Source of the DNA: Candidatus Omnitrophota bacterium
Lineage (GTDB): Bacteria > Omnitrophota > Gorgyraeia > B26-G9
Direction of reading: 5' to 3'
Length of the DNA stretch: 64,000 nt
Assembly (NCBI GenBank): GCA_043805415.1
Contig: JAZDHZ010000007.1
Span: 93,786 to 157,785, forward strand
Under the pieces are notes generated by a model. The model was not told the origin of the DNA, made no database searches, and saw only the letters and a program-made list of their open reading frames with translations. Every line of letters starts with the position of its first letter. The stretch's first letter is position 1. This document shows, piece after piece, positions 1 through 64,000 of the stretch. The position numbers were made by a program, and so were the translations under genes.

Positions 1-580
1 TTTCGATTCTTAAGGCCCGGCTGGAATTATTTTTCGGCGAGTTCTGAATTAACAACTGTCCGTGAAAAAGATTTTTAAAAACTATTCCCGCCAAGCCGCT
101 CTCTGGTTCCAGGCCGAATACTTTGGCTTTGGGATCAGCGAGAAAAACCCCCTGCCAGACATTATTCATCTCCGGGAAAACCCCTTTTTCCGCTTCACTG
201 AACCATTGCTCATAAGCATCCTTAAACATTATTCCGCTAAATGACTTTGTGATTGCTAATGGTTCTTTAACATCCAAATAAACCACCCAGCCAAAACCAT
301 TGTCAATTTTACTTATCTGCCAAAGCACTCTCAGCGGTAAATCCTCCCAATCAATGGTAATATGCAGAATATCTTGTTTTTCTTCCACCTGCCATATTCC
401 GCTGCTTGTATCATGCCAAGTCCCATTAATTAAAAAAGCCGTATGCAGGCCCAGATCATTGCTGCTCTTTGTTTTCTGATAATAAACCTGGATTTGTTTA
501 TCAGCAATAACCAGCCTGGACATGGAATTAACAAATTTATGTTTATTCAGCTTGGCGATAATTTTTTTTAATATCAGCAT
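1..580 (-). CDS. Hypothetical protein, 3'-partial (runs off window start). It is a stand-alone copy of the ~220-aa module repeated in the C-terminal extension of the Wzt-like ATPase.
   Basis: Absent from the supplied ORF track because it has no stop in the window. Manual check: the minus-strand frame (plus triplets starting at 2,5,8...) has no TTA/CTA/TCA from 2 to 580. ATG at 580-578 with GGAG (plus 588-591) 7 nt upstream. The translation MLILKKIIAKLNKHKFVNSMSRLVIADKQIQVYYQKTKSSNDLGLHTAFLINGTWHDTSSGIWQVEEKQDILHITIDWEDLPLRVLWQI... follows the same pattern as the ATPase repeats (e.g. RIRLFYDRKELTNGLCLYTAMKTKDYWFDSSQLLLQL...). Confidence 0.6.
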   Translation of the reverse strand, partial: MLILKKIIAKLNKHKFVNSMSRLVIADKQIQVYYQKTKSSNDLGLHTAFLINGTWHDTSSGIWQVEEKQDILHITIDWEDLPLRVLWQISKIDNGFGWVVYLDVKEPLAITKSFSGIMFKDAYEQWFSEAEKGVFPEMNNVWQGVFLADPKAKVFGLEPESGLAGIVFKNLFHGQLLIQNSPKNNSSRALRIE

Positions 581-602
581 AATAATTCTCCAACTTTTTC
601 AG

Positions 603-721
603 TCAATAGCTAATAGTCAATGGCTTATAGTTAATAGTTATGAATTACAAGTTATTAGTTTCTAGCTCTTAGCCTGCGGCCGTTTAATTCTTACCATTAG
701 CTATGAGCTATAAGCTTTACT
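603..721. repeat. Degenerate tandem heptanucleotide array (about 17 units, consensus YTNNTAG / CTANTAG) in the intercistronic spacer
   Basis: Read directly in 7-nt register from 603: tcaatag ctaatag tcaatgg cttatag ttaatag ttatgaa ttacaag ttattag tttctag ctcttag cctgcgg ccgttta attctta ccattag ctatgag ctataag ctttact. It shares a near-identical 20-mer (agttatgaattaYaagttat) with 34836..34860. Confidence 0.75.
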
Positions 722-1729
722 CTATTCGCTATCAAAATGACAACTAACCACTAAATGACAATTCCTCCGGCAATTATTTATCTGTTCAATATGCTTATCC
801 ATCTGTTCCGACAGACAAATCCGCTCCAGATTCTGCTTATTTTTTATATTATCGATTATTCCCAGCATCTGGCATTTTGACACATTTCCCGCAGGATCAA
901 TATTCAAAACATTGGCCTGAGCCAAATTACATCTATTGCTTTTAATAAAACTCACGGCATCAAAGAAATATTTTTTAAAAATTTTTAACTGGCCAATGCT
1001 GTCCGCGATTTTATAGCCCTGAGATTTAAACTCAATCAGCTGATTGATTATTCGCTCGATTTCCGGCTTATCGTTTGGCCAAAGGCTCTGATATTCATCA
1101 GACTGAAACCAATACTGATCAGCAGCTTCACTATAAGAAAAAGGCTGGGCTATGGCCTGAAAATTAATATACGCTAAGCGCTTGTCATTTTCCACCCACC
1201 GCGTCAGCTCAATTATATCCAAAAGATTAATCCCGCTGATCACAGTATTAATCCCGATACAAATATCCGGATTACTCTCAGCAATATTTTCAATTGCCTG
1301 TAGAACATGTTCCAATGCCCCGGGTTTGCCTCTGAGAAAATCATGAGTTTTTGGATTTAAACTATCCAGCGAAAAACAAATAAACTTTAAGCCAGAGGCA
1401 GCGATATTCGCTGCGATTTGTTTACTTACATAAAACCCATTGGAAATTAGCTGAATTTGAAGCCCTAAACCAATACCGTGTTTTATTAAATCAAATATAC
1501 CAGCGCGCAGTAAAGGTTCCCCCGGTCCGGAAAAATTAACAATACACTTACCGCGGTCCACAAATTCACTGATTTGCTCTAAAACATTCTTCCATTGTTC
1601 GATGGAAAGAATATTATCCGCGGTTAAAGGACTATCCTGCCAAAATTTGCACATCTGGCATTGAAAATTGCACTCATAGGCAATGCCCAAATCGCAATAT
1701 GTTAATTTTATATTATCTATTTTTTCCAT
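722..1729 (-). CDS. Radical SAM / SPASM-like domain protein (paralog 1 of 4)
   Basis: CxxxCxxC cluster motif C-NFQ-C-QM-C near the N-terminus. Also the GGEPLL-type 'SGPGEPLL' and 'SLDSLNPKTHDFLRGKPGALEHVLQAIENI'. C-terminal Cys-rich region (CNL...C..C..CRRNC..SC) consistent with an auxiliary Fe-S (SPASM/twitch) domain. Confidence 0.85.
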   Translation of the reverse strand: MEKIDNIKLTYCDLGIAYECNFQCQMCKFWQDSPLTADNILSIEQWKNVLEQISEFVDRGKCIVNFSGPGEPLLRAGIFDLIKHGIGLGLQIQLISNGFYVSKQIAANIAASGLKFICFSLDSLNPKTHDFLRGKPGALEHVLQAIENIAESNPDICIGINTVISGINLLDIIELTRWVENDKRLAYINFQAIAQPFSYSEAADQYWFQSDEYQSLWPNDKPEIERIINQLIEFKSQGYKIADSIGQLKIFKKYFFDAVSFIKSNRCNLAQANVLNIDPAGNVSKCQMLGIIDNIKNKQNLERICLSEQMDKHIEQINNCRRNCHLVVSCHFDSE

Positions 1730-1760
1730 TTTCTATTTTCTTTATGTTCTTGTGTCTTGT

Positions 1761-1780
1761 GGCCACGTCACGCCGTGGCC
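1761..1780 (-). other. GC-rich intercistronic hairpin (7-bp stem, 6-nt loop)
   Basis: ggccacg(1761-1767) tcacgc cgtggcc(1774-1780) is a perfect inverted repeat lying between rSAM paralogs 2 and 1. No U-tract follows on the minus strand, so it is not called a terminator. Confidence 0.4.
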
Positions 1781-1803
1781 CTACTATTCGCTATACGCTG
1801 CTT

Positions 1804-2838
1804 TCAATCTTCTTCAAAAAAACAATTGATTAAAAAATGACAGTTTTTCTTACAAGCTTTTATATTCTGCCTGATTATTCCGGCTTTTTCCGAGTTCCAG
1901 ATTATATTTATATCCTCCATCAGACGGATATCTCCGATCGGCTCAAAAGCAAAACAATGATAAATCAGTCCGATGGAACTGATATGTATTGCTTTATCCA
2001 TATTACAGCTGGTTTTTTTCACAAAGCTATCTGGATCGGATAAATACTGTTTCATTGCCTTTAGCTGAGCAATACCGTTATTTATTTTATAGCCTTTAGC
2101 TTTTAATTCTATTAACTGATCAAACAATTCACTGACCCGCTGATTGTTTTTCGGCCATAAAAACCCGTATTTGCCCTTCCACCAGTGTTCTTCCGGCAAA
2201 GTATTATTCGGCTGCATCGGCACAGTCAAAGACACATCTTTGATTTTGGGATTATCATTTACCCATTGCACCAGCTCAATTATCCCAGAATAATTCTGTT
2301 CATAAATCACACTGATCAGGGCTATTTCAATATCCGGCGCGAAACAATGCAGATTATCAATCGCCCGCATCAGCTGCGCGTAAACTCCCTCCACTCCCCG
2401 CAAATAATCATGGGTCTGCCTGTCCATGCTATCCAATGATAGTTTTATAGTTTTTAAACCTGATGCTGCCAAACGTTCGGCAGTATTCTGATCAATTAAA
2501 TATCCATTGGAGACTAAATTTGTGCGCAGTCCGGCTTTATCCGCTGCCGCGATCAGAGCGTAAATATCTTTATGCAGCAAAGCCTCTCCTCCGCCGAAAT
2601 TCAGCACAAAATCCTTGCTCACTATTTTTTTTAACTGATTAAGTAAACTCGCATACTGGCTAAGCGTGGGGAAGCAATCAGCCGCGGTATTTTTAATAAA
2701 AATATCCGGCTGCCATTTATAGCACATCTTACATTTAAGCATGCACTGATCAGTAATCCCTAAAGAAGCGAATTCCGCTTTTTCGCTTATTCGCGCCTGT
2801 TTGATTTGTTCCGGGCTATTATTTAACATATTCTTCAC
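1804..2838 (-). CDS. Radical SAM / SPASM-like domain protein (paralog 2 of 4)
   Basis: CxxxCxxC = C-MLK-C-KM-C. Also 'GGGEALL', 'SLDSMDRQTHDYLRGVEGVY' and the C-terminal Cys cluster (CNMD...C...CKKNC..NC). The start overlaps the stop of the upstream paralog (2819..2838), suggesting translational coupling. Confidence 0.85.
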   Translation of the reverse strand: MKNMLNNSPEQIKQARISEKAEFASLGITDQCMLKCKMCYKWQPDIFIKNTAADCFPTLSQYASLLNQLKKIVSKDFVLNFGGGEALLHKDIYALIAAADKAGLRTNLVSNGYLIDQNTAERLAASGLKTIKLSLDSMDRQTHDYLRGVEGVYAQLMRAIDNLHCFAPDIEIALISVIYEQNYSGIIELVQWVNDNPKIKDVSLTVPMQPNNTLPEEHWWKGKYGFLWPKNNQRVSELFDQLIELKAKGYKINNGIAQLKAMKQYLSDPDSFVKKTSCNMDKAIHISSIGLIYHCFAFEPIGDIRLMEDINIIWNSEKAGIIRQNIKACKKNCHFLINCFFEED

Positions 2839-3841
2839 TTTCGTTAAAGTTGCAGTTAACCAATGACTGACAGTTTTTTCGGCACAATTTTATCTCAGCG
2901 CGCGCCTGTTCTGCGCTCTGACTAAACCAGAGCTCACTGATCCTATTGCTTTTTATATTTCCGATTGCCTGTTTATCAAAGCATATATGCACGTCTCCGG
3001 TAGGCGTAATATTCAGTGCCCGCAGATCAAGATGACAATGATTTTGCTTTATAAAATCATTGGGCTGGGAAAAATATTTACTGAATACGGCAAACTGATC
3101 TTCCGGGTTTTCCAGCACAAAATCCGCGCGCAAATCAGAGCTGTTTTTAAGTTTTGCCAATTGGCACATTGTCTGCCGCACACAATCCTGATCATTGGGC
3201 CATAAAAAAGCGTATTCTGGTTTTTCATACCATTTATCATCAAACTCAGTATTGAACGGCTGGGTAATCGCCTGATAGCCTATGCCGTGAATGCGTTTAT
3301 CTTTATTGGCCCAAAGCGCGACTTCCACCGCGTCTTTGATATTATAACCGGATATTGTGGTTGTAATATCAATAATTATCCGCGGCGCGTATTTAGCCAG
3401 GCTTGCTATAGCCGCCGCAACTTTGTCAAAACTGCCGGGCTTACCGCGGAGAAAATCATGCGTCTTGGGATTAGCTGAATCCAGAGATATGGTTATCTGG
3501 TTTAATCCGGCTTTGGCTAAATCCTCAGCCATCAGGTCATCGAGCAGATAAGCATTTGTTGCCAGCAAAGTCTCAAAACCCTGTTCACGCGCCCAGCTGA
3601 TCAGTTCAATGGTTTCTTTTCTCAGCAAAGGCTCGCCTCCGGCAAAATTAATCCGCGGTTTTTTGGCCAGGCACATCTGCCCCAGATCAGTTATAAACGC
3701 TTTCCACTGGGTAATTGAAGGCTCCCGCGGATCTCTATATTCCACGGAATTATGCCATTTAAAGCACATCTTACAGCGCATAAAACAGCTCTCAAGTAAA
3801 GCAATACAGCAATATGTCGGTAATTTTTTGTTTTCATTCAT
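2819..3841 (-). CDS. Radical SAM / SPASM-like domain protein (paralog 3 of 4)
   Basis: CxxxCxxC = C-FMR-C-KM-C. Also 'AGGEPLL', 'SLDSANPKTHDFLRGKPGSF' and the C-terminal Cys cluster (CHLD...C...CRKNC..NC). Confidence 0.85.
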   Translation of the reverse strand: MNENKKLPTYCCIALLESCFMRCKMCFKWHNSVEYRDPREPSITQWKAFITDLGQMCLAKKPRINFAGGEPLLRKETIELISWAREQGFETLLATNAYLLDDLMAEDLAKAGLNQITISLDSANPKTHDFLRGKPGSFDKVAAAIASLAKYAPRIIIDITTTISGYNIKDAVEVALWANKDKRIHGIGYQAITQPFNTEFDDKWYEKPEYAFLWPNDQDCVRQTMCQLAKLKNSSDLRADFVLENPEDQFAVFSKYFSQPNDFIKQNHCHLDLRALNITPTGDVHICFDKQAIGNIKSNRISELWFSQSAEQARAEIKLCRKNCQSLVNCNFNESEEYVK

Positions 3842-3865
3842 GGAACTTTGTATCCTTGCAACTAG

Positions 3866-3968
3866 CTTATTCCTCGGTCTAGAATCAATTATTTCTGCTC
3901 ATTCTCGCCTTACATCCTGTAAGGCTCCGAGGATAAATCTCTGATTTTGCCAGTCCTAACAAAATCAG
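3866..3968 (-). other. Structured intergenic element (three nested/adjacent stem-loops) between rSAM paralogs 4 and 3
   Basis: Outer imperfect stem ttattcctcgg(3867-3877)/ccgaggataa(3927-3936). Inner perfect hairpin gccttaca(3907-3914)-tcc-tgtaaggc(3918-3925). Adjacent hairpin ctgattttg(3941-3949)-10 nt-caaaatcag(3960-3968). Confidence 0.4.
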
Positions 3969-4084
3969 GCTTTAAACCCGCAAAATAATTATTCTAGCCC
4001 TTTTTACTTTATCCTTTTTACTTTTTACTTCCATCTGTGTTCATCGATATTTTTTATTAGTGTTTATCACAAAAGCTTCTGCTT

Positions 4085-5125
4085 TTACTTTTCAAATTTA
4101 CAGTTAAGCAGGAAATGACAATTTTCCCGGCAATTATTAATTTCTTTTCGCACTAAATCCGCTTTTACGCTCTGCCACATTTCCCGCACTGATTTTTCCC
4201 GCACATCTCCCAAGCATTGATGGCGGTAACACATAAACATATCTCCTACAGAGCTGATATGAATCGCGTGATCAATATTACAGCTGCTCTGCTTCACATA
4301 GGTATCAGGATCAAGCAAATAGGTTTTAAACGCCTGGATATGCTCAATGGGATTACTAATCTTATAGCCTTTTGTTTTCAGCTGAATAAGCTGATCTAAA
4401 ACCGCTTCCGCCTGTTTATAATCCTTAGGCCATAGTTCATTAAACGCCGGGTCTTTCCACCACTGGGTTTGAAGTTCCGTATTATTTGGCTGCATCAGCA
4501 CCATCAGATAAATCATATTGATTTTATTATTTTCCTGAACCCAGTTAACCAGATCAACCATTCCGCCCAGCGTGGGCTGCATAATAATCGAGCAAATACT
4601 GATCTGGATATTAGGCGCGTACGCGTGCACCAGATCAATCGCGTTCATAACCTTATCATAAACCCCGTCAACTCCGCGCAAATAATCATGGGTTTTTCTA
4701 TTAAGACTGTCCAAAGAAATATTGATATAATCAAGCCCGCTGTCGCGCATCTTCTCAACCATTGGTTTATCCACAATGAAGGCATTGGTGGCAATATTGG
4801 TTTTAAACCCCAGTTCATGACAGAACTTAACCAGATCAAACAGCCATGGCACTGTAGTGATTTCTCCTCCCCCGAAATTAATAATAAAATCATTGGGCGC
4901 GATTTTACGCAAAGAAAGAGCGCTCTGTTTCCAGTCGTCAAGCCCCAGCTGTCTGCGATCATCTTTAATGTAAATATCCTGTTTCCACTTTTGACACATT
5001 CTGCAGCCCAGCATGCAATCATCGCAAATACTAAAGCAGCAAAATGTCAGTTTCGGGATCTGGCTGATATTTTCCTTTCTATTAGTAATATTATTCATTA
5101 TTAATCTCCGTAATTGTTTTAACAT
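4085..5125 (-). CDS. Radical SAM / SPASM-like domain protein (paralog 4 of 4)
   Basis: CxxxCxxC = C-MLG-C-RM-C. Also 'SLDSLNRKTHDYLRGVDGVY' and the C-terminal Cys cluster (CNID...C...CRENC..NC). An alternative, better-supported start is the ATG at 5098 (MNNITN...) with GGAG 7 nt upstream. Confidence 0.85.
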   Translation of the reverse strand: MLKQLRRLIMNNITNRKENISQIPKLTFCCFSICDDCMLGCRMCQKWKQDIYIKDDRRQLGLDDWKQSALSLRKIAPNDFIINFGGGEITTVPWLFDLVKFCHELGFKTNIATNAFIVDKPMVEKMRDSGLDYINISLDSLNRKTHDYLRGVDGVYDKVMNAIDLVHAYAPNIQISICSIIMQPTLGGMVDLVNWVQENNKINMIYLMVLMQPNNTELQTQWWKDPAFNELWPKDYKQAEAVLDQLIQLKTKGYKISNPIEHIQAFKTYLLDPDTYVKQSSCNIDHAIHISSVGDMFMCYRHQCLGDVREKSVREMWQSVKADLVRKEINNCRENCHFLLNCKFEK

Positions 5126-5128
5126 TAA

Positions 5129-8100
5129 TCATTCCTTATCCTTATTAACTTTAATCTTTATCTTAAATTCAATTTTCTTATCCTGAACAGTAATATTTTT
5201 AGTTTTGCTTAATATTACCCGGCTATTATGATTCTCATCCGTATCTTTAATAATATTATCCCAATCAACACTGCACCAAGCTTCCCAGCTAATTTCCGGC
5301 AATTTACTGTTTTCCGCGAAAACTTTCATCTTATTCTTAGACTCAGCGACCTGACGCCAAACATCCGGATTGCTCCGCGGCGCGAACATCCCGAATTTCC
5401 GGGGATGTTCAGATACCTGCCAATTAACAAATTCTTTGTTCAGCATTATTCCCACGGCTATATCTTCAATCAGCGCAGGATCCAACTCGAAATAAATCCG
5501 CCATAATATTTCATTATCATCACCGTATTCAATTTCCTGAGTATGAGCGATTAAACAGTCTGCTTTGAATTTCAGCCGGATCATATCAGCGGTTTTATCA
5601 AGCTGTAATAATAACTGGGATGAATCAAACCAGTAATCTTTTGTTTTCATGGCTGTATACAGGCATAAGCCGTTAGTCAGCTCTTTGCGGTCATAGAACA
5701 ATCTTATTCTAGCCTGATCCAAGACAAGTTTAATTCTGCCTTTGTTCAGTTCCTTTAGCGGCAAAGTTTTTTTCTGAACACAATTATGGTTAAAATCATT
5801 AATTTTTTTCTCTTCCGAAGAAAGCAGAATATTTGCTTTAAATATTTCATGCTTACCGGGTTCAAGAACAAATGCCTGTTCCGCGAGCAAACGTTTAACT
5901 CCCAAAACAATAATCTCTTTGTTCGCTGGCTTAAATATCTGCAGCAGCCATTGCCCCATATCAGCTAAAGGAGCAAAAGCAATTTCCGCTGACTGTTCCG
6001 CGGCTAAATCAGTTTGTTTTAAAACAATATACCGGCTGCGGTTGTCGATAAGGTCTATGGCTTGAAATCCCTGGTCATGATCATTTAAAGCGATTACTCC
6101 CTTACCTAGTTCGCTCAGCCAATGCCGAAAAACTTTGGGTAAAAACATATTTATTGTCAGCGCGTATATTGCTGTTTGTTCTAAAACTTCCAGTTCCACG
6201 ATCCAGGAAATATATCCCGCTTTTTCCTGTAAATACCAGTTCTGGACAAGGAGGGGATTATTATATGTAATTTTAATAAAAAGCGTATGCGGATCCTGTT
6301 TTTTAATCTGCCAGTGCCCCTGGAAAGAATCAAATTCATCATAAGCGCTGACGATTACTGCCAAACCGCAGTCAGCGCTGATCAGCTTATTTTGATAATA
6401 AAGTTCTGTTTTTTGCTGCTTGGCTGTTAATCGGCAAGTCTCTGAACAAACTATAGAAAAATCTTGTTCGCAGTATTCATCTATTCCCTTTTGCCAGGAT
6501 TCCGGATCAACGATATCAAGTTCGGCGCTAAAAACCGGCTTCTGATCGTTTAATTCTCCGGGGTTTAATTTAGCCTGAAACTGCAGGTTCCTTGAACGAT
6601 TTGAATACTGCAGCAAGGGAGTATAAGCAAACTCGCTTAAACTATTATGCTTAAACAGCACGGCGCAGCCGGCATCATCAGTACAGGCTCCCAGCAAACA
6701 GCTGTTTAATTCTGTAAGGTCAATAAGCTTGATTTCCTGCGCGTCATTGCTGAACCTATTTTTTTCATACGCATTAATCCACTGCCGGAATCGCGGATTT
6801 AGTATGATTCCCACTTTATATTCAAAAGCATCATTTAATTCAAGCGGGTCTAAATATACATTCCAAATAAGGCTATGCTGTTTTAATTCAATCCGCCAAG
6901 ACTCTTTTACCTTGGGAAATTTTCTCTGAATGCTTACCAGCAGATAATTATCTTTTTTTTCAATTTTTTTGGCCACACCATGCGATTCATACCAGCGCTT
7001 ATTTAAAAATATTCCGCTGCTAAACCCGGCTAAAGCCGCCGTAATCTCGGTCTGTCCGAAAAATAAACGAATCCTGTCTTGGCCGCAATCAATACGCAGC
7101 GAGTCATTGCCCAGGAGATTAGCGGAATTAAATTTATCTCTTTGCTTGGCAATAAACCGCTGTTTTTCCTCAGACTGTTCAATAACCATCATTCGGCAAT
7201 TAATTGACGCGCTGTCCTGACTGCTGATCCGAATCCGCCGGGTACTTAGTTCCTGGCGGCAATTATACAGATCAATCCGGGCATTATCATCCGCCTCGGC
7301 AATAAAATGCTTATCCTGCCGCGCCTTACTGCTTAAGCCGACAAACCCGCATTTATTATGTTTTAAAATAACCTTTTCGTCAAACTCAATCGCGGGTAGA
7401 AAATCATTTTCCTGAGTTAATTCAAAATACGAATCATAATCATCAGTCAGATCAGCGTCGATCCAGATTAAGCTCTGGCTCTGTTCTAGGCTTTGCCCAT
7501 TTTTCAGCGACATTTTAAGCAATAATTCCTTGCCGGTTAAAATTAAATTTAATCTTACCTGAATCTGTTGCGTAAAAAATTCAGAATCAACCGCGAATTC
7601 CGCCTCACTGATCTTTGTGATTTTCCATTTTCCCTCAAATATATTATAAACATGATTTTGCTGTTTAAATCCGCAAACCAGTCCAAAGCCTTTGCTTATT
7701 TGTTCTGTTCCGTTAAAAAGCTGAAAACTTTTTTCTTCCAGCTTAAGCGTTAAACTATCTTTGCTGATGCGGATTTTTTCCTGCTGCTGCCTGAGCTTTT
7801 GTTCCAGCTGTTTTTTATCCAGCAGCTGAATCAGGGTTTTACATACCGCGCTTTGTTTCTGGTCTAAGAAAACATGCGTTTGGATAATATTTGCCGCGAA
7901 ACCTTCCTGGCGCTGGATCAAACCAAAACCGCGCTGCTGGTCGATATTAAAATTCGCCCAGACCGCGGGGATATCCGAATCAGCCGCGGACAATACCAGT
8001 AAAGCCTCCTTCTGGTCAGTACGATACAAATCCTGGCATTGCTCAGTGGTAAAATTTTCCGCGGCCCGCATAGGTTTTATTTTATCCGCGTCCAGATAAT

Positions 8101-9184
8101 GTTTATATTGATCATTAAACATAAAGCCGAAAACCGCTCTTTCCGCTTTTTGATCAGCCGTCAGGTTAATACTGCCGATACATTCAAATTCTCGCTCATT
8201 CTCCAGTTTAACCTGGATTTGCGCGCTTATCCGATTAGCCCATTGCCCCTGGACAAGAAAAAAATCTTTTTCGGTTTTAATTACCTGCCAATTCGCCTCC
8301 CAGGACATCAGCCATTTATCCCAGAGTTTTAAGCTTAAATACCCGCCAAAATCAGCGGTTATCGGTTTTCCGTCCCAAAGCAAGACAAGCCTTCCGCTAT
8401 TAAAAATAATGCTCAGTTTTTCCTGGTCAATGCAGGCAATAGCCTGTTTCTGCCCCACTGCCTGGACATAGCGGATAATTGATTTATGGATTGAGTCATC
8501 TTTTACTATCTGTCCGGTTTTCAGCAAAATACCCCGGGTGGCAATCCGGCTTAAAGAATCCAGATCATGGGAAACAATTACCACGGTCGCACCTTGTTTG
8601 TTCATTTCCATTATTCGCTTTAAACACTTAGCCTGAAACTCGGCATCGCCCACAGCCAGACTGTCATCAATCAGGAAAATATCCGGATTTACATGCACAG
8701 CCACGGAAAAGCCTAAACGCACGAGCATGCCCTGGGAATAAGTTTTTACCTGAGAGTCAATGAACTCATTTAGCCCGGAAAATTCAACGATTTCAGCAAA
8801 CAGGGCGTGAGTCTGTTTTTTACTCAAACCATAAAGCGCGGCATCAAGATAGATATTTTCTCTTCCGGTTAATTCCGGATGAAATCCCGCGCCTAAATCA
8901 AGCAGTCCCGCTACTTTGCCTTTAACATATATTTGCCCGCTGGAGGGCACCGTGATTTGGCTGATAATCCTCAGAATTGTTGTTTTGCCTGAAGCGTTTT
9001 CTCCGATAATCCCCAGAATCTCGCCTTTTTGCACTGAGAAACTAATATCTTTTAATGCCAAGACCTCGCGCTTGTTCCGGGCTTTTTTAAAAAAAGACAG
9101 AAAATTGCTGACTAAGAATTGTTTCCCTGAATTAAAACAATACTTTTTGCTGATGTTTTTCAGTTCAATAACTTTTTCTGACAT
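5129..9184 (-). CDS. Polysaccharide-exporter ABC ATPase (Wzt/TagH-like) fused to a ~1,100-aa C-terminal extension of five repeat modules
   Basis: Walker A GENASGKTT (aa 61-69; nt ~8978-9004), signature YSQGMLVRLGF, Walker B IFLIDDSLAVGD, H-loop VSHD. It lies next to an ABC-2 permease. From aa ~250 onward the protein is non-ATPase and internally repetitive. Confidence 0.85.
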   Translation of the reverse strand: MSEKVIELKNISKKYCFNSGKQFLVSNFLSFFKKARNKREVLALKDISFSVQKGEILGIIGENASGKTTILRIISQITVPSSGQIYVKGKVAGLLDLGAGFHPELTGRENIYLDAALYGLSKKQTHALFAEIVEFSGLNEFIDSQVKTYSQGMLVRLGFSVAVHVNPDIFLIDDSLAVGDAEFQAKCLKRIMEMNKQGATVVIVSHDLDSLSRIATRGILLKTGQIVKDDSIHKSIIRYVQAVGQKQAIACIDQEKLSIIFNSGRLVLLWDGKPITADFGGYLSLKLWDKWLMSWEANWQVIKTEKDFFLVQGQWANRISAQIQVKLENEREFECIGSINLTADQKAERAVFGFMFNDQYKHYLDADKIKPMRAAENFTTEQCQDLYRTDQKEALLVLSAADSDIPAVWANFNIDQQRGFGLIQRQEGFAANIIQTHVFLDQKQSAVCKTLIQLLDKKQLEQKLRQQQEKIRISKDSLTLKLEEKSFQLFNGTEQISKGFGLVCGFKQQNHVYNIFEGKWKITKISEAEFAVDSEFFTQQIQVRLNLILTGKELLLKMSLKNGQSLEQSQSLIWIDADLTDDYDSYFELTQENDFLPAIEFDEKVILKHNKCGFVGLSSKARQDKHFIAEADDNARIDLYNCRQELSTRRIRISSQDSASINCRMMVIEQSEEKQRFIAKQRDKFNSANLLGNDSLRIDCGQDRIRLFFGQTEITAALAGFSSGIFLNKRWYESHGVAKKIEKKDNYLLVSIQRKFPKVKESWRIELKQHSLIWNVYLDPLELNDAFEYKVGIILNPRFRQWINAYEKNRFSNDAQEIKLIDLTELNSCLLGACTDDAGCAVLFKHNSLSEFAYTPLLQYSNRSRNLQFQAKLNPGELNDQKPVFSAELDIVDPESWQKGIDEYCEQDFSIVCSETCRLTAKQQKTELYYQNKLISADCGLAVIVSAYDEFDSFQGHWQIKKQDPHTLFIKITYNNPLLVQNWYLQEKAGYISWIVELEVLEQTAIYALTINMFLPKVFRHWLSELGKGVIALNDHDQGFQAIDLIDNRSRYIVLKQTDLAAEQSAEIAFAPLADMGQWLLQIFKPANKEIIVLGVKRLLAEQAFVLEPGKHEIFKANILLSSEEKKINDFNHNCVQKKTLPLKELNKGRIKLVLDQARIRLFYDRKELTNGLCLYTAMKTKDYWFDSSQLLLQLDKTADMIRLKFKADCLIAHTQEIEYGDDNEILWRIYFELDPALIEDIAVGIMLNKEFVNWQVSEHPRKFGMFAPRSNPDVWRQVAESKNKMKVFAENSKLPEISWEAWCSVDWDNIIKDTDENHNSRVILSKTKNITVQDKKIEFKIKIKVNKDKE
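5132..8416 (-). other. Five tandem ~220-aa protein repeat modules within the ATPase extension
   Basis: Module anchors of type x-I/L-x-L-F/Y..G.E.IT...GL lie at aa ~257, 478, 696, 917 and 1149 (nt ~8416, 7753, 7099, 6436, 5740). Examples: LSIIFNSGRLVLLWDGKPIT; LTLKLEEKSFQLFNGTEQIS; LRIDCGQDRIRLFFGQTEIT; CRLTAKQQKTELYYQNKLIS; IKLVLDQARIRLFYDRKELT. Each is followed by W..W.(I/V) and L.W.(I/V) motifs. Confidence 0.6.
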
Positions 9185-9208
9185 TATTTTTTCCTTAACC
9201 TGCTCATT

Positions 9209-9988
9209 TTAAGTAAAATCAGCGAAAAATTTCTTATTATTCCTAAATAAAACAATGCCCAATATCCCAAAGCCAAGGCTTATGCCCAGCATCCAGCCAA
9301 GGGCAAAAAAACCGGGAACTTTAGCATAAAGCAAAATATCCCGGTAAGCGTTTATATACAAGCTCAAGGGATTAAGGTAAAAAAATCCTCGGATATTTTC
9401 CGGAACCAAAGACAAAGGATAAAAAATCGGAGTAGCATAAAACCATACCAGCATAATCAGCTCAATAATATATTTCACATCCCGGTAAAAAGTATGCAAA
9501 GCCGCCACAGACAGGCAAAGCCCAACAATAAATACAGTCTGAAGAATGATTATCAGCGGCAGATAAACCCACGGCCAGCTGGGGAAAATTCTAAAATAAG
9601 CTAAAAACGCGAATAGGAGAAACTGGGAAATAAGAAAATTAAACAGATTCGCGCAAACAACGGAAAGCGGAATCACTTCATAAGGAAAATAAGCTTTTTT
9701 AATCAGACTGGCATTATCGACTATTGAAGTCGCGGCCGCGGTTAAAGAAAAATTCAGAAAAAACCAGGGCAAAAGCGCGCTCAGAAGAAATACCGGATAA
9801 TTGGCAATCTGGATCTTCATAATAAAAGTAAACACCAGGCTGAAAACCAGCATTAAAAGCAAAGGATTGAGCAAAGACCATAGCCAGCCTAAGACCGCTG
9901 ACTTATACTTTATTTTTATTTCTTTTTTAGTCAGGCTGATAATCAAATTGCGGTAAGCATAAATGCTTTTTATATAAGCGTAACTCAT
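9209..9988 (-). CDS. ABC-2 type polysaccharide-exporter permease (Wzm/TagG-like)
   Basis: 259 aa with about six hydrophobic segments. The N-terminal 'YRNLIISLTKKEIKIKYKSAVLGWLWSLLNPL' is typical of ABC-2 permeases. It sits immediately upstream of the cognate ATPase. Confidence 0.8.
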   Translation of the reverse strand: MSYAYIKSIYAYRNLIISLTKKEIKIKYKSAVLGWLWSLLNPLLLMLVFSLVFTFIMKIQIANYPVFLLSALLPWFFLNFSLTAAATSIVDNASLIKKAYFPYEVIPLSVVCANLFNFLISQFLLFAFLAYFRIFPSWPWVYLPLIIILQTVFIVGLCLSVAALHTFYRDVKYIIELIMLVWFYATPIFYPLSLVPENIRGFFYLNPLSLYINAYRDILLYAKVPGFFALGWMLGISLGFGILGIVLFRNNKKFFADFT

Positions 9989-11277
9989 AGTTTATTTATC
10001 TCCTGAGCAATAACCTTTCCATCAATAATCACATCTTCCATTGACATGTATTTCCATTGCCCAAACCGTCCCACGGGAAAGATATTATTCGCTTTTAAAA
10101 AATCATTCAGCGCCTGCATGCTCAGACGATAATTATGATCATATACAACATAGGCATATTTAATATTATGCGCGTGGGAAACTAAAATAAGATCATCCTT
10201 GGTTAAAATCCCAGCGCTGATCAAATCATTTTGGATTATTTTATTTATATCTTTTTTGGGCAAAGGTTTATTTTCGGAATATGATACTTCCGCGTATAAA
10301 GAACTTTTATTCGCGGGAGCAACATTCTGCGAAAAATTCATCGGAAACCCCAGCCGAAAAAAAACAAACTTATCTTCCGGATAATAAATCCAGTGTTTAT
10401 CACTTATCCGCGGCCGGTCAATGCCCAGATTAAGATTATATATTGAGATATATCTAAGCTGGGAAAACGCGGTTTTTACTTTTTCCGGCATCTTATTAAC
10501 AATTAGTTTCTTTAATTCAATCATCGGCAAAGAACAAATAAGCTGCGTAAACTTTTCGGTTCGGCCATTATTAAATTTTACTGTTTTCTGCTCGAGATCT
10601 ATTGCCTGCGTCTCATGTTCAGTATATATGTTTTTGACCTGGTTAGCAAAAGCTTTTGCCAGCTGATCAATTCCCCCGGTTTGCGGATACCAGAATTCAC
10701 TATTATAACCCAAGGCTTTGGTTTTTAAAGTAAATGCTCCATCCAGGACTGTTTTTATTTTTACCTGAGGAACATAATTCACTGTCCAATCAGCTATAAG
10801 CTCTTGCGGCGGCACAGTCCAAAATTTATAGTTATAGGGATACATGAAATATTTTGTTATCCCCTTGCCAAACCTATCTAACATCCACTCGTAAAGATTT
10901 TGCTGGTCATTATCTTTTGTTTTCAATGAGGCTTTGAGCATTCCGAGAATGCATTTTTTTACTATTTGCAAAGGCAAGCCAAAAGTATTTGCCTGAAAAG
11001 GATATTTCGTATAGATATCATGAGAGTAAATCCAGGCATTACGCTTATGGCTAGATAATAAATCCGGCAAAAGTTTATTAATTAATTGTTTAACATAATT
11101 GGTTTTAAAATGCAGAAGATGCCCATCATAATCAAAAATAAAACCATTCACCAAATCAGTGCGGGCAAGACCGCCGACCTGGTCTTCTTTTTCAAATATC
11201 TTAACTTCATCCTGAATATGAAAAGCAGTGCTTAATCCAGCAAGCCCAGCACCTAAAATTATAATTTTCTTACTCAT
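9985..11277 (-). CDS. FAD/NAD(P)-binding oxidoreductase, UDP-galactopyranose-mutase / amine-oxidase-like
   Basis: N-terminal Rossmann motif KIIILGAGLAGLSTA (GxGxxG) followed by 'IFEKEDQVGG'. The C-terminal 'GRFGQWKYMSMEDVI' resembles the Glf-family C-terminus. 4-nt ATGA overlaps with both neighbours. The exact activity is not determinable. Confidence 0.6.
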   Translation of the reverse strand: MSKKIIILGAGLAGLSTAFHIQDEVKIFEKEDQVGGLARTDLVNGFIFDYDGHLLHFKTNYVKQLINKLLPDLLSSHKRNAWIYSHDIYTKYPFQANTFGLPLQIVKKCILGMLKASLKTKDNDQQNLYEWMLDRFGKGITKYFMYPYNYKFWTVPPQELIADWTVNYVPQVKIKTVLDGAFTLKTKALGYNSEFWYPQTGGIDQLAKAFANQVKNIYTEHETQAIDLEQKTVKFNNGRTEKFTQLICSLPMIELKKLIVNKMPEKVKTAFSQLRYISIYNLNLGIDRPRISDKHWIYYPEDKFVFFRLGFPMNFSQNVAPANKSSLYAEVSYSENKPLPKKDINKIIQNDLISAGILTKDDLILVSHAHNIKYAYVVYDHNYRLSMQALNDFLKANNIFPVGRFGQWKYMSMEDVIIDGKVIAQEINKL

Positions 11278-12290
11278 TCATTTATTTCCAATCGGCTTAA
11301 TTTCATTCCGACTAAACACATAATGCTAATAACCAATAAAAACATAAATAAACCCAAAGTATTTGAACCGAGAAAAATCACTAATGCGCAGCAATTAGTG
11401 ATAATCGCCAGGATGATCATTATCCGCAATATCGATCCCTTGGAAATTCCGATTTTAAGCATTCTGAATACAAAATGATCATTACTTTTCATAAAAATAG
11501 ATTTTTTTTGCCTAAACCGCACAAAAATAACAAAAAGCATATCAAAAAGCGGTAAAGCCAGGATTACTAGAGGGATAACCAAACCGATTTCATGACCTGT
11601 GGGCGCGAAACTTAATGATATTGCCATTACTGCCAGGGAAAACCCCAAAAACTGACTGCCCGCATCACCCATAAATATCCGCGCCGGAGGCAGATTATAT
11701 TTTAAAAAAGCAATTAAAACCGCACACTGAAGTCCGGCGATAAGGATAACAAAATGATTGTTTGTTAAAACCGCAAAAATCAAAAAAACAATCGTACTGA
11801 TTAAAGCCACGCCCCCAGCCAGCCCATCAAGTATATCCAGCAGATTAAACGCGTTAATCAATAAAATAATCCAGAAAAAACTCAAAACTATATTAAAAAA
11901 AGTGTTCAGATAAACAATCTCTGTTCGCATCACAAAACCAATTAGCAGCATTGCCCCGAGGAATTGCCCTGCCAGTTTTTCCCTGGGATTCATTTCTTTA
12001 ATATCATCATAAAAGCCAAGCAATGTGATAATCGCGGCTGCCAGCATAAACATACAGAATCCAAATAAGTCAATCGAGAAACAAGGAAAGCGGACAAACG
12101 CGAAACCAAGAATTAAAAACACACTGAACATGCCGATTCCGCCAAGATAAGGAACCTGTCTTGGATCTATTTTTTGCGGAGCAGGACCAGTAACAAAACC
12201 CTTAGCTTTCGCGAATTTTTCCAACAAGGGCAATAAAAAATAGCATAAGCCAAAAGCACTGATAAATAATAAACCAATAGTACTGGACAT
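11274..12290 (-). CDS. Glycosyltransferase family 4 polyprenyl-phosphate sugar-1-phosphate transferase (WecA/MraY family)
   Basis: Polytopic membrane protein with the family motifs 'FYDDIKE', 'NAFNLLDILDGLAGG' and 'FMGDAGSQFLGF'. It is the first gene of the glycan-export operon. Confidence 0.8.
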   Translation of the reverse strand: MSSTIGLLFISAFGLCYFLLPLLEKFAKAKGFVTGPAPQKIDPRQVPYLGGIGMFSVFLILGFAFVRFPCFSIDLFGFCMFMLAAAIITLLGFYDDIKEMNPREKLAGQFLGAMLLIGFVMRTEIVYLNTFFNIVLSFFWIILLINAFNLLDILDGLAGGVALISTIVFLIFAVLTNNHFVILIAGLQCAVLIAFLKYNLPPARIFMGDAGSQFLGFSLAVMAISLSFAPTGHEIGLVIPLVILALPLFDMLFVIFVRFRQKKSIFMKSNDHFVFRMLKIGISKGSILRIMIILAIITNCCALVIFLGSNTLGLFMFLLVISIMCLVGMKLSRLEINE

Positions 12291-12478
12291 AATTTAAACC
12301 TTATATATTTTAATTCAGAACAGAGGTGACTCCCCACTATAATTTACAGACAATACAATTAATACAGGGCTAGATTAGCTTGCTTAGATAAAAACAGCCT
12401 GTGCTTTGCTGAAAATTGAAGCTAATTATTCGCAACACCTTGAAATTATAAATAGTTAGACTATTTTCGTGTAAAAAT

Positions 12479-12507
12479 AATATAGCAAAAAACAGCTAAG
12501 TTGTCAA
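12479..12507 (-). promoter_or_regulatory. Candidate sigma70-type promoter for the wecA-like operon
   Basis: The minus strand reads TTGACA (12507-12502), a 17-nt spacer, then TATATT (12484-12479), about 190 nt upstream of the ATG at 12290. AT-rich background makes chance matches possible. Confidence 0.4.
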
Positions 12508-12625
12508 ATGAATAGAATCTGTAAATCAGAAAGGAAAACAGGAGAAATAAAGGAATTTTAAAAGTCAGGAATTGCTATGGAAATATGGTTTATTCCGCGG
12601 ACTCAACTTAAGACAAACATATAAC

Positions 12626-13009
12626 TTATGACGACAGCTCTAATCCTTCGAGAAAATCATCAACAATTTTTTTATTCTGGTCATTTTTCCACCAGGAAAA
12701 GCTTATCCCTGATCTATATTTATCAGCATCCTGGTAAGTCCATTCCACTTTGCCGAAAACTCTTATTGGGCTAATAGTTTCATTTAGTAAAATATCTATA
12801 CTTAGACGTGTGCCAACAGCCATTGTTTCTTTTGAATAAATTCCTGCGCCGAAAAGAGTAAAATCCCGCAAAAAGCATTCTGTTCCGTTCCAATAGCGAA
12901 ACCATGCCTGCGGATCTAAGGGCCTAACCTGTACAGCTGATTTATCAGCTAATTTTCTTATATTCGCTCTCTGTTCCTTTGCGATAATATCCATATTTTT
13001 TTGCTCCAA
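12626..13009 (-). CDS. Stand-alone PilZ domain protein (putative c-di-GMP receptor)
   Basis: RxxxR (R-ANI-R) followed by a D-x-S/T-x-x-G-type motif (DFTLFGAG). About 55% identical by eye to the PilZ gene at 37540..37899 (shared RPLDPQ.WFR.WN, IRVFGKVEW, SFSWWK). Confidence 0.75.
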   Translation of the reverse strand: MEQKNMDIIAKEQRANIRKLADKSAVQVRPLDPQAWFRYWNGTECFLRDFTLFGAGIYSKETMAVGTRLSIDILLNETISPIRVFGKVEWTYQDADKYRSGISFSWWKNDQNKKIVDDFLEGLELSS

Positions 13010-13262
13010 TTCAGCTTATTTCAGATTAATAGTTTCTTTAATTTATTTGCTCTTATTTAATCTATTTTTCAAACCCGCAGAGAATAAATCAAAACTATTT
13101 CCCATAGTTTTATAAAGCCTTTTTAAATATTTCATAAGTTTACACTAATGTTTAATTTTTTGCAAATTATTTTTTAAAAATGACAACCATTTTCACGTCA
13201 CCGCGTCGTGGAACGGTTGCAGCCAAATGGATGAATTAAGTATTGTGTCCCTTTATTTACCT

Positions 13263-13937
13263 TTATTTAGGCAGGGAAATTGTAGCAGTATAGTCATTTT
13301 TGTAAAATTCAGGGTTTGTTGTTTGTGTGCCCATGCCCATTTCTATGGTAATCAATACTTCTATCTTGCTCGGCGCTCCGTCAGTTCGTGAATCCCAGTC
13401 AATGAATGGAGCTCCGGAGCTGTCAAAAAAAGTAAATTGTAAATCAGTGATATTTTCGGAAAATGGATCGCTTGATCCAGTATTAAAATTAAAATCAAAA
13501 CCAACCGGATCTAAGGTTTTTCTACCGTCAGTAACATAAAATCTTTCTAATACATCATCATTTAATTCCGCGGTTCCCTGCCCATCCAGCCAGAATCCAA
13601 CTTCACATAAATCGGATTTATCAGCTTCATTTGGATTTAAAGCAGCAATAAAATAAAGTTCATCGCCAATGCTATCTGTTCTCCATCCGCTGGGAGTGGT
13701 TTTATCAAATCCTAAACAATAAAAATTATTACCTTCTCTAATCACCGCGCTGGAAATCTCTCGAGTCATTCGATCTAAAACAACCCGCGCGATAGTCGTA
13801 GATTTTAAAATATTATCCGCCTTTTTCCAAGCACGCAAAGAAACATTAAAAACCGAATACAAAATCGCTATCAGTAAAGCAAGAATTCCGATAGAAACTA
13901 AAAGCTCAATCAGGGTAAATCCTTTTTTTAAAACCAT
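13263..13937 (-). CDS. Type II secretion / type IV pilus-like pseudopilin (GspJ/PulJ-like)
   Basis: Prepilin-type N-terminal cleavage/methylation motif KKG|FTLIELLVSIGILALL followed by 'VVLDRMTREISSA', as in minor pseudopilins. The start overlaps the stop of the upstream gene. Confidence 0.75.
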   Translation of the reverse strand: MVLKKGFTLIELLVSIGILALLIAILYSVFNVSLRAWKKADNILKSTTIARVVLDRMTREISSAVIREGNNFYCLGFDKTTPSGWRTDSIGDELYFIAALNPNEADKSDLCEVGFWLDGQGTAELNDDVLERFYVTDGRKTLDPVGFDFNFNTGSSDPFSENITDLQFTFFDSSGAPFIDWDSRTDGAPSKIEVLITIEMGMGTQTTNPEFYKNDYTATISLPK

Positions 13938-16240
13938 TAAAATGTTCCCTCATAAACAACTCGAACAATATGCCGGGTATCTAAAACAGCGCTCTGCCAT
14001 CCCAGGCCTTTAATATAATCACCCAGATCGCTAAACTGCAAAGAAATTTTACTATTTTCATCACACTGATAAATACACTCAAAATAAAGATTATGGTGTC
14101 CAACAACATCCCCATCTCTTCCATAATCTGAGACACGGCTATAGCGGTAAACAAGGCGGGTGCTTACATCTTCATTCAGCCAGTAACGAATATCCGCTCC
14201 GGTATAATTCATAAAATCATCTAATGTCGCGGCATAATTAAATTCATTATAAGTATATTCCAAGCCTATCTCCGTCCATTTATCCGGAGTTATAACCAAG
14301 CGGGTTTTACTAATATAATAATACGGATAAGGCGCCTGCGGATTAATATCAAGCCAGGTATAAAGATAATCGGGAAATTCAGGATACTCATTAGTTTTTT
14401 CTAATATTTCCTCTAAACTCAGCCATTGATTAAAATCATATTTAAATCCCGCTGATACTGTGCTTATATCCGGGCTTTTACCTTCAGCCGTGTCCGGACG
14501 ATTGTGCGCGAGCATCAAAAACTTGTAAAGCATTTGTTCGCTTGCTTGATAAGCCACCTCGCCTCTTAAAACATTTTCCACAAATGAATCATCTGTGGCA
14601 TTGCTGACATTGCGGAAATTAAGATAAACATCAGTGCCTTCAAATTTACCAAAATGAACATCGGCTGCTGAGACTTTTCTGTCTTTATCAATACTATTGC
14701 CAATCCGATAGTTTTCTTCATCATCGCCGCGGCGAAAAAATGCTATATGTCTGCCCCATTGCTGATCGTTTTTAGTGTAGTTATACGCTGCCAAGGGAGC
14801 TTCAAATTCCCGGCCCATTTGAGAGTATGAAAAACTGGAATCAATCGGCATTTCAAAAGGATCGATTTTACTTTTAAGCGCGACCGTATACGCGTCATCG
14901 TCGCTCTTTACTTCATAAGCTTCATTATTAGTATTATGTTCGGTTTTCGAAATCGCGGCTTCGGCTTTTATGGCGTGATACTCATTAATTTGATAAGAAG
15001 AATCAATGGCCATGGCCTGATCAAACGCGTCCTGACTATCATTATTAAACCCTACTCTTGAACTATAAATTGATCCCAGCATGAATTGATCAGAAAATTC
15101 TTTTTTAAACCTAAAGGCTAAAGGAATATTATTTACTTCAGTATAATCATCCCAAAGATCTAAAGGCGCTGCCATCATAAAATCCGTATAAATGCTGGCA
15201 ATTTCCCCTTCAAACCGAAAAGCTCTGAGCAAAGTAAGCCAGTTGCCGGCGCTGTCTCTTAAAACTTCGTCAGCCTGCCAGGCTCCGCTTGTCCAGCCTT
15301 CGGCTGTATATAACCTGCCGGGTATCCATTTATACAGCCACGGACTTGCCTGCCAAAAAATATGATTATTGACTAATTTCAGCGGATCATCGGAATACAT
15401 TGATATATTTTCTTCGGCATATAAAAATAAAATCATCCGGTATTCATCTTCTTTATAATCAAACCATAAAGCTTTTATTGGTTTTAACTCCATATCAACT
15501 TTTAATTCCGGAATGTCTATTCTATGCGTATCTGATCCATATGATCCAAAAACAGTTGTGGGCGGGGCAAAGCCGTTGGAGACTTTTGCTTCCGGCAAAT
15601 TAAATGTATCTCCGGCCGCGGAACGCACTGTTTGCGGATATAGATTACCCGTATTAGACCAGTATTTTAACTGAAACTCTACTGGATCCGCGCCATCAAC
15701 CGCTCCATACCAGCTAGGCAAAGTGATTTTTTGTGACTTACCGACAAAAGCCCAGGGGTCGATGGATATTTTTGTATACAGGGAAAGCTTATCATTTATC
15801 GGAGCATCAATGCTTAACTGCAATTGATTGTAGATGGAAGGGTCATAAGTATTATAACGGTTCTCGCCATAAACCCAACGCCAGGAACGCTCCCGCTGAA
15901 GATAATTAGCGTCTTTCCAAATTAAGTCCGAAGTATCGGATCCTAAATTAAACCGGAAACTCCCTTTTACTACCGGCTCATAAAGCAGTTCATCTTTCGC
16001 GTAGTCTTCCTGAGCCAGCGCGTAAACATCAGGATCATATAGGTCGGAATACTCCTGATCAATAACTTCACTGCTTTGATCTTGAGCAAAAGTAAATGGG
16101 CAAAAAAAGATATAGTTTAATCCTAAAAATAAAATTATGAATTTAAACAGATAAGCTGATAAGCCGCTACCGCTAAAAAAAAATCTCTTTAGCTTCTTTA
16201 ACTTCTCAAGTAAAACATTTTGATTTCGCATATTTATCAA
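13937..16240 (-). CDS. Putative outer-membrane beta-barrel protein
   Basis: N-terminal hydrophobic signal (LFKFIILFLGLNYIFFCPFTFAQD). It is Tyr/Asp/Asn/Trp-rich with an alternating pattern and ends in an aromatic residue (...VVYEGTF), as OMP barrels typically do. No family was recognised. Confidence 0.45.
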   Translation of the reverse strand: MINMRNQNVLLEKLKKLKRFFFSGSGLSAYLFKFIILFLGLNYIFFCPFTFAQDQSSEVIDQEYSDLYDPDVYALAQEDYAKDELLYEPVVKGSFRFNLGSDTSDLIWKDANYLQRERSWRWVYGENRYNTYDPSIYNQLQLSIDAPINDKLSLYTKISIDPWAFVGKSQKITLPSWYGAVDGADPVEFQLKYWSNTGNLYPQTVRSAAGDTFNLPEAKVSNGFAPPTTVFGSYGSDTHRIDIPELKVDMELKPIKALWFDYKEDEYRMILFLYAEENISMYSDDPLKLVNNHIFWQASPWLYKWIPGRLYTAEGWTSGAWQADEVLRDSAGNWLTLLRAFRFEGEIASIYTDFMMAAPLDLWDDYTEVNNIPLAFRFKKEFSDQFMLGSIYSSRVGFNNDSQDAFDQAMAIDSSYQINEYHAIKAEAAISKTEHNTNNEAYEVKSDDDAYTVALKSKIDPFEMPIDSSFSYSQMGREFEAPLAAYNYTKNDQQWGRHIAFFRRGDDEENYRIGNSIDKDRKVSAADVHFGKFEGTDVYLNFRNVSNATDDSFVENVLRGEVAYQASEQMLYKFLMLAHNRPDTAEGKSPDISTVSAGFKYDFNQWLSLEEILEKTNEYPEFPDYLYTWLDINPQAPYPYYYISKTRLVITPDKWTEIGLEYTYNEFNYAATLDDFMNYTGADIRYWLNEDVSTRLVYRYSRVSDYGRDGDVVGHHNLYFECIYQCDENSKISLQFSDLGDYIKGLGWQSAVLDTRHIVRVVYEGTF

Positions 16241-16278
16241 CCGTCCTTGGCTAAACTACACTATTCATAGTTAATTTC

Positions 16279-18231
16279 CTAAAATATATTATACTCCTCT
16301 TTGGCAAAAATTGCAAAATTAGTGCCCGCGGCTGAGATTGAGCCGCTATCCGGCGTATACCAGCCATGTCCGGTATCAACAGCGCTATTACTGGCATAAG
16401 GCAAGCCTCCGCTGCCTTTGCTTAAACCAAAGGCTGAACGCACAAGCATCAGTTTTTCCAGCTCGCCCAGATAATAATCCGCTCTGCGCTCATATTTATC
16501 CGCCTTAGCCGGATCTGATTGCTGTTTATAAAAACTGCTGATCTGGCGAAAAGCGACAACCATTTGCGCTGTCCATTCTACTGAAATTGTTCCGCTTCTG
16601 CTGATGCTTGAAGGCGCGCAAAAATCAAAACCGCTTATGTTTATTTTTTTGCCTGAAATATTTTTAACATTTATAGTGGTCTTGCAATTTTCCTCCGCGC
16701 AGTCGATCAGATCATCAATTGTAACTCCCATATCTTCCAGTCCTTCCGGGCCAAAAGCCATAATGCTCAGGGCAATCGTATCAGTCGCGATCATCCGATC
16801 ATCAGTACCGCGATTAAATCTTTTTAATGTTTTATTATAAGCGGTATCTTTAAGCCAGCCATGTATTTTCCGCGCGGCCAGAGCATAGCGCTGATCATGC
16901 TCGGTTTTAAATAGGGTTTTAAAAAATATATACGCGGCAATATTCTGCTCTGTACCGGCCCAACTAACCTGAGGCCCTCCCGGCAAAGATCCATCACTAT
17001 TTTTGTTTTGCAAATCAAGCAGCCAATCAGCTATTTCATAAACCAGTTTGCTATAGGTATTTTTACCAGTAGCTTGTTCATAACGCATAATTGCCAGGCC
17101 TAAATAGATAACTGGTCCGGTGTGCACAATATATTCTGAAACATTGCCGGTAATTACATCATAGGCATTAGCAAACCCGCCTTGAACTTTTTTAGCGCGG
17201 TTATTAAAAAAATCAAAAATAAGTTCCGCCTTTTCAAACTGTTTAAAATTAATAAAATTAAACGCGCTCAGAGCCTGGTCATAAGTAAATCCGACATCGA
17301 TTAAAGCATGATCATTATCATAACTTACAATAAGCCCGGTCTTACTGCTTTGCGAAGCAATAAGCCATTGCCGCATTAAATCCAGAGTCTTATCTTCTAA
17401 AACAACTCTTTTATCACTGATTTTCTCAAGCTTGGTCTCCAAAACAGCCTGGGTATCAGTGTATTTATTAAGCTTAGTCTGCATCTTTTGTTTTTCCGCG
17501 AATAAGTCAGCGAGCTGTTTTTTTAGCTTGCTTTGATCTACCAGCAATTTTTCAACTTCTTCAGTATTCTGCTCGCCGGCTTGCTGATTTTTAAGCGTCT
17601 CGATCTTTGCTAATTTTTCCTTCATCTGATTTTCCGCTTTTGAACTATTATTCAGCATATTGGCTAAAATAAACTTTTCCGCTTTAATTTTATCCAGTTC
17701 TTGGTTTACCATAAACTGTTCATCATTTAACTGTCCCAGATGCTGAACAAGTAAACTATTATCGCGGGTAAGCCGGATATTGTCATAAGCTAAAAACCCG
17801 CAAAATAAGACTAATAGCAAACCAGCCAAAGCAATCATCCGCGGAATAGCCAGCATAATCTTAGCAAAACGGATTATGCGTTTTTGTTCAACTTGATCAA
17901 TCGCTTCATACGCTAATCCGAGCATATAACTTTGGGGATAGGGAGCGGCGGTTTTTTTTGACCAGGCAACACGCGCGATGGCTTTAATTGGGTTTTGGGT
18001 TAAGGGAATATTTAAAAATACTTGAAGTTTGTTTTTGTTGTTTTTCAGTAATTCAGTATGCTCCTGGCTTAAACTGTTTATTTCCACGCATACACCTGAA
18101 AAACTTACGTCCCGGGTAAACCCCTGCATTAAATCGCTGATCGGCTTATTTTGAGCATCAACTATTTTTAATTCAACCGGAAATATCTTATTGAGCCGAA
18201 CGTATTTTCTTTGATCATTTATCATAGGCAA
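16279..18231 (-). CDS. PilZ - TM - coiled coil - alpha/alpha-toroid-like domain protein (C-terminal domain paralogous to giant ORF aa ~2605-3040)
   Basis: The N-terminus has RxxxR (R-KYV-R) and DVSFSGV (DxSxxG), followed by a TM segment (LAIPRMIALAGLLLVLFCGFLAY) and a Q/K/E-rich coiled coil. The C-terminal ~350 aa align motif-by-motif with the giant ORF: FTYDQAL/FTYDLAL, LQNKNSDGSLPGGP/LQDEDGGIRQGP, TEQNIAAY/TEENINAF, ATDTIALSIMAFGPE/ATDVNALAVIVLGPE. Confidence 0.7.
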   Translation of the reverse strand: MPMINDQRKYVRLNKIFPVELKIVDAQNKPISDLMQGFTRDVSFSGVCVEINSLSQEHTELLKNNKNKLQVFLNIPLTQNPIKAIARVAWSKKTAAPYPQSYMLGLAYEAIDQVEQKRIIRFAKIMLAIPRMIALAGLLLVLFCGFLAYDNIRLTRDNSLLVQHLGQLNDEQFMVNQELDKIKAEKFILANMLNNSSKAENQMKEKLAKIETLKNQQAGEQNTEEVEKLLVDQSKLKKQLADLFAEKQKMQTKLNKYTDTQAVLETKLEKISDKRVVLEDKTLDLMRQWLIASQSSKTGLIVSYDNDHALIDVGFTYDQALSAFNFINFKQFEKAELIFDFFNNRAKKVQGGFANAYDVITGNVSEYIVHTGPVIYLGLAIMRYEQATGKNTYSKLVYEIADWLLDLQNKNSDGSLPGGPQVSWAGTEQNIAAYIFFKTLFKTEHDQRYALAARKIHGWLKDTAYNKTLKRFNRGTDDRMIATDTIALSIMAFGPEGLEDMGVTIDDLIDCAEENCKTTINVKNISGKKINISGFDFCAPSSISRSGTISVEWTAQMVVAFRQISSFYKQQSDPAKADKYERRADYYLGELEKLMLVRSAFGLSKGSGGLPYASNSAVDTGHGWYTPDSGSISAAGTNFAIFAKEEYNIF

Positions 18232-18285
18232 ATAATATCGGGTATCAGTTGATTTAGGGTTTCAGGTTAAATGACTTAAGGTTTA

Positions 18286-20109
18286 TTATTCGATCGCGAA
18301 CGAAAACTTTTTGCTTATTTTTTTATCTTTAATCGTAATTAAAAGCTCCGCTTGATAATCGCCGGCCTGCTCAAATACATGGCTAAAACTTCTTTCCTGA
18401 GAAAGCACCAGCTCTTGGCCGTTGATATTCCAGCTCCACCGCATATCTTTTTCCTGAATGCTTGCTGGAAAAATATTAACGCTAAACTCAACTGGCTGAC
18501 CTAGTTTAGCTTTCTTGCCAGCAGGCATATTGATAACTATATCATGCATCCAAACACTTCGGCAAACAGCATTCTCACTGCCCTCTGTTTTAGCGCTAAG
18601 ACATAAAAGCTTCGGCAGCGCTGCAGCATATGTGGTGCTGAATTCAGTAACATTGCCCGGTAAATTATTTGAACCTTTATCCCAAAACCACTCAAAATTA
18701 AATGTTGGCTGAACTGTGCCCACGGAAAAATCCTGGGCCGTTGCCTGCCAATTTACAGTTTCTTCCAAAAACCCGTTCTGAGGTATGCTTTTTAAAGTCA
18801 TTACGATATTAGAACCTTGCGCGCTAAACATCATATCCAGCGGATAAGCCACTTCATTTTTTATCGGAATTTCATTATCAATCTCTTGTTTACGCTCAGC
18901 TGCCTGGAGGGAAAAAGCCTTGGCTTTATTAATCAGGCGCGTGAATAATTCACCTGCCTTTTGCTTATCACCCTTCCATTGCGTAACTAAACCAGCCTGA
19001 TAAGCGCAGAAATCAGCATAGTCAGAATCAGCAAATTCATTATTTACTTTTTCCAGATAATCTAATCCTTGGTCTATCTGTCCAAGATAAAAAAGATTCA
19101 AAATCCCCAAACGGGTATAGACTTCAGCTAAAAACTGACTTTGCGCGGAACTTTTAATAAACTGCTTATATTCTTCTTGGGCGCGTTTATAATCGCTGAG
19201 TGTTTCCAGATTAAGCCCTCTATCAAAAATTTCCGCTTCCGTAAAAACTTCTTGGCCAAAACTTTTTTCGGCTTTAGCGTATATTTGCTCAGCAAAGTCG
19301 GCGTCTAAGGCCGGGCAAAATCCATAATCGCGAAATTTATCACAGATATTCATCAAAACGATCTTGGCATCAAGTTTAGAATATCTTAGCAAAACAAAAT
19401 CAATATAATGACCATAAACAACAATTGCCATATCAATTTGCCCGGCACTTAGATATCCATCCGCGATTTCCTGTAAACGCCGCGCGGAAGAAGCATCAGC
19501 ATTATTGGCGATTAAATAATCTTTATACGCAACAAATAATTGATTAAGCTGGTGCTTTCTTCCTTCGGAAGCAATAATTTTAGCAACTTCCTGGAATTTT
19601 TTAATATCCCCGGTTTTTTCGGTATACGCGATAACATTATTGACAAAATTATCAAATACTTCCTGCGATGCTTGCTCATTCTCATCACGCAAGTATGCTT
19701 TTTGCGCCAAATACTGCAAATCAATCAACTCTCCAGTTATTGCCGCGCTGGCATATTTAGCTGCTGTCTGAATTATTTGTTCATCCAACTCATCCATATT
19801 GTCATAATAATCCTGCCAAAGCTCTTTTTTTTCCAGGTTATCAAGATACAAGGAATCAGCCAAAGCTAAATAGTATTCAATTAAAAAAATATCATCTGAT
19901 TCTATGGCTTGGGTTTCAAGCTGATTAAAATATTCCCTCAGCCCGCTAAAATCTTCTTTGGAAACAAAATCAACAAAACGAGCTTTTATTTGATCAGCAG
20001 AAAAACCATCTTCGGCTAAACCCAGAGTTCCGCTTAGCATAAAACTTATTAGCATAAACATTACCCACACTAAATCCAATTTTTTGCGATTAAAAACGAA
20101 ACTATTCAT
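18286..20109 (-). CDS. Secreted TPR-like repeat protein with C-terminal PKD/Ig-like domain
   Basis: Signal/TM at the N-terminus (VWVMFMLISFMLSGTLGLA), then helical-repeat character (YYLALADSLY, AEVYTRLGILNLFYLGQIDQGLDYLEKV). The C-terminal 'RWSWNINGQELVLSQERSFSHVFEQAGDYQAELLI' resembles PKD domains. Confidence 0.5.
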   Translation of the reverse strand: MNSFVFNRKKLDLVWVMFMLISFMLSGTLGLAEDGFSADQIKARFVDFVSKEDFSGLREYFNQLETQAIESDDIFLIEYYLALADSLYLDNLEKKELWQDYYDNMDELDEQIIQTAAKYASAAITGELIDLQYLAQKAYLRDENEQASQEVFDNFVNNVIAYTEKTGDIKKFQEVAKIIASEGRKHQLNQLFVAYKDYLIANNADASSARRLQEIADGYLSAGQIDMAIVVYGHYIDFVLLRYSKLDAKIVLMNICDKFRDYGFCPALDADFAEQIYAKAEKSFGQEVFTEAEIFDRGLNLETLSDYKRAQEEYKQFIKSSAQSQFLAEVYTRLGILNLFYLGQIDQGLDYLEKVNNEFADSDYADFCAYQAGLVTQWKGDKQKAGELFTRLINKAKAFSLQAAERKQEIDNEIPIKNEVAYPLDMMFSAQGSNIVMTLKSIPQNGFLEETVNWQATAQDFSVGTVQPTFNFEWFWDKGSNNLPGNVTEFSTTYAAALPKLLCLSAKTEGSENAVCRSVWMHDIVINMPAGKKAKLGQPVEFSVNIFPASIQEKDMRWSWNINGQELVLSQERSFSHVFEQAGDYQAELLITIKDKKISKKFSFAIE

Positions 20110-20149
20110 GCGCGATCACTTCCTTTGGTTTTGTCTGATTATTTTTACT

Positions 20150-21439
20150 TTATTTTTTGCCTGTTTCTTTGTCCTGTTCAGGTTCTTTATCCTGATATTC
20201 TTTATTCCAAAGCTTACGCAAAACATAATAAGCTTTCCTTGGGTTTCTTTTATTTAAACCATTGGCATCAAGCTCAGGATCTAAGCCCACAATCCCGAAC
20301 CATTCTTCATTCATATTCTTGTCCGCTTTAGCGTCAAAATCATATGAACCCATGCCCCAAGCAGCGACATTATCATGAACCCACCAGCTGTTTCGATCGC
20401 TTTCCGAGCTTTTCCACCATTCATCATTCCATTCAAATACAACTCCGCCCAGACAATTACCCACTCCCTCGCCGCCATCCATGTTGTTTTGAATGTCAAG
20501 CCATTGACTTTTCAAAAATTTTGCCTGGTTTTTCTGATCTTCTTGTTTTTTCACCATATTATAGGCGTCACAGCCAAACTCGGTTAAAATAACCGGCCGG
20601 TCAAACTTACGTTTTACTTCTTTAAAAAAGTTGCCAAATACCTTACCGCGATAGACAATACATCCAAGCAAATCAATATCCGGACAATTTTCCGCTGCTA
20701 TTTTCAGACCAACAGTCTCACCATTGCCTAAAGAGACCAGATGGATAGGATCAATTTCCTTTATTTTTTTAGCCAGTTCATTAACAAAGGAATAATATAT
20801 TTTAGCCCGCGCGTCTCTTTTTTTGCCAAAACTATCCATTGCGTCGATTTCATCGCTTGACCAGGGATTTATTCTGCCGTCAAAACTATAATTATTTTCA
20901 TTGCCTAAATTCCAGATTAGTATTCCAGGGGTATCTTTAAAATATTCTACTGTATTTAAGACTTTCTCCGTGATTTCTTTTCTAAACTCCGGATCAGCAT
21001 AATTAGCAGGAGGATAATCCCAAAAACCAAGCGTATAGCCTAAAATAGTCCGAATCCCGTATATCTTATATAAGTCCTCAATCATTGTCCGACAAAATTC
21101 CAGCTCATCTCCGCTATGATAGAGTCTGATCGTATTCACACCCATTTCTTTCATTAATTTTCCATCAACTAACCAGGGTCGCTTCGGGTCGCAGACAAAA
21201 TTATATAAAATTCCCTGCTGACCTATGGGCACTGGGGAATAACAAACCCCTTTTACAATAAACGGTTTTTTATCAACAATCAGCTGATAGTTATATTTTT
21301 GTTCATCTTCTCTGCTTTGTTTTTTAATTTTTATTTTCTTAATATAAACCTTACCCTTAGGCTCTTGTTTTAACAGACTGCATCCTGTGATTAATAAAAA
21401 AATTAATAATAACGTAATTTTACGAATTTCCATATTCAT
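20150..21439 (-). CDS. Lipoprotein, clan GH-A (beta/alpha)8 glycoside hydrolase/transglycosylase with GH72 (Gas/Gel)-like motif series
   Basis: Lipobox LLITG|C. Motifs run in GH72 order: FIVKGVCYSP, MGVNTIRLY, IWNLGNENNY (candidate acid/base E), LGNGE, DLLGCIVYRG, PVILTEFGCDAY (candidate nucleophile E), GGVVFEW. Paralog of 23063..24955. Confidence 0.6.
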   Translation of the reverse strand: MNMEIRKITLLLIFLLITGCSLLKQEPKGKVYIKKIKIKKQSREDEQKYNYQLIVDKKPFIVKGVCYSPVPIGQQGILYNFVCDPKRPWLVDGKLMKEMGVNTIRLYHSGDELEFCRTMIEDLYKIYGIRTILGYTLGFWDYPPANYADPEFRKEITEKVLNTVEYFKDTPGILIWNLGNENNYSFDGRINPWSSDEIDAMDSFGKKRDARAKIYYSFVNELAKKIKEIDPIHLVSLGNGETVGLKIAAENCPDIDLLGCIVYRGKVFGNFFKEVKRKFDRPVILTEFGCDAYNMVKKQEDQKNQAKFLKSQWLDIQNNMDGGEGVGNCLGGVVFEWNDEWWKSSESDRNSWWVHDNVAAWGMGSYDFDAKADKNMNEEWFGIVGLDPELDANGLNKRNPRKAYYVLRKLWNKEYQDKEPEQDKETGKK

Positions 21440-21547
21440 ATTAAAAAAACCTTTCCCCTGATTTTAAAATTATTACCCAATACATCTCTTCACTCTTGCT
21501 TTGAAAAATCACCCATCTAAGCTAAATTACAATCTCATATAGCAAAT

Positions 21548-21580
21548 AAGGGTAGGAACTAGAATCAGGCCCCTACCCTT
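21548..21580 (-). terminator. Weak terminator/attenuator candidate (hairpin only)
   Basis: aagggtagg (21548-21556) pairs with cctaccctt (21572-21580): a 9-bp stem with a 15-nt loop, 28 nt after the stop at 21608. The downstream minus-strand sequence AUUUGCUAU is only a weak U-tract. Confidence 0.3.
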
Positions 21581-21607
21581 ACTTGTTGATATTTATCAAT
21601 CTAATAA

Positions 21608-22258
21608 TTATTTTTCGTAGCGGATATCATCCAGGTAGAAAACAGCTCCATCTGGATTAGAATCAGCATTAGATGCCCAGCAGAAACCGCCATTTATATA
21701 GGACAAATCAACATCTGTCAAATCAATAGTATATTGCAGCCAGTCAGCAGTAAGGTCAATCGGCCCAATTCCTACAGAATCAGAATCGCCATAAGTTCCT
21801 CCGATACCGCCCATTTTAAATTCCATGATGCGTTCATTACCAACTTTACCTTTTGCCCAGAATGTAATTTTTTTTGCTCCGCGCAGATCAAATCCGCCTT
21901 TTTTCTCACCCCAGTTGTTTGCCGGGTTCTGCCAAAATACTCCGGCCCAATTTGCCCCTTGTTTGCCTTTCGCGGTATAAATAAACTCTATACAGGTCTT
22001 TCCCTCATGAGGAGCTACAGCACAATTAAGATCCATTTTTACATCCCCGGAATCTCCCATCCAACCCGAAGGTATATAATGATTTACTCTATCGCCTCTA
22101 TCTTTATATACATAGAAATTTCCGTCCTGAAAATCCCCGGCTTTACCCAACAGTACTTCATCCGCTGCTTCATCTTCCAAATCCTGCGCGGCAACTATCG
22201 GAGCACAAAGCATCAAGCTCACACATAAAATTGCCATAAACCAAACTAACTTTTTCAT
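21608..22258 (-). CDS. Secreted beta-sandwich, carbohydrate-binding-module-like protein (paralog A)
   Basis: The preferred start is the ATG at 22258 (MKKLVWFMAIL...), preceded by GGAGGAAGG. The track start at 22297 lacks this. Signal peptide ...APIVAAQD. Conserved core shared with 22396..23022: W.G.(F/Y)W.NP..NWG.KKGG(F/Y)DLR.AKK(I/L)TFWA.G..G.E.I..F..GG..G.Y.DSD..GIGP..LT.DW.QY..D; the C-terminus is YLDDIRYE. Confidence 0.55.
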   Translation of the reverse strand: MKKLVWFMAILCVSLMLCAPIVAAQDLEDEAADEVLLGKAGDFQDGNFYVYKDRGDRVNHYIPSGWMGDSGDVKMDLNCAVAPHEGKTCIEFIYTAKGKQGANWAGVFWQNPANNWGEKKGGFDLRGAKKITFWAKGKVGNERIMEFKMGGIGGTYGDSDSVGIGPIDLTADWLQYTIDLTDVDLSYINGGFCWASNADSNPDGAVFYLDDIRYEK

Positions 22259-22395
22259 CCCTTCCTCCTTTAAATGAGCGCTTGACTTACGGAGCATTTT
22301 TGCGGCGTCAAGTCAACCAGCTCGAATTTAGTCCGAAATGTCTGCGGCCTAGCAGGCACTTTCGGAATCATTATTAATTCTAAGCCATTAAACTA

Positions 22396-23022
22396 TTATT
22401 CATATTTTATATTATCCAGGTAAAAAACACAACCTTTTCGATTATGCGCCTTAGTCAGAGCAAAACTAAACCCAGCAAAAATATACTTCATATTTCTTTG
22501 CGAAACATCCACGGAATACTGTTTCCAATCGGGAGTTAATACCACTGGCCCAATCCCATGATTATCAGAGTCAGGATAATTCCCTTTTAAACCGCCTAAT
22601 CTAAAAACAGCTATATGTTCACCTCCTTTTTCTCCTCTGGCCCAAAAAGTAAGCTTTTTTGCAAAGCGCAGGTCATAGCCACCCTTTTTCTGCCCCCAGT
22701 TACCCGGAGGATTAACCCAGTAAAGGCCAGCCCATCCAAAGTCTCCGGTTGCGTCATATTTTATCTTAACACAGGTATTGCCGGATTGAGGATTTTCCTT
22801 ACACCCCTCATCAACCACAATCGCCTGTCCATCACCAATAGTCTGGGAAGGGAAAAAACTGTTTTCCTTTGCCTCTTTATCTGAATAAACTATTTGCTCA
22901 GTAATCGCCGATACTTGCGCTTCTGGGGCTGGTTCTTTGTCTAAGTCTTGCTGCGCAACGGCATAACTATTTATAGCAGCTATCAAACTGACCAATAATA
23001 TCAGCAAGAAAATCTTTTTCAT
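22396..23022 (-). CDS. Secreted beta-sandwich, carbohydrate-binding-module-like protein (paralog B)
   Basis: Signal peptide MKKIFLLILLVSLIAAINSYAVAQQ. It has the same conserved core as 21608..22258 and ends YLDNIKYE. Confidence 0.55.
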   Translation of the reverse strand: MKKIFLLILLVSLIAAINSYAVAQQDLDKEPAPEAQVSAITEQIVYSDKEAKENSFFPSQTIGDGQAIVVDEGCKENPQSGNTCVKIKYDATGDFGWAGLYWVNPPGNWGQKKGGYDLRFAKKLTFWARGEKGGEHIAVFRLGGLKGNYPDSDNHGIGPVVLTPDWKQYSVDVSQRNMKYIFAGFSFALTKAHNRKGCVFYLDNIKYE

Positions 23023-23062
23023 TTTTATCTTTTTCCTTAATTTGCCTGATTGCTAAACAATC

Positions 23063-24955
23063 TTATCCCTCAACCCAAATCTTTTGCAATTCAAAGTAAG
23101 CTTTTTTAAGCTGCCGCATAAACGGAGAATCTGTTCCATCGCCTTGGCTGGTAATCCCAAACCATTCTTCATAATACCATCCGTCGACAAACGGTCCGCC
23201 GCAATTAGGGGTAACATCCTGAATTATATCCGGAAATCCCGGAGGAGCTCCGGTCTTCCACCACTCATCAATAAATTCAAACACAACCCCTCCCAAAGCA
23301 TTGCCAGCACCAAAACCCGCGCTGTTTTGCGCAATATCCTGCCAATTGTTAACCAGATAATCAGCCTGAAAGTTTTCAGCATATTCCCGGCTGTATCTAT
23401 GCCCATAAGATGGACATCCATATTCTGTGACCATTGCCGGTTTATCAGCAACTTCCTTAATTGGCAGCCATAAATTAAAATAGCCAAAACCATGCTTGCC
23501 TCTATAGGCATTTACTCCTAGAATATCAATGTCCGGACAATTTCCCGCGAAAATATCGAGAAAATGGATATCGCCATTGCATAAAGCTACCGGATGATAG
23601 GGATCAACTTCTTTAATCTTTTTTGCTACTTCATTTACAAAATGATAATAAGCTTCTGGGTTTTTAGGTGAATTATTGGCTATCCCATAATTATTTTCAT
23701 TGCCCAAAACCCACATCAGCACACACGGTTCATCCTTATAGTTATTAACCATCTTCATTACTGAATCAAGCATATTACTCTGATGTTCTGGATTAGAATA
23801 GTCAGTTCCCGGAACCCAAGAAGCCTTTGAACCAACCGCGTACATGCCCAGGAAATCACCAATAATAATCCGAATACCATAGTCCTTATATAAATCTACA
23901 AACAGCTGCTTGTTTTTTACAAAATCATGGTGGTAAACTCTTAACACATTTACTCCCATATCTTTCATAATCTGAAAATCACCAATAGCCGGCTCATCAC
24001 CTTCCTGGATATTGTTCCTGTTCTTATCAATCCAAGCGTCATAAGGACCATCAATCTTATTATTTTGGTTCTCATCAGATAAAGACCAATCTTTTAATGT
24101 GCCGATATCCGGACTCTGTCCGATCTTAGTTGGCTGATAAGCCATGGCTTTGATTATAAACGGCTGACCGTCTACTTTCATCTGCCAATGACCATTTTCA
24201 TATTTTGTCAAAGTAACATGCCCATAGACTTTTTGTTGTTTGACTTTCAGGCTGGACATATTTATTTTTTTATCCACTACCTGATTGGGCTCAACCTTAA
24301 TTAATTTTCCAGGATTAATACTAAACACATCGTTTCTTAGATCTTCATCGTATCTATTTTCAATCGCGATCCTGGCATCAACCAGCTTAATTCCCAGTTC
24401 AGGATATTTTTTAGTTAAATACATGATTCGATCTAAAGCTGCCGGTCCGACATACCAGGGAGTTCCCCAGTAAGTAACACCCATGCTCTTGGGAAAATGT
24501 ACTGCCGCGGCATAATAAGCTTTTATTGCCTGGCTAATATGCCCGGCATTTTCCAATATTTCCGCGGTATAAAACAGTTTTATTCCCTGATCCTCAGCAG
24601 CGGTTGCCCATTTATAAAATGCCGCCTGATAATCAAAAATATTTACAAATGACCAGTGGCTGCCCAGGAGTTTTTTCGCTTTATTAAACTCCTTGTATTG
24701 AGGATCCTTGGTTACATTGGTATTTGGGAATATGCCTTCGCCAACCGCGGCAGATAATCCTTTGGGATCTTTTAATTGGTATTTATATTTGGCTGTATTT
24801 AGATTCTTAAACTCTCCGTACTTTTCATAATCGATAATAATTTCCGGACCCTGATTCTCCAATTTAAAAGTCGGCTCAGGCAGCGCGAAAACATCGCTCA
24901 AATTATAAATAAAACTAAGAATTAAAAATGTAAAAACCAGTTTTTTAAACCGCAA
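23063..24955 (-). CDS. Secreted clan GH-A (beta/alpha)8 glycoside hydrolase/transglycosylase, GH72 (Gas/Gel)-like motif series, with ~250-aa N-terminal extra domain
   Basis: Signal peptide (FTFLILSFIYNLSDVFA). Motifs: FIIKAMAYQP, MGVNVLRVY, MWVLGNENNY, VALCNGD, DILGVNAYRG, PAMVTEYGCPSY, GGVVFEF. Paralog of 20150..21439. Confidence 0.6.
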   Translation of the reverse strand: MRFKKLVFTFLILSFIYNLSDVFALPEPTFKLENQGPEIIIDYEKYGEFKNLNTAKYKYQLKDPKGLSAAVGEGIFPNTNVTKDPQYKEFNKAKKLLGSHWSFVNIFDYQAAFYKWATAAEDQGIKLFYTAEILENAGHISQAIKAYYAAAVHFPKSMGVTYWGTPWYVGPAALDRIMYLTKKYPELGIKLVDARIAIENRYDEDLRNDVFSINPGKLIKVEPNQVVDKKINMSSLKVKQQKVYGHVTLTKYENGHWQMKVDGQPFIIKAMAYQPTKIGQSPDIGTLKDWSLSDENQNNKIDGPYDAWIDKNRNNIQEGDEPAIGDFQIMKDMGVNVLRVYHHDFVKNKQLFVDLYKDYGIRIIIGDFLGMYAVGSKASWVPGTDYSNPEHQSNMLDSVMKMVNNYKDEPCVLMWVLGNENNYGIANNSPKNPEAYYHFVNEVAKKIKEVDPYHPVALCNGDIHFLDIFAGNCPDIDILGVNAYRGKHGFGYFNLWLPIKEVADKPAMVTEYGCPSYGHRYSREYAENFQADYLVNNWQDIAQNSAGFGAGNALGGVVFEFIDEWWKTGAPPGFPDIIQDVTPNCGGPFVDGWYYEEWFGITSQGDGTDSPFMRQLKKAYFELQKIWVEG

Positions 24956-25007
24956 TTAAATCATCCCTTTCATATATCCGCCAAAATACTCAAAAAATCT
25001 TATCCGC

Positions 25008-26447
25008 TTAACAGCCGCGGCGTTCTTCCAGTATCCTGCGCACTTCCAGTGCTTTTTCTTCTGTTCCTTTAAAAGTAAAAATTGTTATCACCGCGATCAG
25101 TGAGGTTATCATCGGAACACTGATATCAAATACTCTTAAAAGCAATAATGTTTTAACTGTCTGCTGTCCGCCCAAATCAACCCTAAAGCCAGTCGCATTA
25201 AGCAGATGTCCTGACATGGCAAAAGCCAAAGCCATGCCCAGCTTTACCATCCACCAGTATATTGATCCAAACATGCCTTCTCTGCGTTCGCCGGTTTCCA
25301 ATTCATCAACATCGCAAACATCAGCCATCATCGCTCCCATTAAGGTGAAAAGCCCGCCAAGACCAAAAGCAATAAACGGCGCGGGGATAAGCAGCATTTT
25401 CGGATGCCCCGGCTGATAGCAAAACCATTTCATCGCGTATCCAATAATCGATACAGATGTTGAGAAAATAAAAGCCTTTCTTTTTCCTATTTTTGTGGAA
25501 ACCCAAGTAATAAAAGGAATTACACAAAAAGTAGAAATCGATGAAACCGTGCCGAATAAGCCCATATATGTAGCTCCGGCATCACTATTACCGCCAAAAA
25601 CATAATAAATAATTACATATGAAGAAAACGCGGAAACCAGCATAAAACCATTAAAAACCAGGAATGTTGAAGTGCAAAGCTTAAGAAATGGCTTGGATTT
25701 AAGCGTAATCAGAAACCCTTTAAAAAACTTTACAATATTTTTACCCAGACCAGCAATAACTACTGTTTGTTTATGCTTGGCGTCTTTTATATTGCCAAAT
25801 CTTTCTTTACAGAAAATCGCCGGCATTATCCCGGCAACCATAACAAATACTCCGACCATGATCGCTAATCCGCGCGCGCCTTCCACAGGATTAGCAAACC
25901 ATTTATCATTTTCCATGATTTTCCAAAACCAGGGAGCAATAACCCAGGCAAATTGACCAATCCAGTTGCTAAAACCCATAACCCGAGTACGCTCATGATA
26001 ATCCGGCGTCATTTCATATCCCAGGGCTACCCAAGGCGTAGCAAAAACAGTATAGGCAAGATAAAAAATTATCGATACAATCAGAAAATACCAAAAATAA
26101 AAATTTTCGCTTCGCCCGGAATGCAGCTGCCACATCATCGCAAAGATAATTCCTGAGGATATCGCGCCCCAAAAGATATATGGTTTGCGCCTGCCGAAAC
26201 GCGATCTGGTATTATCAGAAATATATCCCATGATCGGATCAGTTAAGGCATCAGTAAGCCGCGGCAATGCCATGAGCGTCCCAACCACTGCCGGATTTAT
26301 TCCCAGTCCGAGATTCAGCACAATCGCCATACAGCCAACAGCAGCTCCCAAAAGATTATTAACTAATCCCCCAATGCCGTACACTAATTTCTGCCCAATA
26401 CTTACACGATCTTGGGGAGCGGTCTTCCAATCCTTGATCTCACTCAT
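25008..26447 (-). CDS. Glycoside-pentoside-hexuronide (GPH):cation symporter family sugar transporter (MFS)
   Basis: GPH hallmark 'RLTDALTDPIMGYISDNTRSRFGRRKPYIF' and about 12 hydrophobic segments. The preferred start is the ATG at 26447 (MSEIKDW...) with AAGGAG 5-6 nt upstream. The track start at 26525 adds 26 poorly supported residues. Confidence 0.8.
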   Translation of the reverse strand: MSEIKDWKTAPQDRVSIGQKLVYGIGGLVNNLLGAAVGCMAIVLNLGLGINPAVVGTLMALPRLTDALTDPIMGYISDNTRSRFGRRKPYIFWGAISSGIIFAMMWQLHSGRSENFYFWYFLIVSIIFYLAYTVFATPWVALGYEMTPDYHERTRVMGFSNWIGQFAWVIAPWFWKIMENDKWFANPVEGARGLAIMVGVFVMVAGIMPAIFCKERFGNIKDAKHKQTVVIAGLGKNIVKFFKGFLITLKSKPFLKLCTSTFLVFNGFMLVSAFSSYVIIYYVFGGNSDAGATYMGLFGTVSSISTFCVIPFITWVSTKIGKRKAFIFSTSVSIIGYAMKWFCYQPGHPKMLLIPAPFIAFGLGGLFTLMGAMMADVCDVDELETGERREGMFGSIYWWMVKLGMALAFAMSGHLLNATGFRVDLGGQQTVKTLLLLRVFDISVPMITSLIAVITIFTFKGTEEKALEVRRILEERRGC

Positions 26448-26550
26448 TTGAGCTCCTTCCCTATTTTTGTAATTAGCGGCGATCTTCGTCCTTGCTTTAA
26501 TAAACTTTACGAATATTTTCAGCAATTTTTTTGGATCAAGCCCTGCTTAA

Positions 26551-26584
26551 GTAAATAAAAAAGCCCATATAAGTTTATATGGGC
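26551..26584 (-). terminator. Rho-independent terminator candidate downstream of the 1422-aa gene
   Basis: gcccatataa (26563-26572) and ttatatgggc (26575-26584) form a perfect inverted repeat. On the minus strand the hairpin is followed by a T6 run (plus A-run 26557-26562). Confidence 0.55.
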
Positions 26585-26829
26585 GTGACAATTTTATGAT
26601 TAATTGACAAACTATTGAATATAAATTGTTTTTGCAAGTAACAATTAGACATATTTTTCCTTTGAAAACTTAATTTCGGGGAATTTCCTTCCTTATATAA
26701 ATAGGTATTAATTGAACCCTTTTTATAACATAAATCAACTTTCATGTCAAGCTGAATAAACCTTGCGTATTTTTGTACTGATATTAAACCGTAAACAGTA
26801 TGTTTTTTATTATCCTGCCCTAAACATTA

Positions 26830-29800
26830 TCAAATCGCGCTTTCGATCCGCGGCGCGGTTTCAAAAGATCCATTGTCTTGTTGGCTTTTAAACGGGAAAA
26901 CATTGAAAAAGCCTTCATGTTCTTTTGTTCCTAAAACAGACAAGATTTCATCGCTGATCATTTCCGTGTTTTTTCCGCTGATATAGATCACCCGGTTCTT
27001 CTGCACATCCACTCGGCCATTAACCATGTCCATCCCTTCGGGTATGGTGTATAAGTCCATATCCGCAATAACATCCAGATCAATCGGAATATTCAGTGAC
27101 CTTTCCTCCGGGGTCCCGCTTAGTATGAACTGGAACAACCCCGGGGTGTCCTGCCAGAGCCGCGGGCCAATAGCGTAGATAACTCCCCGCCACATTTTTG
27201 AATCTTTAATGTCTTTTCTTTTTTCCAAAAGAAATTGTTCAATCATAGTGTAAAACCGGGGATCATTGGCAATGGTGTGGAGGAATTTCATAAAACTGGT
27301 ATGGCTAAATTTTGCCTGAATTTCGCGGCGCAGCGTAATAGACTGAGCATCAGCCGCGTCCGCGGGCAGATCAATCGACATATTATCGATAAACAAAGTA
27401 TCTTTCGTAAAATCCATTCTTTTCGCGAGAAAATCGCGGGAAAAATCAATCAAAGCTTCTAAATATTGTTTTTTAAATTTTTCCAGTTTTTTTATATTTC
27501 TTCTTACTTCCGGGTCAAATATTTTTTGAGGATCAACCTTATCCCAGTTTATCCCCTGAACAGCCTTTTCCAAAGACATTGGGCCTCTTTCCGTGATCAC
27601 ATCAAAATCCTTAAGCATAAAATAGCCCAGTGCCCGAATAACATCGCCGACAACAATGTTTTTATAACCTTTGCGGCTGCCGATTTTAAATGACGCCGGT
27701 ATCCGCAGGGAACCGGCAGTCCCGCCGATAGTCAGGGAAACAAACTCTGCCTGCGGCTCAGGAATACTTAATTTTCGGATATTAGCCTGTATCGGCAAAT
27801 ATATTTTAAAGATGGCACAGGGTTGGGTCGTTTTTTTATACGGCGCAGCCGGTATTACCTCCCAGCGGCCGCCGCTAATATGCGTAATTTCGGAAAAAAG
27901 GGCTAAATTGCAGCAATACTTACTGTCTTTGCTAACCACATCCACTTTCGGCCGAATCGCGTAAATCTCGATCGCCAATTCCCGGTTTTGTTCGCGCACA
28001 TCTATTTCCACTTCTTCGGCCCGGGAAAAAGCCGCGCTATTGAGAAATTCACTAAGCATAATCCGCAAACCAGACTTATAACTCAGCACTTCGCCTAATT
28101 CGCCGGTCTTATTTAAAAAATTAATCCGTAATTTGCCTGCTTCCGGCAAGCGGTGCCGGAAATCGGCAATGATCTCCTGGATCGCAGTCTTGACCTCAAA
28201 ACTTTCCGTGGTCCGGTAAGAATAAGCCAGGATCTCCGTGATCTTACGCATTAAATCCGTTGTCCTGCTCTTCAAATCCTCGGCCGTAATCGTATGAATA
28301 ATATTATTCAGAATATTGATCAGCCGGCCTTTTTCCACTGTATTGTTCAGCAGATACTCCCGCTTATCATCCTCCAATTGCTTAACAATCGCGGAAGCGT
28401 TGATCAAGTCACCCCTTTTCTCTAGCTGATCAATCGCCGTTAAGATATGGGTGAAAATATTAACCGCCATATCCTGCGTGATCGCTAACTCCTTTTGCAG
28501 ATTTTCCCTGGTCTTACCGCTGGTAATCGCCCATTTAACCATAGAGTTATTTTCAGCGTTTTGTAAATACGACATCAAGGCCTTGACGATTAACAGCTTC
28601 TTCTTTAACGGATATTTGCCGATCATGAAATTGGCGATCATTAAGGGAGAAAACTCTTTGATTTTTCCTTCCTTAATGTCTGATTCGATTTGGCGTCCGG
28701 CTTCCCTTACTGTCTTGACCATATCGCGCAGCTCTTCTTGAATGACATGAACATCCGCTGCTGCCAGATGATGTTCCAATTGTTGACTGGAAATATTTTT
28801 AAAGGCCTCAATCAGATTAAAATCCGATGATAGATATTCAAGCTCAGATATCCGGTTATGAACTTCAAACACGTTTTGTCTTTTGGCCCGCAGAATTTTC
28901 AAAAAATCCGACAAACCAAATCCTTGCGTTCCGGCGCGATATTTGCGAATATAATTACTTATGTCCCTCAGCAGACGGCCGTAGGGCGCAACTACTATCT
29001 TACCTTTCGGATTATCTTTGAACCAGGAGCGGATAAGCCTTATTTCCTGATAAGCCTTTCTGCTCAGTTCATGCAAACTTTCTATATCGCGGTTTAACAC
29101 CTCCAGCCGGCCGACAACCGGGATTTGCATTGTTAATTCAACCCATTGTTTTTTTTGTTCATCGATCAAAAGCTGTACGTCGGTATTACCGCCGCCCGCG
29201 GCGATCGAGCGCCGCAAGTTCCAAAGATCCGTATTTAAAGAGTGATCATGGGTAAACAATTCAAACATGTAATATATGGACCCCGGGGCAATATTTTCCC
29301 CGTCATATTTAACCCTTAATTCTAAAACATTATAAACCGGTTCCAGTAATTCTCCGGCCACATTTATTGATTCTGCCGTGATAAAAACCTGCTTAGCTCC
29401 GCTGCTGAGCGCGTTTTTAATGATCGTGTTCAAATACGCGCTGAATTCTTCACAAACAACGACTTCGCTTTTGCGCGGCATTTTGTTATCCCAAAAAATA
29501 GTGATCCCAGGGCGTTTTCTCTCGAATTCTTTTTTGCAATTACCGATCAATTCGTCAAGATCCTGCCGTTTAAATTTTAAGGCCCCGCTGGTTACCGTGC
29601 TGAGGATATCAAAATTATTGGTTGCTTCGCGGAAACGCGCTATCCCGGATTCAATGATACTGGTATATTTCGCGGCGTGAGAATTCTCTTTTAAATCCCC
29701 CCAATATTCTTCCAGCTTTTCAATATACCTGCCCATCTGCTCCTGTAATTCATAAACGTATTCGTCGGCGCTGATGCCTTTGGTGAAAATTTCATCTTCA

Positions 29801-31098
29801 TTTACCGCTATTGTTTTCAAAATCTGAACCTCTATTTCCTGAAACAGCTTCAGCATCTCGAATATCACTTTTAATGATTCTGCCTCTTTGGAAGAAAGCT
29901 TATAGTCTGGAGAATCACTGATATGATCAATGCATTCCATAATACTGCGCGTGTTCATAGATTTTATTTCTTGTTTTTCTTTCTCCGGGATATCGGCATT
30001 GTTTAAAATACTCCGGGCAACGCGTACAAGAAAAGGAGCGAGAATATGCACGGGATTACGCATCCTGTCTTCGATCCCGCCGTTGATTTGAAGTTTACGG
30101 GCAAAATTAGTCCGGGTTTTCAATGCCTCGGCGCTTACTTCTTCAAAAACGTCTTTGCTTAAAATACTGATTAGTTCCGAAGCCACTGGGGAAGGATCGA
30201 AATTCTTTAAATCCTTAGCCAGCATATGGCGGATCTGAGTAACCGGATAACGCGCCAGCTCATTTAAAATTTCATGGGCTTTTTCTCCTATGTTTTTATT
30301 GGCATAATATAACATCATCTTCAAGGCATAGATTCTGTCCCAACTATTGCTTTCGTTATTCAAATAAGCGTATTTATACCCTTTTTCATTTTTTGTCCCC
30401 AGGCACTCCTTGCTCATCTCTTCTTTACCAATAACCACATCTTCAATATTTATTTCCGGCAAAGGCTCTCCAAAAGCGGTTGCATAAGCCGGCTTGTCCT
30501 CAAAAGCTGTATGCACGTAAAAAGTCGGCATAATTATCCCGGAAGTCAAAGGCATATTCTCAATTTGGATCCTGAATCCCACGCCGCGGATATCCTTGAT
30601 CCGCGCAAGTTCCTCTGGCGTAATCAGCTCTTCCGGCCTCTTTTTCCGGCTCCAGATGGGATTGGGATTGCCGAAGGCGTAAACATCCACCACATTTATC
30701 CTGGCCTGGCTTTCGTCTACATAGCAAGAGGTTTTGGAAACATTCACCGGCTTGACATTGATAATGATCTTTTTTTGCCGGATTAATTCCAGAAATTCTC
30801 CAATTGACATCTCCGGGCCGTAAATATTACCGTAAAGAAAAAAATTGTCTTTAAACGTGACTGGCTTTAACGGCCAAAACCCGATTTTTTCCACGCTGCT
30901 GATATGCAGCGGATTAGAACTAGCTTGCAGCGCGAATGAATCCATAAACAATGCTAAATTCAAATTTAATTCAGGAGAAAGACAGTCTGTTTGTTTGCTG
31001 AATAGCAGCTCTGTGCCTCCTGCCCAGGCAATATCTAACAGTAAAAATAAATTTATCAGCAATAAGCCAATTATTTTTAATACATTATTTTTTCTCAT
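26830..31098 (-). CDS. Very large (1422 aa) signal-bearing hypothetical protein with two degenerate GHKL/HATPase-like segments
   Basis: The N-terminal leader MRKNNVLKIIGLLLINLFLLLDIAWAGGTEL is shared with the neighbouring 1191-aa protein. Segment 1 (nt ~29150-29470): LNTIIKNALSSGAK (N-box-like), YDGENIAPGSIYYMFELF (G1/F-box-like), RRSIAAGGGNTDVQ. Segment 2 (nt ~27840-28090): LSEFLNSAAFS ... ITHISGGRWEV. No overall family was recognised. Confidence 0.5.
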   Translation of the reverse strand: MRKNNVLKIIGLLLINLFLLLDIAWAGGTELLFSKQTDCLSPELNLNLALFMDSFALQASSNPLHISSVEKIGFWPLKPVTFKDNFFLYGNIYGPEMSIGEFLELIRQKKIIINVKPVNVSKTSCYVDESQARINVVDVYAFGNPNPIWSRKKRPEELITPEELARIKDIRGVGFRIQIENMPLTSGIIMPTFYVHTAFEDKPAYATAFGEPLPEINIEDVVIGKEEMSKECLGTKNEKGYKYAYLNNESNSWDRIYALKMMLYYANKNIGEKAHEILNELARYPVTQIRHMLAKDLKNFDPSPVASELISILSKDVFEEVSAEALKTRTNFARKLQINGGIEDRMRNPVHILAPFLVRVARSILNNADIPEKEKQEIKSMNTRSIMECIDHISDSPDYKLSSKEAESLKVIFEMLKLFQEIEVQILKTIAVNEDEIFTKGISADEYVYELQEQMGRYIEKLEEYWGDLKENSHAAKYTSIIESGIARFREATNNFDILSTVTSGALKFKRQDLDELIGNCKKEFERKRPGITIFWDNKMPRKSEVVVCEEFSAYLNTIIKNALSSGAKQVFITAESINVAGELLEPVYNVLELRVKYDGENIAPGSIYYMFELFTHDHSLNTDLWNLRRSIAAGGGNTDVQLLIDEQKKQWVELTMQIPVVGRLEVLNRDIESLHELSRKAYQEIRLIRSWFKDNPKGKIVVAPYGRLLRDISNYIRKYRAGTQGFGLSDFLKILRAKRQNVFEVHNRISELEYLSSDFNLIEAFKNISSQQLEHHLAAADVHVIQEELRDMVKTVREAGRQIESDIKEGKIKEFSPLMIANFMIGKYPLKKKLLIVKALMSYLQNAENNSMVKWAITSGKTRENLQKELAITQDMAVNIFTHILTAIDQLEKRGDLINASAIVKQLEDDKREYLLNNTVEKGRLINILNNIIHTITAEDLKSRTTDLMRKITEILAYSYRTTESFEVKTAIQEIIADFRHRLPEAGKLRINFLNKTGELGEVLSYKSGLRIMLSEFLNSAAFSRAEEVEIDVREQNRELAIEIYAIRPKVDVVSKDSKYCCNLALFSEITHISGGRWEVIPAAPYKKTTQPCAIFKIYLPIQANIRKLSIPEPQAEFVSLTIGGTAGSLRIPASFKIGSRKGYKNIVVGDVIRALGYFMLKDFDVITERGPMSLEKAVQGINWDKVDPQKIFDPEVRRNIKKLEKFKKQYLEALIDFSRDFLAKRMDFTKDTLFIDNMSIDLPADAADAQSITLRREIQAKFSHTSFMKFLHTIANDPRFYTMIEQFLLEKRKDIKDSKMWRGVIYAIGPRLWQDTPGLFQFILSGTPEERSLNIPIDLDVIADMDLYTIPEGMDMVNGRVDVQKNRVIYISGKNTEMISDEILSVLGTKEHEGFFNVFPFKSQQDNGSFETAPRIESAI

Positions 31099-31139
31099 TA
31101 AGCTCTTCTTTGATTAAATATTTATCATTAACTAAAATA

Positions 31140-34100
31140 CTAAATCGCTTGTCCAACTAAAGCCAATCCTGAATTCAAATTAAGATCAGCTGGTTTGATC
31201 ATGCCAAAGGTTAGGGATTGATCAACAATAACTTGCTTAGGACTTTGCGTGTAAATAAAATTTATAAATGAATCAAGCCATACATTAGCAACCACGCCTT
31301 TGGCATCCAGATAATCGCGAAGGCCTTTTTCAGTTTGGAATACTCGTTCGCCGTCAATTTTTACCCCTAGACTTAAGTTAAACAATGACTGCTTGAGTTT
31401 TTCTTTAGCATCTGGGTTAAGGTTGAACACAGCATGAGTTAATTGCTTCCAATATTCATCAGGAACAGCGTCAAGCCCTTGTTGGTCACCATACAAAGGC
31501 ACAAGGTCACCTTTGGCACTGTAAATAATCAAGCGCCCTGACTCTAATGCCGCCATTTCAATAATCTGCTCCTGGCTAAGCTTGCTGGTATCCCAATCAG
31601 TTGTATAACTAATTCCGGTAACACCCATATCCTTCCACTCATCTTTAAACCGATTAAAAGTAGCCTTGGTTCTAAATTGCTGATAAGGAACCTGCATATA
31701 GGCAACCTTGATTTCATCTTTACCCAGATCTTTTTTGATCTGTTCAAGATAAGGCATTGCCAGCTTGAAATTTTCCGGAGTATTAGTTGAAGTGGTTTCA
31801 AGGTATAAGTCATCTGGAGCAATATCAATATCCAGCATCTTTGCCAAAGCATTCATAATCTGATAAATGATTTCTGATTCAGAAAGCGGAATGACTTTTT
31901 TATACTCTGACCTATCGGGCTGAGCATCCAGCACATCAAGATCAACCGGATTTTCCATGCCAGCCAGCTGTAACATTGTTAAATCATCTGTTGAGTTAAT
32001 AACAATATCTTTGTTGATTCTAATATTAAAACCCATTTTCTGCGCTGATTTAAGCAAAGGCAAAGTCAATCTGCCATATCCGCCAGTAAGCAATATTTTC
32101 TTAATTTTCCCTGCTTTGTATAATCGAAGAGTTTCTTTAAATGTACCGATATCATCATTACCGCACAAAAGCAGAACATCAGCGTTTAATTCATTGAATG
32201 TGCTAGATTGTGCGTTAAGCAATGATTTGACAGATATAAGCGTTTCTGTTTGAGGTTGATAAACAGGTTTCGTAGAACTCATAGGTTTTTCTTCTTCAAC
32301 TTTATCTATTGGTTTAACTGGATTTTTGTGTTCTTCTTCTTTTTTTTCATCTTTAGCTATAATTTTTTTTAATCTTTTTTCCACTTTGGCAAGCTCAGCT
32401 TTTTCTCGTTTTAAATCCTTGTCTATTGCTTCTTGTGGCCTACCCACATATCGCCAAGCTGGACCTAAATTTGCATCATATTCACCCCAACCATTCGGAC
32501 CATAAATTGTTTCGCCTGATACATAAGCCCCATCGGGAACAGTACTGTAAACCTTTCTTTCCGGCTCTTCATTTTCAAGTGTTTTAAGTCTTTCTACAAT
32601 TCTGTTTCTTTTACTCAGAAGTCTTCTATTGCGCGTAATTCTTCTGTGAATTAGTGTTACAGCAATCACAATAAATGGAACACCTAAATACCAAGCATCA
32701 GTTGACAACGCAGTCATAGGTAAAATTCCATCCCCTGCCCAGCTAAATTTAGAGCTTAAAGCAATGAGTGCGGGGGCAAGAAGAGCAGGGATAAATAGAG
32801 ACTTTAAAGTGGAGTTTTTATGAAGCCCCTTTCCTTTCTTTGATGCTTTTTCAACTGCTTTAGGATCAGCTTTTTTTGAATCATTACTCCCGTATTCTTT
32901 AAACTTTTCAATCAATTCCCAATTGAAAGAGGATTTGCCCCTTGTATCAAGAATTCCTCCTAGTATTTCCTCAATGCCTTTTACTGCAGCAATCTCTTTT
33001 AAAATTCCATTTTTCAGCATAGGAATTTCTCTCTTTAGCCTATCTCTTAGCGAAAATTTCATTTCATTCTCACGAAAGAAAAAGCTTTTAATTATACTAG
33101 TTTCCTCTTCGTCAAGCTCTATCAAATTTTCTATTCGCGTTAATAGCATTACTCTTTCTTCAATACTCAAATTCTTGATGCGTTGCCTCACATCTAAAGA
33201 GGCAATAAAATAATTATGATTTTCTGCTAATAGCTGTTCATAAAAAACTCTCACGTCATACTCAAGATTAACATTCTCTGTTTCTTTCGATACTTTCGCA
33301 AATATTCTATCTACCTCTTCTCCTCCTAAAAACTTTAGCAATACCGCCGCTGTCATTTGATTCCGCCGGTTAGAATCTAAATCATACCATCTCCATTTAT
33401 ACCCTGAGACAAAAACTTCAATTAAATATTCTCTGATCTGCTTTTCCAATCCTTTTTCCTGGTATTCACGAATTATTTGCTTAGCAATACTGTTCACGCT
33501 TACTCCAAAACTCACATCATTCCGAAAAATTGCCTCATAAAATTTGGCTTTCTCATCTCCTAACCCCGCCAGAACTGATAATACCGCGTAATCCACTTGC
33601 CAATTACCATTATTCAGCATTCTTGTTTTTAGATGTTCCTCTGCTTTTTTATTACCTATTTTACCTAGAGCAAGAATACAATTAATTTGAACATTTGCAG
33701 AAGAATCAATCAAATCCGTGTATTTAGGCCAATGAGCAGAGATATAATTATTTAATAAAGGGTAATCGTTATAGTTATCTTTTTTTGTAGAAGCAAATAT
33801 CAATTCCTCTACAGCTTTTTCACTTCTTAATTCTCCCAATGCCCACGCAACTGCCGCTCTTAATTTATTGGCCGGCAGGCGATCAATCTTAATAGGGTGG
33901 ATGTATCCAAATTCTAGACCCGATTTACCGGTTATATTAACTATCTTAAATGCGTTTAATTGTTTTATTAGAGTGCTCTCTACATTTTTGTGTCTAAGTT
34001 TACTTAGCTTTAAAGCTGCTTGAACCCTGTTTTCTTCCGGCTCATTTTCATTTTCTAAAATAGCAGCCAATTGTTTAAAGCTTTTCATTTCCTTACTTGT

Positions 34101-34715
34101 TTTTAAGAACGCTTCAGCATCACTATCAATGCCCTGATAATCAATAGTAGCTTTACCTATATTTTCAATTTTATTAAAAGCACACCCTGTAAAACCTGAT
34201 ATAATAACAACTGCTGTTAAGAAAACGACCGCTCTTCTTAACGGTGAAGGGACCTTGGCGGTAAATAAAATTGAAAACGCTGCAGTAATGGCTATTATTG
34301 CTGTTATTATTGACAAGTTCACAATAACCATTCCCCCATTTACAAAAACAGAACCTCCAACCAATATAGCCCAAAAATATTTTGAGCTTGTAGTTTTCTT
34401 CACCCCTACCAGTATTGTATTTGCCAACTGGTCTGCAATCTTATTAAATTTCATTTTTGAATTACGCTGTGTTTTGGGAATTTTTTGATTAGCAGTTTTC
34501 TGAACAGCTGCCTTAGAAGTATTCATCTCATAAAGTCTGCTGAAACCCGCATTAAACATCTGCTGTGTGATTTGAACCGGAGCAGCAAGTGTATCGGAAT
34601 TTTTTTGCAGATTAAGTTCTGTGCCCCCTGCCCAGGCGATATCAAGCATTAGAAATGAATTAATTAAAACTAAACATATTAACTTAAACCACAAACAATC
34701 AACTAATTTTTTCAT
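31140..34715 (-). CDS. Large (1191 aa) membrane protein: shared leader - TM block - HEAT-like repeats - TM pair - C-terminal DUF218 (YdcF/ElyC/SanA-like) domain
   Basis: Leader ...LINSFLMLDIAWAGGTEL. HEAT/PBS-lyase-like repeats (RVQAALKLSKLRHKN; LRAAVAWALGELRSEKAVEELI; ILALGKIGNKKAEEHL; LSVLAGLGDEKA). DUF218-like motifs DVLLLCGNDDIG...ILLTGGYG...SESEI...ETTSTNTPENF (nt ~31560-32190). GAGGAG RBS upstream of the ATG at 34715. Confidence 0.6.
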   Translation of the reverse strand: MKKLVDCLWFKLICLVLINSFLMLDIAWAGGTELNLQKNSDTLAAPVQITQQMFNAGFSRLYEMNTSKAAVQKTANQKIPKTQRNSKMKFNKIADQLANTILVGVKKTTSSKYFWAILVGGSVFVNGGMVIVNLSIITAIIAITAAFSILFTAKVPSPLRRAVVFLTAVVIISGFTGCAFNKIENIGKATIDYQGIDSDAEAFLKTSKEMKSFKQLAAILENENEPEENRVQAALKLSKLRHKNVESTLIKQLNAFKIVNITGKSGLEFGYIHPIKIDRLPANKLRAAVAWALGELRSEKAVEELIFASTKKDNYNDYPLLNNYISAHWPKYTDLIDSSANVQINCILALGKIGNKKAEEHLKTRMLNNGNWQVDYAVLSVLAGLGDEKAKFYEAIFRNDVSFGVSVNSIAKQIIREYQEKGLEKQIREYLIEVFVSGYKWRWYDLDSNRRNQMTAAVLLKFLGGEEVDRIFAKVSKETENVNLEYDVRVFYEQLLAENHNYFIASLDVRQRIKNLSIEERVMLLTRIENLIELDEEETSIIKSFFFRENEMKFSLRDRLKREIPMLKNGILKEIAAVKGIEEILGGILDTRGKSSFNWELIEKFKEYGSNDSKKADPKAVEKASKKGKGLHKNSTLKSLFIPALLAPALIALSSKFSWAGDGILPMTALSTDAWYLGVPFIVIAVTLIHRRITRNRRLLSKRNRIVERLKTLENEEPERKVYSTVPDGAYVSGETIYGPNGWGEYDANLGPAWRYVGRPQEAIDKDLKREKAELAKVEKRLKKIIAKDEKKEEEHKNPVKPIDKVEEEKPMSSTKPVYQPQTETLISVKSLLNAQSSTFNELNADVLLLCGNDDIGTFKETLRLYKAGKIKKILLTGGYGRLTLPLLKSAQKMGFNIRINKDIVINSTDDLTMLQLAGMENPVDLDVLDAQPDRSEYKKVIPLSESEIIYQIMNALAKMLDIDIAPDDLYLETTSTNTPENFKLAMPYLEQIKKDLGKDEIKVAYMQVPYQQFRTKATFNRFKDEWKDMGVTGISYTTDWDTSKLSQEQIIEMAALESGRLIIYSAKGDLVPLYGDQQGLDAVPDEYWKQLTHAVFNLNPDAKEKLKQSLFNLSLGVKIDGERVFQTEKGLRDYLDAKGVVANVWLDSFINFIYTQSPKQVIVDQSLTFGMIKPADLNLNSGLALVGQAI

Positions 34716-34773
34716 AACTTTTCTCCTCGTTAAGAATTAAAGCTCTTTATAAAGATTACAGAAAATGCGATAA

Positions 34774-34802
34774 AGTATACCATGAGTTTTGGGATAATGC
34801 AA
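34774..34802 (-). promoter_or_regulatory. Candidate extended -10 promoter for the 1191-aa gene
   Basis: The minus strand reads TTGCAT (34802-34797), a 17-nt spacer ending in TGG, then TATACT (34779-34774), about 60 nt upstream of the ATG at 34715. The -35 is weak. Confidence 0.3.
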
Positions 34803-34835
34803 ATGTGTAACGATTTGATAATAAACGGTTTAAGG

Positions 34836-34938
34836 AGTTATGAATTATAAGTTATGGGTTGGCGAGTTTGCCAGTTAGGAAAGCAGCGAGTAGTGTTTAG
34901 GACTTAGCGTAAAGTGATCCATAGTCAATAGCTAATAG
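34836..34938. repeat. Member of the dispersed 7-bp-periodic repeat family
   Basis: gttatga attataa gttatgg gttggcg ... tccatag(34918-34924) tcaatag ctaatag(34932-34938). The first 20 nt are nearly identical to 634..658. Confidence 0.6.
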
Positions 34939-35037
34939 AAAAATGGAAGATGGGAAAAACTAAAAAAGTTTATAAATAAAACCAGAACTCGTGAACGCGC
35001 TAACGCGCAAACTGGTTAACACTATTGGTTAACACTA

Positions 35038-35151
35038 CTAATTTACATTTACCAATTTACCCAGATACTCTCCCACTAATTGATTATCTTTTACTTCTTC
35101 ATACCCTTTGATTATTAATATTAAATCCCGAACAATCTGCCCATTAGCCAT
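35038..35151 (-). pseudogene. Decayed 3' remnant of a third PilZ paralog (37-codon ORF)
   Basis: Manual translation of the minus strand from the ATG at 35151 gives MANGQIVRDLILIIKGYEEVKDNQLVGEYLGKLVNVN*. The last ~17 aa match the PilZ C-terminus ...DQDKQLVNEYLGKLLNIN* (37540..). The nucleotide match is visible too: ctaatttacatttaccaatttacccagata vs ttaatttatatttaataatttacccagata. Confidence 0.55.
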
Positions 35152-35159
35152 AATGTAAA

Positions 35160-36059
35160 TTATTCTGTTACCAGTTCAAACCTAGTCCCACTTTCCATAG
35201 CGTTATTAATTCTGGTAAGAGCCTTATCTAGACTGAAATTATCCCGCTCATTGAGCGACAAAACATCAAATAGCTCTGCTTCAATGCGTGAATTCATATC
35301 TTTTATTTCTTCATCTGATCTGCCAAGATTTTTTCTGTATTTAACTAAATCTGTATCGGCATCATCCTCCTGAAGTTTCTTTTTAAACAGCGTCATTACT
35401 TCTTTATCTGCTAAATCAAACTTATTGCGAAGAATAAAGTCAATATCGTAGAAATCGCGCGGAGCTATAATTTGACGTGTCGCGCCTGCGCGTAACTTTT
35501 CTGAAACAATCTCTTTTAGTGACATACACTGAATCTCGCCACTAGCAAACAATGGCTCATCAGTAAAAGAGTGTTTGAATTTATGCTGTACCGCTCTTTT
35601 TTCAGTGTCTAAAATAGGGTTAAATTTCAAACCTACTTCAAATTTAATTGTCTGCTCAGAAAGTGTTGTAACAGAATCATATACGATATGGTACACATAC
35701 TGCTTTGATTCATTTCTCCCGGGATTACCGGCATCATCAATCCTCATGCTAAATTGCTTCACAAACCTCTCAATACCATTCTTAACCGGCTGGATGCATT
35801 TACGCCTCTCACCTCGTGTAGCTTGATACCGCGGAAGCATCATACTAAAATCAAGATCTTCACTCAAACGATAATATGAATAATATATCTTATTGAGACA
35901 GGTTCCTCCTTTAAAAATAAGATTACCTGACAATTCATGTATACGAGAAAGCAGTAATGTTAAATAATAATCTTTTTCTATCAGCGGCGCATAAAATCCC
36001 GTTAATGACGCGATACGATCAATAAGAATAAAAAATTGTTCTTTATCTTCGTGTATCAT
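35160..36059 (-). CDS. abiEii: AbiEii/AbiGii-family nucleotidyltransferase toxin (type IV toxin-antitoxin)
   Basis: Family motif 'FKGGTCLNKIYYSYYRLSEDLDF' in a 299-aa protein, immediately downstream of and overlapping an AbiEi-like gene. Confidence 0.8.
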   Translation of the reverse strand: MIHEDKEQFFILIDRIASLTGFYAPLIEKDYYLTLLLSRIHELSGNLIFKGGTCLNKIYYSYYRLSEDLDFSMMLPRYQATRGERRKCIQPVKNGIERFVKQFSMRIDDAGNPGRNESKQYVYHIVYDSVTTLSEQTIKFEVGLKFNPILDTEKRAVQHKFKHSFTDEPLFASGEIQCMSLKEIVSEKLRAGATRQIIAPRDFYDIDFILRNKFDLADKEVMTLFKKKLQEDDADTDLVKYRKNLGRSDEEIKDMNSRIEAELFDVLSLNERDNFSLDKALTRINNAMESGTRFELVTE

Positions 36060-36856
36060 TAATAATAATTCTCCATTTTTTATTTAACGTACCTTTTCTT
36101 GATTCTGACAATGAGGCAATCGACGTTTCTTTGACACTTTTTACAAGTGATCTCAATAATAGATCACTAATTCCACATTTTTCCAATATGTACCCCATAT
36201 ACTTACGAGTCTTTATATTGGGAAACCGAGTCGCATAGTCAATAAGCGTTTTTATGTCACATTTTTTTTCTGTTACAAACCTCTCTACTATCTGGCCTGC
36301 GGCAAAAAAACCGCCTACCGGCTTATTAAAATAAATAAGATCAACCAATGTTTTTTCTTTTGAACTAATGCAAACATTAACGCCTCTTATAATTTTTTTT
36401 TTCAATCCCATACATTTGAGCCCGAGACACATTTATAAACTTAAACAGAATTCCCGCAATCTTTTTTTCCTTGCTCAAGCTCGTATTAAGAACATACACT
36501 TTCTGGAATTGCTGATCTGTAAAGCTGTAATAGTTAAACATTGTAGAATATCCAATATAGTAATCCCCCTTAGGAAAATAAATTGATGGTATTATAAACT
36601 CACTAATACGGCGTCCTGTAGGAACTGATTCAAGAGGAACAAATATATATATGCCGCTTTTAATAGGAATTAAAATATTTTTTGTTTTTAACCTGAATAC
36701 AAGTTGTCTTCTATAAGAAAAATCAGCAGGCAAAAAAGCATCCAACTCTTTTGCTGTTACGATCTCTTTTTTTTCATAGACAAGCCGCGCGATAAGTTCT
36801 GTCTCTGTTTGACTAAGCGAACTAAATGTTTTTTTATTTGGCATATGTACCCCCAC
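36043..36856 (-). pseudogene. abiEi: AbiEi-family antitoxin, split into two ORFs by a +1 nt expansion in an A10 homopolymer
   Basis: ORFs 36377..36856 and 36043..36432 together are the length of a typical AbiEi. They join at plus T-run 36393-36402. Removing one A gives the continuous ...AQMYGIEKKIIRGVNVCISSKEKTLVDL.... This could be a real frameshift or a homopolymer sequencing error. Confidence 0.65.
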
Positions 36857-36914
36857 AGTTACATTGAACTAACGATAATACATTAATATAGTAACATATA
36901 AGACTTATAAGTCA

Positions 36915-36947
36915 ATGGAAAACTGTATTACATGGAAAACTGTATTA
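36915..36947 (-). promoter_or_regulatory. Tandem 16-bp direct repeat (17-bp period) upstream of abiEi; candidate operator overlapping a TTGACT -35 box
   Basis: atggaaaactgtatta occurs at 36915-36930 and again at 36932-36947. On the minus strand the proximal copy abuts TTGACT. The repeat lies about 60-90 nt upstream of the ATG at 36856. Confidence 0.4.
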
Positions 36948-37333
36948 TTAAAGCCGCAAAAAAATGCTCATACTATAATTCTTTATATTAATTACCTCTA
37001 CTACATTATTAATATTCAATCCTAAACAATCTGCTCAAAATAAAAAGCACACAAGAGCAGCGTATAGCGAAAAGGAATGTTCATTAGTTAAAAGTTTATA
37101 AAGTGAAAGGCGGAAAGCGTAAACTACTTAGCTGATGGCTCTTGGGAAAAACAGGAAAAACAGATAGAGTAAAAGTTTGTAAAGTTCTCGAGTTTAGCGA
37201 TTGGCGGGTCACAAGAAAAGTCACCAGGACACAAAAAAAATAGTATTGAGCATTGCGTAAAACCGAAGGATGAGAGACGATCGCTGCGCTAGGACGACGG
37301 ACGGAAAAGCAGGAAGCATAAAAAACATGCTGG

Positions 37334-37368
37334 CTCATGGCTAATAGCTGATAGCTAATGGTCAATGG
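37334..37368. repeat. Heptanucleotide array (5 units) of the CTANTAG family
   Basis: ctcatgg ctaatag ctgatag ctaatgg tcaatgg. The surrounding ~37060-37440 also shows weaker 7-nt periodicity (e.g. tattgcg tatcgcg tattgag tatagcg). Confidence 0.7.
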
Positions 37369-37473
37369 TAAAAAAATAAAGAAAATAGTATTGCGTATCG
37401 CGTATTGAGTATAGCGTAAAGCAAAAAGAGCTTAGCGGATATCCCTTCGACTTCGCTCAGTGTAAAGATTACA

Positions 37474-37513
37474 AGCAAAAAAAGCATGAAGCTTATTGCT
37501 AGCTTCATGCTTT
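37474..37513 (-). terminator. Rho-independent terminator ending the giant-ORF/PilZ transcription unit
   Basis: A perfect 13-bp stem (37481-37493 / 37501-37513, core agcatgaagct/agcttcatgct) with a 7-nt loop. On the minus strand it is followed by a T7 run (plus A-run 37477-37483). It lies 27 nt after the PilZ stop. Confidence 0.8.
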
Positions 37514-37539
37514 AAAGTATTTTATACTAAATATTATAA

Positions 37540-37899
37540 CTAATTTATATTTAATAATTTACCCAGATATTCATTAACCAACTGTTTATCCTGGTCGTCT
37601 TTCCACCAGGAAAAACTAACTCCGGTTCGATACATTCCAGCATCTTCGGTTATCCACTCCACCTTACCGAAAACCCGGATTGTACTAATATCCTTGCTCA
37701 GGCGCAAGTCAATGCTTAACGGCGTGCCAATCGGTATTCTTTCATTGGAAACCACTCCCGCGCCAACCATGCTGATATCGCGCATGGAATATTCTGCGCT
37801 GTTCCAAAACCTGAACCATACCTGAGGGTCAAGCGGGCGAAGACTTATTGAACTGTTCTTAGCTTCCTTGCGTGCGCTATTGCGTCTATCCTTATCCAT
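37540..37899 (-). CDS. Stand-alone PilZ domain protein immediately downstream of the giant ORF
   Basis: RxxxR (R-NSA-R) and DISMVGAG (DxSxxG). AAGGAG RBS ~9 nt upstream of the ATG at 37899. Paralog of 12626..13009. Confidence 0.75.
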   Translation of the reverse strand: MDKDRRNSARKEAKNSSISLRPLDPQVWFRFWNSAEYSMRDISMVGAGVVSNERIPIGTPLSIDLRLSKDISTIRVFGKVEWITEDAGMYRTGVSFSWWKDDQDKQLVNEYLGKLLNIN

Positions 37900-37919
37900 T
37901 GTGATTACTCCTTTATCAG

Positions 37920-37996
37920 CCTATGGCTGATAGCTTATGGCTAATGGCTCATAGCTTATAGTTTTTTACTATTGACTATTAGCTATTGACTATCGA
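37920..37996. repeat. Inverted pair of heptanucleotide arrays in the giant-ORF/PilZ intercistronic spacer
   Basis: cctatgg ctgatag cttatgg ctaatgg ctcatag cttatag | tttttta | ctattga ctattag ctattga ctatcga. The two halves are approximately reverse-complementary, so the RNA could form a long imperfect hairpin with an A/U loop. Confidence 0.75.
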
Positions 37997-38024
37997 CCTG
38001 GTGTCCGTGACCTTGTTTCTGCTT

Positions 38025-41000
38025 TTAAATCGCATTATTAACAAGCTCTCTGGTATCTTCCGGTGATAACTTCTTATCGACACCAGGGATTGCAGCATCC
38101 AAAGCATCTACAGTTGCCGGATCAGCCTCAGGCTTAATTATCATTTCTGGGGTTAAGTCAATTATCTCTTCCCCTTCTTTAGCATCAGGCTTACCGTCTT
38201 TTACCATATCAGTAGGCTCAGTTACTTCTTCCTCTGAAGCCTGGATTTCTGCCGGTGCCGGAGAGATAGCTTCATCGTTTATTGATGATGTTTCATTTTT
38301 AAGAGTATAAGTTAACAATTCTGCCTTGGCTAAAATACCTGTTAAAGTGCGGATTGCCTTTTCAATGCCTTGTTGTTCCCAATATTGTGTTAACCTGTAA
38401 GAATCTTCACGGAATTTTTCGATTTGTTTACCTGCATACTCCATAATATCCTGAGGAGTATTTAGTTTTTTTCTATCTCCCCCATCAAAAATAATATGCA
38501 TACTATCATAGTATCCAATTCTGTCTGATAACTCACCCCACATAAAATATATTTCTTGGTTAAGCGCTTCTATTTTCTGCTCCAGACTTTGCTCGGGCTT
38601 TGTTTCCTCAGAAGAAACCTCAGCAGCTTGTTCTGTAGCATCAGCTGGCTCCACATTTTGATCTGCGCTTACTGCGGAATCTGTTTCATCTGTATTATAA
38701 CTTGTATCAGTTACCGCAGCAGGCAGATTATTTCCACCATTTTGATCCTGCGGACCATTAGGTGGCTTACTATCAGTAGATGATTGACCTTGGCTAGCAG
38801 CAGCTTCTTGGGCTTTAGCCTGCTCAGCTTTCTCTTTATCCTCTTGTTGTTTTCTAATCTTAGTATCTTCCGCTTCACCAAGTTTCTTAATTTCAGTCTG
38901 TATGGCGATACCTAATTTATTATCCACGTCTTTTTTAATCTGCACAGAATTACGCTTTGCAGCAAACATCATATCTTTTGCTGCCTGATCATCTCCTGCC
39001 AAATCCTTATAGCTTTCTTTAACTTCGTCCGGCATAATTGCCCACAAAGAATCTTTAAGCAGTTTTTCATTACTTTCCTTGCTTATTAAATTATACATTT
39101 GCAATGCCGTTTCGCTATTTTTGCTGATCAGCTCCTGGGCGATCTTGGCTGGTTTTGCGCCTTCTCTGTATTCTTCAATCTGCGCTCCATCTACATTCTC
39201 AAAGGTCAGGATTTCATCCTCTGCCTCTACCTGCATCCAGAAAACTATTTTATTAAATAAATAAAGTTTTGCCTGATCTTTATTAAATGCTTGCACAAAA
39301 CCATTTGGAATCATATCCTGAGCAGTCATCAAAGCCAGCAGATCTTCAACTACTTTTTCTTTCGCATCCAAAGCATCATTCCGCGCGCCTCTTATACCTG
39401 TTCTATTCTGTGCAATAAAATCATTTACCGCACTAGTGATAAGAAATTTTCCGTCATAGACTTTACCAAATTGACCAAGATAAACATTTTCAAAATATTC
39501 TTGCATGAGTTTTAAGAGCGATGCTTTTGGATTTTCCTCCTTATTCAAAACATACTTAATATAAGGATCTACGCCAACAGCATTCCAGATCAAATCAATA
39601 TTATCCGGCACCTGCATAGCCAGAATTAATGATTCCATGTTATTTAAAACTAATGCAGGGATATTATCCTGTTTAATATCATTAATCAGATATTTCATGA
39701 GCTGATTCGCAATAATCTCTTTCTGATTGTCTTGATATTTCTCTATTATAGTATTCTGTTTACTTGAGATTGCCTGCTTTAAATTAGTTATTTCATCTTC
39801 AATCGCTTTTTGACGCGAAGCATCTTCTGTTATTTTAAGCTCTTTCTCAAGAGCGCTGAGAAGCTTCATTCTCTGGTCAATTTCTTTATTTTCATTTGCT
39901 CCGGTAGTCAATACTATCATCTGAAAAACAATACGCTCAAGATCATCTCCAGCTTCATTCCATATAACCGCATACAGGTTTTCTCTTAATTTGCTAAGCG
40001 CTGTTTTGTATTTCTTCTCTATTTCTTTTTTCTCTTCATCGCTGCCTGCGGCTTTTAACTGCTTATTGAATGCCTCGTTTAATGTAATCTCCCGCGGGAT
40101 CAGTTCCTTTAACACGTTTTTGTATTTAAATACGATCATAGGCATATCAAAATCAACCACCCTTTGATATTGACTCTTTATTGTTTCATCAGTTTTTTTA
40201 TTTAATTGTTCAAGCAGGTACTTGTTTATTTCCTGTTCATCAAAATTATTAGCCATAAGCAGAAAATATACAGCTTCCTGAGGTAATTGCTGCCAAAGAG
40301 CTTTAATTGATTCCGCTTGATTAGCGATATATTCATCCTGAGATATTTTTGACCCGTCCTTATTCATGTATTGAACGCGGTTATCGATCTCTTTTTGTGT
40401 GAATGCCGATAGTTTTTCCGGTAAAACAATGTTTTCAAAAGCAAATTTATAATTATTAACAAACTGCGCATCAGCAGTAAACAGCTCTGCGAATAAGGCT
40501 TCTGCTGCCTGTTCTTGATCTATTTGATAATCATTTGACCAGAGTTTCTTTTGATCCGCGTCTAATTTGTTCCATATCTCTGTCTTTAATTTATTTTTAA
40601 GCTCTACATCTTTTTGTTTATCCGCTATATATTTACCAATATCGCTTTTAATTCCTTGATATTTCGCATCTAAAAATATCTTGCCCAGAATATCAATCTT
40701 AGACATTTGTTTCGCGGCAATCAGCGCATCTGCAGCTGCTTTTTCCAAACTAAATTTCTCTGTTGTTTCCTTCTGGATTTGAGCACTTTTCGCATCAAAT
40801 TCTTGCGCTTTATTTATTTTCCCTTCTAACTCCGCATTCCGCAAATCCTTAGATCTCTGGAAGAAATAGCTCGGACGCGGACTATAGCGCTGAATAATTC
40901 CTTCAAAAACCAAAAAGCCCAAGAGTAGACCTAATCCCGCTATAAAATTCGGCGCGAATATAAGAATAGCCAGAAACTCAATAATATAACGCGCCGGCCG

Positions 41001-44000
41001 CACCCCGGCATCCTGGGCTTTTTCCCATTTTGCTTCATCATATTCTTGAGCGCTATACTTGGGAGTCATCATCAAGCGCAATGCCGGATATAAAATTGCC
41101 AGTGTCCACAAAGGCGCCGCGAACACGATAAAAGAAGCAAAATAAGAACTGGCCACTAAGGTGGCTACGAATGCTAAACCAAAAATAATATACGGCGCCG
41201 CAAAATAATTTCTGTCAAAAAATTGGCCATCTTTAAATAGCGGGACCCCGTGGGCTTTAAGCCAAGCTTGCTTACCGCGCCACATCGGACGGATATAAAG
41301 ATTTTTAATTCCGTTGAATATTCCGGAGAAGAATGCCTGATCCCACATGCTTTGATCGCGCTCTGACTTCCAGGCATCGCGCAAGGATTGAAATTTTGTC
41401 TTGCCTCTAGACTTCCACAAAGTACTGAACACACTGCCAGCACCTTTTAAAATTCCGGATTCAACTACATAGGTAAGAATATAAGGCCCAAATAACCAGC
41501 CAATCAGCGCGAAGAAATAAAGGAACCAGGTGGAAATAAGCATAGTGGTTACCGGAACAATAAGCATTGTAATCGGCAGGAGTATGGCCGCGATCTTTGC
41601 CGGCCAGGTCGCCAGGCTCTGACGGTAATATTTATTAAAATCCTCGTTCATTGTCTTAAGCCGTACTTCTTTTTCTGTGTAAAGAAATACTGGTCTGGCA
41701 TTAACCCCTTCGGCAATTCCCTGAACCACATAATGAGGAATAAGTATATTAAAGAAAATAAAATTCTTCGCGATCCCGGACAGAGTTACCCATATCCCTT
41801 TAGCATAACTGCCTTCGGATGCAACGTGTGCCCAGTAGGCAGGAAGATTAATCGCTTCAGCAAAGACAAAGCCGACAAATACCCAGAAATAAGGGAAGAC
41901 TAAGGCTAGGAACGGATTGACTGGAGCCAAAAGCCCGGTAAGAATAAGCCCGATGGCTGTAAAGGCAACCACGCATAGAATAACCAGTGGTTTTTTCCAA
42001 TAATGCCAAGCAGAAATAACTGTTCCCCATTTTTCATTCCAAGGGATTATATTACTGCTGATAAAACGCTTAAACTGGCGCCTCATAAGAAACTCCACAC
42101 TGCCGGCAGCCCATTTTGCCAGAGGAACTAATAAATCACTGAGAGACGGCGGCATACGCCATTGGAGTTTCATATATTCCACATGTCTGGTAACCATGCC
42201 GAAAAGCATAAATAGCAAAGCGCTGATCAGATCTTCAGATACATAATCATCCTGCAGCCCTTCGTATTTATACATAAAATCTCTTCGATAAACACCCTTA
42301 CCATAATAACCCAGAGTATCCACAGTTTCCTTAATCCGCATTACCGAACTCTGCCATGCCTTTTCCGCGAGTGCCAGGGCGCGTCCGATTGAATTAAGCT
42401 TTTCCACAAAAATCGTAACTGTAGTCAAAACAATCCCTAATTTGGGATTACGGTTGAATTCTGTTAAGACACGGAACATATTCGGCGTTTCTTCATAATT
42501 AATTTCAAGATGCGTATCCATACCCCAAACAATCTCACCGCGCACATAAGGCTGGGCAACAGCAGCGTCACCATATTTGGAAAAACGGATCTGATCGCCC
42601 TCAAAATCACGAATCTGCCCCTTTGGATCTCCTTTAGCAAGCATATGCGTATATTCACCATTATAGCGCTTAAAATCAAGCAGGAGTTTTCTTACCTGCG
42701 CATCACTTATATTCAGACTCTTAATATCCTCTTCGCTCATGGTATCAAAATTAATATTCAGGAATTGATCGATTGCCGGGCCTTTACTTTTTACCAGATT
42801 ATCTGTGGCAAAAAACTGGAACTTCAAGGTTACCAAACGCTGATATTCTTTGGCGGTTTGCAGATAATAAGACAGTTCATCAGCTGTTATCTGTGCTGCC
42901 TGAACAAACAGTTCTTTTTGCCGAGTATCAAGCGCCTTACCTTGCGCATACATCTGGCTTACAGCTGCCAGCTCTTTGGCTAATAAATCCGTGGAATCAG
43001 ATTCAAAACCCAGAATTCTAAATCTATTTAATATAACATCCAGCTGTGCTTTTGTTTGCTGATAACGATTATTTTGATAAAAATGCTCCACATACTCACG
43101 GTAGCGCTGGCGCATATAATGCTGCGACTGGACCCAGCGCCAGGTTGTCGGCATGCGGTAATTTACCCAATCCTCGATCATGTGAATAATTCCGTCAAAT
43201 ACTTCTATTCCCTGAGGCTGGGTTAGTTTTGCGCGAAGCTGCGCGATCTTTACATCTAAAGCTGCTTTTTCTCTAGAGCCCGGCATTGTTGAAAATAATA
43301 CTACTAATTCTTCCAGCGCAGCCTGATCAGCTGCATTGAGTTTGCCTTTTTCTCTGGTCCAATACTTCTGCAATAGAGCTATTTGGTTTTCATATTCATC
43401 TCTAAACCGTTGCGTCAGATGGTGGAATTTTGACGCCTTTTCCCCTTTTTCTATTCGAATAACCTCATCAAGAAAATAATAGTACTTTTCTCCTCCTCCG
43501 GCTAAAATAAAGATACTGAATACCGGCAGTTTTTCAAAGCCTTCAATGCCAGGCTGGAATCTAAAATAACCAGACATAAACCTGAGCAAACGCTGATTAG
43601 CCTCTTGATTTTTCGGCCTAGACAACTTCATCCGGTCTAACTTTGCTTTTACTGCTTCAGCATCAGTCATCTCATTCGCCGTGAACAGATAATCATTTCG
43701 TTCCTGCTCACTGATCTTTGCCTGTTCAAGCAGATGATTAATCGCGTCGTTCCAGACCTCAACCCTTAATTTACCCGAGAAATCTTCGACTTTCAGCTGA
43801 TTATTATCATCAATAAAAATCTTTTCAAGCCGGCCTTTTAAGCGCTCCGAACGCCAGGTAAATATTCTTCCGGTTAAAGGCGCTATCTTCTTGCTAAAAT
43901 GCACAGTCCAGGCGATAAAAAATGCGCCGATTTCCTTGATCGAAAAATAGGTCAAAGGCAAGAACAGCAAAAACGGCAGAACAGTTATAATGGCAAAACT

Positions 44001-47000
44001 AATTCCAAATCCCAGGCCAAGAGAACTGGTAAGCGAGCTGGCCCAAAGCATTCCGTAACTTCCAACAACATAACCCATAAAAATATTATACAGCACTGTG
44101 ACAATCATTGTCTGGCGCCAAAAACGTTTGGCCTTTAATGTCTTTAAACCAGCTGGGCCTTTTTCCGTGCCTTTGGTCCAGAAACGGTCTTCTTGTCCAA
44201 AATTAAAATTAGGATTATATTCAGAATTAAATTTTTCTATTCTATCTTTATATTCAGAAGGTAATAATTTCAAAAATAAATTAAGATAATCCGGCTGAAA
44301 TACTGTTACAATAAACGCAATAATCACAATCACACTCACCAATAAAACACTTGGAAAGAATAACGAAAGCAATCCACCAATAATAATCGTCGCGACAGTT
44401 GACAAAGCTCCGATAGGGCTAGTAAATTTATTCAGCCAATTAGCAACTTTAGTATTTTTAGCAATAGTCTTATTCGCCAATGACACAAACGGAACCATGA
44501 GTTCCCCAAAGAAGGCGATCCAGCCAATTTTATACATTTTAAGATATGTTTCATTATCTTTCAGGGCTTTATTCACTGCTGGTTTAAGCTTTGTATCCAC
44601 CAAATTCTGTATAAGCTCAGACGCTTTTGCCTCAGCGTCTTTGGCTTCTTTTGGTGTTTCTTTTAGCGGCTTTTTGGGAAGCGCGCCTAGTTCTTTGCTC
44701 AGATCAATATCCAGTTCTTTGATCGGGTCCTCATAATAACGGAACAGATCATCCATATCCTCTTGCCCAAAAAGTATGGTTGGATCAGCCAGCAATCTGC
44801 CGGTTACAGTAACTTCTTTCCTTCTATATCGCTCCAGCTTGCTCTGAATCTGATCAATAATAACCCTTCTCCAGAAACCAGCATGCAAACGCATCAGACT
44901 GACAATCTCGCTTTGTTTATCAACCTTATAAAGCGCATATGATTTGCGCATCAGGTAGCGAATTAATGGTGTACGACCAGATAAAGAACTGCCTAATCCA
45001 TAAGGCTGGCGATAAGGCAGCATAAACACTCTTTCCCACAGCTTAAACCGCAAAAGATTCGGAGTTTTCTCACCTTCAAAAGCCTCACTTTTCATAGCAT
45101 TCGCTTTATCCAGACCGATTAATTCAGGTTCCTCTATCTCAAATTCCTGATCATAAGTACCGCCTTGGATTTGCCTTATTCCATAAGGATTTTTTATTAA
45201 AACAGATAAAATTTCAGCCAGGCGTTCTCTGACGATACGATCGTATTCAGCTGTAAATTCTCCACGTGTATCAATATCAGCAAAATATTTATTGAGGTAT
45301 GGACTAAAAGCCGCGTCTATGCATTCTTCAATAATATAATAATCAATTGCAGAAGGGATTCTCTCATTATTTTGCAGTTTTTGGATAAGATCGTTAATTA
45401 CAGCTTTAAATTGTTCAAGGGTTAATAATCCAAGTCCTTCTTTATCATCTAAAAGGTTTTTAACAATTGAAGCAATCGGCGGAGTAAACATCGCGTCAAA
45501 GGAATCTTTTGGTTCCGGCAGTTTATCAGACAAAACTTTATTAAGTTCTTCAATACCCTTATCCGCGGCTAAAACTATCTCCTTCAGCTCAGCTATTACC
45601 TGCAGTCTTGATTCGCCGGAACGGGGCGGGGCGCGCAAAAGATCGCCTGAGCCGAAAATTGTATTAAGTATTTTATAATCAATACCCTGCTCATTTAAGA
45701 ACTTCTTTGCCTGATCAAGAGTTGCAAATCCTTTTTTCTTAAGATCATTAGCCGGCAATTCCTGAGCAAATGCCGTTGCCGCTGATATTGCTATATCTTT
45801 GTCAACTCCGGCAGCAGTCAACATTTTCTCCAGCTCTTTTTCATTTGTTCTGTTCAGCTGCTGCAGCCTTAAATTCGCATCATCATAGAAATCAGGGATT
45901 ATATCAGCAACCACAATATTATCCAGTATACTTGCCTTGGTTTCCGGATCAACTTCTTTTTTATCAAGAAATTCACCCAGAGCAGCTTCATCCATAAAGC
46001 TTTTTTCTTTGCGTCTTTGGTATACTATTTGGCTTGCTATATATTTTGCATTGGTTTCTGCCTGCGATAAAAGTTCTTCTCTTTGAGCTTCACTCAATTT
46101 ATCATCTTGCGCGGACTGTTCTATTTTTTCCTTATCAAAGATGAGGTTTACAATCTCATCTTCGTTCATGAGATTGATATTGTTCTTGCCTTTTTTCTTT
46201 GCCTTGTCTGCCTTTTTCTTCCAGACCAAGCCAGTAATAACATTAGCACCTACTAAATAAACCGCTAAAACAATAGGAATCACCAACCATGGAAAATAAA
46301 AACTAGTAAATGGAAGTCTGACTTTATAACTAAATACCTGTACAAATTTAAACCCTAAACCTTTGGGGCCAATAGTTACTTCCCGCATTTGACTGTCTTT
46401 ATCAAGATATTTTATTTTTACTCCATCGCCCTGAAGATCATCTTTCTTTTTCTGCTCGTTTGCCTGAGCTAATAATTTCTCAAATAATTTTTCGTCTCTA
46501 AACTTCTCGCCTTCTAACTTAATATGAAACAGTTCCAGTCCGCGTTTGCCCATATTGGCAGTCTGACTGATAACATTATTCTGAAATTTATCAAAATATA
46601 GCCACCAAAGCTGACTATTGATCATCTTTTTGCCTTCAAAAGGCACTGCTTTATCAGAAAAATGCTCTTTTTGCGACAATCCCAAACTCTGATGCATGTT
46701 TGCCCCTTTAATCAGCGGGCTGCCATTGCTTAAAAGCAGTGCTTTCTGTCCGCTTAACGAGGACAACCAGGAGGACAACCAGGACGTGCTGGTTTCGCCA
46801 ACTGAATCGGTAAGCACAAATGTATATGCATTCTGGTCATGAATACTATGATGGATTTCATATGGATGCCAGTTTTTGAGCCCGGCATTAAGATTATCGA
46901 TAACTTCCTCAGGATTATGTGAAGTATCATCACGCAATGTTGCCACCAGGTTCTGGCGCTCATCAAAAACATCGATTCTCCATCTGGGATCTTCACCCAG

Positions 47001-50000
47001 CATTTTCTTGGATATCTGGAACTTGATTCTGCCATCAGGATAATACAATGTTCGTACTTGAGCCAGCTTATCTTTGCGCATATCTTCGATATCATAAACC
47101 ATAGTCGCGTCAGGACGTAAGAAAAGATTTTTTGAATTAGCCCGAGGTTTAAATTTAGCTTTAAAGTCTTTAACTATCTGTTCTGTTGATAAACCGCTTT
47201 GCATTAAAGCTGGATTAAAATCAAAGGTATTGCTGCCCTGTGATAATCCCATATTTTTCTCTTTAAGATACTCAAGAAAAGTTACATATGTTTTTTCAAG
47301 CTCCATCAGCTTAATTTTGTCCTCGGGTCCTGACTGATAAGTACGGTCAACATAACCGTTAAATATGATTTCAAGCTCGCCTTTATTATTCTTGATTTCC
47401 ATCCACATCTGAAGCACTTTCGGGATATCCGCTGCATTAGCATCCTTAGGAGCAACAGCAATTGTCGCTGTCCGTTCCCTCATGCCTTTATCAAGCAGTG
47501 TGATAAATGCTTTATCTTTAGCATTGGAAGGATCTAATTGAATCTTCATTTTTCCCTCAAGACCAGCAAAGAAAGCAACCACATCCGCATCATCTTTAAA
47601 CCCGCCTGTCTTATATTTCTCATCAATCATCTTATCAACAATATCTTCCGCAGTACCCTGTTCCGTGCTTGTTATATCAATTAATTCTTTTATTAGATTT
47701 GCTCTGGATGCCGGCAAACGGAACAATACCCACGAATCTTCAAACTTTCGCTCCATCTTATCGGCTTTTGATTCATTTATTCCTAAGGCAGCGTTTTTGT
47801 CTTCAGGAACAAGTGTCTTTATAACCGCATAATCAACAGCGCCTGTTTTTCTGGCAAGATTAATTGCTTTTGAATAGTTAAACAATGTCCAGCCTTGTTC
47901 AGTTAAAAAAGCTGTTGTAACATCAGCAATTCCAAATTTACCATAATCAGTATCAAATCTTGCCCGCAATTGCATTATGCCTTTAAAAACTTTTTTAGCA
48001 TCCCAATATCCCCAGATATGATTTATAACTCTTCCCAATCTATCCTTTGTTTTGCGATAATGCACATCTGCTTTTGAGAAAACCTTATCGCCATCTCTAG
48101 TGAATTCTGATTTCCAATACTCGATTCCTTCATATTGTATACTGCCTTGCTTATCAAGATACCTATCTATGGAGGTCAGATGGTCAGCATACAATGCCTC
48201 TTTTGCTTTAGCTTCATCACTGTATCGTTTAAGCCATTTAGCTTGCTCTTTTTCACTTAGCTTATCCCAGAATTCCTGCTTTTTCTTAGCTTTAAACAAA
48301 GTTTCTTTTGCCGCAGCTTCATCACCTTTAGACTCTTCAAGTAATTTGTTTCTGTCTTCAATACTAATCGTATCCCAAATTGCTTCTTTTTCAATCTCAA
48401 TAAGCATTGACCTGCTGACTTTTTCCTCAAATAATCCGCTGCACATACCAGCAAGCTGATCCTGAGTAAAAGCCTTAAGATTAAACTGATCTTTCTTTTT
48501 ACTAGCTGCTATTATATCTTCAGCTATATATGCCGGTGAGATAAACCTGAGGATTTCTTTTTGATCGCTGTAATCTGATTTCAGAATACCCAGAACAGCT
48601 TTATGGAAATTATCAGCAACAATAGCTTCGCCGCCAGCAGCAGTTATTGCCGCGTTAAAAGCAGCGAGTTTTTCACCACTTAAAGTTTCCCTGTATACAT
48701 TTAAAGCCGCCCTTGCTTTGTCAAAAGTTGTTTCACCTAAACTCTTAAGAATGTCCGCGTTAGAGCGGAAGAAGAAAGACTCTCCTCTATTGGCAATACC
48801 AGCCGCATCCAGATCATCATCTTCAAAATAAGAAAATGACATTATATTTCTTTTGAAAGATTCGTACCTTAACGCCTTTTCCGACGTCAATAAACCATCA
48901 AATAAGATAATAATTCTGCCTTTATTATCTTTTACTTCCTGATAATCAAGGTTTCTCTTTCGTTGGTGCATATGGTAAATAACATTTCCTCTTTTATCTA
49001 TAAATTCCAAGTCTGATTTAGGCACATTTGACCCGGAATTAAACGGCGCGATCTGTGATTCTGTGATTAATGATTCTCCCTGATCAAATTCATGATTGAT
49101 ATTATAAGCAAAGTATTCTAAAAGCACATCAGTCACGGCAATTGTCAGCGCCTTCTTATCAGCTTTCAAGTTTGAAAGCTTCTCAAGTCCCGCGATTATT
49201 TTTTTGGCGTGATATTTCCCCTGTGTATAGTTTTCTAATTTAGCTTCAATCAGCTTAGCATCAGTTCCGCTGTTAATTATAATATCCACGATTTCAGGAG
49301 CAAGCTGATTAAAATCAATTTCTTGTTTTTTGTTTTCCTTGTTATCAAAATAAAAATATGATTGAGAATTAAAAGCAAGACCTAAAGCTCCTAGATTCTC
49401 CTTGTATTCATCAGGCCAGTCATAATTTAATTTAGAAACCCAAACCCAAATAAAATTACCATTAAATTCATATCCTGAATATTTAACCCGGATATTGCCC
49501 TTATTATCCTTTAAACCTTGCCATAACAGTTTACTCTTAGCATCATAGATTAAGGCCTTTACATATCCAGCATCATTAAGGTAATCAGTTTCTTTAAAAA
49601 CCTGCATGATAATATTTCTAAAATCATTATCTTTTAAACCTTTAAGCTTAAGCTTATTTAACTCTTCCGCAATGCTCTGAGCAGTAATAAACGCGTTTTC
49701 ATTGATTAATTTTTCTGTTGCCCGGATAATTGATTCATGTAAAGTTTTAAGTGTTTCAGCGTCAACAGTTAGTTTTAGTTTTTCTAATATTGGACTTAGC
49801 TGCTGCATCTTTAAATTAAGCAAACTACTAACTTTAAACTCATCTAAATTTTTATATTCATTGGTATCAAATTTCTGTAATATTGATAATGCCAGTAATT
49901 TATTTTCGCCTTGTTCCAATAAATTCATATCAGGATTAATCCCATAGTCATAATTCTTATCATATAAATACGTGCTGCCCAAAGTAGCTATATCAAATTT

Positions 50001-53000
50001 CCCCAAACGCTGCATCGCGCTTCTGATTTCAATACGCATCAGTTCTGGGTCTGTAATCCCCAGAGTTTTCCAGGCTTTGGCCATCTTTCCGGCAATAAAA
50101 TCAAATAGTCTAGGGTCATCATCATAATAGAATCTGGTTGATTTTTGCGGCACAAATATTCCATCTATTTTTTTACCGTCAATAGAAACAAGTACGCGGC
50201 CATGAGCATCTTTCACTTCTTGCCAAACAAGCAGAGTTCTCTTATTATCCAGCTCAACAATCATCTCGCCTCTATTGTTGAAATAATCGCTCAACTGTGT
50301 TCCCGCTTTGCCTTTATGCGGCTTCAGTACAGAAACTGAAACCGGCATGGCTGGTTCTTCTTTTGTGGTTTTATCAAGCAAATAAGTTTCACCGGACATG
50401 GCAAACCCAACCCGGCCCAGATCATTCATAACCTTTTCATTTACGCCTAATTCACCGAACTTATCCTGCTGATAAACATAATGGTATTTTGTTACTTTTA
50501 TCGGATAGTATTTATTGTCTTTGCCCTTCTCATAATCATATACTTTAATCGGACGCCCAAAATTATCTTTTATTTCTTCCCAGGTAAGCTGCTGTTTAAG
50601 ACGGACATTCTGTATCGAGATATTTCCCTCTTTACTGAAATAGTCTTCCACTTTAATAAGTTTGCTTGCCTTAACAATCTCGGTAAGCTCCGCTTGTGTG
50701 ATTTTAACTTGATATTTAGTCCCTAATAATTCTGTTAATGCTTTAACCGCTTCAAGAAATTTCTGCTCATCAGATTGTTCCAAAGCAGATACTTTATTTT
50801 GAATATCCCTTAATAACTCTTTATTCTCGGGAGCTAACTTTAATCCCGCGATAATCTTGCCGGCTAGTGTTTCCATGGTATTTAATGTTGAAAAAGCAAG
50901 TACTTCTGTATCCTCTTTAGTATCTTGATCATAAAGAAAAGTAAAACCATACAAAGCAATATTCCGGCGGCCAAGCTCATCCATTATTTCCTGGGATTTA
51001 CCTTCTTGAAGCTTGGGCAGCTTCTTTTCCCAAGCATCAAGAGCTGCTTTAAGTTCAGGATGCGCCTTGCGATAGTTATTAAAGCTTTCATAATCATAAA
51101 AATAATATGTTTTCTGATTCCTGAAAAATTCGCCGTTTTTCACAACTCCATCAAATTTAACCTGTATTTTTCCTGTGCTGTCTATCTGTTCCTCCCAATG
51201 GAGATTATTTAAAACATTTTTCATTTCCACAAGCACTTCGCCGTTATTATCGATATAAACATCGCGCGTCTTTTCCCGGCCCTGGACATCTCGGTAAGTT
51301 TCCTTCCTGTGTTTTTTAATCCGGGAAACCGACATCAGCGCGGTTTGCTCGTTCTTCTCCTGGTCATAAATATAGGTAGCGCCAATAAGCCCTACTCCAA
51401 ATTTTCCGTAGCGGTTCAGGTCGCTGACGAAACTATCATTAAACATATCCTGTCCGGATTTTATATATTCATCAACAACCGCTTTAATATCCGCGTCTTT
51501 GCCTGCTTTTTTCCGATAAGTTTCCAGGGTTTTCTTAAATTTGTCGCTCAGGATATCCCAGCCTAATTTTTCATATTCAATAATCAGCTGCCTGTAAAGT
51601 TCCGGGTTTTCTTTGCTAAATTGCTGAATTTGCTGCAAGCTGTAGAAAAAGCGTGAGGCCTGCGCCTTTTCAAAAACTTTTGTCTGCACATCAAGTTTGC
51701 CCAGGTACCGGATTATTGTTCTTCCCAGATTATCAATAAGGTCCTGACGGGTCATCCGCTGGTTAGCATTGGTCATCTGAACAAGTATGTTCCCCTGGTC
51801 ATCAACATAACTCTCTTTAATTTTTTCCGTATGATCTTTCTCATCAATATAAGCCTTTTTAAATTTCACCAGGAATGAATGTCCGACTAATCCGCCGGTT
51901 TTACCGGTTTTAGCATCGTAAGTATGGGTTTCTCCAATCATCGAAACACCATAAAGCCCGAGAATATCCATGTCCAGAGCAAAACGCGCTTCAATCCCGT
52001 ACTTTTCAGCAAGGTCTTTCTCATATTTGTAGTGGAATGTCGTTACTTTTTCAGGAATAACTCTTCCGGTTTGTTTATTGAATTTTCCGCTGTATTTAAT
52101 TTTTACGCGGCCATTACCGTCAATCACCTGCTCGCTGATTTCTTTCTTTTGCGCGTCTTTATTTAAGACCTGAACATTGCCGTCTTTGGTTAAATATTTG
52201 CCGTTCGCGTCTGCTTTTACCACTGAACCAGCGACCAAATCAAAAGGCACCGCTGCTTTTTCATCAAAGCTGAAAGTCGCGCCAATAAGCGCGATGTCAA
52301 TTTTCCCCTGACGATTTAACTCTGCCAGCAATTTCTCATCTTCTATATTGATATTTAAAGTGCTTAGTTCATCCTTAAGCTTTTTATAAGCATCCGGGAA
52401 TCTCTTCTTAAATTGATTCAACTGGTTAACACTATAAAAAGAGTGGGAAACTTTTTCCCGCACAAACTGCTTTGTCTGAGCGTCAATATGCCCGTAATAA
52501 TCTACTGTCTTTCTTCCCAGATTGTCGACTAATTGCTGCCATACCAGCTTTTGCTTAGGAGCATACATCTGCAGCAATACATTACCTTCATTGTCAAAAT
52601 AACGTCCGTCTTTAAACGGCTGGGCAACAGACCTTCCCACTGGTTCATCACTTACTCTTATTCCCCGGCCATTTTCAAACTTATACAAATAAGTTTCACC
52701 GACCATGGCTACACCCTGCAATCCCAAAGTGTCCATTGTATCGGGATCAACACCAAAAGCATCAAACTGCTTCCGCAGTTCCCTGGACTTGGCATCTTCT
52801 CCGCCGGGATATTCATAGTAAAAGGTGGTTTCTTTTTCCACGTTAAAACTCATACCTGTTTGTGAATCGCGGGCATCAATCTCAAAGGGCTTGTTTTGTC
52901 CATAGGGGATTACCTGCAGCCGGTTTTCTTTACCAGTAGCTTCTCCCATGCTCCCATCATACTTTTTAATCAAGCGGCCGTATTGGTCACGCACTTCCAG

Positions 53001-56000
53001 AAAACGTTTATTTCTTTCGTGGTCAATAACCAGTTTTGTTGACCATTTGGAATGTTTATCCCAGTAAACCGTATTTCCTTTATCTTTATCCGCAAGCGGC
53101 AGCACCTTTGAACTAAGCACAGGCTTATCTTTATCCCAGCGCGGTTTTTCCAATGTGCCGGTATTTACATAGGTTTTACTTTCCTGCTCTCTGCCCCATT
53201 GGTCAAATTTAATTCTGGTAACATATTTTTCATTAAAAGTCATTACCGGCAGCTCATAATCTTTATATACTTCATAAGTTACCGCTTTAGAATCCGGATC
53301 AATAACTTTTTTAATAAGTATCGGGCTCTTTATCTTTACAACTTTTCCTTTGTTTTCTTTGCTAACTCCTGCCGGATCCTCAAGGTTTTCATCATAAGAA
53401 ACTGTTTCAGTTCTTTTCAGTTCTTTTCCTAATTCAGCATCCTTTCTCACTTCACCGGAGTTGTTAATATATACCTTGCTTTCAGACTCAAGATCATACT
53501 CATTGTATTGCATTACAACAATTTTATCTTTTGTGATTACTCGCTCAAGTAAGCCGCGTTTAAAAACCCGCATTTCCCAGTCATTAGTTCTTCCGTTTTC
53601 TTCTTCGCGTATGTATTCCCGATGGAAAGGAAATTTTAAAGTAACTGTAATATCGCGTTTTTCTCCGTTAATTTCAACTGCCTGGGAGCTTTCTTTGGGA
53701 ATATGAAATACCCAGCGGTCGCGCATAATCTTCTGCATTTGGGCAGCGTCGATCTCATCATTAGCCACCATTTGTTTTATTCTATCCAGGTAATCTCCCA
53801 ACGGGTCATAGTATTGCTTTAAACTTAATTTATCTTTTTCTATTGTCAGAGAACCAACTGATTTAAAAAAATCAAAGCAAACAGCGCTTATTTGCTGATC
53901 AGTTAAGAAACCTATTGCCAACTCCTGTTTTTGAGCAATTAATTTTTTAGCCAATAGCTGCGGATCAATAGTTTTTTCTTTCATCGCCTTAGAGACTTCG
54001 ATAAAAGCGCTTATAATTTTTGATACATTCGCGTTTGGCACTGTTTCTGATTTTACACCGGTTATTCTGGCAATGCTCTTGCGAATAGCTTCTCTCTTGC
54101 CGGAGGCTATTTCTAAAAGCCTTCCAGATTTTAAATCAGTAATAATCGCTCCGCCTTCATCTAAAGTTTTGTATTGCTCCGCGGCGTTCGCCTGCTCATT
54201 TTCTCTTTTTTCTCTTGAAACTTCTATTGCCTTAGCCGGGGCGATTAAAGTAACTGTAATTAGAGAATTGTCCTTAGCATTAAGATATTGATATACACCC
54301 TTGAATATATCCACGCTGATAAGCTTATCCGGCCCATATCCAGCAGCCTGCTGTTTTAAGCTAATAACCTGTTCTTTAGCTTGCGCGAGCTTAAGCTGTT
54401 CATCAGAACTCAGCTTTCCTGCTTTGCTTTTAAGTTCAAGCCCTATGATTTCCTGGTTTAATTCTTTAACCTGGTCTTCTAAATATTTCTTTTCAGAAAG
54501 AAAACTAAGCTTTACCCACCCTTTGTAATAAGGATGCGCTGCTTTTTTATCTTCCAGTTCTTTCTTTTCGCTGTCGCTTAGTTCTTCCCCGCGGGATTTT
54601 TTCTTTAAAAGCACAATAATTCTATCCAGGGTTTTTTCATCCGCGCTTGATGCTGTGAATGTCGTACCTTTAGTGTACTGGATGATCATTTCATTGATCT
54701 GCTGTTTTGCTGAACTTAAATTTTTCTCATCTTCTTTTGTCCAGGCAGCGGGATCAATCTTTTTCCTGGACTGGAGTAAATCAATTTTTAGCTTCTGATC
54801 AATAATCGAACTGTCAAACCCTTTTCCGCTGCTGATTCCCAAAGGAACCACGGGAATGCTTTCCGCCCTGCGGATATCAAAAGGATTAACATCGCTCATT
54901 GCCAATAAAATCCATAAAGAGTTCATACTGGCCAGGGAAACTGTATGAAAATTGCTATCCTTATATCTCTGGATCTGACCGTTTACCGCGTCCTTAGGCA
55001 AGGTGCTGTCCGGGAAAAATACCCCTAATTCAGTCCGAACCTCTAAAGGCTGGAGATTTAAGAGCAGGGTTTCTGATTTTTTCCTCTGCTCCTGGGCAAG
55101 TCCTTCCTGAAACATAGCTGTATAGAAATTTGCCATTATCTTGTGCGCTTTAGCTACATGCGCGGTCATTTCCGGGGATACTACTTCCAAGCGGCCGCCG
55201 AGGCCGGGTTTATCTGTATAGCCATAACCGGAAACCTCAACAACTTTACCCTTGTTATAATGCTTTGCTTTTATTACCTTGCGCTTTTCAAGAGAGCTCA
55301 TTATTTTTTCCGCGGAGTCTTGGCCAAAAACATAAGCATTGTCTTTATTACGTAAATTATTCAGGATTTCCGGCCCCAGCACAATAACCGCCAGAGCATT
55401 GACATCTGTCGCGTAAATATCGTCTTTTTCCCAACGCGGCTTATCCTTATCAGTTGAAGTATTCCGCATACCGCGGGAGAAAAATCCCTCTTCTTTGTTG
55501 TACACACTCGGCAGCCAGTTTAATATTTTTTCCGCCGCGTCTTTATAATCATCATTACCGGTTAAATCATAAAGCATCATGAACACGCCGAACGCGTTTA
55601 TGTTTTCTTCTGTTGATTTGCTGTCAAGCTGCGTAGGCCCTTGGCGAATGCCGCCGTCTTCATCCTGTAATTTAATCAGGAACGCGCCAAGCTTTTCCGC
55701 TAATTTCAAAGCATCTTTTCCTTTATTATCCAGTGATTCGCGGAATTCAGAAACTCCTGAAGAAGAAAACCATCCCGAATCTCCTCTTCCTTTAAATATT
55801 TGGTCTGCTTTTCCTTCTCTGCGGAAATCAGCAAGCGCTTTTGTCACCTTTTCTTTTTGGCGATCAAGTACTGCCTGCCATTTTCCCGCGGGAGCATGAC
55901 GCATTAAGTTTTTAATCAGCATCGCGGCTAGCCAGTTACTGCTGCCGGCATTATAACGGAATTCCGCGATCGGTTTTTTTGCTTCTGTAAGCAGCTGAGA

Positions 56001-59000
56001 CGGGTCAATCGCGTTGCAGACTGCTCCGTTAAAACCATCTTTTTCTCCCTCGCGGAACAACCAGGCGTTATTGAGAAAATAATCCATCCATTTATCAGCG
56101 TGGTCGTTTAAGCCGGCTCCAGACAATACCATGGATCTAAGCGCCAGATCATAAGTAAATGCCATGTTAACACTATTAGTGTCCACAGCTGAATCATATA
56201 AATGGCTGATCGGGATCCCAGTCAAAGGATGTTTAAAATTCAATGTCCCGGAAAGCATGTCCCCAGGTAATTTCTGCGCCCAGATTAACGGAGCAACCGA
56301 TTGGTTTTGCTGCTGATACCTTGAAAGCATTGATTCAAGCACAATCCCGCCGTCATAACCTTTTTTAACAATCCGGCCGCCGCCCTTATCCATTAACATC
56401 ATATACTGGTCAAAAAGGCGTACGTCTACTTCAAGTTTTTGCAGCTTGCTCTTGTAGCCTTCGTCTCCTAAAAATACAATGCCTCCGGTTTTCGCGTTTA
56501 GATAATACACGCGCCGTACTGGCTGTTCATTGTCTCCTTCGGATACTACCTCTCCGATTGGAAGTAATTTCAGTTGTTCAAATTCAGTTTGGGTGTATGT
56601 TGTTACCTTATCCATCCACCATTTTTTACTAAACGGATTCGCGCTGCTTTCCATCTCAAAGGCAAATGAACCGGATGATTTAATAAACGCTTGGGTATTT
56701 TTAAGATCAAACCAGGTCATTACCGGCAATCCGAGAAAAGAAATTCCAAAAGCGCGTCTGCGCGGAATTTCCGGCGCATAGTCAGATACCTTGGGTATTT
56801 TTAGTATTCTCAGCAGGGCTTTCGCGTCAAAAGTAATCCCGACAAAGTTAGCATAGTTTGTCAAGGTATTTCCCCAGCCTTCACGAAACGCCATCATATT
56901 CACTCCGGCGCCAAGCGCGTCGTTTCCGGTAATCGCGCCGATTACTGCCATTACATTTACTTCTCCGGTTAAACTAAAATAGCGGCTGGCTAAAATATTC
57001 CGAAAAGCATTTCCTTTTTGATTAAAAGATTCATGATTCAAACGCGCCAGGTTATCCAGGATTCCTAAGCTGAACACGGTAATGGCATAATTCCTTTGCC
57101 CCTGGACATAAGCAACAAAGCTTTTACTGGCTTCATCATCCATAGCCATGGTAAGCCAAAGATTAAGGTCGGATTTTTTATTAGCTTTTTGCTCTTCAAC
57201 ATACTTGCGGAATTGCTCGTCGGTTATAGTTAGGTTTCCGCCTGAGTCTTCCCGAGTAACTTTATCCAGTCCTTTTTCAGTTCTATTCTTTCCCGGCCCT
57301 TTGGAGAAAAACAGATAACTGGAAATAAAAGTTTCCACGGTATTCTTGCTTGGCGGACCCATCATTTTCGCGCCGCTCGGCATTTCCCAGGCAGTAAAAA
57401 GCATATCATATATTAAACGCATGCCTGCTTGCGCGAAAGGTTTGGACAGCGTCGCAATAATGTTGCCGCCGATACCCAATCCGCCCAGGACATTAAGCGG
57501 CAGCATTGCCGTTTCAAATATCATACTGCGTTTTAGTTTCTTAACGGTTTTGTGGGCGTCTCTGACCGCGATCTTGTGCATTAAAGTGCCGATAGAGACA
57601 TTAAGGATTTCTTTATTTATCGCGTTTTTGCCAAACTTGATCACATCACTTTGCGACCAGTCGCCTTTTGCTTCTTTTTCCGGATTGGTTTCCAGAACAA
57701 TTACATCATGGTCAGATCTGGCATTGACTTCCACCAGCTTTGCCTGGCGGTTATAGCTGAGAAAACGCATTCTTCTCTGCTGAAGCTGACCTTGCTCATC
57801 CTTATAAAAATAATAAACATTATCAAAGCCTTTGCTCTTTTGTGCCTGCTGCCATACTTCTAAAAGTTTTTGTTTTTTTTCAGGAGTCAATTTAGATTGT
57901 TCTAATATTTTTTGAAAGTTGGATTCAAATTCAAGAAAACGCGACTCTTTATGTTTTTGCTTTTTGAAGAACTCTGTCCAAGAAGTATCATCACCAAATA
58001 TTTGCGTTATAGCTGCCTTGAGAATAGAGCCATCATTTAGTTCTAACAACGATAATTCCTTGATTAGCTCCTCTTGACCTTTATACTTTTCTCTTATCTG
58101 ATTATTATATGTTTTTATGTAATTCTGATTCAGGTTGTCACTTTGAATATAATCTTTAACCTTAACCGAACTGCCTTCTTCCTGCTCGAAAATTGCCGCG
58201 ATATACGGACTTTGCTTCATCAGCGGATTTTTGGGAACATTGCCGGCAGCATTAAACACTCTGGCTTTTGTACCAAAGGGTTCTACCCCGGATTCATTCA
58301 GCATGTCAATTTTGTTTTTCTGCGCTTCAATATCCAGGTTGCCTAAGATATTACCCACAACTTCAACATCCAATGCCCTTGATAATCCATAGCTTTTTAC
58401 TCCGGCAAGTAATTTATCTGAGGCAAATTTGCCGTAATTCAAACGATAGGCATACTTACCGCCGGCATCCTCGCCTTCAATCCAGATATCCGGATAATTT
58501 CCTGTCTCCTGATACTCCGCGATTTCTTTCGGACGGGTTAATCTTTCTCCGCGTCCGAACTGATCTCTTTCTTCAAACTGTTTTGGGAATTTATAAAAAC
58601 GCAGCAAATGCTGGACATTACTGATATCCACCACAGAATCAAAAACAAGTTCTTTGCCTTGGCTAACCGGAATGTATGGCTGGGCTCCTTTTGCGCCTTT
58701 TTTGCCAATCCATATTTCAATGTTTTTAACATTAGAAATAGTATTATTATCCACATCCTGTTTGATTAATTCATAAAGAGTGCCTTTTTCATCATTGGAA
58801 GGAATTTCTTTATTTGTTCCTTTAACATAAAAATAAATGTTTTTCTGCTCTTTTAATTCTCCCTGCAATATAGGATTTTCCGCGATCGCGAAACGTCCTA
58901 CTTTTTCTACATTAATCAAAAGTTGGACGATTGCCTTGGCAAGGCCGCGTTCGTAATTGCGCTCCGGAGTTAAAGCAGTGGGAGAATATATTTTTCCAGG

Positions 59001-62000
59001 AGTTACTTTATCCATCAGCTCTTGGATTCGACTCGCGAACTTATCATCTGATTTAGCGGATATCACAGGAACAGCCGCTGGAGCTGCTCTTAAATTTTTT
59101 TGCTTTGGCGGTAATGGAGGAGGGCCTATTTTTTTACCGCTGTCTATGCCAGGATTCTCGCGTGCCTGCGGCGTCATTAACGCGGCAACATCTTTGTCAA
59201 TATTTAGTGTTAATTCCTTACCGATTACTATCAGCGATCCTTTGATCTTTGAATCTGGATGCTGATTATTATAAATTTCCCGCAATTTTATCCAAAGACT
59301 GGCACTGCCGAATAATTTCTGGGCCAAGCCTCTAAGTGTATCACCCTTTTCAACCACATGTTTCCACTGTTTTTGCTGGAACTCACCAGACTTGGCTTCA
59401 GGAGTAGAAACAGCTAATTGCTTTGCTTCAGGAGTTGATGTATCTAAAGAAACAACTAATTGCTTTGCTTCGGGAGTCAGTAACGCCGCGATTTCTTCAT
59501 TAATGGTTAAAATAAGGCTTTTTCCTAAAATAATCGTTGTGTCTTTGATGGGATTTTCCGGATGCTGCCGGTTGTAAATTTCTTTAAACTTTATCCGAAG
59601 ATCTTGATTGCCGAAAAATTTTTGGGCAATTTTAGAAAGAGTATCGCCTAACTTTACCTCGTGAATTATTCTCTTGCCAACTATGCCATTTACTTGTACA
59701 TTTAACTCTGCGGACTTTGTTCTTTCTTGGTTTTCTCCCTCTACTCCCCCGGCATCAGTCACTACTACTTCTTTTTTAGATATTTTTGCTTTAGCAAAAG
59801 GCCCCACAGGTGCTTGCTTATCGCTTTTTATCGTGGTTGGAGCGGTTTTGGCCAGGGCCTGAGCACGCTTCTCTTCGCTGTAATTAGCGAGCTGATGAAG
59901 ATTCGCGCCAAAAACTTTTTCCGGGTCATTAGCTTCAATGTTAAGAAAGTCCTGATAATTTTGTTCCTGATTTTTATGATTAATCTTTTTATCTGATTCG
60001 CGCATTTCAAAATGCAGATGGTCATTTATCAGATCCGCGGCATTGCCAGTCTTTCCTACCCTGGCAATCGGCGTATTCCAATTAACTTTATCCCCGATCT
60101 TTACCAGATTTTCACTATTATGCGCGGCTGTCGCATAAAAATACGTCTTACCGCCTTTGCTATTACTTACTTCGTGCCTGACAATAACCAGATTCCCATA
60201 ACCCGTACCTTCTCCGGCAAAAATAACCTCACCAGGCGCTACCGCATAGGCAATCTGGTGACTTTCTTCCCCTGTCTTGCCTGCTATCTGCGGCATATTA
60301 AAGTCAAACCCCTTGTGCTCGCGCGCACCCTTTCCTCTGGGAGCTCCGAACCCGGATACCGGGGTGGTTGTATATTTGCATTTTATCGGCAAACGGAACT
60401 GCTGCAGGAACTGCTCTAAAGGCGTGGCACTGACAATTCCCGCTAATATGTCTATTTCCGGAGTTTTGATATTAAGAGGCTGCTGCTGAGTATTGATTGA
60501 AGCCAACATAAGATCAGGCTTCATTGCCTGAGCAGCTAGGTCAGTATAATGCGCTTTGATTGCTTCCGGCAGGTTTTCTTCAAGTTTTACATTAGCAGTA
60601 TTATACGGCTTTTGCGCGTTTTGGCTATCTGATGCTGCTGCTAAAGTCGGCACAGAAGCAAGCATACTTGCTCCCATAAACGGCATAATCGAAACCTGTA
60701 AAGCTTTGGTAAGTTTTTCCGGATTTGTGGCAATACCCAATAATCTATTTAATCCCACCTTAGCCAGATTAAGCTCAACCAATAAAGCAGTGACTGCTTT
60801 TCTAAAAGCAGGACGCTGCTGAGCAGTTAAAGCCTCAGCAGGAATCTTGGCAACCATATGCTTTATTTCAGCGCTGGAGAAAAAACTGCCGTCATTGGGG
60901 CTGGAATTCTGTACCGCGGTAAGAAAAGTCCGCAGCATTTTGTCTTTTTCCGCCATGCCGTTCAGCAGATTATAAGCTAAATCAGTGGGATTGTGGGAAC
61001 TTGCTACCTCTTGTTTAAACTGATTAATAACTATACCGATATTATCGGAAAAGTCACTAAGTCCCACATTATTCAGCTGAGACTGTATCCCGGAAAAGTT
61101 TTTTAGTTTATGTTTAGCCAAAGACGAATAGTCTGTAGGGGTTTTTGAAATTTTTGATATAAACCGCTTGGAAATAAAAGTAAAACCGCCGGCCAAAGCA
61201 ATAAGCGGCAGCAGAGCAATTAACTTTGCCCCTAATATCGGAACTCCTACGGTAATCAGCGGAGCAATCCATCCGCCGACAAATAATAAGGCTAATCCCA
61301 TAATCGAACCAGTAGTAATCATAACCATTCGGGATTGAAGCGCGGAAGCGCGAGCCATTGACATAAGCGTAAATATTGTTTGCTTAGATTTTTTTGCTTT
61401 GCCGTCAAATCCAACTTCCTGCCTAGCAATTTTCCGCGCGGTAGAATATTGCGCTTTAAAAAACATTATCCCTTGTAAAGAAAATAAGCCGGTAACTAAA
61501 AGTCCAACCGCCTGAAGCAGGCTGCTGCCCTGCATCACTCCGGTACTCATAGCAATTCTAATTGAATCAAATACCTGAACTCCCAGAAGCGGAACAATGC
61601 CTAAAACAATCGCCGCGCTGGCAGCGATTCCGGCAACAAATCCCAGCAAAGGAACCCAGCCTTTAACCGCGATATTATCACTGCTGCGGGCAAATATTTT
61701 TCTGGCGATCAGCATACTCACCGCGATCGCGGACATGCCGGCAATAACCGGCAAACTAAAACTTCCGCTGGCAACAAAACCAAAAGCATACAGACCTAAA
61801 GTAACTAAAGAACCAAAAATTCCACCTTGGAAAAATCTTTTCGCGCTAGTCATCGGCAGCATGGGAGCGGATTTTAAATCTTTACGGCTGGTAAACAGCA
61901 AGAGAGTTGATGAGATTACCCCGACAACCCCCAATACTGCTGATGCCAGCAATACTGTACTTCCAATACTCCCGGTAATAAGCGTTGCTGAACCAATATA

Positions 62001-64000
62001 GGAAAAAAGCGTCATTGCCGCGACAAAAGGAGCAAAAGAAGCAGTTGTGGTAAGTGTTTTTCGCCAAGCAGTTAATCCTACTGTTTTTCCAATATCTTTT
62101 AAAGACTGCCGATGACCAATAGCAATCGCATCAGCCATTTTAGTGATCGTAGAATCAACTTGCGATAATCTTTTTACTTGGGAATTAAGCGCCCAGCCAA
62201 TCATTACTGCCCCGATAGTCACCGCCACCAAAACAACCGGGCCTAAACCAAGAAACAAACTAACCGCGCTGCCAATAACCGGCAAACCAACCGCGCTGCC
62301 GACACCGCCGATACTTAGAGCTTTAAATACCACCCCGATTAAAACAGCAAGCGCGATATTTGCCGAGATCGCGACTGAAGCAGGAATTATCTTTACAGCT
62401 AATAATTTCACGCGTTCTGAAAAAGGAATTCGATTAATTTTCGCGGCTTCTGCTTGAGCTTGATTCATCTCTCCATCTGTCGGAGCTTGCTGAGCAAGCT
62501 GAAAAGCAAGCCCAATAACATTTTTACCCAGATCATTTGCTGTATCTTGTTTCGTCTGTTCAAAAGCAGCCGCTGTTATCCGCTTGATTTCCGCGTAAAT
62601 CATCTGCGGCCTTATAAACTGTTTCTGATATCCGGAACGTGAAGATATTTTCTCTAATCTATGTTTTTTCCATTCAGATTCACTTAAAAACCGCATCCAT
62701 TTCTGATCAACAATTTCTAAAGCGCGGTTTTTAAGAATATCTTCTATAATCGCGAACAAAGCTTTTTCCAGATTGTAATCAGCAGCTTCCAAAGCGCTAT
62801 TTATTGTTTGGGCTTCTATATTACTTAATCCAAAGTCATTGTTTAAAATTTCATTTATGATTAATTCATATTGAATTTCCTGTCCAAGATCAACTCTATC
62901 ACTAATCGCCTGAGCGATTTTTTCCTTGATTGATTCAATAACATTTCGCGGGATGCCCAGCGCCGTTAAATCCCCAGTAACTATGTTTCTTCTAAACATT
63001 ACATGCTCTCTGGCAAATCCTTGACCTTTGCCCGCGCCGCTGGCCTCTTGCCACAAGAACTCACCAAAAGATTTTTGTTCTTTCTCCATGTTCTGTTTAC
63101 TATCATTAATACTTTTTCGAATTGCCGAAACAACCTTCTGGCTCTGATTAGCTGACTTAGGATCATTAGTCATGATAAACGTATGCGGCTTACCAACACT
63201 AACCTTGCTGGTTAAATAAGCTAATTTCTCGGAAATAAGCTCTTTATAATTTAAAAAATCTTCCGGCGACCAGAACCCAAAAAAGAAACCTTCTCTGCCA
63301 TCTCGTCCGCTGCGGCCTCTTAACTGAATATCTGTTTCTTCAGAGGCATCGGCACTTAATGACATAACCACCATTTTATCGCCTTTAAAATCAACTCCGC
63401 GTCCGGATATATTAGTGGATACAATAATTACTTTACTATTTTTAGAAAGCTCTTCGACCTTGTCTTTTAACATTTTTGTATCTGAAGTGGCTTCATGATT
63501 TTTAGAAACAAATTCAATAATAACATTGTCCACAGCATTATCCGCGATCAGCGAATCCAAATCATCCAAAGTCACATTTTCAATTTCATTGCCTTTTGCA
63601 TCAGTAATCTTTCCCTCCTGAGTAATCCGCGCGATATTCCGCCGCGCCATGGCCGGTTTAGCCAAAAGTTTATCCGTAAAACTTGCTACCTGATTTTCAT
63701 CATCACAGCGGACAAGTACAGCTCCGGCTTGTTCAGGAAGTCCCCAATCAGACATTTTCCTTGTCGCGCTTTGATCTGTCTTTAGAACAACTATCGCGTC
63801 AATCGCGTTTCCGATTGACTCTTCTTGATCAGAACTCAGAATAATCTGTTCTTTTCTTTTTGAAACCTTATCTAATCCGCTAAGATCTTTAAACTCTAAT
63901 CCATAATTATCAGCTGTCTTCTGTCCAATGGTAGCAGAAGCAGCGCTAATTCCGGAAACAAGCCCCAAATTATCACTCAAAATTACCGGCAAAATCATCG
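38025..64000 (-). CDS. Giant multi-domain membrane protein, 5'-partial (at least 8,657 codons in the window; N-terminus lies beyond the window end)
   Basis: A single open frame from the window edge to TAA (plus 38025-38027). The frame is open at 63998-64000 and the first recognisable domain is only the second half of a SecA-type motor, so the listed Met (MILPV) is not the true start. Domains are listed as separate sub-features. Confidence 0.85.
   Translation of the reverse strand, partial: [8657 protein letters not shown]
40880..42050 (-). other. Giant ORF: hydrophobic block following the GT48-like core
   Basis: [146 protein letters not shown]. The arrangement (TM block / GT core / TM block) mirrors Fks1 topology. 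Confidence 0.55.
42050..43640 (-). other. Giant ORF domain: divergent GT48 (Fks1 / callose synthase, 1,3-beta-glucan synthase)-like cytoplasmic core
   Basis: Collinear motif matches to yeast Fks1 as I recall it. P6795[12 protein letters not shown] vs [35 protein letters not shown] vs [33 protein letters not shown] vs RKFKFLVSM. KGDPKGQ...R7153[28 protein letters not shown] vs [47 protein letters not shown] vs LHYGHPDF. VS-E7255[20 protein letters not shown] vs [23 protein letters not shown]. The Fks1 QCGKGRD motif is not conserved (KLQWRMP). Confidence 0.6.
43895..44535 (-). other. Giant ORF: hydrophobic block preceding the GT48-like core
   Basis: [101 protein letters not shown]. Confidence 0.55.
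46900..53650 (-). other. Giant ORF: ~2,200-aa region of degenerate YD/RHS-like repeat modules
   Basis: A recurrent module: Y.D..GN.LV.M......L.W(Q/E)(E/Q)(L/I/V).D..GR.I..Y.G......F......F.Y ... G..(A/M).(G/S)(E/A)TY(L/I)(Y/F)D. Examples: [113 protein letters not shown]. Confidence 0.5.
54875..56175 (-). other. Giant ORF domain: alpha/alpha-toroid-like (glycoside-hydrolase- or prenyltransferase-repeat-like) domain, paralogous to 16279..~17350
   Basis: [12 protein letters not shown]..., [12 protein letters not shown] (QW-motif-like), [49 protein letters not shown]. It is collinear with the C-terminal domain of the 650-aa PilZ protein. Confidence 0.55.
59199..59663 (-). other. Giant ORF domains: two LysM-like peptidoglycan-binding repeats joined by a TPEAKQL micro-repeat linker
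   Basis: LysM1 (59502-59663): [19 protein letters not shown]...[26 protein letters not shown]. LysM2 (59199-59366): [19 protein letters not shown]...[26 protein letters not shown]. Linker: [29 protein letters not shown]. Confidence 0.7.
59990..60370 (-). other. Giant ORF domain: M23 (LytM-type) metallopeptidase
   Basis: HxxxD motif H-KGF-D (His at aa 1228, nt 60315-60317). '[10 protein letters not shown]' core. HxH motif DHLHFEM (nt ~60003-60023). Confidence 0.8.
61150..62420 (-). other. Giant ORF: first hydrophobic block (roughly a dozen predicted TM segments, not formally computed)
   Basis: aa ~527-950 are dominated by long G/A/V/L/I runs, e.g. [78 protein letters not shown]. Confidence 0.6.
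63204..63998 (-). other. Giant ORF domain: divergent SecA-type motor, NBD2/helicase-C-like half
   Basis: aa 195-204 [10 protein letters not shown] vs the SecA motif [10 protein letters not shown]. aa 225-237 [13 protein letters not shown] vs SecA [13 protein letters not shown]. The following [10 protein letters not shown] matches SecA SRFYLSLED. Confidence 0.7.

Follow-up and report, generated by a model that had tools for sequence, protein, structure and literature searches.

Heptanucleotide repeat arrays in the intercistronic spacers of a Candidatus Omnitrophota bacterium

Comparison with described heptanucleotide repeats

Among the described systems closest to the arrays reported here are the short tandemly repeated repetitive (STRR) heptanucleotides of Calothrix and Nostoc, for which the units of STRR1-3 are CCCCAGT, TTGGTCA and CAACAGT. 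Other families are built on TAACTGA, found in Beggiatoaceae, some Cyanobacteria and Bacteroidetes (MacGregor 2015, PMC4679880), and on GGGAATC in Xanthomonas and GGGGAYT in Nostoc (Rehm et al. 2015, PMC4692102). Such repeats are intergenic and vary between close relatives (PMC4679880, PMC4692102); most TAACTGA repeats sit shortly upstream of translation starts (PMC4679880), and inverted pairs with stem-loop potential have been noted for the Xanthomonas heptamers (PMC4692102). Among long simple repeats in bacteria, heptamers show the strongest over-representation, which is attributed to polymerase slippage (Mrazek 2007, as relayed in PMC4679880 and PMC4692102). No description of heptamer repeats in Omnitrophota, or of arrays of the CTGATAG type, was found in the literature searched.

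The present analysis covers 64 kb of the genome of one Candidatus Omnitrophota bacterium (the window, by which we mean this whole stretch of DNA) together with fragments of the genomes of its relatives. Entries with 100% identity to a glycosyltransferase, the PilZ protein and a radical-SAM protein of the window carry the annotation Candidatus Omnitrophota and lie on a MAG contig of 182 kb. The spacers of the window carry arrays of heptamers with the consensus Y-Y-N-A-T-R-G. The comparison with cyanobacterial STRR made in the original prediction is apt, as both consist of a tandem 7-nt unit in many short arrays dispersed through intergenic DNA, with several unit types per genome. However, CCCCAGT, TTGGTCA and CAACAGT are nowhere tandem in the window, the hosts of STRR are (heterocystous) cyanobacteria and not Omnitrophota, and the window arrays are short, degenerate and often arranged in inverted pairs. 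The remaining known units, TAACTGA, GGGAATC and GGGGAYT, are likewise not tandem in the window.

The likeness to the TAACTGA system lies in intergenic arrays (2-6 units for TAACTGA) that often stand just upstream of starts, in a sporadic phylogenetic spread and in strain-specific turnover in 7-nt steps (PMC4679880). In the register of the window TAACTGA reads CTGATAA, one mismatch from CTGATAG, and a single CTGATAA adjoins the Shine-Dalgarno (SD) sequence of the PilZ gene. On the other hand, the window holds ten single and no tandem copies of TAACTGA, and its arrays are mixtures of YYNATRG variants, whereas related heptamers are rarely repeated in the TAACTGA system (PMC4679880). Canonical SD sequences stand at the window arrays but are rare beside the repeats in the orange Guaymas Beggiatoa (BOGUAY), and inverted pairs, which are the rule in the window, are a single exception in the TAACTGA system (PMC4679880). 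TAACTGA repeats run forward, a few nucleotides from the start codon, whereas the window arrays occur in both orientations.

The GGGAATC and GGGGAYT families resemble the window arrays in being heterogeneous intergenic heptamers (mostly of about 4 units in those families) whose length and sequence at the same locus vary between close species, for which slippage has been invoked, and in including some inverted pairs able to form stem-loops (PMC4692102). Those units are G-rich and quadruplex-capable; the window unit, in contrast, is AT-rich and self-complementary and would therefore give duplex hairpins instead of quadruplexes. What is new here is the family of heptamer units and the phylum, Omnitrophota, while the kind of repeat itself is already known.

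Period-7 arrays in the spacers of the window

When the 17 spacers of the window (3131 nt) were pooled, their self-match at lag 7 was 0.357, compared with 0.289 ± 0.008 in 500 dinucleotide-preserving shuffles, none of which reached the observed value (z = 8.2, 0/500). Against the same shuffles lag 14 gave z = 5.5, and lags 5, 6 and 9 gave z near 0. A sliding lag-7 count over the 64 kb, in which a peak required at least 21 of 35 matches per sliding window, returned eight peaks, all eight of them in non-coding DNA, with spacers making up only about 5% of the window. The dispersed period-7 family that had been claimed for the spacers therefore stands, and its excess over shuffled controls is confirmed. 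Tandem Repeats Finder (TRF) independently reported a period of 7 or 14 at 601-640, 37340-37359, 37388-37418, 37913-37961 and 37968-37997, with match percentages of 66-84%, so that the arrays are imperfect. The density of CTNATRG was 4.15 per kb in the spacers of the window and 0.28 per kb in its genes (15-fold, p = 5e-10), and in-register runs reached 13-20 consecutive units. In the manner of heptanucleotide SSRs, the window arrays consist of a 7-nt unit repeated head to tail, exceed what composition accounts for, differ between relatives by whole units in length, and lie mainly in intergenic DNA, where such repeats are expected because a 7-nt unit does not make a whole number of codons.

Low-complexity sequence arising by chance might be suspected, given that the spacers are AT-rich and that runs of 2-3 units are possible by chance, but this reading is refuted by the excess at lags 7 and 14 with adjacent lags at background, by registers that span so many consecutive units and by the homologous arrays of relatives; we give it virtually no weight.

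YYNATRG fits 23 of 30 in-register units and CTNATRG fits 15, while the strict palindrome CTANTAG, which the original prediction had taken as the unit, fits only 3. Because the YYNATRG units are joined head to tail through an AGCT palindrome, the unit is nearly self-complementary, that is, quasi-palindromic around this junction. Further heptamer types are found in the window spacers, namely GTATNGC / TAGCGNN (37388-37422), TTATRAN (34830-34858) and CTTTTTA (3989-4048). The arrays tend to be split into two inverted halves, between which there is sometimes a loop exactly one unit long. In the mRNA, the spacers 581-735 and 37900-38024 share the layout stop - [YYNATRG]n - loop - [CYATNAG]n - CTGA(A/T-rich)GGAG - ATG. 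The central part of this layout, [YYNATRG]n-loop-[CYATNAG]n, is identical on both strands, so orientation does not tell whether the arrays matter as RNA or as DNA. In either orientation NAG recurs at 7-nt intervals. Clear GGAG SD sequences follow 2-12 nt after the arrays, which are present in both orientations.

All four of the runs originally placed at 603-721, 34836-34938, 37334-37368 and 37920-37996 are present and in 7-nt register, and the weaker sites were recovered by the lag-7 count at 1696-1766, 3989-4048 and 37318-37443. All genes of the window lie on the minus strand. The spacer between the radical-SAM gene and the next gene (581-735, minus strand) keeps a single 7-nt register without a break from 735 to 595, over about 20 units; the first of these, TTGATAG CGAATAG, still belong to the upstream gene as its final codons. 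The radical-SAM gene stops with TAG at 724-722; the next gene has its SD, GGAG, at 591-588 and its ATG at 580-578, and runs off the left edge of the window. Since this minus-strand gene starts at 580-578, the 603-721 array is intercistronic filler and not the end of an operon. One inverted half-array, at 687-721 (minus strand), reads AGTAAAG CTTATAG CTCATAG CTAATGG TAAGAAT in the mRNA and contains one side of inverted repeat I16 (693-715). The other, at 603-644, is the 3' half in the mRNA (CYATNAG type) and reads TCAATAG CTAATAG TCAATGG CTTATAG TTAATAG TTATGAA on the plus strand (TRF, periods 7 and 14).

Two weak period-7 runs were detected by both TRF and the lag-7 count: one of the ATTTTCT type at 1696-1766, extending across the radical-SAM start and the spacer upstream of that gene, and one of the CTTTTTA type at 3989-4048, inside the 3842-4084 spacer. 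A GC-rich hairpin, GGCCACG-N6-CGTGGCC, at 1761-1780 is separate from the arrays and is also found in sister genomes.

The spacer from the stop of a giant ORF (at least 8657 aa) to the SD of the PilZ gene is filled by the array at 37900-38024. The two inverted half-arrays around TTTTTTA that had been described there are present. The first in the mRNA, at 37969-37996 (minus strand; repeat I1), begins 28 nt after the giant ORF stop and reads TCGATAG TCAATAG CTAATAG TCAATAG, or CTATTGA CTATTAG CTATTGA CTATCGA on the plus strand. It is followed by the one-unit loop TTTTTTA (37962-37968), similar to the one-unit A/T loops in L103, L132 and L139. The 3' arm, at 37920-37961, reads CCTATGG CTGATAG CTTATGG CTAATGG CTCATAG CTTATAG on the plus strand and stops 2 nt short of the PilZ SD region. 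An intrinsic terminator with a 13-bp stem and then a T run follows the PilZ gene (37481-37513, minus strand), and a scan of 37900-38024 found no terminator-like site; the giant ORF, the array spacer and the PilZ gene therefore form one transcription unit, and the arrays are not intrinsic terminators. The terminator after PilZ was the sole one returned by the scan, and promoter-like matches were no commoner than in shuffles.

The remaining arrays sit in two long spacers flanking an AbiEii cassette. The region 34836-34938 has short arrays at both ends and a middle that is decayed but keeps the register. The first of these, at 34830-34858 (minus strand), reads CCCATAA CTTATAA TTCATAA CTCCTTA in the mRNA. 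The second, at 34918-34941 (plus strand), reads ATAG TCAATAG CTAATAG and carries the 14-nt dimer of 603-616, which is inverted at 37976-37989 (repeat I25). In the spacer downstream of the PilZ terminator, TRF and the lag-7 count located the array CTCATGG CTAATAG CTGATAG CTAATGG TCAATGG (37334-37368, plus strand), and TRF located a second-type array, GTATTGC GTATCGC GTATTGA GTATAGC GTAAAGC (37388-37422, plus strand), of the TAGCGNN / GCGTANN family. This second family also forms the arms of the spacer hairpin in the relative L269.

Several segments are shared between distant loci. The 14-nt dimer TCAATAGCTAATAG stands at three separate positions (603, 34925 and, inverted, 37976), and AGTTATGAATTAYAAGTTAT stands at 636 and at 34837. 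The segments 601-643 and 37949-37991 are 77% similar over 43 nt, 34918-34938 and 37976-37996 are 95% similar over 21 nt (inverted repeat I25, 95% complementary), and 693-715 and 37340-37362 are 91% complementary (inverted repeat I16). Local slippage alone does not explain the dimer at three loci, which hints at dispersal or gene conversion. No transposase was found near the arrays in the window. At gathering thresholds, the covariance models of Rfam 15 gave 0 matches in the whole window, and in E-value mode the spacers gave matches at chance level only.

Stop codons in all three frames of both strands are present in all four spacers, as predicted. A function as an all-frame stop insulator was nevertheless rejected, because any AT-rich spacer of this length has such stops and array-less orthologs manage with 10-25 nt. 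CRISPR, tRNA and small-ORF readings were ruled out by the unit size, the lack of unique spacers and the stops in all frames.

Orthologous spacers, RNA folding and the same unit in other genomes

Orthologous sequences of relatives were taken from metagenomes and public assemblies, the nearest relatives being Omnitrophota MAGs. The single fixed motif of the original prediction did not survive this comparison: orthologous spacers differ by whole units, carry other heptamers at the same place or GC-rich hairpins, or have no array. The giant-ORF/PilZ spacer, 125 nt with YYNATRG arrays in the window, is about 170 nt in L126 (PilZ 82% identical) and consists of other YYNATRG units, namely CTAATGG CTCATGG CTGATAG CTCATAG, about 80 nt, and CCATCAG CCATGAG CTATTAG CTATGAG, then the SD. 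In L269/L270 (PilZ 82%) it is 162 nt and holds TAGCGNN / CGCTANN arrays with the arms CTATTAG CGGATAG CGTTTAG CGAGCAG ... CTATACG CTAATCG CTAAACG CTGTACG, and the ORF tail AATGCGATTTAAAAGCAG is the same as in the window. L129 (58%) has a local inverted pair, L130 (61%) has five NNTACGA units directly before the SD, and no array is present in L271 (50 nt), L272/L273 (25 nt) or L127 (10 nt).

At the radical-SAM spacer, the window and L278/L279 (protein 68% identical) show length differences of +7, +7 and +14 nt between conserved flanks. The 5' array has 3 units in the window and 4 in L278, and in the 3' array L278 has an extra TTCATAA and the window an extra CTATTAG CTATTGA (14 nt). Similarly, the L269 ortholog of the 34830-34858 array has two more units (+14 nt) than the window. 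One 5-nt difference was seen among the ortholog spacers beside these whole-unit differences. In L275/L276 the radical-SAM spacer has the same length, with the GC-rich stem-loops GGCCACGGCGTGACGTGGCC and GGGCGCAGGCAAGCAGCGCCC in place of arrays. The ribosome-binding region GCTATTGACTG...GGAG...ATG is kept in all radical-SAM orthologs compared, including those without an array, and because the last unit, CTATTGA, lies within it, this unit looks like the seed of the array.

The period-7 signal, given as lag-7 match over background, was lineage-specific:.343/.288 in the window,.396/.290 in L126 and.447/.269 in L269, and a signal was also seen in L129, L278 and L130. It was absent in the spacers of the sister species L275 (.296/.290) and L276/L127 (.277/.285) and of L272, and the syntenic region on the MraY side had no arrays in the relatives L122 and L124. 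Independent assemblies of the same strains (L269/L270, L278/L279 and L272/L273) have identical spacers, which places the turnover between species-level relatives and not within populations and gives no sign of current hypermutability.

The fold energy of each spacer was compared with that of 200 dinucleotide shuffles. For the giant-ORF/PilZ spacer, z was -2.2 in the window (4/200), -3.6 in L126 (0/200), -2.5 in L269 (2/200) and -1.1 in L129, where the structure is a local hairpin. The window fold leaves the SD unpaired, and the L269 stem is built from a different heptamer type. Wherever arrays occur in this spacer they have inverted, pairing halves (L126, L269, L129 and the window). In window 590-745 (z = -0.8) and L278 (z = +0.4) the halves pair in the minimum-energy structure, but the energy is no better than in shuffles, and window 34800-34960 gave z = +0.3. 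The hairpin potential originally predicted thus holds for the giant-ORF/PilZ spacer and not as a general property, since two of the three folded window regions, and L278, fold no better than shuffles. Hairpins are a recurrent consequence of inverted half-arrays and are clearest at the giant-ORF/PilZ spacer.

The GC-rich hairpins of the L275 spacer gave z = -3.4. REP and BIME elements are fixed GC-rich palindromes of 20-40 nt in enterobacterial intercistronic regions, linked to RAYT transposases. The window arrays resemble them in being dispersed and in giving imperfect hairpins in intercistronic and 3' operon regions, where REPs have a generic effect on mRNA stability, and sister genomes hold GC-rich hairpins in the very spacers that carry the window arrays. 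They differ in being AT-rich, variable in length and made of 7-nt units, whereas REPs show no gain and loss of units.

A scan of one genome per species with the pattern (CTNATRG)x4 returned at least 120 stretches, compared with about 0.1 expected by chance. Among the matches listed, the hosts include Cyanobacteria, Bacteroidota, Gemmatimonadota, Chloroflexota, Planctomycetota, Acidobacteriota, Victivallales, Patescibacteria, Vibrio and others, and in each G+C class, 65-73% G+C genomes included, the most frequent unit is CTGATAG. In these other genomes 118 of the 125 arrays listed are intergenic, and they show no orientation bias to genes (++ 24 versus -- 23). By crude ORF calls, again among the matches listed, arrays show only a tendency to adjoin stop codons, as they lie within 30 nt of a stop in 23/51 and 13/43 cases and within 30 nt of a start in 6/43. 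The motif is therefore not as novel as had been implied: CTNATRG arrays are widespread in public genomes, and heptanucleotide intergenic repeats, inverted pairs included, have already been described (PMC4679880, PMC4692102).

In viral contigs (CTNATRG)x4 occurred in 69 stretches, and permuted control units occurred in 42, 17 and 10, GC-rich contigs included. As the control units also form such fourfold viral arrays, heptamer arrays are common and the CTNATRG unit is only moderately favoured; the idea that this unit is uniquely special was rejected on the same counts. Inverted pairs numbered 14 in the genome matches listed and 9 in the viral matches, several with a one-unit A/T loop, and one viral contig (L145) carries at least five copies of a composite element with inverted arrays around a GC-rich core.

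Origin and possible roles of the arrays

The arrays are, in our view, likely to be microsatellites with a heptanucleotide unit, of the STRR / TAACTGA / GGGAATC kind in one Candidatus Omnitrophota lineage, which arise and change by whole-unit slippage in spacers and whose hairpins have a generic role at most. They arise in the one dispensable part of tight operons, downstream of a stop codon and ahead of the conserved region where ribosomes bind for the following gene, and may be seeded from pre-existing sequence, such as the unit CTATTGA of the ribosome-binding region or the last codons of the upstream gene. Whole 7-nt units are gained and lost, as expected from replication slippage, which presumably drives the change in array length, and the unit drifts by point mutation with the register kept. 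The two halves could then pair into a long imperfect hairpin upstream of a free SD, either in the polycistronic mRNA or in single-stranded DNA. Template switching at quasi-palindromes may keep the inverted pairs alike without selection; we infer that either template switching or selection lies behind these pairs. By analogy with REP/BIME, any effect of the hairpin is probably that of a generic stem-loop between cistrons, dispensable and acting on mRNA stability or processing, and it is probably not a sequence-specific signal.

Other accounts give the arrays a more specific role. In Bacillus, the ring protein HutP recognizes NAG triplets spaced at 7 nt, and the window arrays present NAG at this interval in both orientations. 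They might accordingly be sequence-specific sites of a periodic RNA- or DNA-binding protein, either such a HutP-like ring protein or, as has been proposed for TAACTGA, a regulator that controls the downstream cistron post-transcriptionally. The arrays of two operons end a few nucleotides upstream of the SD, like most TAACTGA repeats (PMC4679880), and the unit beside the PilZ SD, CTGATAA, is TAACTGA in another register. We nevertheless think binding sites unlikely, given the unrelated heptamers at the orthologous position (TAGCGNN in L269, NNTACGA in L130) or no array at all (L127, L272), sister genomes without a period-7 signal, both orientations within one spacer, the even split of orientations to genes among the 125 arrays listed, and no candidate protein identified. 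It seems similarly improbable that inverted AGCT-joined heptamer arrays (CTGATAG / CTNATRG and similar units), many of them around an A/T loop of one unit, constitute a specific element widespread in Omnitrophota, Cyanobacteria, Bacteroidota, Gemmatimonadota, Chloroflexota, Planctomycetota and phages, 65-73% G+C genomes among them, with a hairpin that is read by a conserved factor or dispersed by phages and a defined role in operon mRNA processing or genome rearrangement, and are not neutral microsatellites.

The segments common to distant loci (601-643 with 37949-37991, 34918-34938 with 37976-37996, and AGTTATGAATTAYAAGTTAT at 636 and 34837), together with the repeated composite element of the viral contig, could suggest copies or remnants of a small MITE-like or REP-like mobile element, spread by a transposase, in which the period of 7 is incidental. 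This is quite unlikely, as the window shows no fixed-length terminal inverted repeats, target-site duplications or nearby transposase. Unlike MITEs, the window arrays have no discrete boundaries; orthologs vary by internal gain and loss of units between fixed flanks rather than by having or lacking an entire element, and the shared segments consist only of the small unit vocabulary. Simple repeats, heptamers included, mediate phase variation in pathogens (reviewed in PMC4679880, PMC4692102), and the genes neighbouring the arrays are envelope-related (glycosyltransferases, PilZ and the giant surface-type ORF), so that gain and loss of units might switch or tune surface-polysaccharide and c-di-GMP (PilZ) genes. 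Contingency loci of this sort are nonetheless very unlikely here: the imperfection of the arrays (66-84% matches) implies lower slippage rates, a 7-nt change between stop and SD alters neither reading frame nor promoter spacing, and three pairs of independent assemblies have identical spacers.

In summary, the arrays do not amount to a new kind of system. With them, Omnitrophota, an uncultured phylum whose cells are very small and carry giant genes, joins the short list of bacteria that have heptanucleotide repeats in their spacers. The same two intercistronic spacers can be tracked through relatives, from 10 nt without an array, to inverted arrays of 125-170 nt, to GC-rich hairpins. They are therefore useful for studying how bacterial microsatellites are seeded and turned over, whether intercistronic hairpins are selected or tolerated, and where short-read assemblies break.

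Heptamer arrays in other genomes and viruses

Arrays of at least four CTNATRG units were found in at least 120 stretches of the genome collection, across many bacterial phyla, and in 69 stretches of viral contigs, versus 10-42 viral matches for permuted control units. Outside the window, CTGATAG or CTGATGG are the commonest units, and the hosts include genomes of 65-73% G+C, where such a unit is compositionally odd. In one phage-like contig (L145; IMG/VR contig 3300021255_003533, G+C 0.60), a composite element occurs at least five times, spread out between 3876 and 10525. The element runs (AGCTGTT)n, a core containing GGCGCGCC, GCAAGTAACTT and (AGCTAAT)n, and is thus a GC-rich palindrome flanked by inverted heptamer arrays.

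The radical-SAM cluster and a GC-rich hairpin

Four tandem paralogous radical-SAM/SPASM genes occupy 722-5125, and a conserved 55-nt segment (family D1) is common to the 3' ends of all four. Based on synteny with the sister genome L275, much larger radical-SAM/B12-binding genes would follow past the left window edge. The GC-rich hairpin GGCCACG-N6-CGTGGCC is dispersed and resembles a REP element; it occurs at 9939-9958, 11014-11033 and 20599-20618 of L275 and at 11029-11048 of a second sister genome, L276. In these sister genomes without heptamer arrays, it sits in the intercistronic spacers of the radical-SAM operon; the window keeps one copy (1761-1780) and some remnants (GGCCGCAGGC near 670).

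The giant ORF, PilZ genes and a putative insertion

The giant ORF (38025-63998; at least 8657 aa) runs off the window, and the sole match to its last 2000 residues was a weak one to a glycosyltransferase. It is followed by the small PilZ gene (37540-37899), and the cluster also holds a PilZ paralogue (12626-13009; 72% nucleotide identity) and a 650-aa protein that begins with a PilZ domain (16279-18231).

A truncated duplicate of the PilZ 3' end, 75% identical, lies 2.5 kb downstream (35037-35110 versus 37539-37601, and 35111-35143 versus 37005-37037), and the DNA after this duplicate (34716-35036) is orthologous to that immediately following PilZ in the relatives L126 and L269. This arrangement suggests that the AbiEii toxin cassette (35160-36856) was inserted here together with the spacer 36857-37539. 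Array-bearing DNA flanks this putative insertion. The long spacers that hold heptamer arrays also contain two-copy perfect tandem repeats of other periods, TGGTTAACACTAT (13 nt; 35013-35037) and ATGGAAAACTGTATTAC (17 nt; 36915-36947).

Downstream of PilZ, a TCCTAGCGCAGCGATCGTC block is conserved in three lineages, at 37270-37300 of the window (minus strand), about 10560-10580 of L126 and about 10460-10480 of L269, within spacer DNA that is otherwise fast-changing. This block may act as a regulatory site or belong to a small RNA.

Follow-up and report, generated by a model that had tools for sequence, protein, structure and literature searches.

Radical SAM enzymes and the Omnitrophota

Peptides, cofactors, lipids, and small sugar antibiotics are all known targets of tailoring by radical SAM enzymes, and to our knowledge no exported polysaccharide is made mainly by such enzymes. 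The seven-cysteine SPASM motif binds two auxiliary [4Fe-4S] clusters, while Twitch is an abridged SPASM with a β-hairpin cysteine pair, a downstream cysteine, and one auxiliary cluster, as in BtrN and MoaA. HpnJ, known from hopanoid cyclitol-ether formation, and the calditol synthase Cds both use radical SAM chemistry to remodel a sugar that is linked to a lipid. The Omnitrophota are ultra-small bacteria thought to be attached to other cells or to prey on them. The window analyzed here, a stretch of 64,000 nt, comes from a Candidatus Omnitrophota MAG (assembly GCA_043805415.1, contig JAZDHZ010000007.1, positions 93,786-157,785 of the forward strand).

Organization of the locus

Four consecutive radical SAM paralogs of 335-346 aa (here R1-R4) had been predicted at positions 722-5125 behind a WecA-like GT4, an FAD enzyme, and a Wzm/Wzt-like exporter. 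The coordinates proved exact, all four genes lie on the minus strand, and their products pass Pfam Radical_SAM (PF04055), scoring 64-78 bits where 29.5 are needed. The upstream genes agree with the prediction and are tightly packed: from GT4 through the flavoenzyme gene, Wzm, and Wzt to R4, neighbors either overlap by 4 nt or stand 3-24 nt apart; the two paralogs said to overlap are R3 and R2. The features are as follows:

12479..12507, minus strand: candidate sigma-70-like promoter, the best match 5' of the first cassette gene (11/12 consensus plus extended TG; pattern match only)
11274..12290, minus strand: GT4, a polytopic WecA/MraY-family polyprenyl-phosphate sugar-1-phosphate transferase (Pfam Glycos_transf_4, PF00953, 121 bits)
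9985..11277, minus strand: UGM-like flavoenzyme, the FAD enzyme of the prediction (PDB phmmer; Pfam Amino_oxidase and NAD_binding_8)
9209..9988, minus strand: Wzm-type ABC-2 permease with multiple hydrophobic segments (Pfam ABC2_membrane, 61 bits)
5129..9184, minus strand: Wzt/TagH-type ABC ATPase, 1351 aa (Pfam ABC_tran only)
4085..5125, minus strand: R4, radical SAM paralog, 346 aa, starting 3 nt past the Wzt stop
3842..4084, no strand: R4-R3 spacer, 243 nt, non-conserved, with no precursor gene and no radical SAM remnant
2819..3841, minus strand: R3, radical SAM paralog, 340 aa, the best match of the four to the SPASM model and the copy used for the structure model
1804..2838, minus strand: R2, radical SAM paralog, 344 aa, GTG start, 20-nt overlap with R3
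722..1729, minus strand: R1, radical SAM paralog, 335 aa, ATG start
1..580, minus strand: N-terminus of BIG1 with its first REP repeat; the protein of ~1183 aa is clipped by the window edge

The promoter match is only a candidate for the operon start. The first cassette gene, GT4, encodes ~10 hydrophobic segments, overlaps the next gene by 4 nt, and scores 92 bits against NCBIfam WecA, under the cut-off. The core of a Wzm/Wzt pathway (PF00953, PF01061, and PF00005) is present in this one operon of abutting or overlapping genes; its top NCBIfam matches are WecA, Wzm, and TagH/Wzt, all under the equivalog cut-offs, and that of the permease is the galactan export Wzm. Beyond the priming GT4, no chain-extending glycosyltransferase (GT1, GT2, or similar) was found in the cassette or at window positions 1-36856, which counts against glycan tailoring, and a WbdD-type terminator is absent from the cassette.

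Conservation across Omnitrophota

Neighborhood comparison found the cassette again in at least 10 other Omnitrophota genomes, where its four orthogroups are all present and in unchanged order. The order GT4-FAD-Wzm-Wzt-R4-R3-R2-R1-BIG1-(SGNH)-BIG2 is held in seven loci (L002, L005, L008, L010, L012, L013, and L015) although their identity is only 46-81%, and GT4 takes the same cassette position in L002, L005, L008, L010, and L015. R1-R4 form four distinct orthogroups, with a mean identity of 55-63% within versus 31-41% between them; the R4 orthogroup was found in 10 loci (56-81% identity), and the R2 and R1 orthogroups in 13 loci each. The R3/R2 overlap recurs at 20-29 nt in L002, L005, L008, and L010, while the R4-R3 junction spans 3-68 nt in relatives versus 243 nt in the window. 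Measured against the closest relative, dN/dS ranges from 0.03 to 0.16 (R4 0.03; R1 0.11), so the genes are real and under purifying selection. The array is a conserved phylum-wide feature rather than a local oddity, and by sequence R1-R4 are old, distinct copies of an undescribed radical SAM enzyme. Four-fold duplication had been taken as uncommon, which did not hold: canonical cassettes carry four to six small paralogs, so that four is the low end in this lineage, and elsewhere up to 11 full-length copies lie within 20 kb.

The family, centered on Omnitrophota, comprises 2150 sequence clusters at E ≤ 1e-30 that are annotated merely as "radical SAM protein". It includes GT2-rSAM-rSAM fusion proteins (P0125, P0136, and P0185); in P0185, residues 1169-1487 match the family HMM with 280 bits, and a Wzt that bears canonical Wzt_C is encoded close to the P0185 gene. 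Wzt_C is present in the radical-SAM-rich related locus L045. The only GT2 domains seen are those fused to other family members, and none lies in the cassette. Fusions of two and three radical SAM copies also occur, which suggests that the copies may work together. Some relatives carry a fusion to TPR repeats, modules that typically bind proteins, and this counts against a glycan substrate. SGNH/GDSL proteins, PMT_2 (GT-C; at some loci), and a carbamoyltransferase are encoded as accessory genes at related loci.

Exporter ATPase, REP repeats, and flavoenzyme

The nucleotide-binding domain of the Wzt ATPase occupies roughly the first 240 residues, and NCBIfam TagH/Wzt models score 153-183 bits, below their cut-offs. 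Pfam gives no match to Wzt_C (PF14524) on this protein; in its place sit five HMM-detected copies of a repeat of different fold (REP), a galactose-mutarotase-like β-sandwich of ~190 aa:

aa 244-435, nt 7880-8455, minus strand: REP 1
aa 465-652, nt 7229-7792, minus strand: REP 2
aa 683-868, nt 6581-7138, minus strand: REP 3
aa 906-1089, nt 5918-6469, minus strand: REP 4
aa 1138-1325, nt 5210-5773, minus strand: REP 5

REP is common to the exporter ATPase and both large downstream radical SAM proteins. In relatives, BIG1 has three REP repeats ahead of a radical SAM/SPASM domain, while BIG2 consists of a B12-radical SAM domain, REP (one to two copies), and a radical SAM/SPASM domain. The small paralogs R1-R4 carry neither REP nor another sugar-binding module, which counts against a glycan substrate. 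Since no transmembrane segment was found in Wzt, the R proteins, or BIG1, all of these are predicted to be cytoplasmic.

The flavoenzyme is, by sequence homology, related to eukaryote-type UDP-galactopyranose mutases (UGM). Its phmmer matches in the PDB are Trypanosoma cruzi UGM (4dsg; E 2.6e-43, residues 2-411) and Aspergillus fumigatus UGM (E 5e-39), and it scores 38 bits against the bacterial-type model TIGR00031 (cut-off 304). The UGM signature stretches GH, YPFQ-N, PYN-K-W, F-R, and GRFG-W-Y are mostly retained. A Tyr stands in place of one substrate-binding Arg of the "RPYNFKVW" stretch; the substrate may therefore be other than a UDP-sugar, a point against the glycan explanation.

Sequence features and class of R1-R4

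R1-R4 share 27-47% pairwise identity, and in the alignment the other paralogs are 32-39% identical to R1. CX3CX2C and G-x-G-E are invariant across 198 family members. The motifs that had been proposed as shared, CxxxCxxC, SLDS....THD(F/Y)LRG..G, LWP(N/K)(D/N), and a C-terminal cysteine cluster, are found in the alignment, whereas GGE(P/A)LL holds in three of the four paralogs and fails in R4 (GGEITT). The C-terminal set reads C..13..GxxxxC and then CxxxCxxxxxC, with five invariant cysteines (C269, C287, C320, C324, and C330 in R3 numbering); the final C-x3-C-x5-C is followed by the chain end 5-16 residues further on.

The description of these proteins as SPASM-like stands in part. Pfam SPASM passes for R3 (31.6 bits) and R4 (25.0 bits), while R2 stays below the cut-off (17.0 bits) and R1 has no match. 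The seven-cysteine motif CX9-15GX4C - gap - CX2CX5CX3C - gap - C (PF13186/TIGR04085) does not occur in R1-R4. Because the conserved C-terminal cysteines number five and not seven, the domain fits a twitch-like or truncated SPASM rather than a seven-cysteine SPASM. C269-x17-C287 plus three downstream cysteines is a pattern compatible with Twitch, and the family profile aligns to BtrN residues 184-257 (E 2.6e-8); the NCBIfam N_Twi_rSAM model reaches 47-71 bits, below its cut-off of 170.

No curated radical SAM subgroup claims R1-R4, the best NCBIfam scores being 66-87 bits versus cut-offs of 180-650. The leading matches are NirJ2, AhbD, viperin, and MoaA, and PADLOC pVip matches reach 66-94 bits, as would be expected of maturases of cofactors or metalloenzymes (NirJ/AhbD-like for haem, MoaA-like, or for tungsten enzymes) or of viperin-like antiviral proteins with glycan genes as chance neighbors. 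This is highly improbable: scores of 66-94 bits versus 180-650 reflect the radical SAM core only, the pVip matches cover profile positions 3-165 of 257, no partner genes for haem, molybdopterin, or nucleotide kinase are present, and the genes stay linked to those for Wzm/Wzt and REP proteins in at least 10 genomes. The haem d1 and alternative-haem enzymes NirJ and AhbC/D, as well as MoaA and viperin, were each rejected as identities for R1-R4, whose scores of at most 87 bits fall under the curated equivalog cut-offs.

The R3 model has a partial TIM-barrel fold (pLDDT 93), and of the solved structures, that of the sugar-nucleoside enzyme BlsE (PDB 7VOB) is nearest to it. The top PDB sequence match is the lipid enzyme GDGT-MAS, a tetraether synthase homologue (5e-23), which counts against the glycan explanation and raises the alternative that R1-R4 modify a lipid (polyprenyl carrier, membrane-spanning, or hopanoid-like) that the ABC-2 transporter moves, by introducing rings, C-C links, or methyl groups at one chain position after another. 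Variable copy number would fit such position-specific paralogs, and a weak NCBIfam Tes match and the resemblance of the BIG2 N-terminal B12 domain to HpnJ (its nearest model; 270 bits versus a cut-off of 578) point the same way. HpnJ itself works on the sugar part of a glycolipid, and the PDB matches span the generic radical SAM core only. Hbs/Mss lipid genes have also been reported in Omnitrophota MAGs (bioRxiv 10.1101/2023.10.20.563219). A lipid substrate is nevertheless unlikely, as the neighbors are a sugar-phosphate transferase, a UGM homologue, and Wzm/Wzt, the REP fold is that of carbohydrate enzymes, family members are fused to GT2, and the cassette has no prenyl, fatty-acid, or glycerol-ether genes.

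Search for a peptide substrate

The original prediction found no plausible precursor ORF, and this was borne out: no conserved small ORF lies within or between cassette genes in the window and about 40 related loci. The spacers of the window hold only non-conserved ORFs of 20-25 codons; on the minus strand, the R4-R3 spacer has just two, of 20 and 25 codons. This spacer gives no radical SAM HMM signal and no Rfam match above noise, and its DNA does not resemble that of the closest relative. Junctions in canonical cassettes are mostly -32 to +26 nt. An RRE/PqqD-like domain (PF05402) was found neither in R1-R4 nor in BIG1 or neighboring genes, and the N-termini of R1-R4 lead directly into the cluster motif, which begins 19-38 residues from the start. 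Two hallmarks of RiPP maturases of the radical SAM type, a precursor peptide encoded alongside and an RRE, appear to be lacking.

R1-R4 could still be RiPP or protein maturases that form thioethers, C-C bonds, or epimerized residues on a target encoded elsewhere and exported by the ABC transporter. This is quite unlikely, given the missing RRE, the tight junctions without a conserved small ORF, and the non-conserved spacer; a small ORF of other loci is missing from the window. Further, NCBIfam scores reach at most 87 bits versus cut-offs of 400-650, and the exporter is of the ABC-2/Wzm-Wzt type and not a peptidase-containing peptide exporter. REP, which has no invariant residue, is for that reason an unlikely modification target.

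Proposed pathway

The undescribed family of soluble, twitch-like or truncated-SPASM radical SAM proteins of ~340 aa probably forms the tailoring block of a Wzm/Wzt glycan pathway. UGM homology, the shared REP, the GT2 fusions, and BlsE as nearest fold, regarded as four independent lines, point to a carbohydrate rather than a peptide as the likely substrate class of R1-R4, and lend support to the radical chemistry on a lipid-linked or exported glycan that the original prediction had proposed. The WecA-type transferase would prime polyprenyl phosphate, a furanose sugar would be supplied or made by the UGM-like flavoenzyme, and the carbohydrate would be remodeled either as nucleotide sugar or as lipid-linked glycan on the cytoplasmic face. 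R4, R3, R2, and R1 would each carry out one distinct reaction begun by 5'-deoxyadenosyl-radical H-abstraction (candidates are dehydrogenation, epimerization, deoxygenation, decarboxylation, and C-C/C-methyl chemistry), after which BIG1 and BIG2 would act. The five cytoplasmic REP modules of Wzt would then recognize the finished glycan for export, and REP would fill for a glycan the role of Wzt_C in classical Wzt and of RRE in RiPP maturases.

A bolder and more tentative reading, somewhat less likely than not, is that a lipid-linked glycan is held by the tandem galactose-mutarotase-like repeats, rewritten by six to more than 15 radical SAM domains, and exported via the same repeats. Four to eleven small twitch-like paralogs together with B12-dependent and SPASM fusion enzymes would perform epimerization, C-methylation, deoxygenation, ring contraction, or C-C cross-linking, yielding a radical-tailored class of envelope polysaccharide not seen in cultured bacteria, as a cytoplasmic carbohydrate counterpart of RiPP maturation in Omnitrophota.

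As judged from its genes, the family is bound to a glycan exporter via a shared sugar-binding-type repeat and glycosyltransferase fusions, in an order fixed across a candidate phylum. If the glycan assignment holds, it would open a new area of anaerobic glycan chemistry, make REP a new substrate-recruitment domain analogous to RRE for glycans, and offer a way into the little-known Omnitrophota cell envelope.

Comparison with known systems

The cassette resembles the ABC-transporter-dependent pathways for O-antigen, galactan (for example Klebsiella and mycobacterial), and teichoic acid (WecA/TagO plus Glf plus Wzm/Wzt or TagGH) in its priming PNPT, pyranose-furanose-mutase homologue, ABC-2 permease, and ATPase with a C-terminal extension at the place where Wzt has its glycan-binding module. 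Unlike those ABC-dependent pathways, it has five galactose-mutarotase-like repeats instead of Wzt_C, encodes neither a chain-extending glycosyltransferase nor a WbdD-type terminator, and carries a block of at least six radical SAM domains behind the exporter. We know of no characterized Wzm/Wzt-type pathway with such a block, and literature searches found no exported polysaccharide with a radical-SAM-dominated assembly line.

The SPASM maturases anSME, SkfB, CteB, SuiB, and PqqE have the seven-cysteine motif, whereas the proteins described here have five cysteines, no RRE, and no precursor found. HpnJ and Cds set a precedent in that their radical SAM chemistry takes place on a lipid-attached sugar, and the BIG2 B12 domain resembles HpnJ; in contrast to these enzymes, R1-R4 have no B12 domain and no hopanoid or archaeal-lipid context. 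BlsE, the cytosylglucuronate decarboxylase of the blasticidin S pathway, has ~21% identity to the paralogs, and its NCBIfam model gives 36-67 bits for R1-R4 (cut-off 400). Together with BtrN, DesII, SpeY, and AbmM, it represents sugar-acting twitch-type enzymes that occur as single copies and have soluble antibiotic precursors as substrates, whereas the enzymes described here come as arrays of 4-11 paralogs linked to a polysaccharide exporter.

Organization of the radical SAM array

All long open reading frames (ORFs) within the first 37 kb of the window lie on the minus strand, and four of them are consecutive radical SAM paralogs whose called positions are exactly those of the original prediction. 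In transcription order, they are as follows:

4085-5125, minus strand: R4, 346 aa, with its start codon 3 nt past the stop of Wzt
2819-3841, minus strand: R3, 340 aa, the strongest SPASM match of the four
1804-2838, minus strand: R2, 344 aa, with a GTG start and a 20-nt overlap with R3
722-1729, minus strand: R1, 335 aa

The other copies share 32-39% identity with R1 in a four-way alignment, which also recovered the motifs predicted to be common to the set, except that R4 has GGEITT and not GGE(P/A)LL. There is no domain N-terminal to the cluster motif in this alignment, and no transmembrane (TM) segment in any of the four proteins. The genes upstream encode, in transcription order, a Glycos_transf_4 membrane protein of the WecA/MraY family (GT4), an amine-oxidase-fold flavoenzyme, an ABC-2 permease, and a 1351-aa ABC ATPase, the latter two being closest to Wzm and Wzt/TagH proteins that export galactan or teichoic acid. 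The junctions among GT4, flavoenzyme, Wzm, Wzt, and R4 are 4-nt overlaps or gaps of 3-24 nt.

Conservation and copy number in Omnitrophota

The radical SAM array is conserved, ancient, and bigger in other loci. A homologue search returned 64 close relatives, nearly all from Omnitrophota, and each ORF of their loci was labelled with profiles built from the window genes. The recurring cassette reads GT4, flavoenzyme, Wzm, Wzt (1140-1370 aa), R4, R3, R2, R1, BIG1 (~1183 aa), zero to three SGNH/GDSL genes, and BIG2 (~1400 aa), where BIG1 and BIG2 are large radical SAM fusion proteins; for the sequence past the window start, we infer the content from L005 and L006, which are the nearest relatives. 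R1-R4 are separate orthogroups, with a mean identity of 55-63% within groups vs. 31-41% between them, and they keep one gene order in 10-13 loci. Compared with L005/L006, the closest relative at 72-81% identity, their dN/dS is 0.03-0.16. Some cassettes hold one or two additional copies, and a second Omnitrophota locus type has up to 11 full-length copies in 20 kb (L022, L024, and L037), together with fused and truncated copies. When 1.84 billion cluster representatives were searched exhaustively with the profile, 2150 matched at E <= 1e-30, and the best 150 of these are all near-full-length with at least 280 bits; the sole name carried by family proteins in databases is "radical SAM protein".

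Natural two-copy, three-copy, and B12-radical SAM fusions also occur in the family, and the two- and three-copy forms suggest that the enzymes may assemble into a complex. Three members (P0125, P0136, and P0185) combine an N-terminal GT2 glycosyltransferase with two radical SAM domains; the last domain of P0185 scores 280 bits against the family HMM. The P0185 gene is found one gene downstream of a Wzt gene whose product has a canonical Wzt_C domain, with at least six further radical SAM/SPASM genes around it. This arrangement is that of L045:6816-14482 (and L046), a radical-SAM-rich locus different from the cassette, which encodes the canonical-Wzt_C Wzt, a 475-aa protein without a Pfam match, and the 1493-aa GT2-rSAM-rSAM fusion; besides the radical SAM/SPASM genes, its surroundings include genes for an FkbM-type methyltransferase and Fe-S aldo-keto reductases. 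Fusions to long N-terminal TPR arrays, 617-1078 aa in length, were seen at L003:4873-8109, L014, and L019, and in P0119, P0133, and P0140, for which a scaffold for a multi-enzyme complex is one possibility.

Protein family and iron-sulfur domain

R1-R4 pass the Pfam Radical_SAM model with 64-78 bits against a cut-off of 29.5, while the Pfam SPASM model is passed only by R3 (31.6 bits) and R4 (25.0), is sub-threshold for R2, and gives no match on R1. Beyond these domains, classification with NCBIfam, Pfam, and PADLOC placed R1-R4 in no specific family above cut-off. The best NCBIfam scores were 66-87 bits (NirJ2, AhbD, viperin, GeoRSP, and WgkB), with none near the cut-offs of 180-650, and the PADLOC viperin models align to the radical SAM core only. 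The cofactor and viperin assignments were dropped on these scores, which make a role as cofactor or viperin-type enzymes highly improbable.

Across 198 members (R3 numbering), the CX3CX2C motif is invariant, as are five C-terminal cysteines (C269, C287 with G282 before it, C320, C324, and C330) and W29, H128, D129, R132, W204, W214, P215, and Y256. The seven-Cys SPASM signature is absent because the chain stops 5-16 residues past the last Cys. Judged from these spacings, the pattern C-x17-C ... C-x3-C-x5-C resembles that of a twitch domain or a truncated SPASM domain, and the family profile aligns with the twitch segment of BtrN. The AlphaFold2 model of R3 has a pLDDT of 93, and the modelled fold does not by itself fix the substrate class.

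Small ORFs and the question of a peptide substrate

The original prediction had found no plausible precursor ORF, and this held in a search of the window and about 40 loci: all-against-all BLAST clustering of the small ORFs gave no conserved family in canonical cassettes, i.e., those with the four orthogroups in the order of the window, and most clusters were truncated radical SAM fragments. Most junctions in these cassettes measure -32 to +26 nt. The 243-nt R4-R3 spacer has no gene remnant, no conservation, and no Rfam family. A PqqD/RRE domain was not detected in R1-R4, BIG1, or the neighbouring genes. The SPASM-like features and the TPR fusions would suit maturases of RiPPs or proteins, but with neither precursor, RRE, nor peptide-type exporter, such a role is quite unlikely.

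A 54-aa called ORF without a Pfam match lies in the 319-nt R2-R1 spacer of the closest relative (L005:10697-10861), and it is not conserved, since the R2-R1 junction of the window is only 74 nt. A real family of basic, Trp-rich ORFs of 47-49 aa (consensus MAETNWQKF.KHCK.GGLFYA..RG.KY..WRN.C...GIDW..FSR) is absent from the window and occurs only beside the arrays of five many-paralog loci:

L021:2062-2208, 47-49-aa ORF
L033:10019-10168, 47-49-aa ORF
L034:11062-11211, 47-49-aa ORF
L037:3613-3756, 47-49-aa ORF
L040:7909-8052, 47-49-aa ORF

It has a ~410-aa radical SAM/SPASM gene on one side and the first of the small radical SAM paralogs on the other, and in loci of this type its product could serve as a small subunit or as a peptide substrate.

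REP repeats and the carbohydrate context

Over its full length, the flavoenzyme is homologous to the eukaryote-type UDP-galactopyranose mutases (Trypanosoma cruzi, E 2.6e-43; Aspergillus fumigatus, E 5e-39) and retains their other signature stretches. When aligned to solved mutases, it (window 9985-11277, minus strand) has Tyr for the Arg of MRPYNFKVW (FMYPYNYKFW) at residues ~135-145, a replacement that may hint at a non-UDP-sugar substrate.

In Wzt, the C-terminal extension of 1100 aa is built from a ~190-aa repeat, here named REP, in five copies; it stands where classical Wzt has its glycan-binding Wzt_C domain, which the window Wzt lacks. The ORF at 1-580 (minus strand), running off the window start, is REP copy 1 of BIG1, which in relatives carries a radical SAM/SPASM domain after three REP copies; BIG2 is composed of an HpnJ-like B12-radical SAM domain, REP, radical SAM/SPASM, and another REP. 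The REP model (pLDDT 91) is all-β and matches the galactose-mutarotase-like supersandwich, and a REP-fragment query gave no match in a word-indexed homologue search. Wzt has no TM segment, and the REP modules are therefore cytoplasmic. We also considered whether the small radical SAM enzymes act on REP itself as a protein substrate and rejected this: no REP column is conserved at >= 90%, and with no residue conserved across copies, this role is unlikely. Upstream of the small radical SAM array of another locus, L029:1-7320 encodes a protein of at least 2439 aa with at least 11 tandem REP repeats.

Accessory genes of the related loci encode SGNH/GDSL proteins, PMT_2 (GT-C) transferases, and a carbamoyltransferase, which are typical glycan-tailoring functions. 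Similarities to GDGT-MAS and HpnJ could point to modification of a lipid by the paralogs, but these matches cover the generic core and the context is entirely carbohydrate-related, so that a lipid substrate is rather unlikely.

Other genes in the window

Upstream of the cassette, 12626-26525 (minus strand) encodes two PilZ-domain proteins (127 and 650 aa), a 224-aa protein with a prepilin-type N-methylation motif, a 767-aa protein without a Pfam match, a TPR/PKD protein, two GH2_C/GH72-like TIM-barrel proteins, and an MFS_2 sugar transporter. This region may be a second surface-polymer system under c-di-GMP control, and in the labelled loci of relatives, it is not conserved beside the cassette. 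An AbiEii-type nucleotidyltransferase toxin gene (35160-36059, minus strand) is preceded by two small overlapping ORFs without Pfam matches (36043-36432 and 36377-36856, minus strand), and 35160-36856 is likely a type IV toxin-antitoxin pair. A giant ORF of 8657 aa (38025-63998, minus strand) has Pfam matches only to Peptidase_M23 (aa 1227-1340), LysM, and Helicase_C, all in its first half, with none in the second 4257 aa; Omnitrophota have been reported to encode very long proteins, and this ORF is consistent with that.

Proposed pathway and comparison with known systems

From the observed gene content, conserved order, folds, and fusions, we infer a pathway of glycan assembly in which polyprenyl phosphate would receive a sugar phosphate and a furanose-forming flavoenzyme would contribute. 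Distinct carbohydrate reactions would then be carried out in the cytoplasm by the four small paralogs (R4 to R1) and by BIG1 and BIG2, each reaction presumably beginning with hydrogen abstraction by a 5'-deoxyadenosyl radical; the substrates of the small enzymes may be nucleotide sugars or the lipid-linked glycan. The REP modules might recruit BIG1, BIG2, and the exporter to one common glycan. Oxidative or electron-shuttling chemistry, as in BtrN and anSME, is plausible because the auxiliary-cluster domain is retained. For BIG2, the B12 domain points to methylation or, by analogy with HpnJ, to a sugar ring contraction of the kind that HpnJ performs. The main gap of this mechanism is a chain-extending glycosyltransferase, which a domain search did not find in the cassette.

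Literature searches that paired radical SAM with Omnitrophota, Wzt, O-antigen, SPASM, or polysaccharide yielded no relevant paper: they brought up no account of radical SAM arrays in Omnitrophota, and none in which radical SAM enzymes take part in polysaccharide assembly of the Wzm/Wzt type; matches from Xanthomonas were unrelated. The radical SAM superfamily and the export pathway are already known. Their combination is what is new: fixed-order arrays of a large, uncharacterised twitch-like family, a repeat with a galactose-mutarotase-like fold that takes the place of Wzt_C and is fused to radical SAM enzymes, and the GT2 fusions, which together might, as a tentative reading, represent a new kind of glycan-maturation system.

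Follow-up and report, generated by a model that had tools for sequence, protein, structure and literature searches.

ABC-transporter-dependent export of glycans is known from a few model systems, in which a single jelly-roll domain on Wzt reads the chain-terminating cap. Characterised Wzt proteins carry one such carbohydrate-binding domain (CBD), which is responsible for recruiting capped O antigen and also modulates the ATPase (PMC9445017). The WzmWzt O-antigen exporters of E. coli O9a, Raoultella terrigena and Aquifex aeolicus (PMC9445017) provide the closest solved relatives of the nucleotide-binding domain (NBD) and permease described here, which are encoded in a window of 64,000 nucleotides (the whole stretch of DNA analysed) from a Candidatus Omnitrophota contig. 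The NBD in this window is followed by five tandem modules, and modules of the same family are present on radical SAM enzymes of the same gene clusters. We propose that the modules are non-catalytic glycan-recognition domains that recruit a radical-SAM-tailored, lipid-linked glycan to these enzymes and to the exporter. The probability of this reading, taken jointly with the assignment of the ATPase to a Wzm/Wzt-type exporter predicted for a polyprenyl-linked glycan, is about 0.5.

A Wzm/Wzt-type exporter among glycan and radical SAM genes

The ATPase gene and its neighbours are as follows:

5129..9184, (-), Wzt-like ABC ATPase gene, NBD plus five modules (ORF translation, 1351 aa)
8450..9184, (-), NBD of the ATPase, aa 1-245 (phmmer against the PDB, E 8.2e-60)
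9209..9988, (-), Wzm-like ABC-2 permease (PF01061, 1.3e-16; best PDB match Aquifex Wzm 6m96_B, 9.5e-22)
9985..11277, (-), amine-oxidase/UDP-galactopyranose-mutase-like flavoprotein (PF01593, 3e-20)
11274..12290, (-), WecA/MraY-family polyprenyl-phosphate sugar-phosphate transferase (PNPT), glycan-initiating (PF00953, 6.3e-35)
722..5125, (-), four tandem radical SAM genes, 4085-5125, 2819-3841, 1804-2838 and 722-1729 (Pfam)
1..580, (-), 5' portion of a gene truncated at the window edge (translation; module HMM iE 3.6e-37)

The sole Pfam match of the 1351-aa ATPase (identical to P0001, which is annotated as a Candidatus Omnitrophota MAG protein) was ABC_tran (aa 44-175, 3.7e-18), and the protein has no hydrophobic segment and is hence predicted to be soluble. 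Its designation as Wzt-like in the original prediction was borne out: phmmer searches of the PDB placed the NBD closest to A. aeolicus Wzt (6amx/6m96/8dku, E 8e-60) and the permease closest to Aquifex Wzm (E 1e-21). Further NBD matches were to TarH (2.5e-48), TagH (6.6e-47) and mycobacterial RfbE/Wzt (1.3e-40), and TagH and Wzt models were the top NCBIfam matches, all under their equivalog cut-offs. The NBD is therefore homologous to Wzt/TagH/KpsT-class ATPases, as expected of a Wzm/Wzt-type (type V, ABC-2) glycan exporter. The adjoining permease gene terminates 25 bases ahead of the start codon of the ATPase gene, and the PNPT in the gene string links the exporter genetically to polyprenyl-linked glycan synthesis, a likeness shared with the operons of WzmWzt O-antigen exporters.

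The flavoprotein gene lies directly upstream of the permease gene in six of the seven related loci readable there (L001, L003, L004, L006, L007/L008 and L012; it is missing at that position in L011). Its best NCBIfam matches (PRK07208-type, 1.4e-56; UGM N-terminus, 8.8e-10) were both under cut-off, as was that of the PNPT to TIGR02380 wecA (3.4e-26). Relatives' clusters add further glycan genes (GT-B, GT2, DegT aminotransferase, YdjC and PNPT). A chain-extending glycosyltransferase was found neither in the window operon nor within 10 kb in the orthologues, where the PNPT was the only, and initiating, transferase; hence, the substrate could be very short or non-polymeric.

Radical SAM genes are consistently abundant around the genes for module-bearing proteins. 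The four at 722..5125, a block also present in orthologous loci L001 and L004, matched Pfam Radical_SAM at 1e-17 to 1e-21, with a clear SPASM domain in two of the four, and none matched an NCBIfam model at its cut-off. A lipid-modifying role resembling that of Tes, Grs or Hbs was considered for these enzymes and rejected, the NCBIfam Tes match being generic and far under cut-off. Tes/Grs/Hbs-like genes do occur in Omnitrophota.

The gene at the window edge starts with an ATG at 580 and reads off the window start. It had been taken for a free-standing sixth module; a module is indeed encoded there (iE 3.6e-37), but the product is 73% identical (tblastn) to the N-terminus of an 1183-aa protein of syntenic loci, the orthologues of which carry three tandem modules followed by Radical_SAM and SPASM domains:

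L001, 12173-15724, 1183-aa orthologue, three modules plus Radical_SAM and SPASM
L004, 19134-22685, 1183-aa orthologue, same architecture
L010 (with L001), 10001-13552, 1183-aa orthologue, same architecture

Judged by orthology, the module at 1..580 is thus the first of three that precede the radical SAM/SPASM part of an enzyme of ~1183 aa.

Five modules with a predicted supersandwich fold

The C-terminal extension of the ATPase divides into five modules:

7787..8449, (-), module 1 (M1), aa 246-466 (hhalign self-alignment; module HMM iE 7e-62)
7133..7786, (-), module 2 (M2), aa 467-684 (module HMM iE 1.3e-49)
6470..7132, (-), module 3 (M3), aa 685-905
5768..6469, (-), module 4 (M4), aa 906-1139 (module HMM iE 6e-64)
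5132..5767, (-), module 5 (M5, terminal), aa 1140-1351 (module HMM iE 1.1e-56)

Self-comparison with hhalign, using a profile of an eight-orthologue alignment covering aa 240-1351, gave off-diagonal alignments at shifts of one, two, three and four modules (E 7.5e-31, 1.6e-23, 1.4e-12 and 2.3e-11, respectively). Equivalent positions fall at aa 252, 473, 691, 912 and 1146, in agreement with the anchors proposed originally for five ~220-aa copies (aa 257, 478, 696, 917 and 1149), from which they differ by a constant offset of 3-5 residues. The module HMM likewise found exactly five domains in the ATPase (iE 1e-49 to 1e-64), a result that is partly circular because the model was built from those very sequences. 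Pairwise BLAST linked only M3, M4, M5 and the partial ORF at 1..580 (E 1e-6 to 1e-10), and M1 and M2 were detectable only with profiles.

The modules are specialised by position, and the internal ones are conserved position-specifically across orthologues. M1 is the most conserved (0.62 identity), exceeding M5, and M2 is the most divergent of the five and is without counterpart in most four-module arrays. All ATPase arrays share the M1 and M5 ends, and those with four modules correspond to M1-M3-M4-M5. An AlphaFold model of the five-module array (pLDDT 73.5, pTM 0.44) comprises beta-modules joined by helices of 12-19 residues.

A confident single-module model resembles, across the whole domain, the galactose-mutarotase-like beta-supersandwich, a superfamily represented among carbohydrate-active enzymes, which makes the recognition role suggested in the original prediction plausible. 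The expected likeness to the Wzt C-terminal domain did not hold: the module is a different, larger fold, no Wzt CBD entry was among its top fold matches, and Wzt_C (PF14524) was absent from the ATPase extension and from single modules in Pfam searches. The module profile had no match among PDB sequences at E<=10, and Pfam searches of eight single modules at the same threshold returned only noise, without Aldose_epim (PF01263). The same supersandwich also occurs in the P1 domain of YidC and in an NDH subunit; the fold alone is therefore no proof of sugar binding.

The set of the 16 best-conserved residues, derived from 410 modules, comprises T, G, S, Q, N, R, P, five W, Y and F. Mutarotase catalysis uses His, Glu and Asp, and these are at none of the 16 positions; therefore, the signature suits a binding surface rather than mutarotase catalysis. 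This bears on whether the modules could themselves be active or relict aldose-1-epimerase-like enzymes acting on the substrate sugars. We regard such catalysis as very improbable, given also that identity to epimerase-type fold neighbours is only 5-10% and that the modules are shorter (~220 aa) than epimerases (290-380 aa).

Signature residues are unevenly retained. Four of five full-length modules attached to radical SAM domains keep 15-16 of the 16, and the fifth keeps 12. In the five modules of the ATPase, only 6-10 are kept (7 in M1, 6 in M2, 9 in M4 and 10 in M5), and some of these may have lost the ancestral predicted binding site. In every architecture, the terminal module is the most canonical (about 13-15 of 16 residues) and the internal ones are degenerate.

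Distribution of the modules and their possible roles

An exhaustive profile search recovered 626 module-bearing cluster representatives at 50% identity, and we consider the module, judged by this breadth and its 16-residue signature, to be a well-defined new domain family. All members named by source are Candidatus Omnitrophota, a breadth that rests on those source names (a scan of species-representative genomes with a single protein returned one locus). Architectures were surveyed in the best 150 of the 626 by summed score, a ranking that favours multi-copy proteins, together with the eight orthologues. Among these, Wzt-like ATPases carried two (21 proteins), three (43), four (13) or five modules (18), so that the exporter design is, as first supposed, unusual beside a single jelly-roll CBD but not unique, being one end of an Omnitrophota series.

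In the same set, the fusion partners of modules also include radical SAM, B12-radical SAM, GT-C glycosyltransferase and sulfatase domains. Occurrence outside exporters, together with a fold unrelated to binding domains, had been named originally as evidence against exporter-linked recognition, and such occurrence is literally what is seen; these contexts are, however, enzymes of the same clusters, and they therefore strengthen a shared-substrate reading rather than refute it. For example, a 1401-aa protein of these clusters has two radical SAM domains with a module after each, radical SAM proteins of L006 and L011 also bear modules, and P0013 and P0128 are triple fusions of ATPase, modules and radical SAM domain. 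The sulfatase-type fusion has an N-terminal signal anchor and the GT-C fusions are multi-TM, placing both probably outside the cytoplasm.

This distribution could also reflect docking, with the modules acting as protein-protein domains that assemble module-bearing radical SAM enzymes on the ATPase, one partner per module, into a membrane-associated tailoring-and-export complex. The presence of modules on the ATPase and on radical SAM enzymes within one operon, the covalent fusions in P0013 and P0128, the position-specialised modules conserved across orthologues and the interaction-platform role that supersandwich domains play in YidC and NDH would all fit. However, at L005, L007 and L012 (L007/L012 being considered together), the downstream DNA that was read encodes no module-bearing protein besides the ATPase, so that module-module docking cannot be the general role, and module number does not follow radical SAM gene number at the loci seen. 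Moreover, the occurrence of modules on both sides of the membrane is easier to reconcile with product recognition than with binding of a cytoplasmic partner. We therefore consider docking rather unlikely.

The discrete series of two, three, four and five modules on otherwise homologous ATPases, apparently grown via internal insertion, raises a further alternative in which binding of the glycan terminus falls to the distal, canonical module alone, and the degenerate internal modules and their helical linkers set distance, such that arrays of different size select or accommodate products of differing length. Such a spacer would agree with the canonical last module and the helices of 12-19 residues, but position-specific conservation of the internal modules, with M1 above M5, exceeds what a passive spacer needs, and array geometry was not reliably predicted (pTM 0.44). 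Classical chain-length rulers, such as the coiled coil of WbdD, also sit on the terminating enzyme and not on the exporter. A distance-setting role is quite unlikely, and the ruler-like array of interchangeable repeats entertained in the original prediction is unlikely because the modules are specialised by position.

Under the preferred glycan-recognition reading, five differing, non-catalytic modules on each ATPase protomer would replace the single jelly-roll CBD of classical Wzt. The modules would bind the glycan chain of a lipid-linked polymer and concentrate it at the tailoring enzymes first and subsequently at the exporter, analogous to the recruitment of capped O antigen by the Wzt CBD. 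The distal module would retain the ancestral binding signature, and the diverged proximal and internal modules may serve either as position-specific readers of modified states or as spacers.

A bolder extension of glycan recognition is that the arrays organise an undescribed tailoring-and-export system, so far seen in Omnitrophota only, with the ATPase array as a multi-site checkpoint or assembly-line scaffold. One recognition domain would be spread over the ATPase (in two to five position-specialised copies), radical SAM and B12-radical SAM enzymes, and extracytoplasmic GT-C and sulfatase-type enzymes, and a heavily radical-SAM-modified, lipid-linked glycan would be released for export only after tailoring was complete. 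We offer this as speculation that is, on balance, unlikely to hold in full.

Ultra-small bacteria that are possibly host-dependent make up the phylum Omnitrophota. The clusters represent a conserved, unstudied class of Omnitrophota gene cluster, combining a Wzm/Wzt exporter with five to nine radical SAM domains, and their content implies that a glycan or glycolipid of the cell surface undergoes unusual radical chemistry. The module family is ready for immediate annotation.

Comparison with known systems

The NBD also scores highly against models and structures of TagH/TarH from the TagGH/TarGH wall teichoic acid exporters, and TagH of the B. subtilis type has a long C-terminal extension too (NCBIfam PRK13545, 549 aa). 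The match is, however, to the NBD only: the extension here is without a transmembrane segment and unrelated in sequence, and the host belongs to Omnitrophota rather than to a Gram-positive lineage. Galactose-mutarotase-like domains occur in glycoside hydrolases, glycan phosphorylases and aldose 1-epimerases, in contrast to which the modules (5-15% identical to their fold neighbours) have no sequence-family match and no conserved catalytic His/Glu, and form tandem arrays attached to an ABC ATPase and to radical SAM enzymes, settings for which the searched literature gave no example. Tandem carbohydrate-binding modules (CBMs) offer another likeness, in that both are beta-domains (predicted to be non-catalytic here) with conserved aromatic and polar residues, and both occur in differing numbers on enzymes with a common substrate. 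Classical CBMs are extracellular and located on degradative enzymes, whereas the modules here are mostly cytoplasmic, on a biosynthetic exporter and radical SAM enzymes, and their binding is putative.

Literature searches returned no description of a multi-module Wzt or of clusters joining radical SAM genes with Wzm/Wzt. The proposed recruitment of a lipid-linked glycan would be shared with the WzmWzt O-antigen exporters, which have one jelly-roll of ~150 aa where the ATPase here has five supersandwiches of ~220 aa. The module is also found here on the radical SAM, GT-C and sulfatase-type enzymes of the cluster, and radical SAM/SPASM and B12-radical SAM genes dominate, which was not found as a feature of described O-antigen clusters. 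Compared with reading a chain-terminating cap by a single jelly-roll, this locus represents a different solution, with an unrelated fold, in graded numbers of two to five copies on the exporter, held in common with the enzymes predicted to modify the substrate, and the arrangement points to a new coupling of glycan tailoring with export.

Five divergent modules on the exporter ATPase

The window ATPase carries five divergent copies of the module (M1 to M5). Although pairwise BLAST linked only M3, M4, M5 and the ORF cut by the window start to one another (E 1e-6 to 1e-10), comparison of residues 240–1351 with themselves by hhalign, based on an alignment of eight orthologues of the window ATPase (1337–1353 aa), gave E values of 7.5e-31, 1.6e-23, 1.4e-12 and 2.3e-11 for shifts by one, two, three and four modules, respectively. 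The five-module C-terminal extension of the original prediction is hence real, and its anchor positions correspond to equivalent residues across M1 to M5 (252/473/691/912/1146), displaced by 3–5 residues.

Modules of the window ATPase
aa 246–466: M1
aa 467–684: M2
aa 685–905: M3
aa 906–1139: M4
aa 1140–1351: M5

The exporter core at this locus is of the Wzm/Wzt type. The sole Pfam match of the 1351-aa ATPase is ABC_tran (aa 44–175), and the closest solved structure to aa 1–245 is the Aquifex aeolicus Wzt NBD (E 8.2e-60), with TarH/TagH and the mycobacterial galactan exporter ATPase as the next-closest solved relatives. No hydrophobic segment was found in the protein; its sequence exactly matches that of a database protein from a metagenome-assembled genome of Candidatus Omnitrophota.

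Genes at the exporter locus in the window
1..580, minus strand: partial ORF running off the window, with its ATG at 580; matches the module model (iE 3.6e-37)
722..5125, minus strand: a run of four small radical SAM genes, downstream of the ATPase, with clear SPASM domains in two of the four
5129..9184, minus strand: Wzt-like ATPase, 1351 aa (from the ORF listing and translation)
9209..9988, minus strand: ABC-2 permease directly upstream of the ATPase; best solved relative Aquifex Wzm (9.5e-22)
9985..11277, minus strand: amine-oxidase/UGM-like flavoprotein (PRK07208-type, score below cut-off)
11274..12290, minus strand: WecA/MraY-family polyprenyl-phosphate sugar-phosphate transferase (PNPT) in the same gene string as the ATPase

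Just upstream of the exporter operon (12626..18231, minus strand) are genes for a 127-aa PilZ protein, a 224-aa pseudopilin with an N-methylation motif, a 767-aa product (13937..16240, minus strand) and a 650-aa PilZ-domain protein. In L004 (1..4116), a syntenic locus, the orthologous operon is likewise preceded by a block comprising large ORFs and a pseudopilin. Elsewhere in the window, next to an MFS_2 sugar transporter of 505 aa, lies a pair of TIM-barrel-like proteins of GH2 type, 429 and 630 aa long (20150..26525, minus strand). Other large minus-strand ORFs encode 1422 aa (26830..31098) and 1191 aa (31140..34715), and neither the 1422-aa nor the 767-aa product had a Pfam match at E ≤1e-3. 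The last 26 kb is taken up by one very large ORF encoding at least 8657 aa (38025..63998, minus strand), which may extend further because its listed ATG lies 2 bases from the window end.

Fold and distribution of the module family

The module matched no Pfam family, no NCBIfam model and none of the PDB sequences, even by profile at E ≤10. An AlphaFold2 model of M3 based on a 30-module alignment was confident (pLDDT 91.6, pTM 0.88) and consisted of an all-beta domain with a C-terminal helix. The predicted fold, a galactose-mutarotase-like beta-supersandwich with which the Foldseek result accords, is typical of sugar-handling proteins. No C-terminal carbohydrate-binding domain (CBD) of Wzt was among the fold neighbours listed, and the Wzt_C model (PF14524) did not match the module. 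The 16 most conserved positions across 410 modules (M3 numbering: T31, G36, W47, S50, W55, Q77, W79, W90, Y115, W118, G125, F127, P157, N176, R181 and F201) are aromatic and polar residues. Mutarotases employ His/Glu/Asp residues for catalysis; a conserved set of this kind is absent from these positions, and it is unlikely that the modules act as catalytic epimerases.

When the module profile was searched exhaustively with HMMER against 1.84 billion cluster representatives, 626 proteins matched at E ≤1e-3 (520 at E ≤1e-10). A word-indexed protein search had given no matches for either a 193-aa module fragment or a 22-module alignment, but given the hundreds of relatives found by HMMER, these negatives are no sign that the family is absent. 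We classified the architectures of the best 150 of the 626 proteins, together with eight orthologues, using local HMMs. Ninety-seven had a Wzt-like NBD followed by modules, numbering two (21 proteins), three (43), four (13), five (18) or six to seven (2). Multiple modules recur on homologous exporters, with the five-module array being one form in a series (18/97). The remainder comprised many gene fragments and several clear other architectures, and the module is therefore not confined to exporter ATPases. Pfam-confirmed examples include radical SAM/SPASM proteins with N-terminal modules (P0028, P0130, P0140 and P0151), B12-radical SAM proteins (P0078 and P0115) and nine representatives that are PMT_2/GT39 GT-C glycosyltransferases with two to four C-terminal modules. 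The module also occurs on a sulfatase-type enzyme that bears a signal anchor at its N-terminus (P0147/P0161). In two metagenomic proteins, P0013 (1856 aa) and P0128 (1217 aa), a Wzt-like NBD is followed by five or two modules, respectively, and a C-terminal radical SAM/SPASM domain, such that the exporter ATPase is covalently joined to a tailoring enzyme. The module is common to the tailoring enzymes of the cluster and to probably extracytoplasmic enzymes. While most members are metagenomic proteins, every organism-assigned member derives from Candidatus Omnitrophota, including ATPases with five, four, three and two modules, a GT39 fusion and radical SAM fusions.

A conserved radical-SAM-rich cluster

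The ORF cut by the window start was originally taken to be a free-standing sixth module. It does encode a module but, by orthology, does not stand alone: where two orthologous ATPases have loci syntenic with this one (L001/L002 and L004), its position is occupied by a gene for a 1183-aa protein, in which three tandem modules (iE 1e-35 to 1e-46) precede a radical SAM/SPASM domain. The window fragment shares 73% identity with the N-terminus of this protein (tblastn). The following gene encodes a third module-bearing protein.

Gene following that of the 1183-aa protein
L010 (Omnitrophota MAG JAHITY010000114.1), 13581..17786: 1401-aa protein

This protein is composed of a B12-binding radical SAM domain (aa 1–450), a canonical module (aa 508–733), a second radical SAM domain of SPASM type (about aa 790–1130) and another canonical module (aa 1182–1401), with a hydrophobic segment at aa 474–493. 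Together with the ATPase, these proteins bring the orthologous cluster to ten modules, and the window edge cuts the second of its three module-bearing proteins.

Comparison of seven loci of ATPases with two, three, four or five modules showed that this radical-SAM-rich cluster type is conserved. The Wzm permease was directly upstream of the ATPase wherever that region could be read, and the flavoprotein was immediately upstream of the permease in six of the seven readable loci (L001, L003, L004, L006, L007/L008 and L012; the exception is L011), often with the PNPT gene upstream too. Downstream of the ATPase are runs of radical SAM/SPASM and B12-radical SAM genes, some of whose products are themselves module-bearing. 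In L006, a 1299-aa protein (15220..19119) contains three Radical_SAM/SPASM units, and L007 encodes a 638-aa GT2-radical SAM fusion (12025..13941). Two-module loci hold classical glycan genes (several GT-B, GT2, DegT aminotransferase and YdjC), and a GT-C fusion locus contains six radical SAM genes. No chain-extending glycosyltransferase was found in window-type clusters within the DNA examined.

Array growth and putative function

Identity among orthologues was 0.82 for the NBD, 0.62 for M1, 0.56 for M3, 0.51 for M4, 0.50 for M5 and 0.46 for M2. Modules are positionally orthologous across architectures: in arrays of two to five modules, the first most frequently resembles M1 and the last M5, and four-module arrays follow the order M1-M3-M4-M5. 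In every architecture, the terminal module best keeps the family signature (about 13–15 of the 16 residues), and internal modules are degenerate. The window modules retain 7/16 (M1), 6/16 (M2), 10/16 (M3), 9/16 (M4) and 10/16 (M5) residues. Of the five full-length modules attached to radical SAM domains in the orthologous cluster, four retain 15–16/16; the fifth, which comes first in the 1183-aa protein, retains 12/16. This combination of positional orthology, canonical terminal modules and degenerate internal ones suggests that arrays grew by insertion and divergence of internal modules, flanked by a conserved module next to the NBD and a canonical one at the distal end; the repeats are not interchangeable. 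A whole-array model joins the beta-modules by helices of 12–19 residues, although the placement of the domains in it cannot be relied on (pTM 0.44).

Solely from fold and gene context in an uncultured phylum, we infer that the modules bind the glycan; the diverged modules of the ATPase could be readers of modified states, or spacers. One main rival reading, a spacer or ruler with a distal binding module, is compatible with the graded module numbers and with the canonical module at the array's end. The other, a scaffold in which the modules act as protein-docking domains, is weakened by clusters with modules on the ATPase only in the DNA read downstream and by the fusions to probably extracytoplasmic enzymes. 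Within Pfam, NCBIfam, PDB sequences and the searched literature, we did not find such a module extension (in its fold, multiplicity and positional specialization), a module common to radical SAM enzymes and an exporter, or the cluster type itself. The architecture would surprise a glycan-export specialist, and the hypotheses arising from it are directly testable. The window exporter is itself a member of an already known kind. Wzt CBDs are strand-swapped jelly-roll dimers, one for each Wzt (PMC9445017), whereas the window ATPase carries five modules.

Follow-up and report, generated by a model that had tools for sequence, protein, structure and literature searches.

The stretch of Omnitrophota DNA analysed here (64,000 nucleotides; hereafter the window) contains the 3′ part of a giant open reading frame (ORF) and three genes with PilZ domains, two of which encode small stand-alone proteins (PilZ1 and PilZ2), while the third encodes a fusion of PilZ to an (alpha/alpha)6 toroid (Table 1). 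Omnitrophota are nanobacteria that have not been cultured and that probably live as predators or parasites. According to the ORF list, all substantial ORFs of the window lie on the minus strand. Read along this strand, the giant ORF is followed by PilZ2, a stretch of ~2.5 kb with an AbiEii gene, a 1191-aa HEAT/DUF218 protein, a 1422-aa protein, and an MFS_2 transporter. A GH2_C/GH72-like protein (630 aa), two paralogous small proteins (208 and 229 aa), a GH2_C-like protein (429 aa), a PKD/TPR protein (607 aa), the PilZ-fused protein, a 767-aa protein, a pseudopilin, and PilZ1 come next. Beyond PilZ1 lie genes for a GT4 protein, an amine oxidase, an ABC-2 permease, a 1351-aa ABC ATPase, and four radical-SAM proteins, three of which have a SPASM match. 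A sigma-70-like site is located between PilZ1 and the GT4 gene (12507-12479). The 1422-aa and 767-aa proteins have no match in a Pfam search.

The giant ORF spans at least 8657 codons and matches the Pfam families Helicase_C, Peptidase_M23 and LysM, as well as GH76 and GT2_3 weakly; homologous giants are present in four related loci (L001, L009, L010, L015). PilZ2 begins 125 nt past its stop codon, and the MFS_2 gene and two GH2_C-like genes lie farther on, an order of pilZ followed by transporter and glycoside hydrolase genes that is common to L005, L015, L017, and L022. The locus is an Omnitrophota giant-gene (“Archaeovorin”-type) locus with three canonical PilZ-type domains.

Table 1. Features of the window that bear on the PilZ genes, with positions counted from its first nucleotide.
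Feature	Position	Strand	Basis
GT4-family (Glycos_transf_4) gene, heads the GT4/amine oxidase/ABC-2/ABC/radical-SAM array	11274..12290	-	Pfam E 6.3e-35
PilZ1, stand-alone 122-aa PilZ, paralogue of PilZ2	12626..12994	-	Pfam 23.7 bits; motifs RANIR, DFTLFG
Pseudopilin gene, 224 aa, upstream neighbour of PilZ1	13263..13937	-	Pfam N_methyl E 3.3e-7; N-terminus KKGFTLIELLV
PilZ::TM::coiled-coil::(alpha/alpha)6-toroid, 648 aa, TM putative	16279..18225 (ORF to 18231)	-	Pfam PilZ 32.4 bits, aa 6-122; motifs RKYVR, DVSFSG
Scar, displaced ancestral pilZ 3′ end, last 17-20 codons and stop	35037/35038..35099	-	Repeat D2, 75% identical to 37539-37601
Inserted segment, ~2.5 kb, separating PilZ2 from its old 3′ end	35100..37539	.	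New terminator, short repeats, two ORFs, AbiEii
Intrinsic-terminator-like hairpin 3′ of PilZ2	37481..37513	-	13-bp stem, 7-nt loop, T-run
PilZ2, 119-aa PilZ, last cistron (probable) behind the giant ORF	37540..37899	-	Pfam 39.3 bits; motifs RRNSAR (RxxxR as RNSAR), DISMVG; identical to P0001
Giant ORF, 3′ part (8657 codons), 5′ end beyond the window	38025..63998	-	ORF list

A reading made from the sequence only had counted four PilZ elements in the 64 kb. Three of them, namely PilZ1, PilZ2 and the fused protein, score above the gathering score of the Pfam family PilZ (PF07238, 22.5 bits), PilZ1 marginally so, while the fourth (35038..35151) is an insertion scar. For each of the three, the databases hold an identical protein annotated as PilZ domain-containing. 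A six-frame scan with HMMs of both the small-PilZ and the fused families revealed no further PilZ domain in the window. The motifs RxxxR and [D/N]hSxxG define canonical, ligand-binding PilZ domains, according to the survey by Galperin and Chou. Direct reading of the three sequences bears out that RxxxR and D-x-(S/T)-x-x-G are kept in all intact copies, and alignments of 24 small PilZ proteins and 40 fused homologues show both motifs to be invariant or nearly so. Among the small proteins, R6, R10, D41 and G46 never vary; at the Ser position of the second motif, 20 of 24 have Ser, the PilZ1 subgroup has Thr (all three aligned PilZ1-type sequences), and a single sequence has Asn. In the fused family, RxxxR occurs in all 37 homologues that are ungapped at the N-terminus, and the second motif reads [D/N]x[S/G]xxG in 40/40 (Asp in 23 and Asn in 17, Ser in 32 and Gly in 8, the final Gly in all). 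HMM matches and motifs thus support the identification of the domains as canonical PilZ, and the modelled fold, of moderate confidence, points the same way.

Cross-HMM comparisons (E about 0.002-0.1) show that the PilZ domain of the fused protein is only distantly related to the small PilZ proteins and that neither is a recent copy of the other. The small-PilZ family itself is narrow: of 1.84 billion cluster representatives, three clusters (50% identity) are matched at E<=1e-30 and a fourth at 1.5e-28, while the next follows only at 2e-18. It carries its own invariant Trp-rich motifs, LRPLDPxxWFRxW and SFSWWKDDQDK. Whatever its nature, the function of the small PilZ proteins is lineage-specific.

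A good ribosome-binding site precedes PilZ2, the 125-nt gap between the giant's stop codon and the PilZ2 start is free of promoter-like sites, and a strong terminator, already noted in the earlier reading, lies 3′ of the gene; PilZ2 is therefore probably the last cistron of the giant-gene transcript, as judged from these sequence signals. Its AlphaFold (AF2) model is of moderate confidence (pLDDT 65.6) and consists of strands and a helix at 105-116. In a Foldseek search, the structural matches are almost exclusively PilZ, the best being the structures 5vx6, 4p00, 2rde, 4xrn, and 4rt0 (probability 1.0, E-values 4e-3 or worse); the c-di-GMP-binding PilZ domains of MotI, BcsA, VCA0042, MrkH, PA4608, and Alg44 are among the best matches. 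A PDB profile search with the small-PilZ family matched no solved PilZ by sequence.

For the genomic context, the neighbourhoods of small-PilZ homologues were fetched and one genome per species was scanned. PilZ2-type genes occur in 13 distinct loci including the window, and in 11 of these they stand directly behind a giant ORF. In those 11 loci, the preceding ORF is uninterrupted by a stop over all of the upstream flank that is available (2574 to 3327 codons), and the gap to pilZ is 14-326 nt; where giants upstream of PilZ2-type genes are annotated, they measure 5,512 to 13,301 aa. The exceptions are L006/L021 and L016, in which the PilZ2 orthologue follows proteins of only 544 and 584 aa, respectively. 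Compared over their last 3200 aa, the giants sort into four or more groups that share little or no similarity with one another. Since the adjacency of giant gene and pilZ persists across unrelated giant C-termini, it has been kept while the sequence of the giant changed, and a functional link between the small PilZ and the giant envelope protein is credible. The proposed pairing of small PilZ proteins with very large envelope proteins consequently holds for PilZ2, while PilZ1 has a 224-aa pseudopilin and a GT4 gene as neighbours.

The two small paralogues PilZ1 and PilZ2 share 53% identity over 113 aa (E 1e-47), in agreement with the ~55% given earlier for the 119-aa protein right behind the giant ORF and its paralogue. 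PilZ1 had been assigned 127 aa and a start at 13009; its likely start is the ATG at 12994, nine bases past a GGAG ribosome-binding site, from which it is 122 aa long and identical to the database protein P0028. It had also been taken as the end of a sugar/pseudopilin operon, which was an over-reading: the gene stands by itself, set off from its neighbours by 268 nt on one side and 335 nt on the other. Together with the window, the PilZ1 orthologues L003, L004=L019, and L020 have pseudopilin/GT4 flanks in four of four loci, and in a second genome the PilZ2 and PilZ1 paralogues (L013 and L019) are located ~22 kb apart on one contig, as in the window. For the deeper-branching orthologues L005 and L017, the distance to PilZ1 is about the same as that to PilZ2, which implies that PilZ1 is the later duplicate, arisen within a sub-lineage and confined to it. 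The idea that PilZ genes or domains serve as punctuation, terminating or heading each large unit of the locus, was an over-reading and fails as a general rule: it is half right in that PilZ2 is clearly terminal, but PilZ1 stands alone, the fused gene is internal to its array, and one of the elements is a scar.

The fusion of PilZ to a toroid protein, by contrast, was correctly recognized. The PilZ domain is encoded at about 17866-18216, and the AF2 model of the full protein, based on 40 sequences, has a pLDDT of 91.2. It comprises a beta-barrel (residues 8-110), a very long helix (111-217), a return helix (221-290), and an (alpha/alpha)6 toroid (290-648). Within the long helix, the hydrophobic stretch IALAGLLLVLFCGFLAY (residues about 132-148), read by eye, is a putative membrane helix. 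The best PDB matches of the model in Foldseek are cellobiose, glucose and N-acetylglucosamine 2-epimerases as well as GH76 mannanases (E about 2e-9 to 1e-6). The family counts 232 homologues; among the 120 matches listed, nearly all are full length, and the named sources of the matches listed are almost all Omnitrophota/Omnitrophica, with one from the PVC group and one from Ratteibacteria. The gene is internal to a tightly spaced, operon-like array, where 38-54 nt separate it from the next gene on either side, and it lies among genes for GH2_C/GH72-like (TIM-barrel) hydrolases and for a sugar transporter. In L024, which carries a 35%-identical homologue, the block of GH, small, small, GH, and PilZ::toroid genes is kept, the two small proteins between the two GH genes being secreted, and there it is accompanied by an ABC sugar importer. 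A distant homologue in L023 lies in a different, unrelated neighbourhood. In L006, a 99-aa PilZ ORF precedes a toroid ORF, and this arrangement was considered as a “Rosetta stone” gene fission. It was rejected, as it is not a clean split: reading of the DNA places there a deletion of ~88 aa, to which the last part of the barrel and the putative membrane helix have been lost.

The fourth element had been described as a decayed third PilZ copy upstream of the 1191-aa gene. Within its supposed extent, pilZ-derived DNA is limited to about 63 nt (35037-35099), which correspond to HMM positions 99-119. The closest relatives are L010/L011 and L012, whose PilZ proteins are 82% identical, and their intact pilZ 3′ end and spacer are colinear with positions 35088-34939 of the window (83% and 75% identity); the colinearity then runs on into 34866-34802, and in L012 the post-pilZ spacer extends it into 34854-34802. 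In a four-way alignment, the sequence past the stop codon of the remnant (AGTGTTAACCAGTTTGCGCGTTAGCGCGTTCACGAGTTCT) is almost identical to the post-pilZ sequence of L010 and L012, while the sequence past the intact PilZ2 is unrelated to it. The remnant peptide DNQLVGEYLGKLVNVN agrees with the C-terminus of the orthologue P0002 (DKHLVGEYLGKLVNVN) at 14 of 16 positions, and this C-terminus is closer to the remnant than to PilZ2's own. The colinearity therefore identifies the remnant as the original 3′ end of PilZ2, displaced by an insertion, and gives the ancestral order as giant gene, pilZ, spacer, and 1191-aa gene.

Into the pilZ 3′ end of this order, a segment of ~2.5 kb was then inserted, which brought a replacement 3′ end along. 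The segment carries the AbiEii gene (35160-36059, Pfam E 3.3e-28) and two overlapping ORFs of 159 and 129 aa, and its ORF block lies between 33-nt direct repeats (35111-35143 and 37005-37037; repeat D3, 88% identity). AbiEii has no match in L012 and L013, the closest relatives with contigs running past pilZ. The two ORFs upstream of AbiEii gave no Pfam matches that would identify them as an antitoxin.

Part of this picture has been published. In the available text of West-Roberts et al. (bioRxiv 10.1101/2023.11.21.568195), a small pilZ gene directly downstream of most Omnitrophota giant genes is reported and interpreted in terms of c-di-GMP (Fig. 7C), as are transporters and glycosyl hydrolases farther downstream, a secretion system upstream of the giant genes, and GGDEF domains in many Archaeovorins. 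Thus, both the core observation and its interpretation are already on record. The window resembles the loci in that text in phylum and in the order of giant gene, small pilZ, and sugar transporter and glycoside hydrolase genes; it differs from them in that the transporter is of the MFS type instead of a binding-protein-dependent ABC importer, and in that the in-window part of the giant lacks a GGDEF domain. A 2026 preprint describes secretion, pilus and GH2-type genes as well as mobile-element flanks at giant loci and does not mention PilZ. The same available text of West-Roberts et al. contains no PilZ1-type paralogue at a pseudopilin/GT4 junction, no PilZ::TM::coiled-coil::toroid family, no motif-level conservation, and no scar. 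In keyword searches of two PilZ-diversity surveys, glycoside hydrolase and epimerase are unmentioned and the word “transmembrane” is absent, as is “periplasmic” from Galperin and Chou. What is added here is motif-level support from sequence for putative c-di-GMP binding, the division of the small PilZ family into paralogues, a well-modelled and presumably membrane-spanning PilZ::toroid family, and the correction of the supposed third copy to a scar. The PilZ proteins of the window are real, canonical-looking, uncharacterised receptors in a known type of locus.

Several characterised systems offer points of comparison. The small PilZ proteins are similar to stand-alone PilZ adaptors, such as MapZ/PA4608 of P. 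aeruginosa and MotI/DgrA of B. subtilis, in their size (~120 aa), the N-terminal RxxxR loop, and a predicted beta-barrel and C-terminal helix, and both adaptors are among the best structural matches of PilZ2 (5vx6, 4xrn), although MotI/DgrA has two domains. Unlike these adaptors, the small-PilZ family has no detectable sequence match to any solved PilZ and possesses Trp-rich motifs of its own, and the genomic context of PilZ2 suggests a partner other than a chemotaxis or flagellar protein. The fused protein can be compared with Alg44, the alginate co-polymerase that consists of PilZ, a membrane helix and a periplasmic domain, and with the C-terminal PilZ of BcsA: its c-di-GMP motifs are canonical as well, and according to the model, a cytoplasmic PilZ would be linked across the membrane to an envelope glycan machine. 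However, the outer domain is an epimerase/GH76-like (alpha/alpha)6 toroid behind a coiled-coil hairpin of ~140 aa, and not HlyD-like as in Alg44, and no processive synthase is its proven partner. The proposed logic, in which a cytoplasmic c-di-GMP receptor domain would control a periplasmic output across one membrane, is also that of LapD, but LapD works with degenerate GGDEF-EAL domains, a HAMP relay, and protease sequestration, and has no homology to the fused protein.

The best explanation, which we consider probable, is that the window encodes three PilZ receptors for c-di-GMP that serve the giant protein or its export (PilZ2), the pseudopilin or the GT4/ABC array (PilZ1), and glycan processing (the fused protein), together with one insertion scar. 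The analysis shows the identity of the domains, the conservation of their motifs, the synteny, the fold of the fused protein and the scar; that the domains bind c-di-GMP, which proteins they act on and which way regulation runs are inferred. PilZ2 would be a soluble, single-domain, c-di-GMP-dependent adaptor, which might dock on a cytoplasmic part of the giant membrane protein or on its export apparatus and thereby switch deployment or activity. PilZ1 could pass that signal on to either the pseudopilin array or the GT4/ABC-2/ABC array, which may be read as a Wzm/Wzt-like array for glycan export. The 648-aa protein might act as a single-pass membrane receptor, with the PilZ domain in the cytoplasm and, beyond a long hairpin of coiled coil, a carbohydrate-active (alpha/alpha)6 domain outside it; in such an arrangement of Alg44-like topology and LapD-like inside-out logic, cytoplasmic c-di-GMP would be coupled to glycan processing outside the membrane. 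A bolder proposal is that the widespread fused family represents a previously undescribed class of inside-out c-di-GMP transducer that switches an extracytoplasmic glycan-modifying enzyme and, with PilZ2, forms a second-messenger switch arming the predation or attachment apparatus of Omnitrophota; this is speculative and, in our estimate, unlikely. A regular-expression search found no GGDEF signature in the window or in 22 related loci, and neither a c-di-GMP riboswitch nor any other Rfam family has a match within the window. If a c-di-GMP switch were wired to the giant gene, it would provide a concrete, testable handle on the control of giant surface proteins in Omnitrophota.

Alternatively, the PilZ proteins might control glycan synthesis, export or import and not the giant itself, as in BcsA or Alg44/Alg8, which we regard as possible, if rather doubtful. 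In detail, PilZ2 would gate a membrane-embedded GT2-like region near the C-terminus of the giant, encoded at about 40068-44198, and PilZ1 would gate export through GT4/ABC-2/ABC, directly upstream of whose genes it is located. The GT2-like region has a weak Glyco_trans_2_3 match, which at 19.5 bits stays under the Pfam cut-off of 27 bits, and by eye it shows a pattern (SED...LQWRMPP...KWAAG) that recalls the TED/QxxRW of processive GT2 synthases; the place of the BcsA and Alg44 PilZ domains near the top of the structural matches to PilZ2 and the Alg44-like topology of the fused protein fit such a role as well. However, neither the single sequence of the region nor a five-sequence profile found a glycosyltransferase in the PDB, and the giants of L005, L007, L013, L017, and L022 have little or no similarity to it (last 10 kb). 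The idea that a processive glycosyltransferase within the giant is gated as in BcsA or Alg44 is thus attractive but weakly based, and the same PDB searches gave no sequence evidence for a GT48- or GT2-type core of the giant; the sequence-only reading had spoken of a GT48-like core.

The adjacency of the pseudopilin gene to PilZ1 and the T2SS/T4P loci that flank giant genes in the literature raise the further question of whether the small PilZ proteins act without c-di-GMP, as adaptors of the ATPase of a type II secretion system or type IV pilus, like PilZ of P. aeruginosa (PA2960) or XAC1133 of Xanthomonas with PilB, and serve the secretion system that West-Roberts et al. reported upstream of giant genes. 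PilZ-PilB and PilZ-FimX complexes do appear in the Foldseek list of PilZ2, but only at ranks 25 and 28, below c-di-GMP-binding PilZ domains, and a Pfam search found no GspE/PilB ATPase gene within the window, where a single pseudopilin gene, downstream of the giant, is all that is visible of a secretion-like locus. The PA2960/XAC1133 class (type II, non-binding) lacks RxxxR and [D/N]hSxxG according to Galperin and Chou, whereas both motifs are present and invariant here, which makes a c-di-GMP-independent, pilus-type role very unlikely. Equally improbable is that the clustering has no organisational meaning and reflects a local duplication (PilZ1 from PilZ2) and the traffic of mobile elements at the 3′ end of pilZ, in which case the PilZ proteins would serve unrelated global outputs of c-di-GMP. 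The confinement of PilZ1 to a sub-lineage and the equal distance of L005 and L017 from both paralogues speak for this view, and the site behind pilZ does carry rearranged or mobile genes (AbiEii here, Y1 transposases in L001, L009, and L015), with many contigs ending right after pilZ. Against this stands the conserved synteny: the position behind the giant gene is kept across divergent genomes and unrelated giant C-terminal regions, and the fused family stays in the same glycan-processing block at 35% identity, so that purely accidental clustering is hard to maintain.

With PilZ2 as an adaptor of the giant protein, the giants' C-terminal tail (...EDTRELVNNAI) was considered as a docking peptide and rejected, since the same tail is found on large proteins without a pilZ neighbour. 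The pattern [LIVF][LIVA]xx[AGS][IVA] ends many other large proteins of these loci, e.g., the 1191-aa protein of the window and, in a slightly variant form, the 1422-aa protein. Its occurrence on proteins that do not adjoin pilZ therefore marks it as a general tag and not a PilZ-specific one.

The position just 3′ of pilZ looks like a hotspot of mobile DNA. In two of the neighbourhoods fetched around homologues in related genomes (L001–L024), genes for IS200/IS605-type Y1 transposases are located 3′ of pilZ (L001, 10551-11189; L009, 14077-14745), and in six others (L007, L008, L010, L011, L012, and L016) the contig ends ~185-600 nt past pilZ. L009 also carries an internal pilZ fragment (13795-13896), which adjoins the transposase gene. 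A 218-aa ORF 3′ of pilZ in L015 (~10463-11119) is placed like the Y1 transposases of L001 and L009.

In the window, the DNA inserted between PilZ2 and its displaced old 3′ end (35100-37539) contains an AbiEii toxin gene, preceded at the antitoxin position by two overlapping ORFs of 159 and 129 aa, neither of which has a Pfam match and which could be a single frameshifted gene. Direct repeats of 33 nt (35111-35143 and 37005-37037), with 88% identity to each other, stand on either side of the block formed by AbiEii and these ORFs, and no recombinase gene is found in the inserted DNA.

Two kinds of short elements occur around pilZ. A conserved element of ~35 nt, CTGCTTTT.TCGTCC.TCGTCCTAGCG.AGCGATCGTCT, is situated 100-250 nt 3′ of pilZ; it follows both paralogue types of the gene, in different genomes, and has no match in Rfam. 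Short ATAGCTAATGG / ATAGCTGATAG-type repeats, both direct and inverted, are present on either side of PilZ2 and are found again in the spacers of this region; they look like REP elements.

Some of the large proteins encoded in these loci resemble each other at their ends. The 1191-aa and 1422-aa proteins of the window have an N-terminal leader in common, ..L[LV]LIN.FL.LDIAWAGGTEL.., and in related loci the same leader is found at the head of other large proteins, the remaining sequence of which is different. At the C-terminus, the giant ORF directly 5′ of PilZ2 (stop 38025, ..ELVNNAI) and the 1191-aa protein (stop 31140, ..ALVGQAI) share the pattern [LIVF][LIVA]xx[AGS][IVA], of which the 1422-aa protein (stop 26830, ..PRIESAI) has a near variant. 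The window and the 24 loci together contain 232 stretches of 150 aa or more that run up to a stop codon; 29 of these end in the pattern, and all 29 are on the coding strand, which is the minus strand in the window and the strand of pilZ in each fetched locus. In L001-L022 the pattern stands at the stops of large same-strand genes, and giants with otherwise unrelated C-terminal regions are among its carriers. It could be a tag for sorting or for secretion.

Coordinates of features in the window and in related loci
Feature	Locus	Position	Strand	Remark
AbiEii toxin gene	window	35160-36059		inside 35100-37539
~35-nt element	window	37264-37323	-	one copy only in window
~35-nt element	L003/L004	10529-10567
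~35-nt element	L019	10469-10507
~35-nt element	L020	10459-10512
~35-nt element	L012	10516-10564
ATAGCTAATGG / ATAGCTGATAG-type repeats	window	37914-37996, 37328-37362, 37129-37145, 34918-34938
Leader, 1191-aa protein	window	34715 down to ~34520	-	N-terminus
Leader, 1422-aa protein	window	31098 down to ~30900	-	N-terminus
Leader	L009	18337-18531
Leader	L013	15112-15303
Leader	L015	11591-11788
Leader	L016	7389-7580
~210-230-aa tandem paralogues	window	21608-23022
~210-230-aa tandem paralogues	L005	15606-17901
~210-230-aa tandem paralogues	L006	14115-16242
~210-230-aa tandem paralogues	L017	15514-17763
Four tandem paralogous radical-SAM genes	window	722-5125		three of four with SPASM match

The two GH2_C-like genes always enclose two or three tandem paralogues of a ~210-230-aa protein that has a signal peptide and lacks a Pfam match (window, L005, L006, and L017). 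In L006, the orthologue of the PilZ::toroid fusion gene (19276-20360) has a deletion of ~88 aa that takes out the membrane helix together with the last part of the PilZ barrel and leaves two ORFs, one of 99 aa and one of at least 473 aa; either the copy is degraded or the assembly is in error. The radical-SAM genes of the window come after genes for a 1351-aa ABC ATPase, an ABC-2 permease, an FAD amine-oxidase-like protein, and a GT4 protein, and synteny of this full array is kept in L003 and L019.
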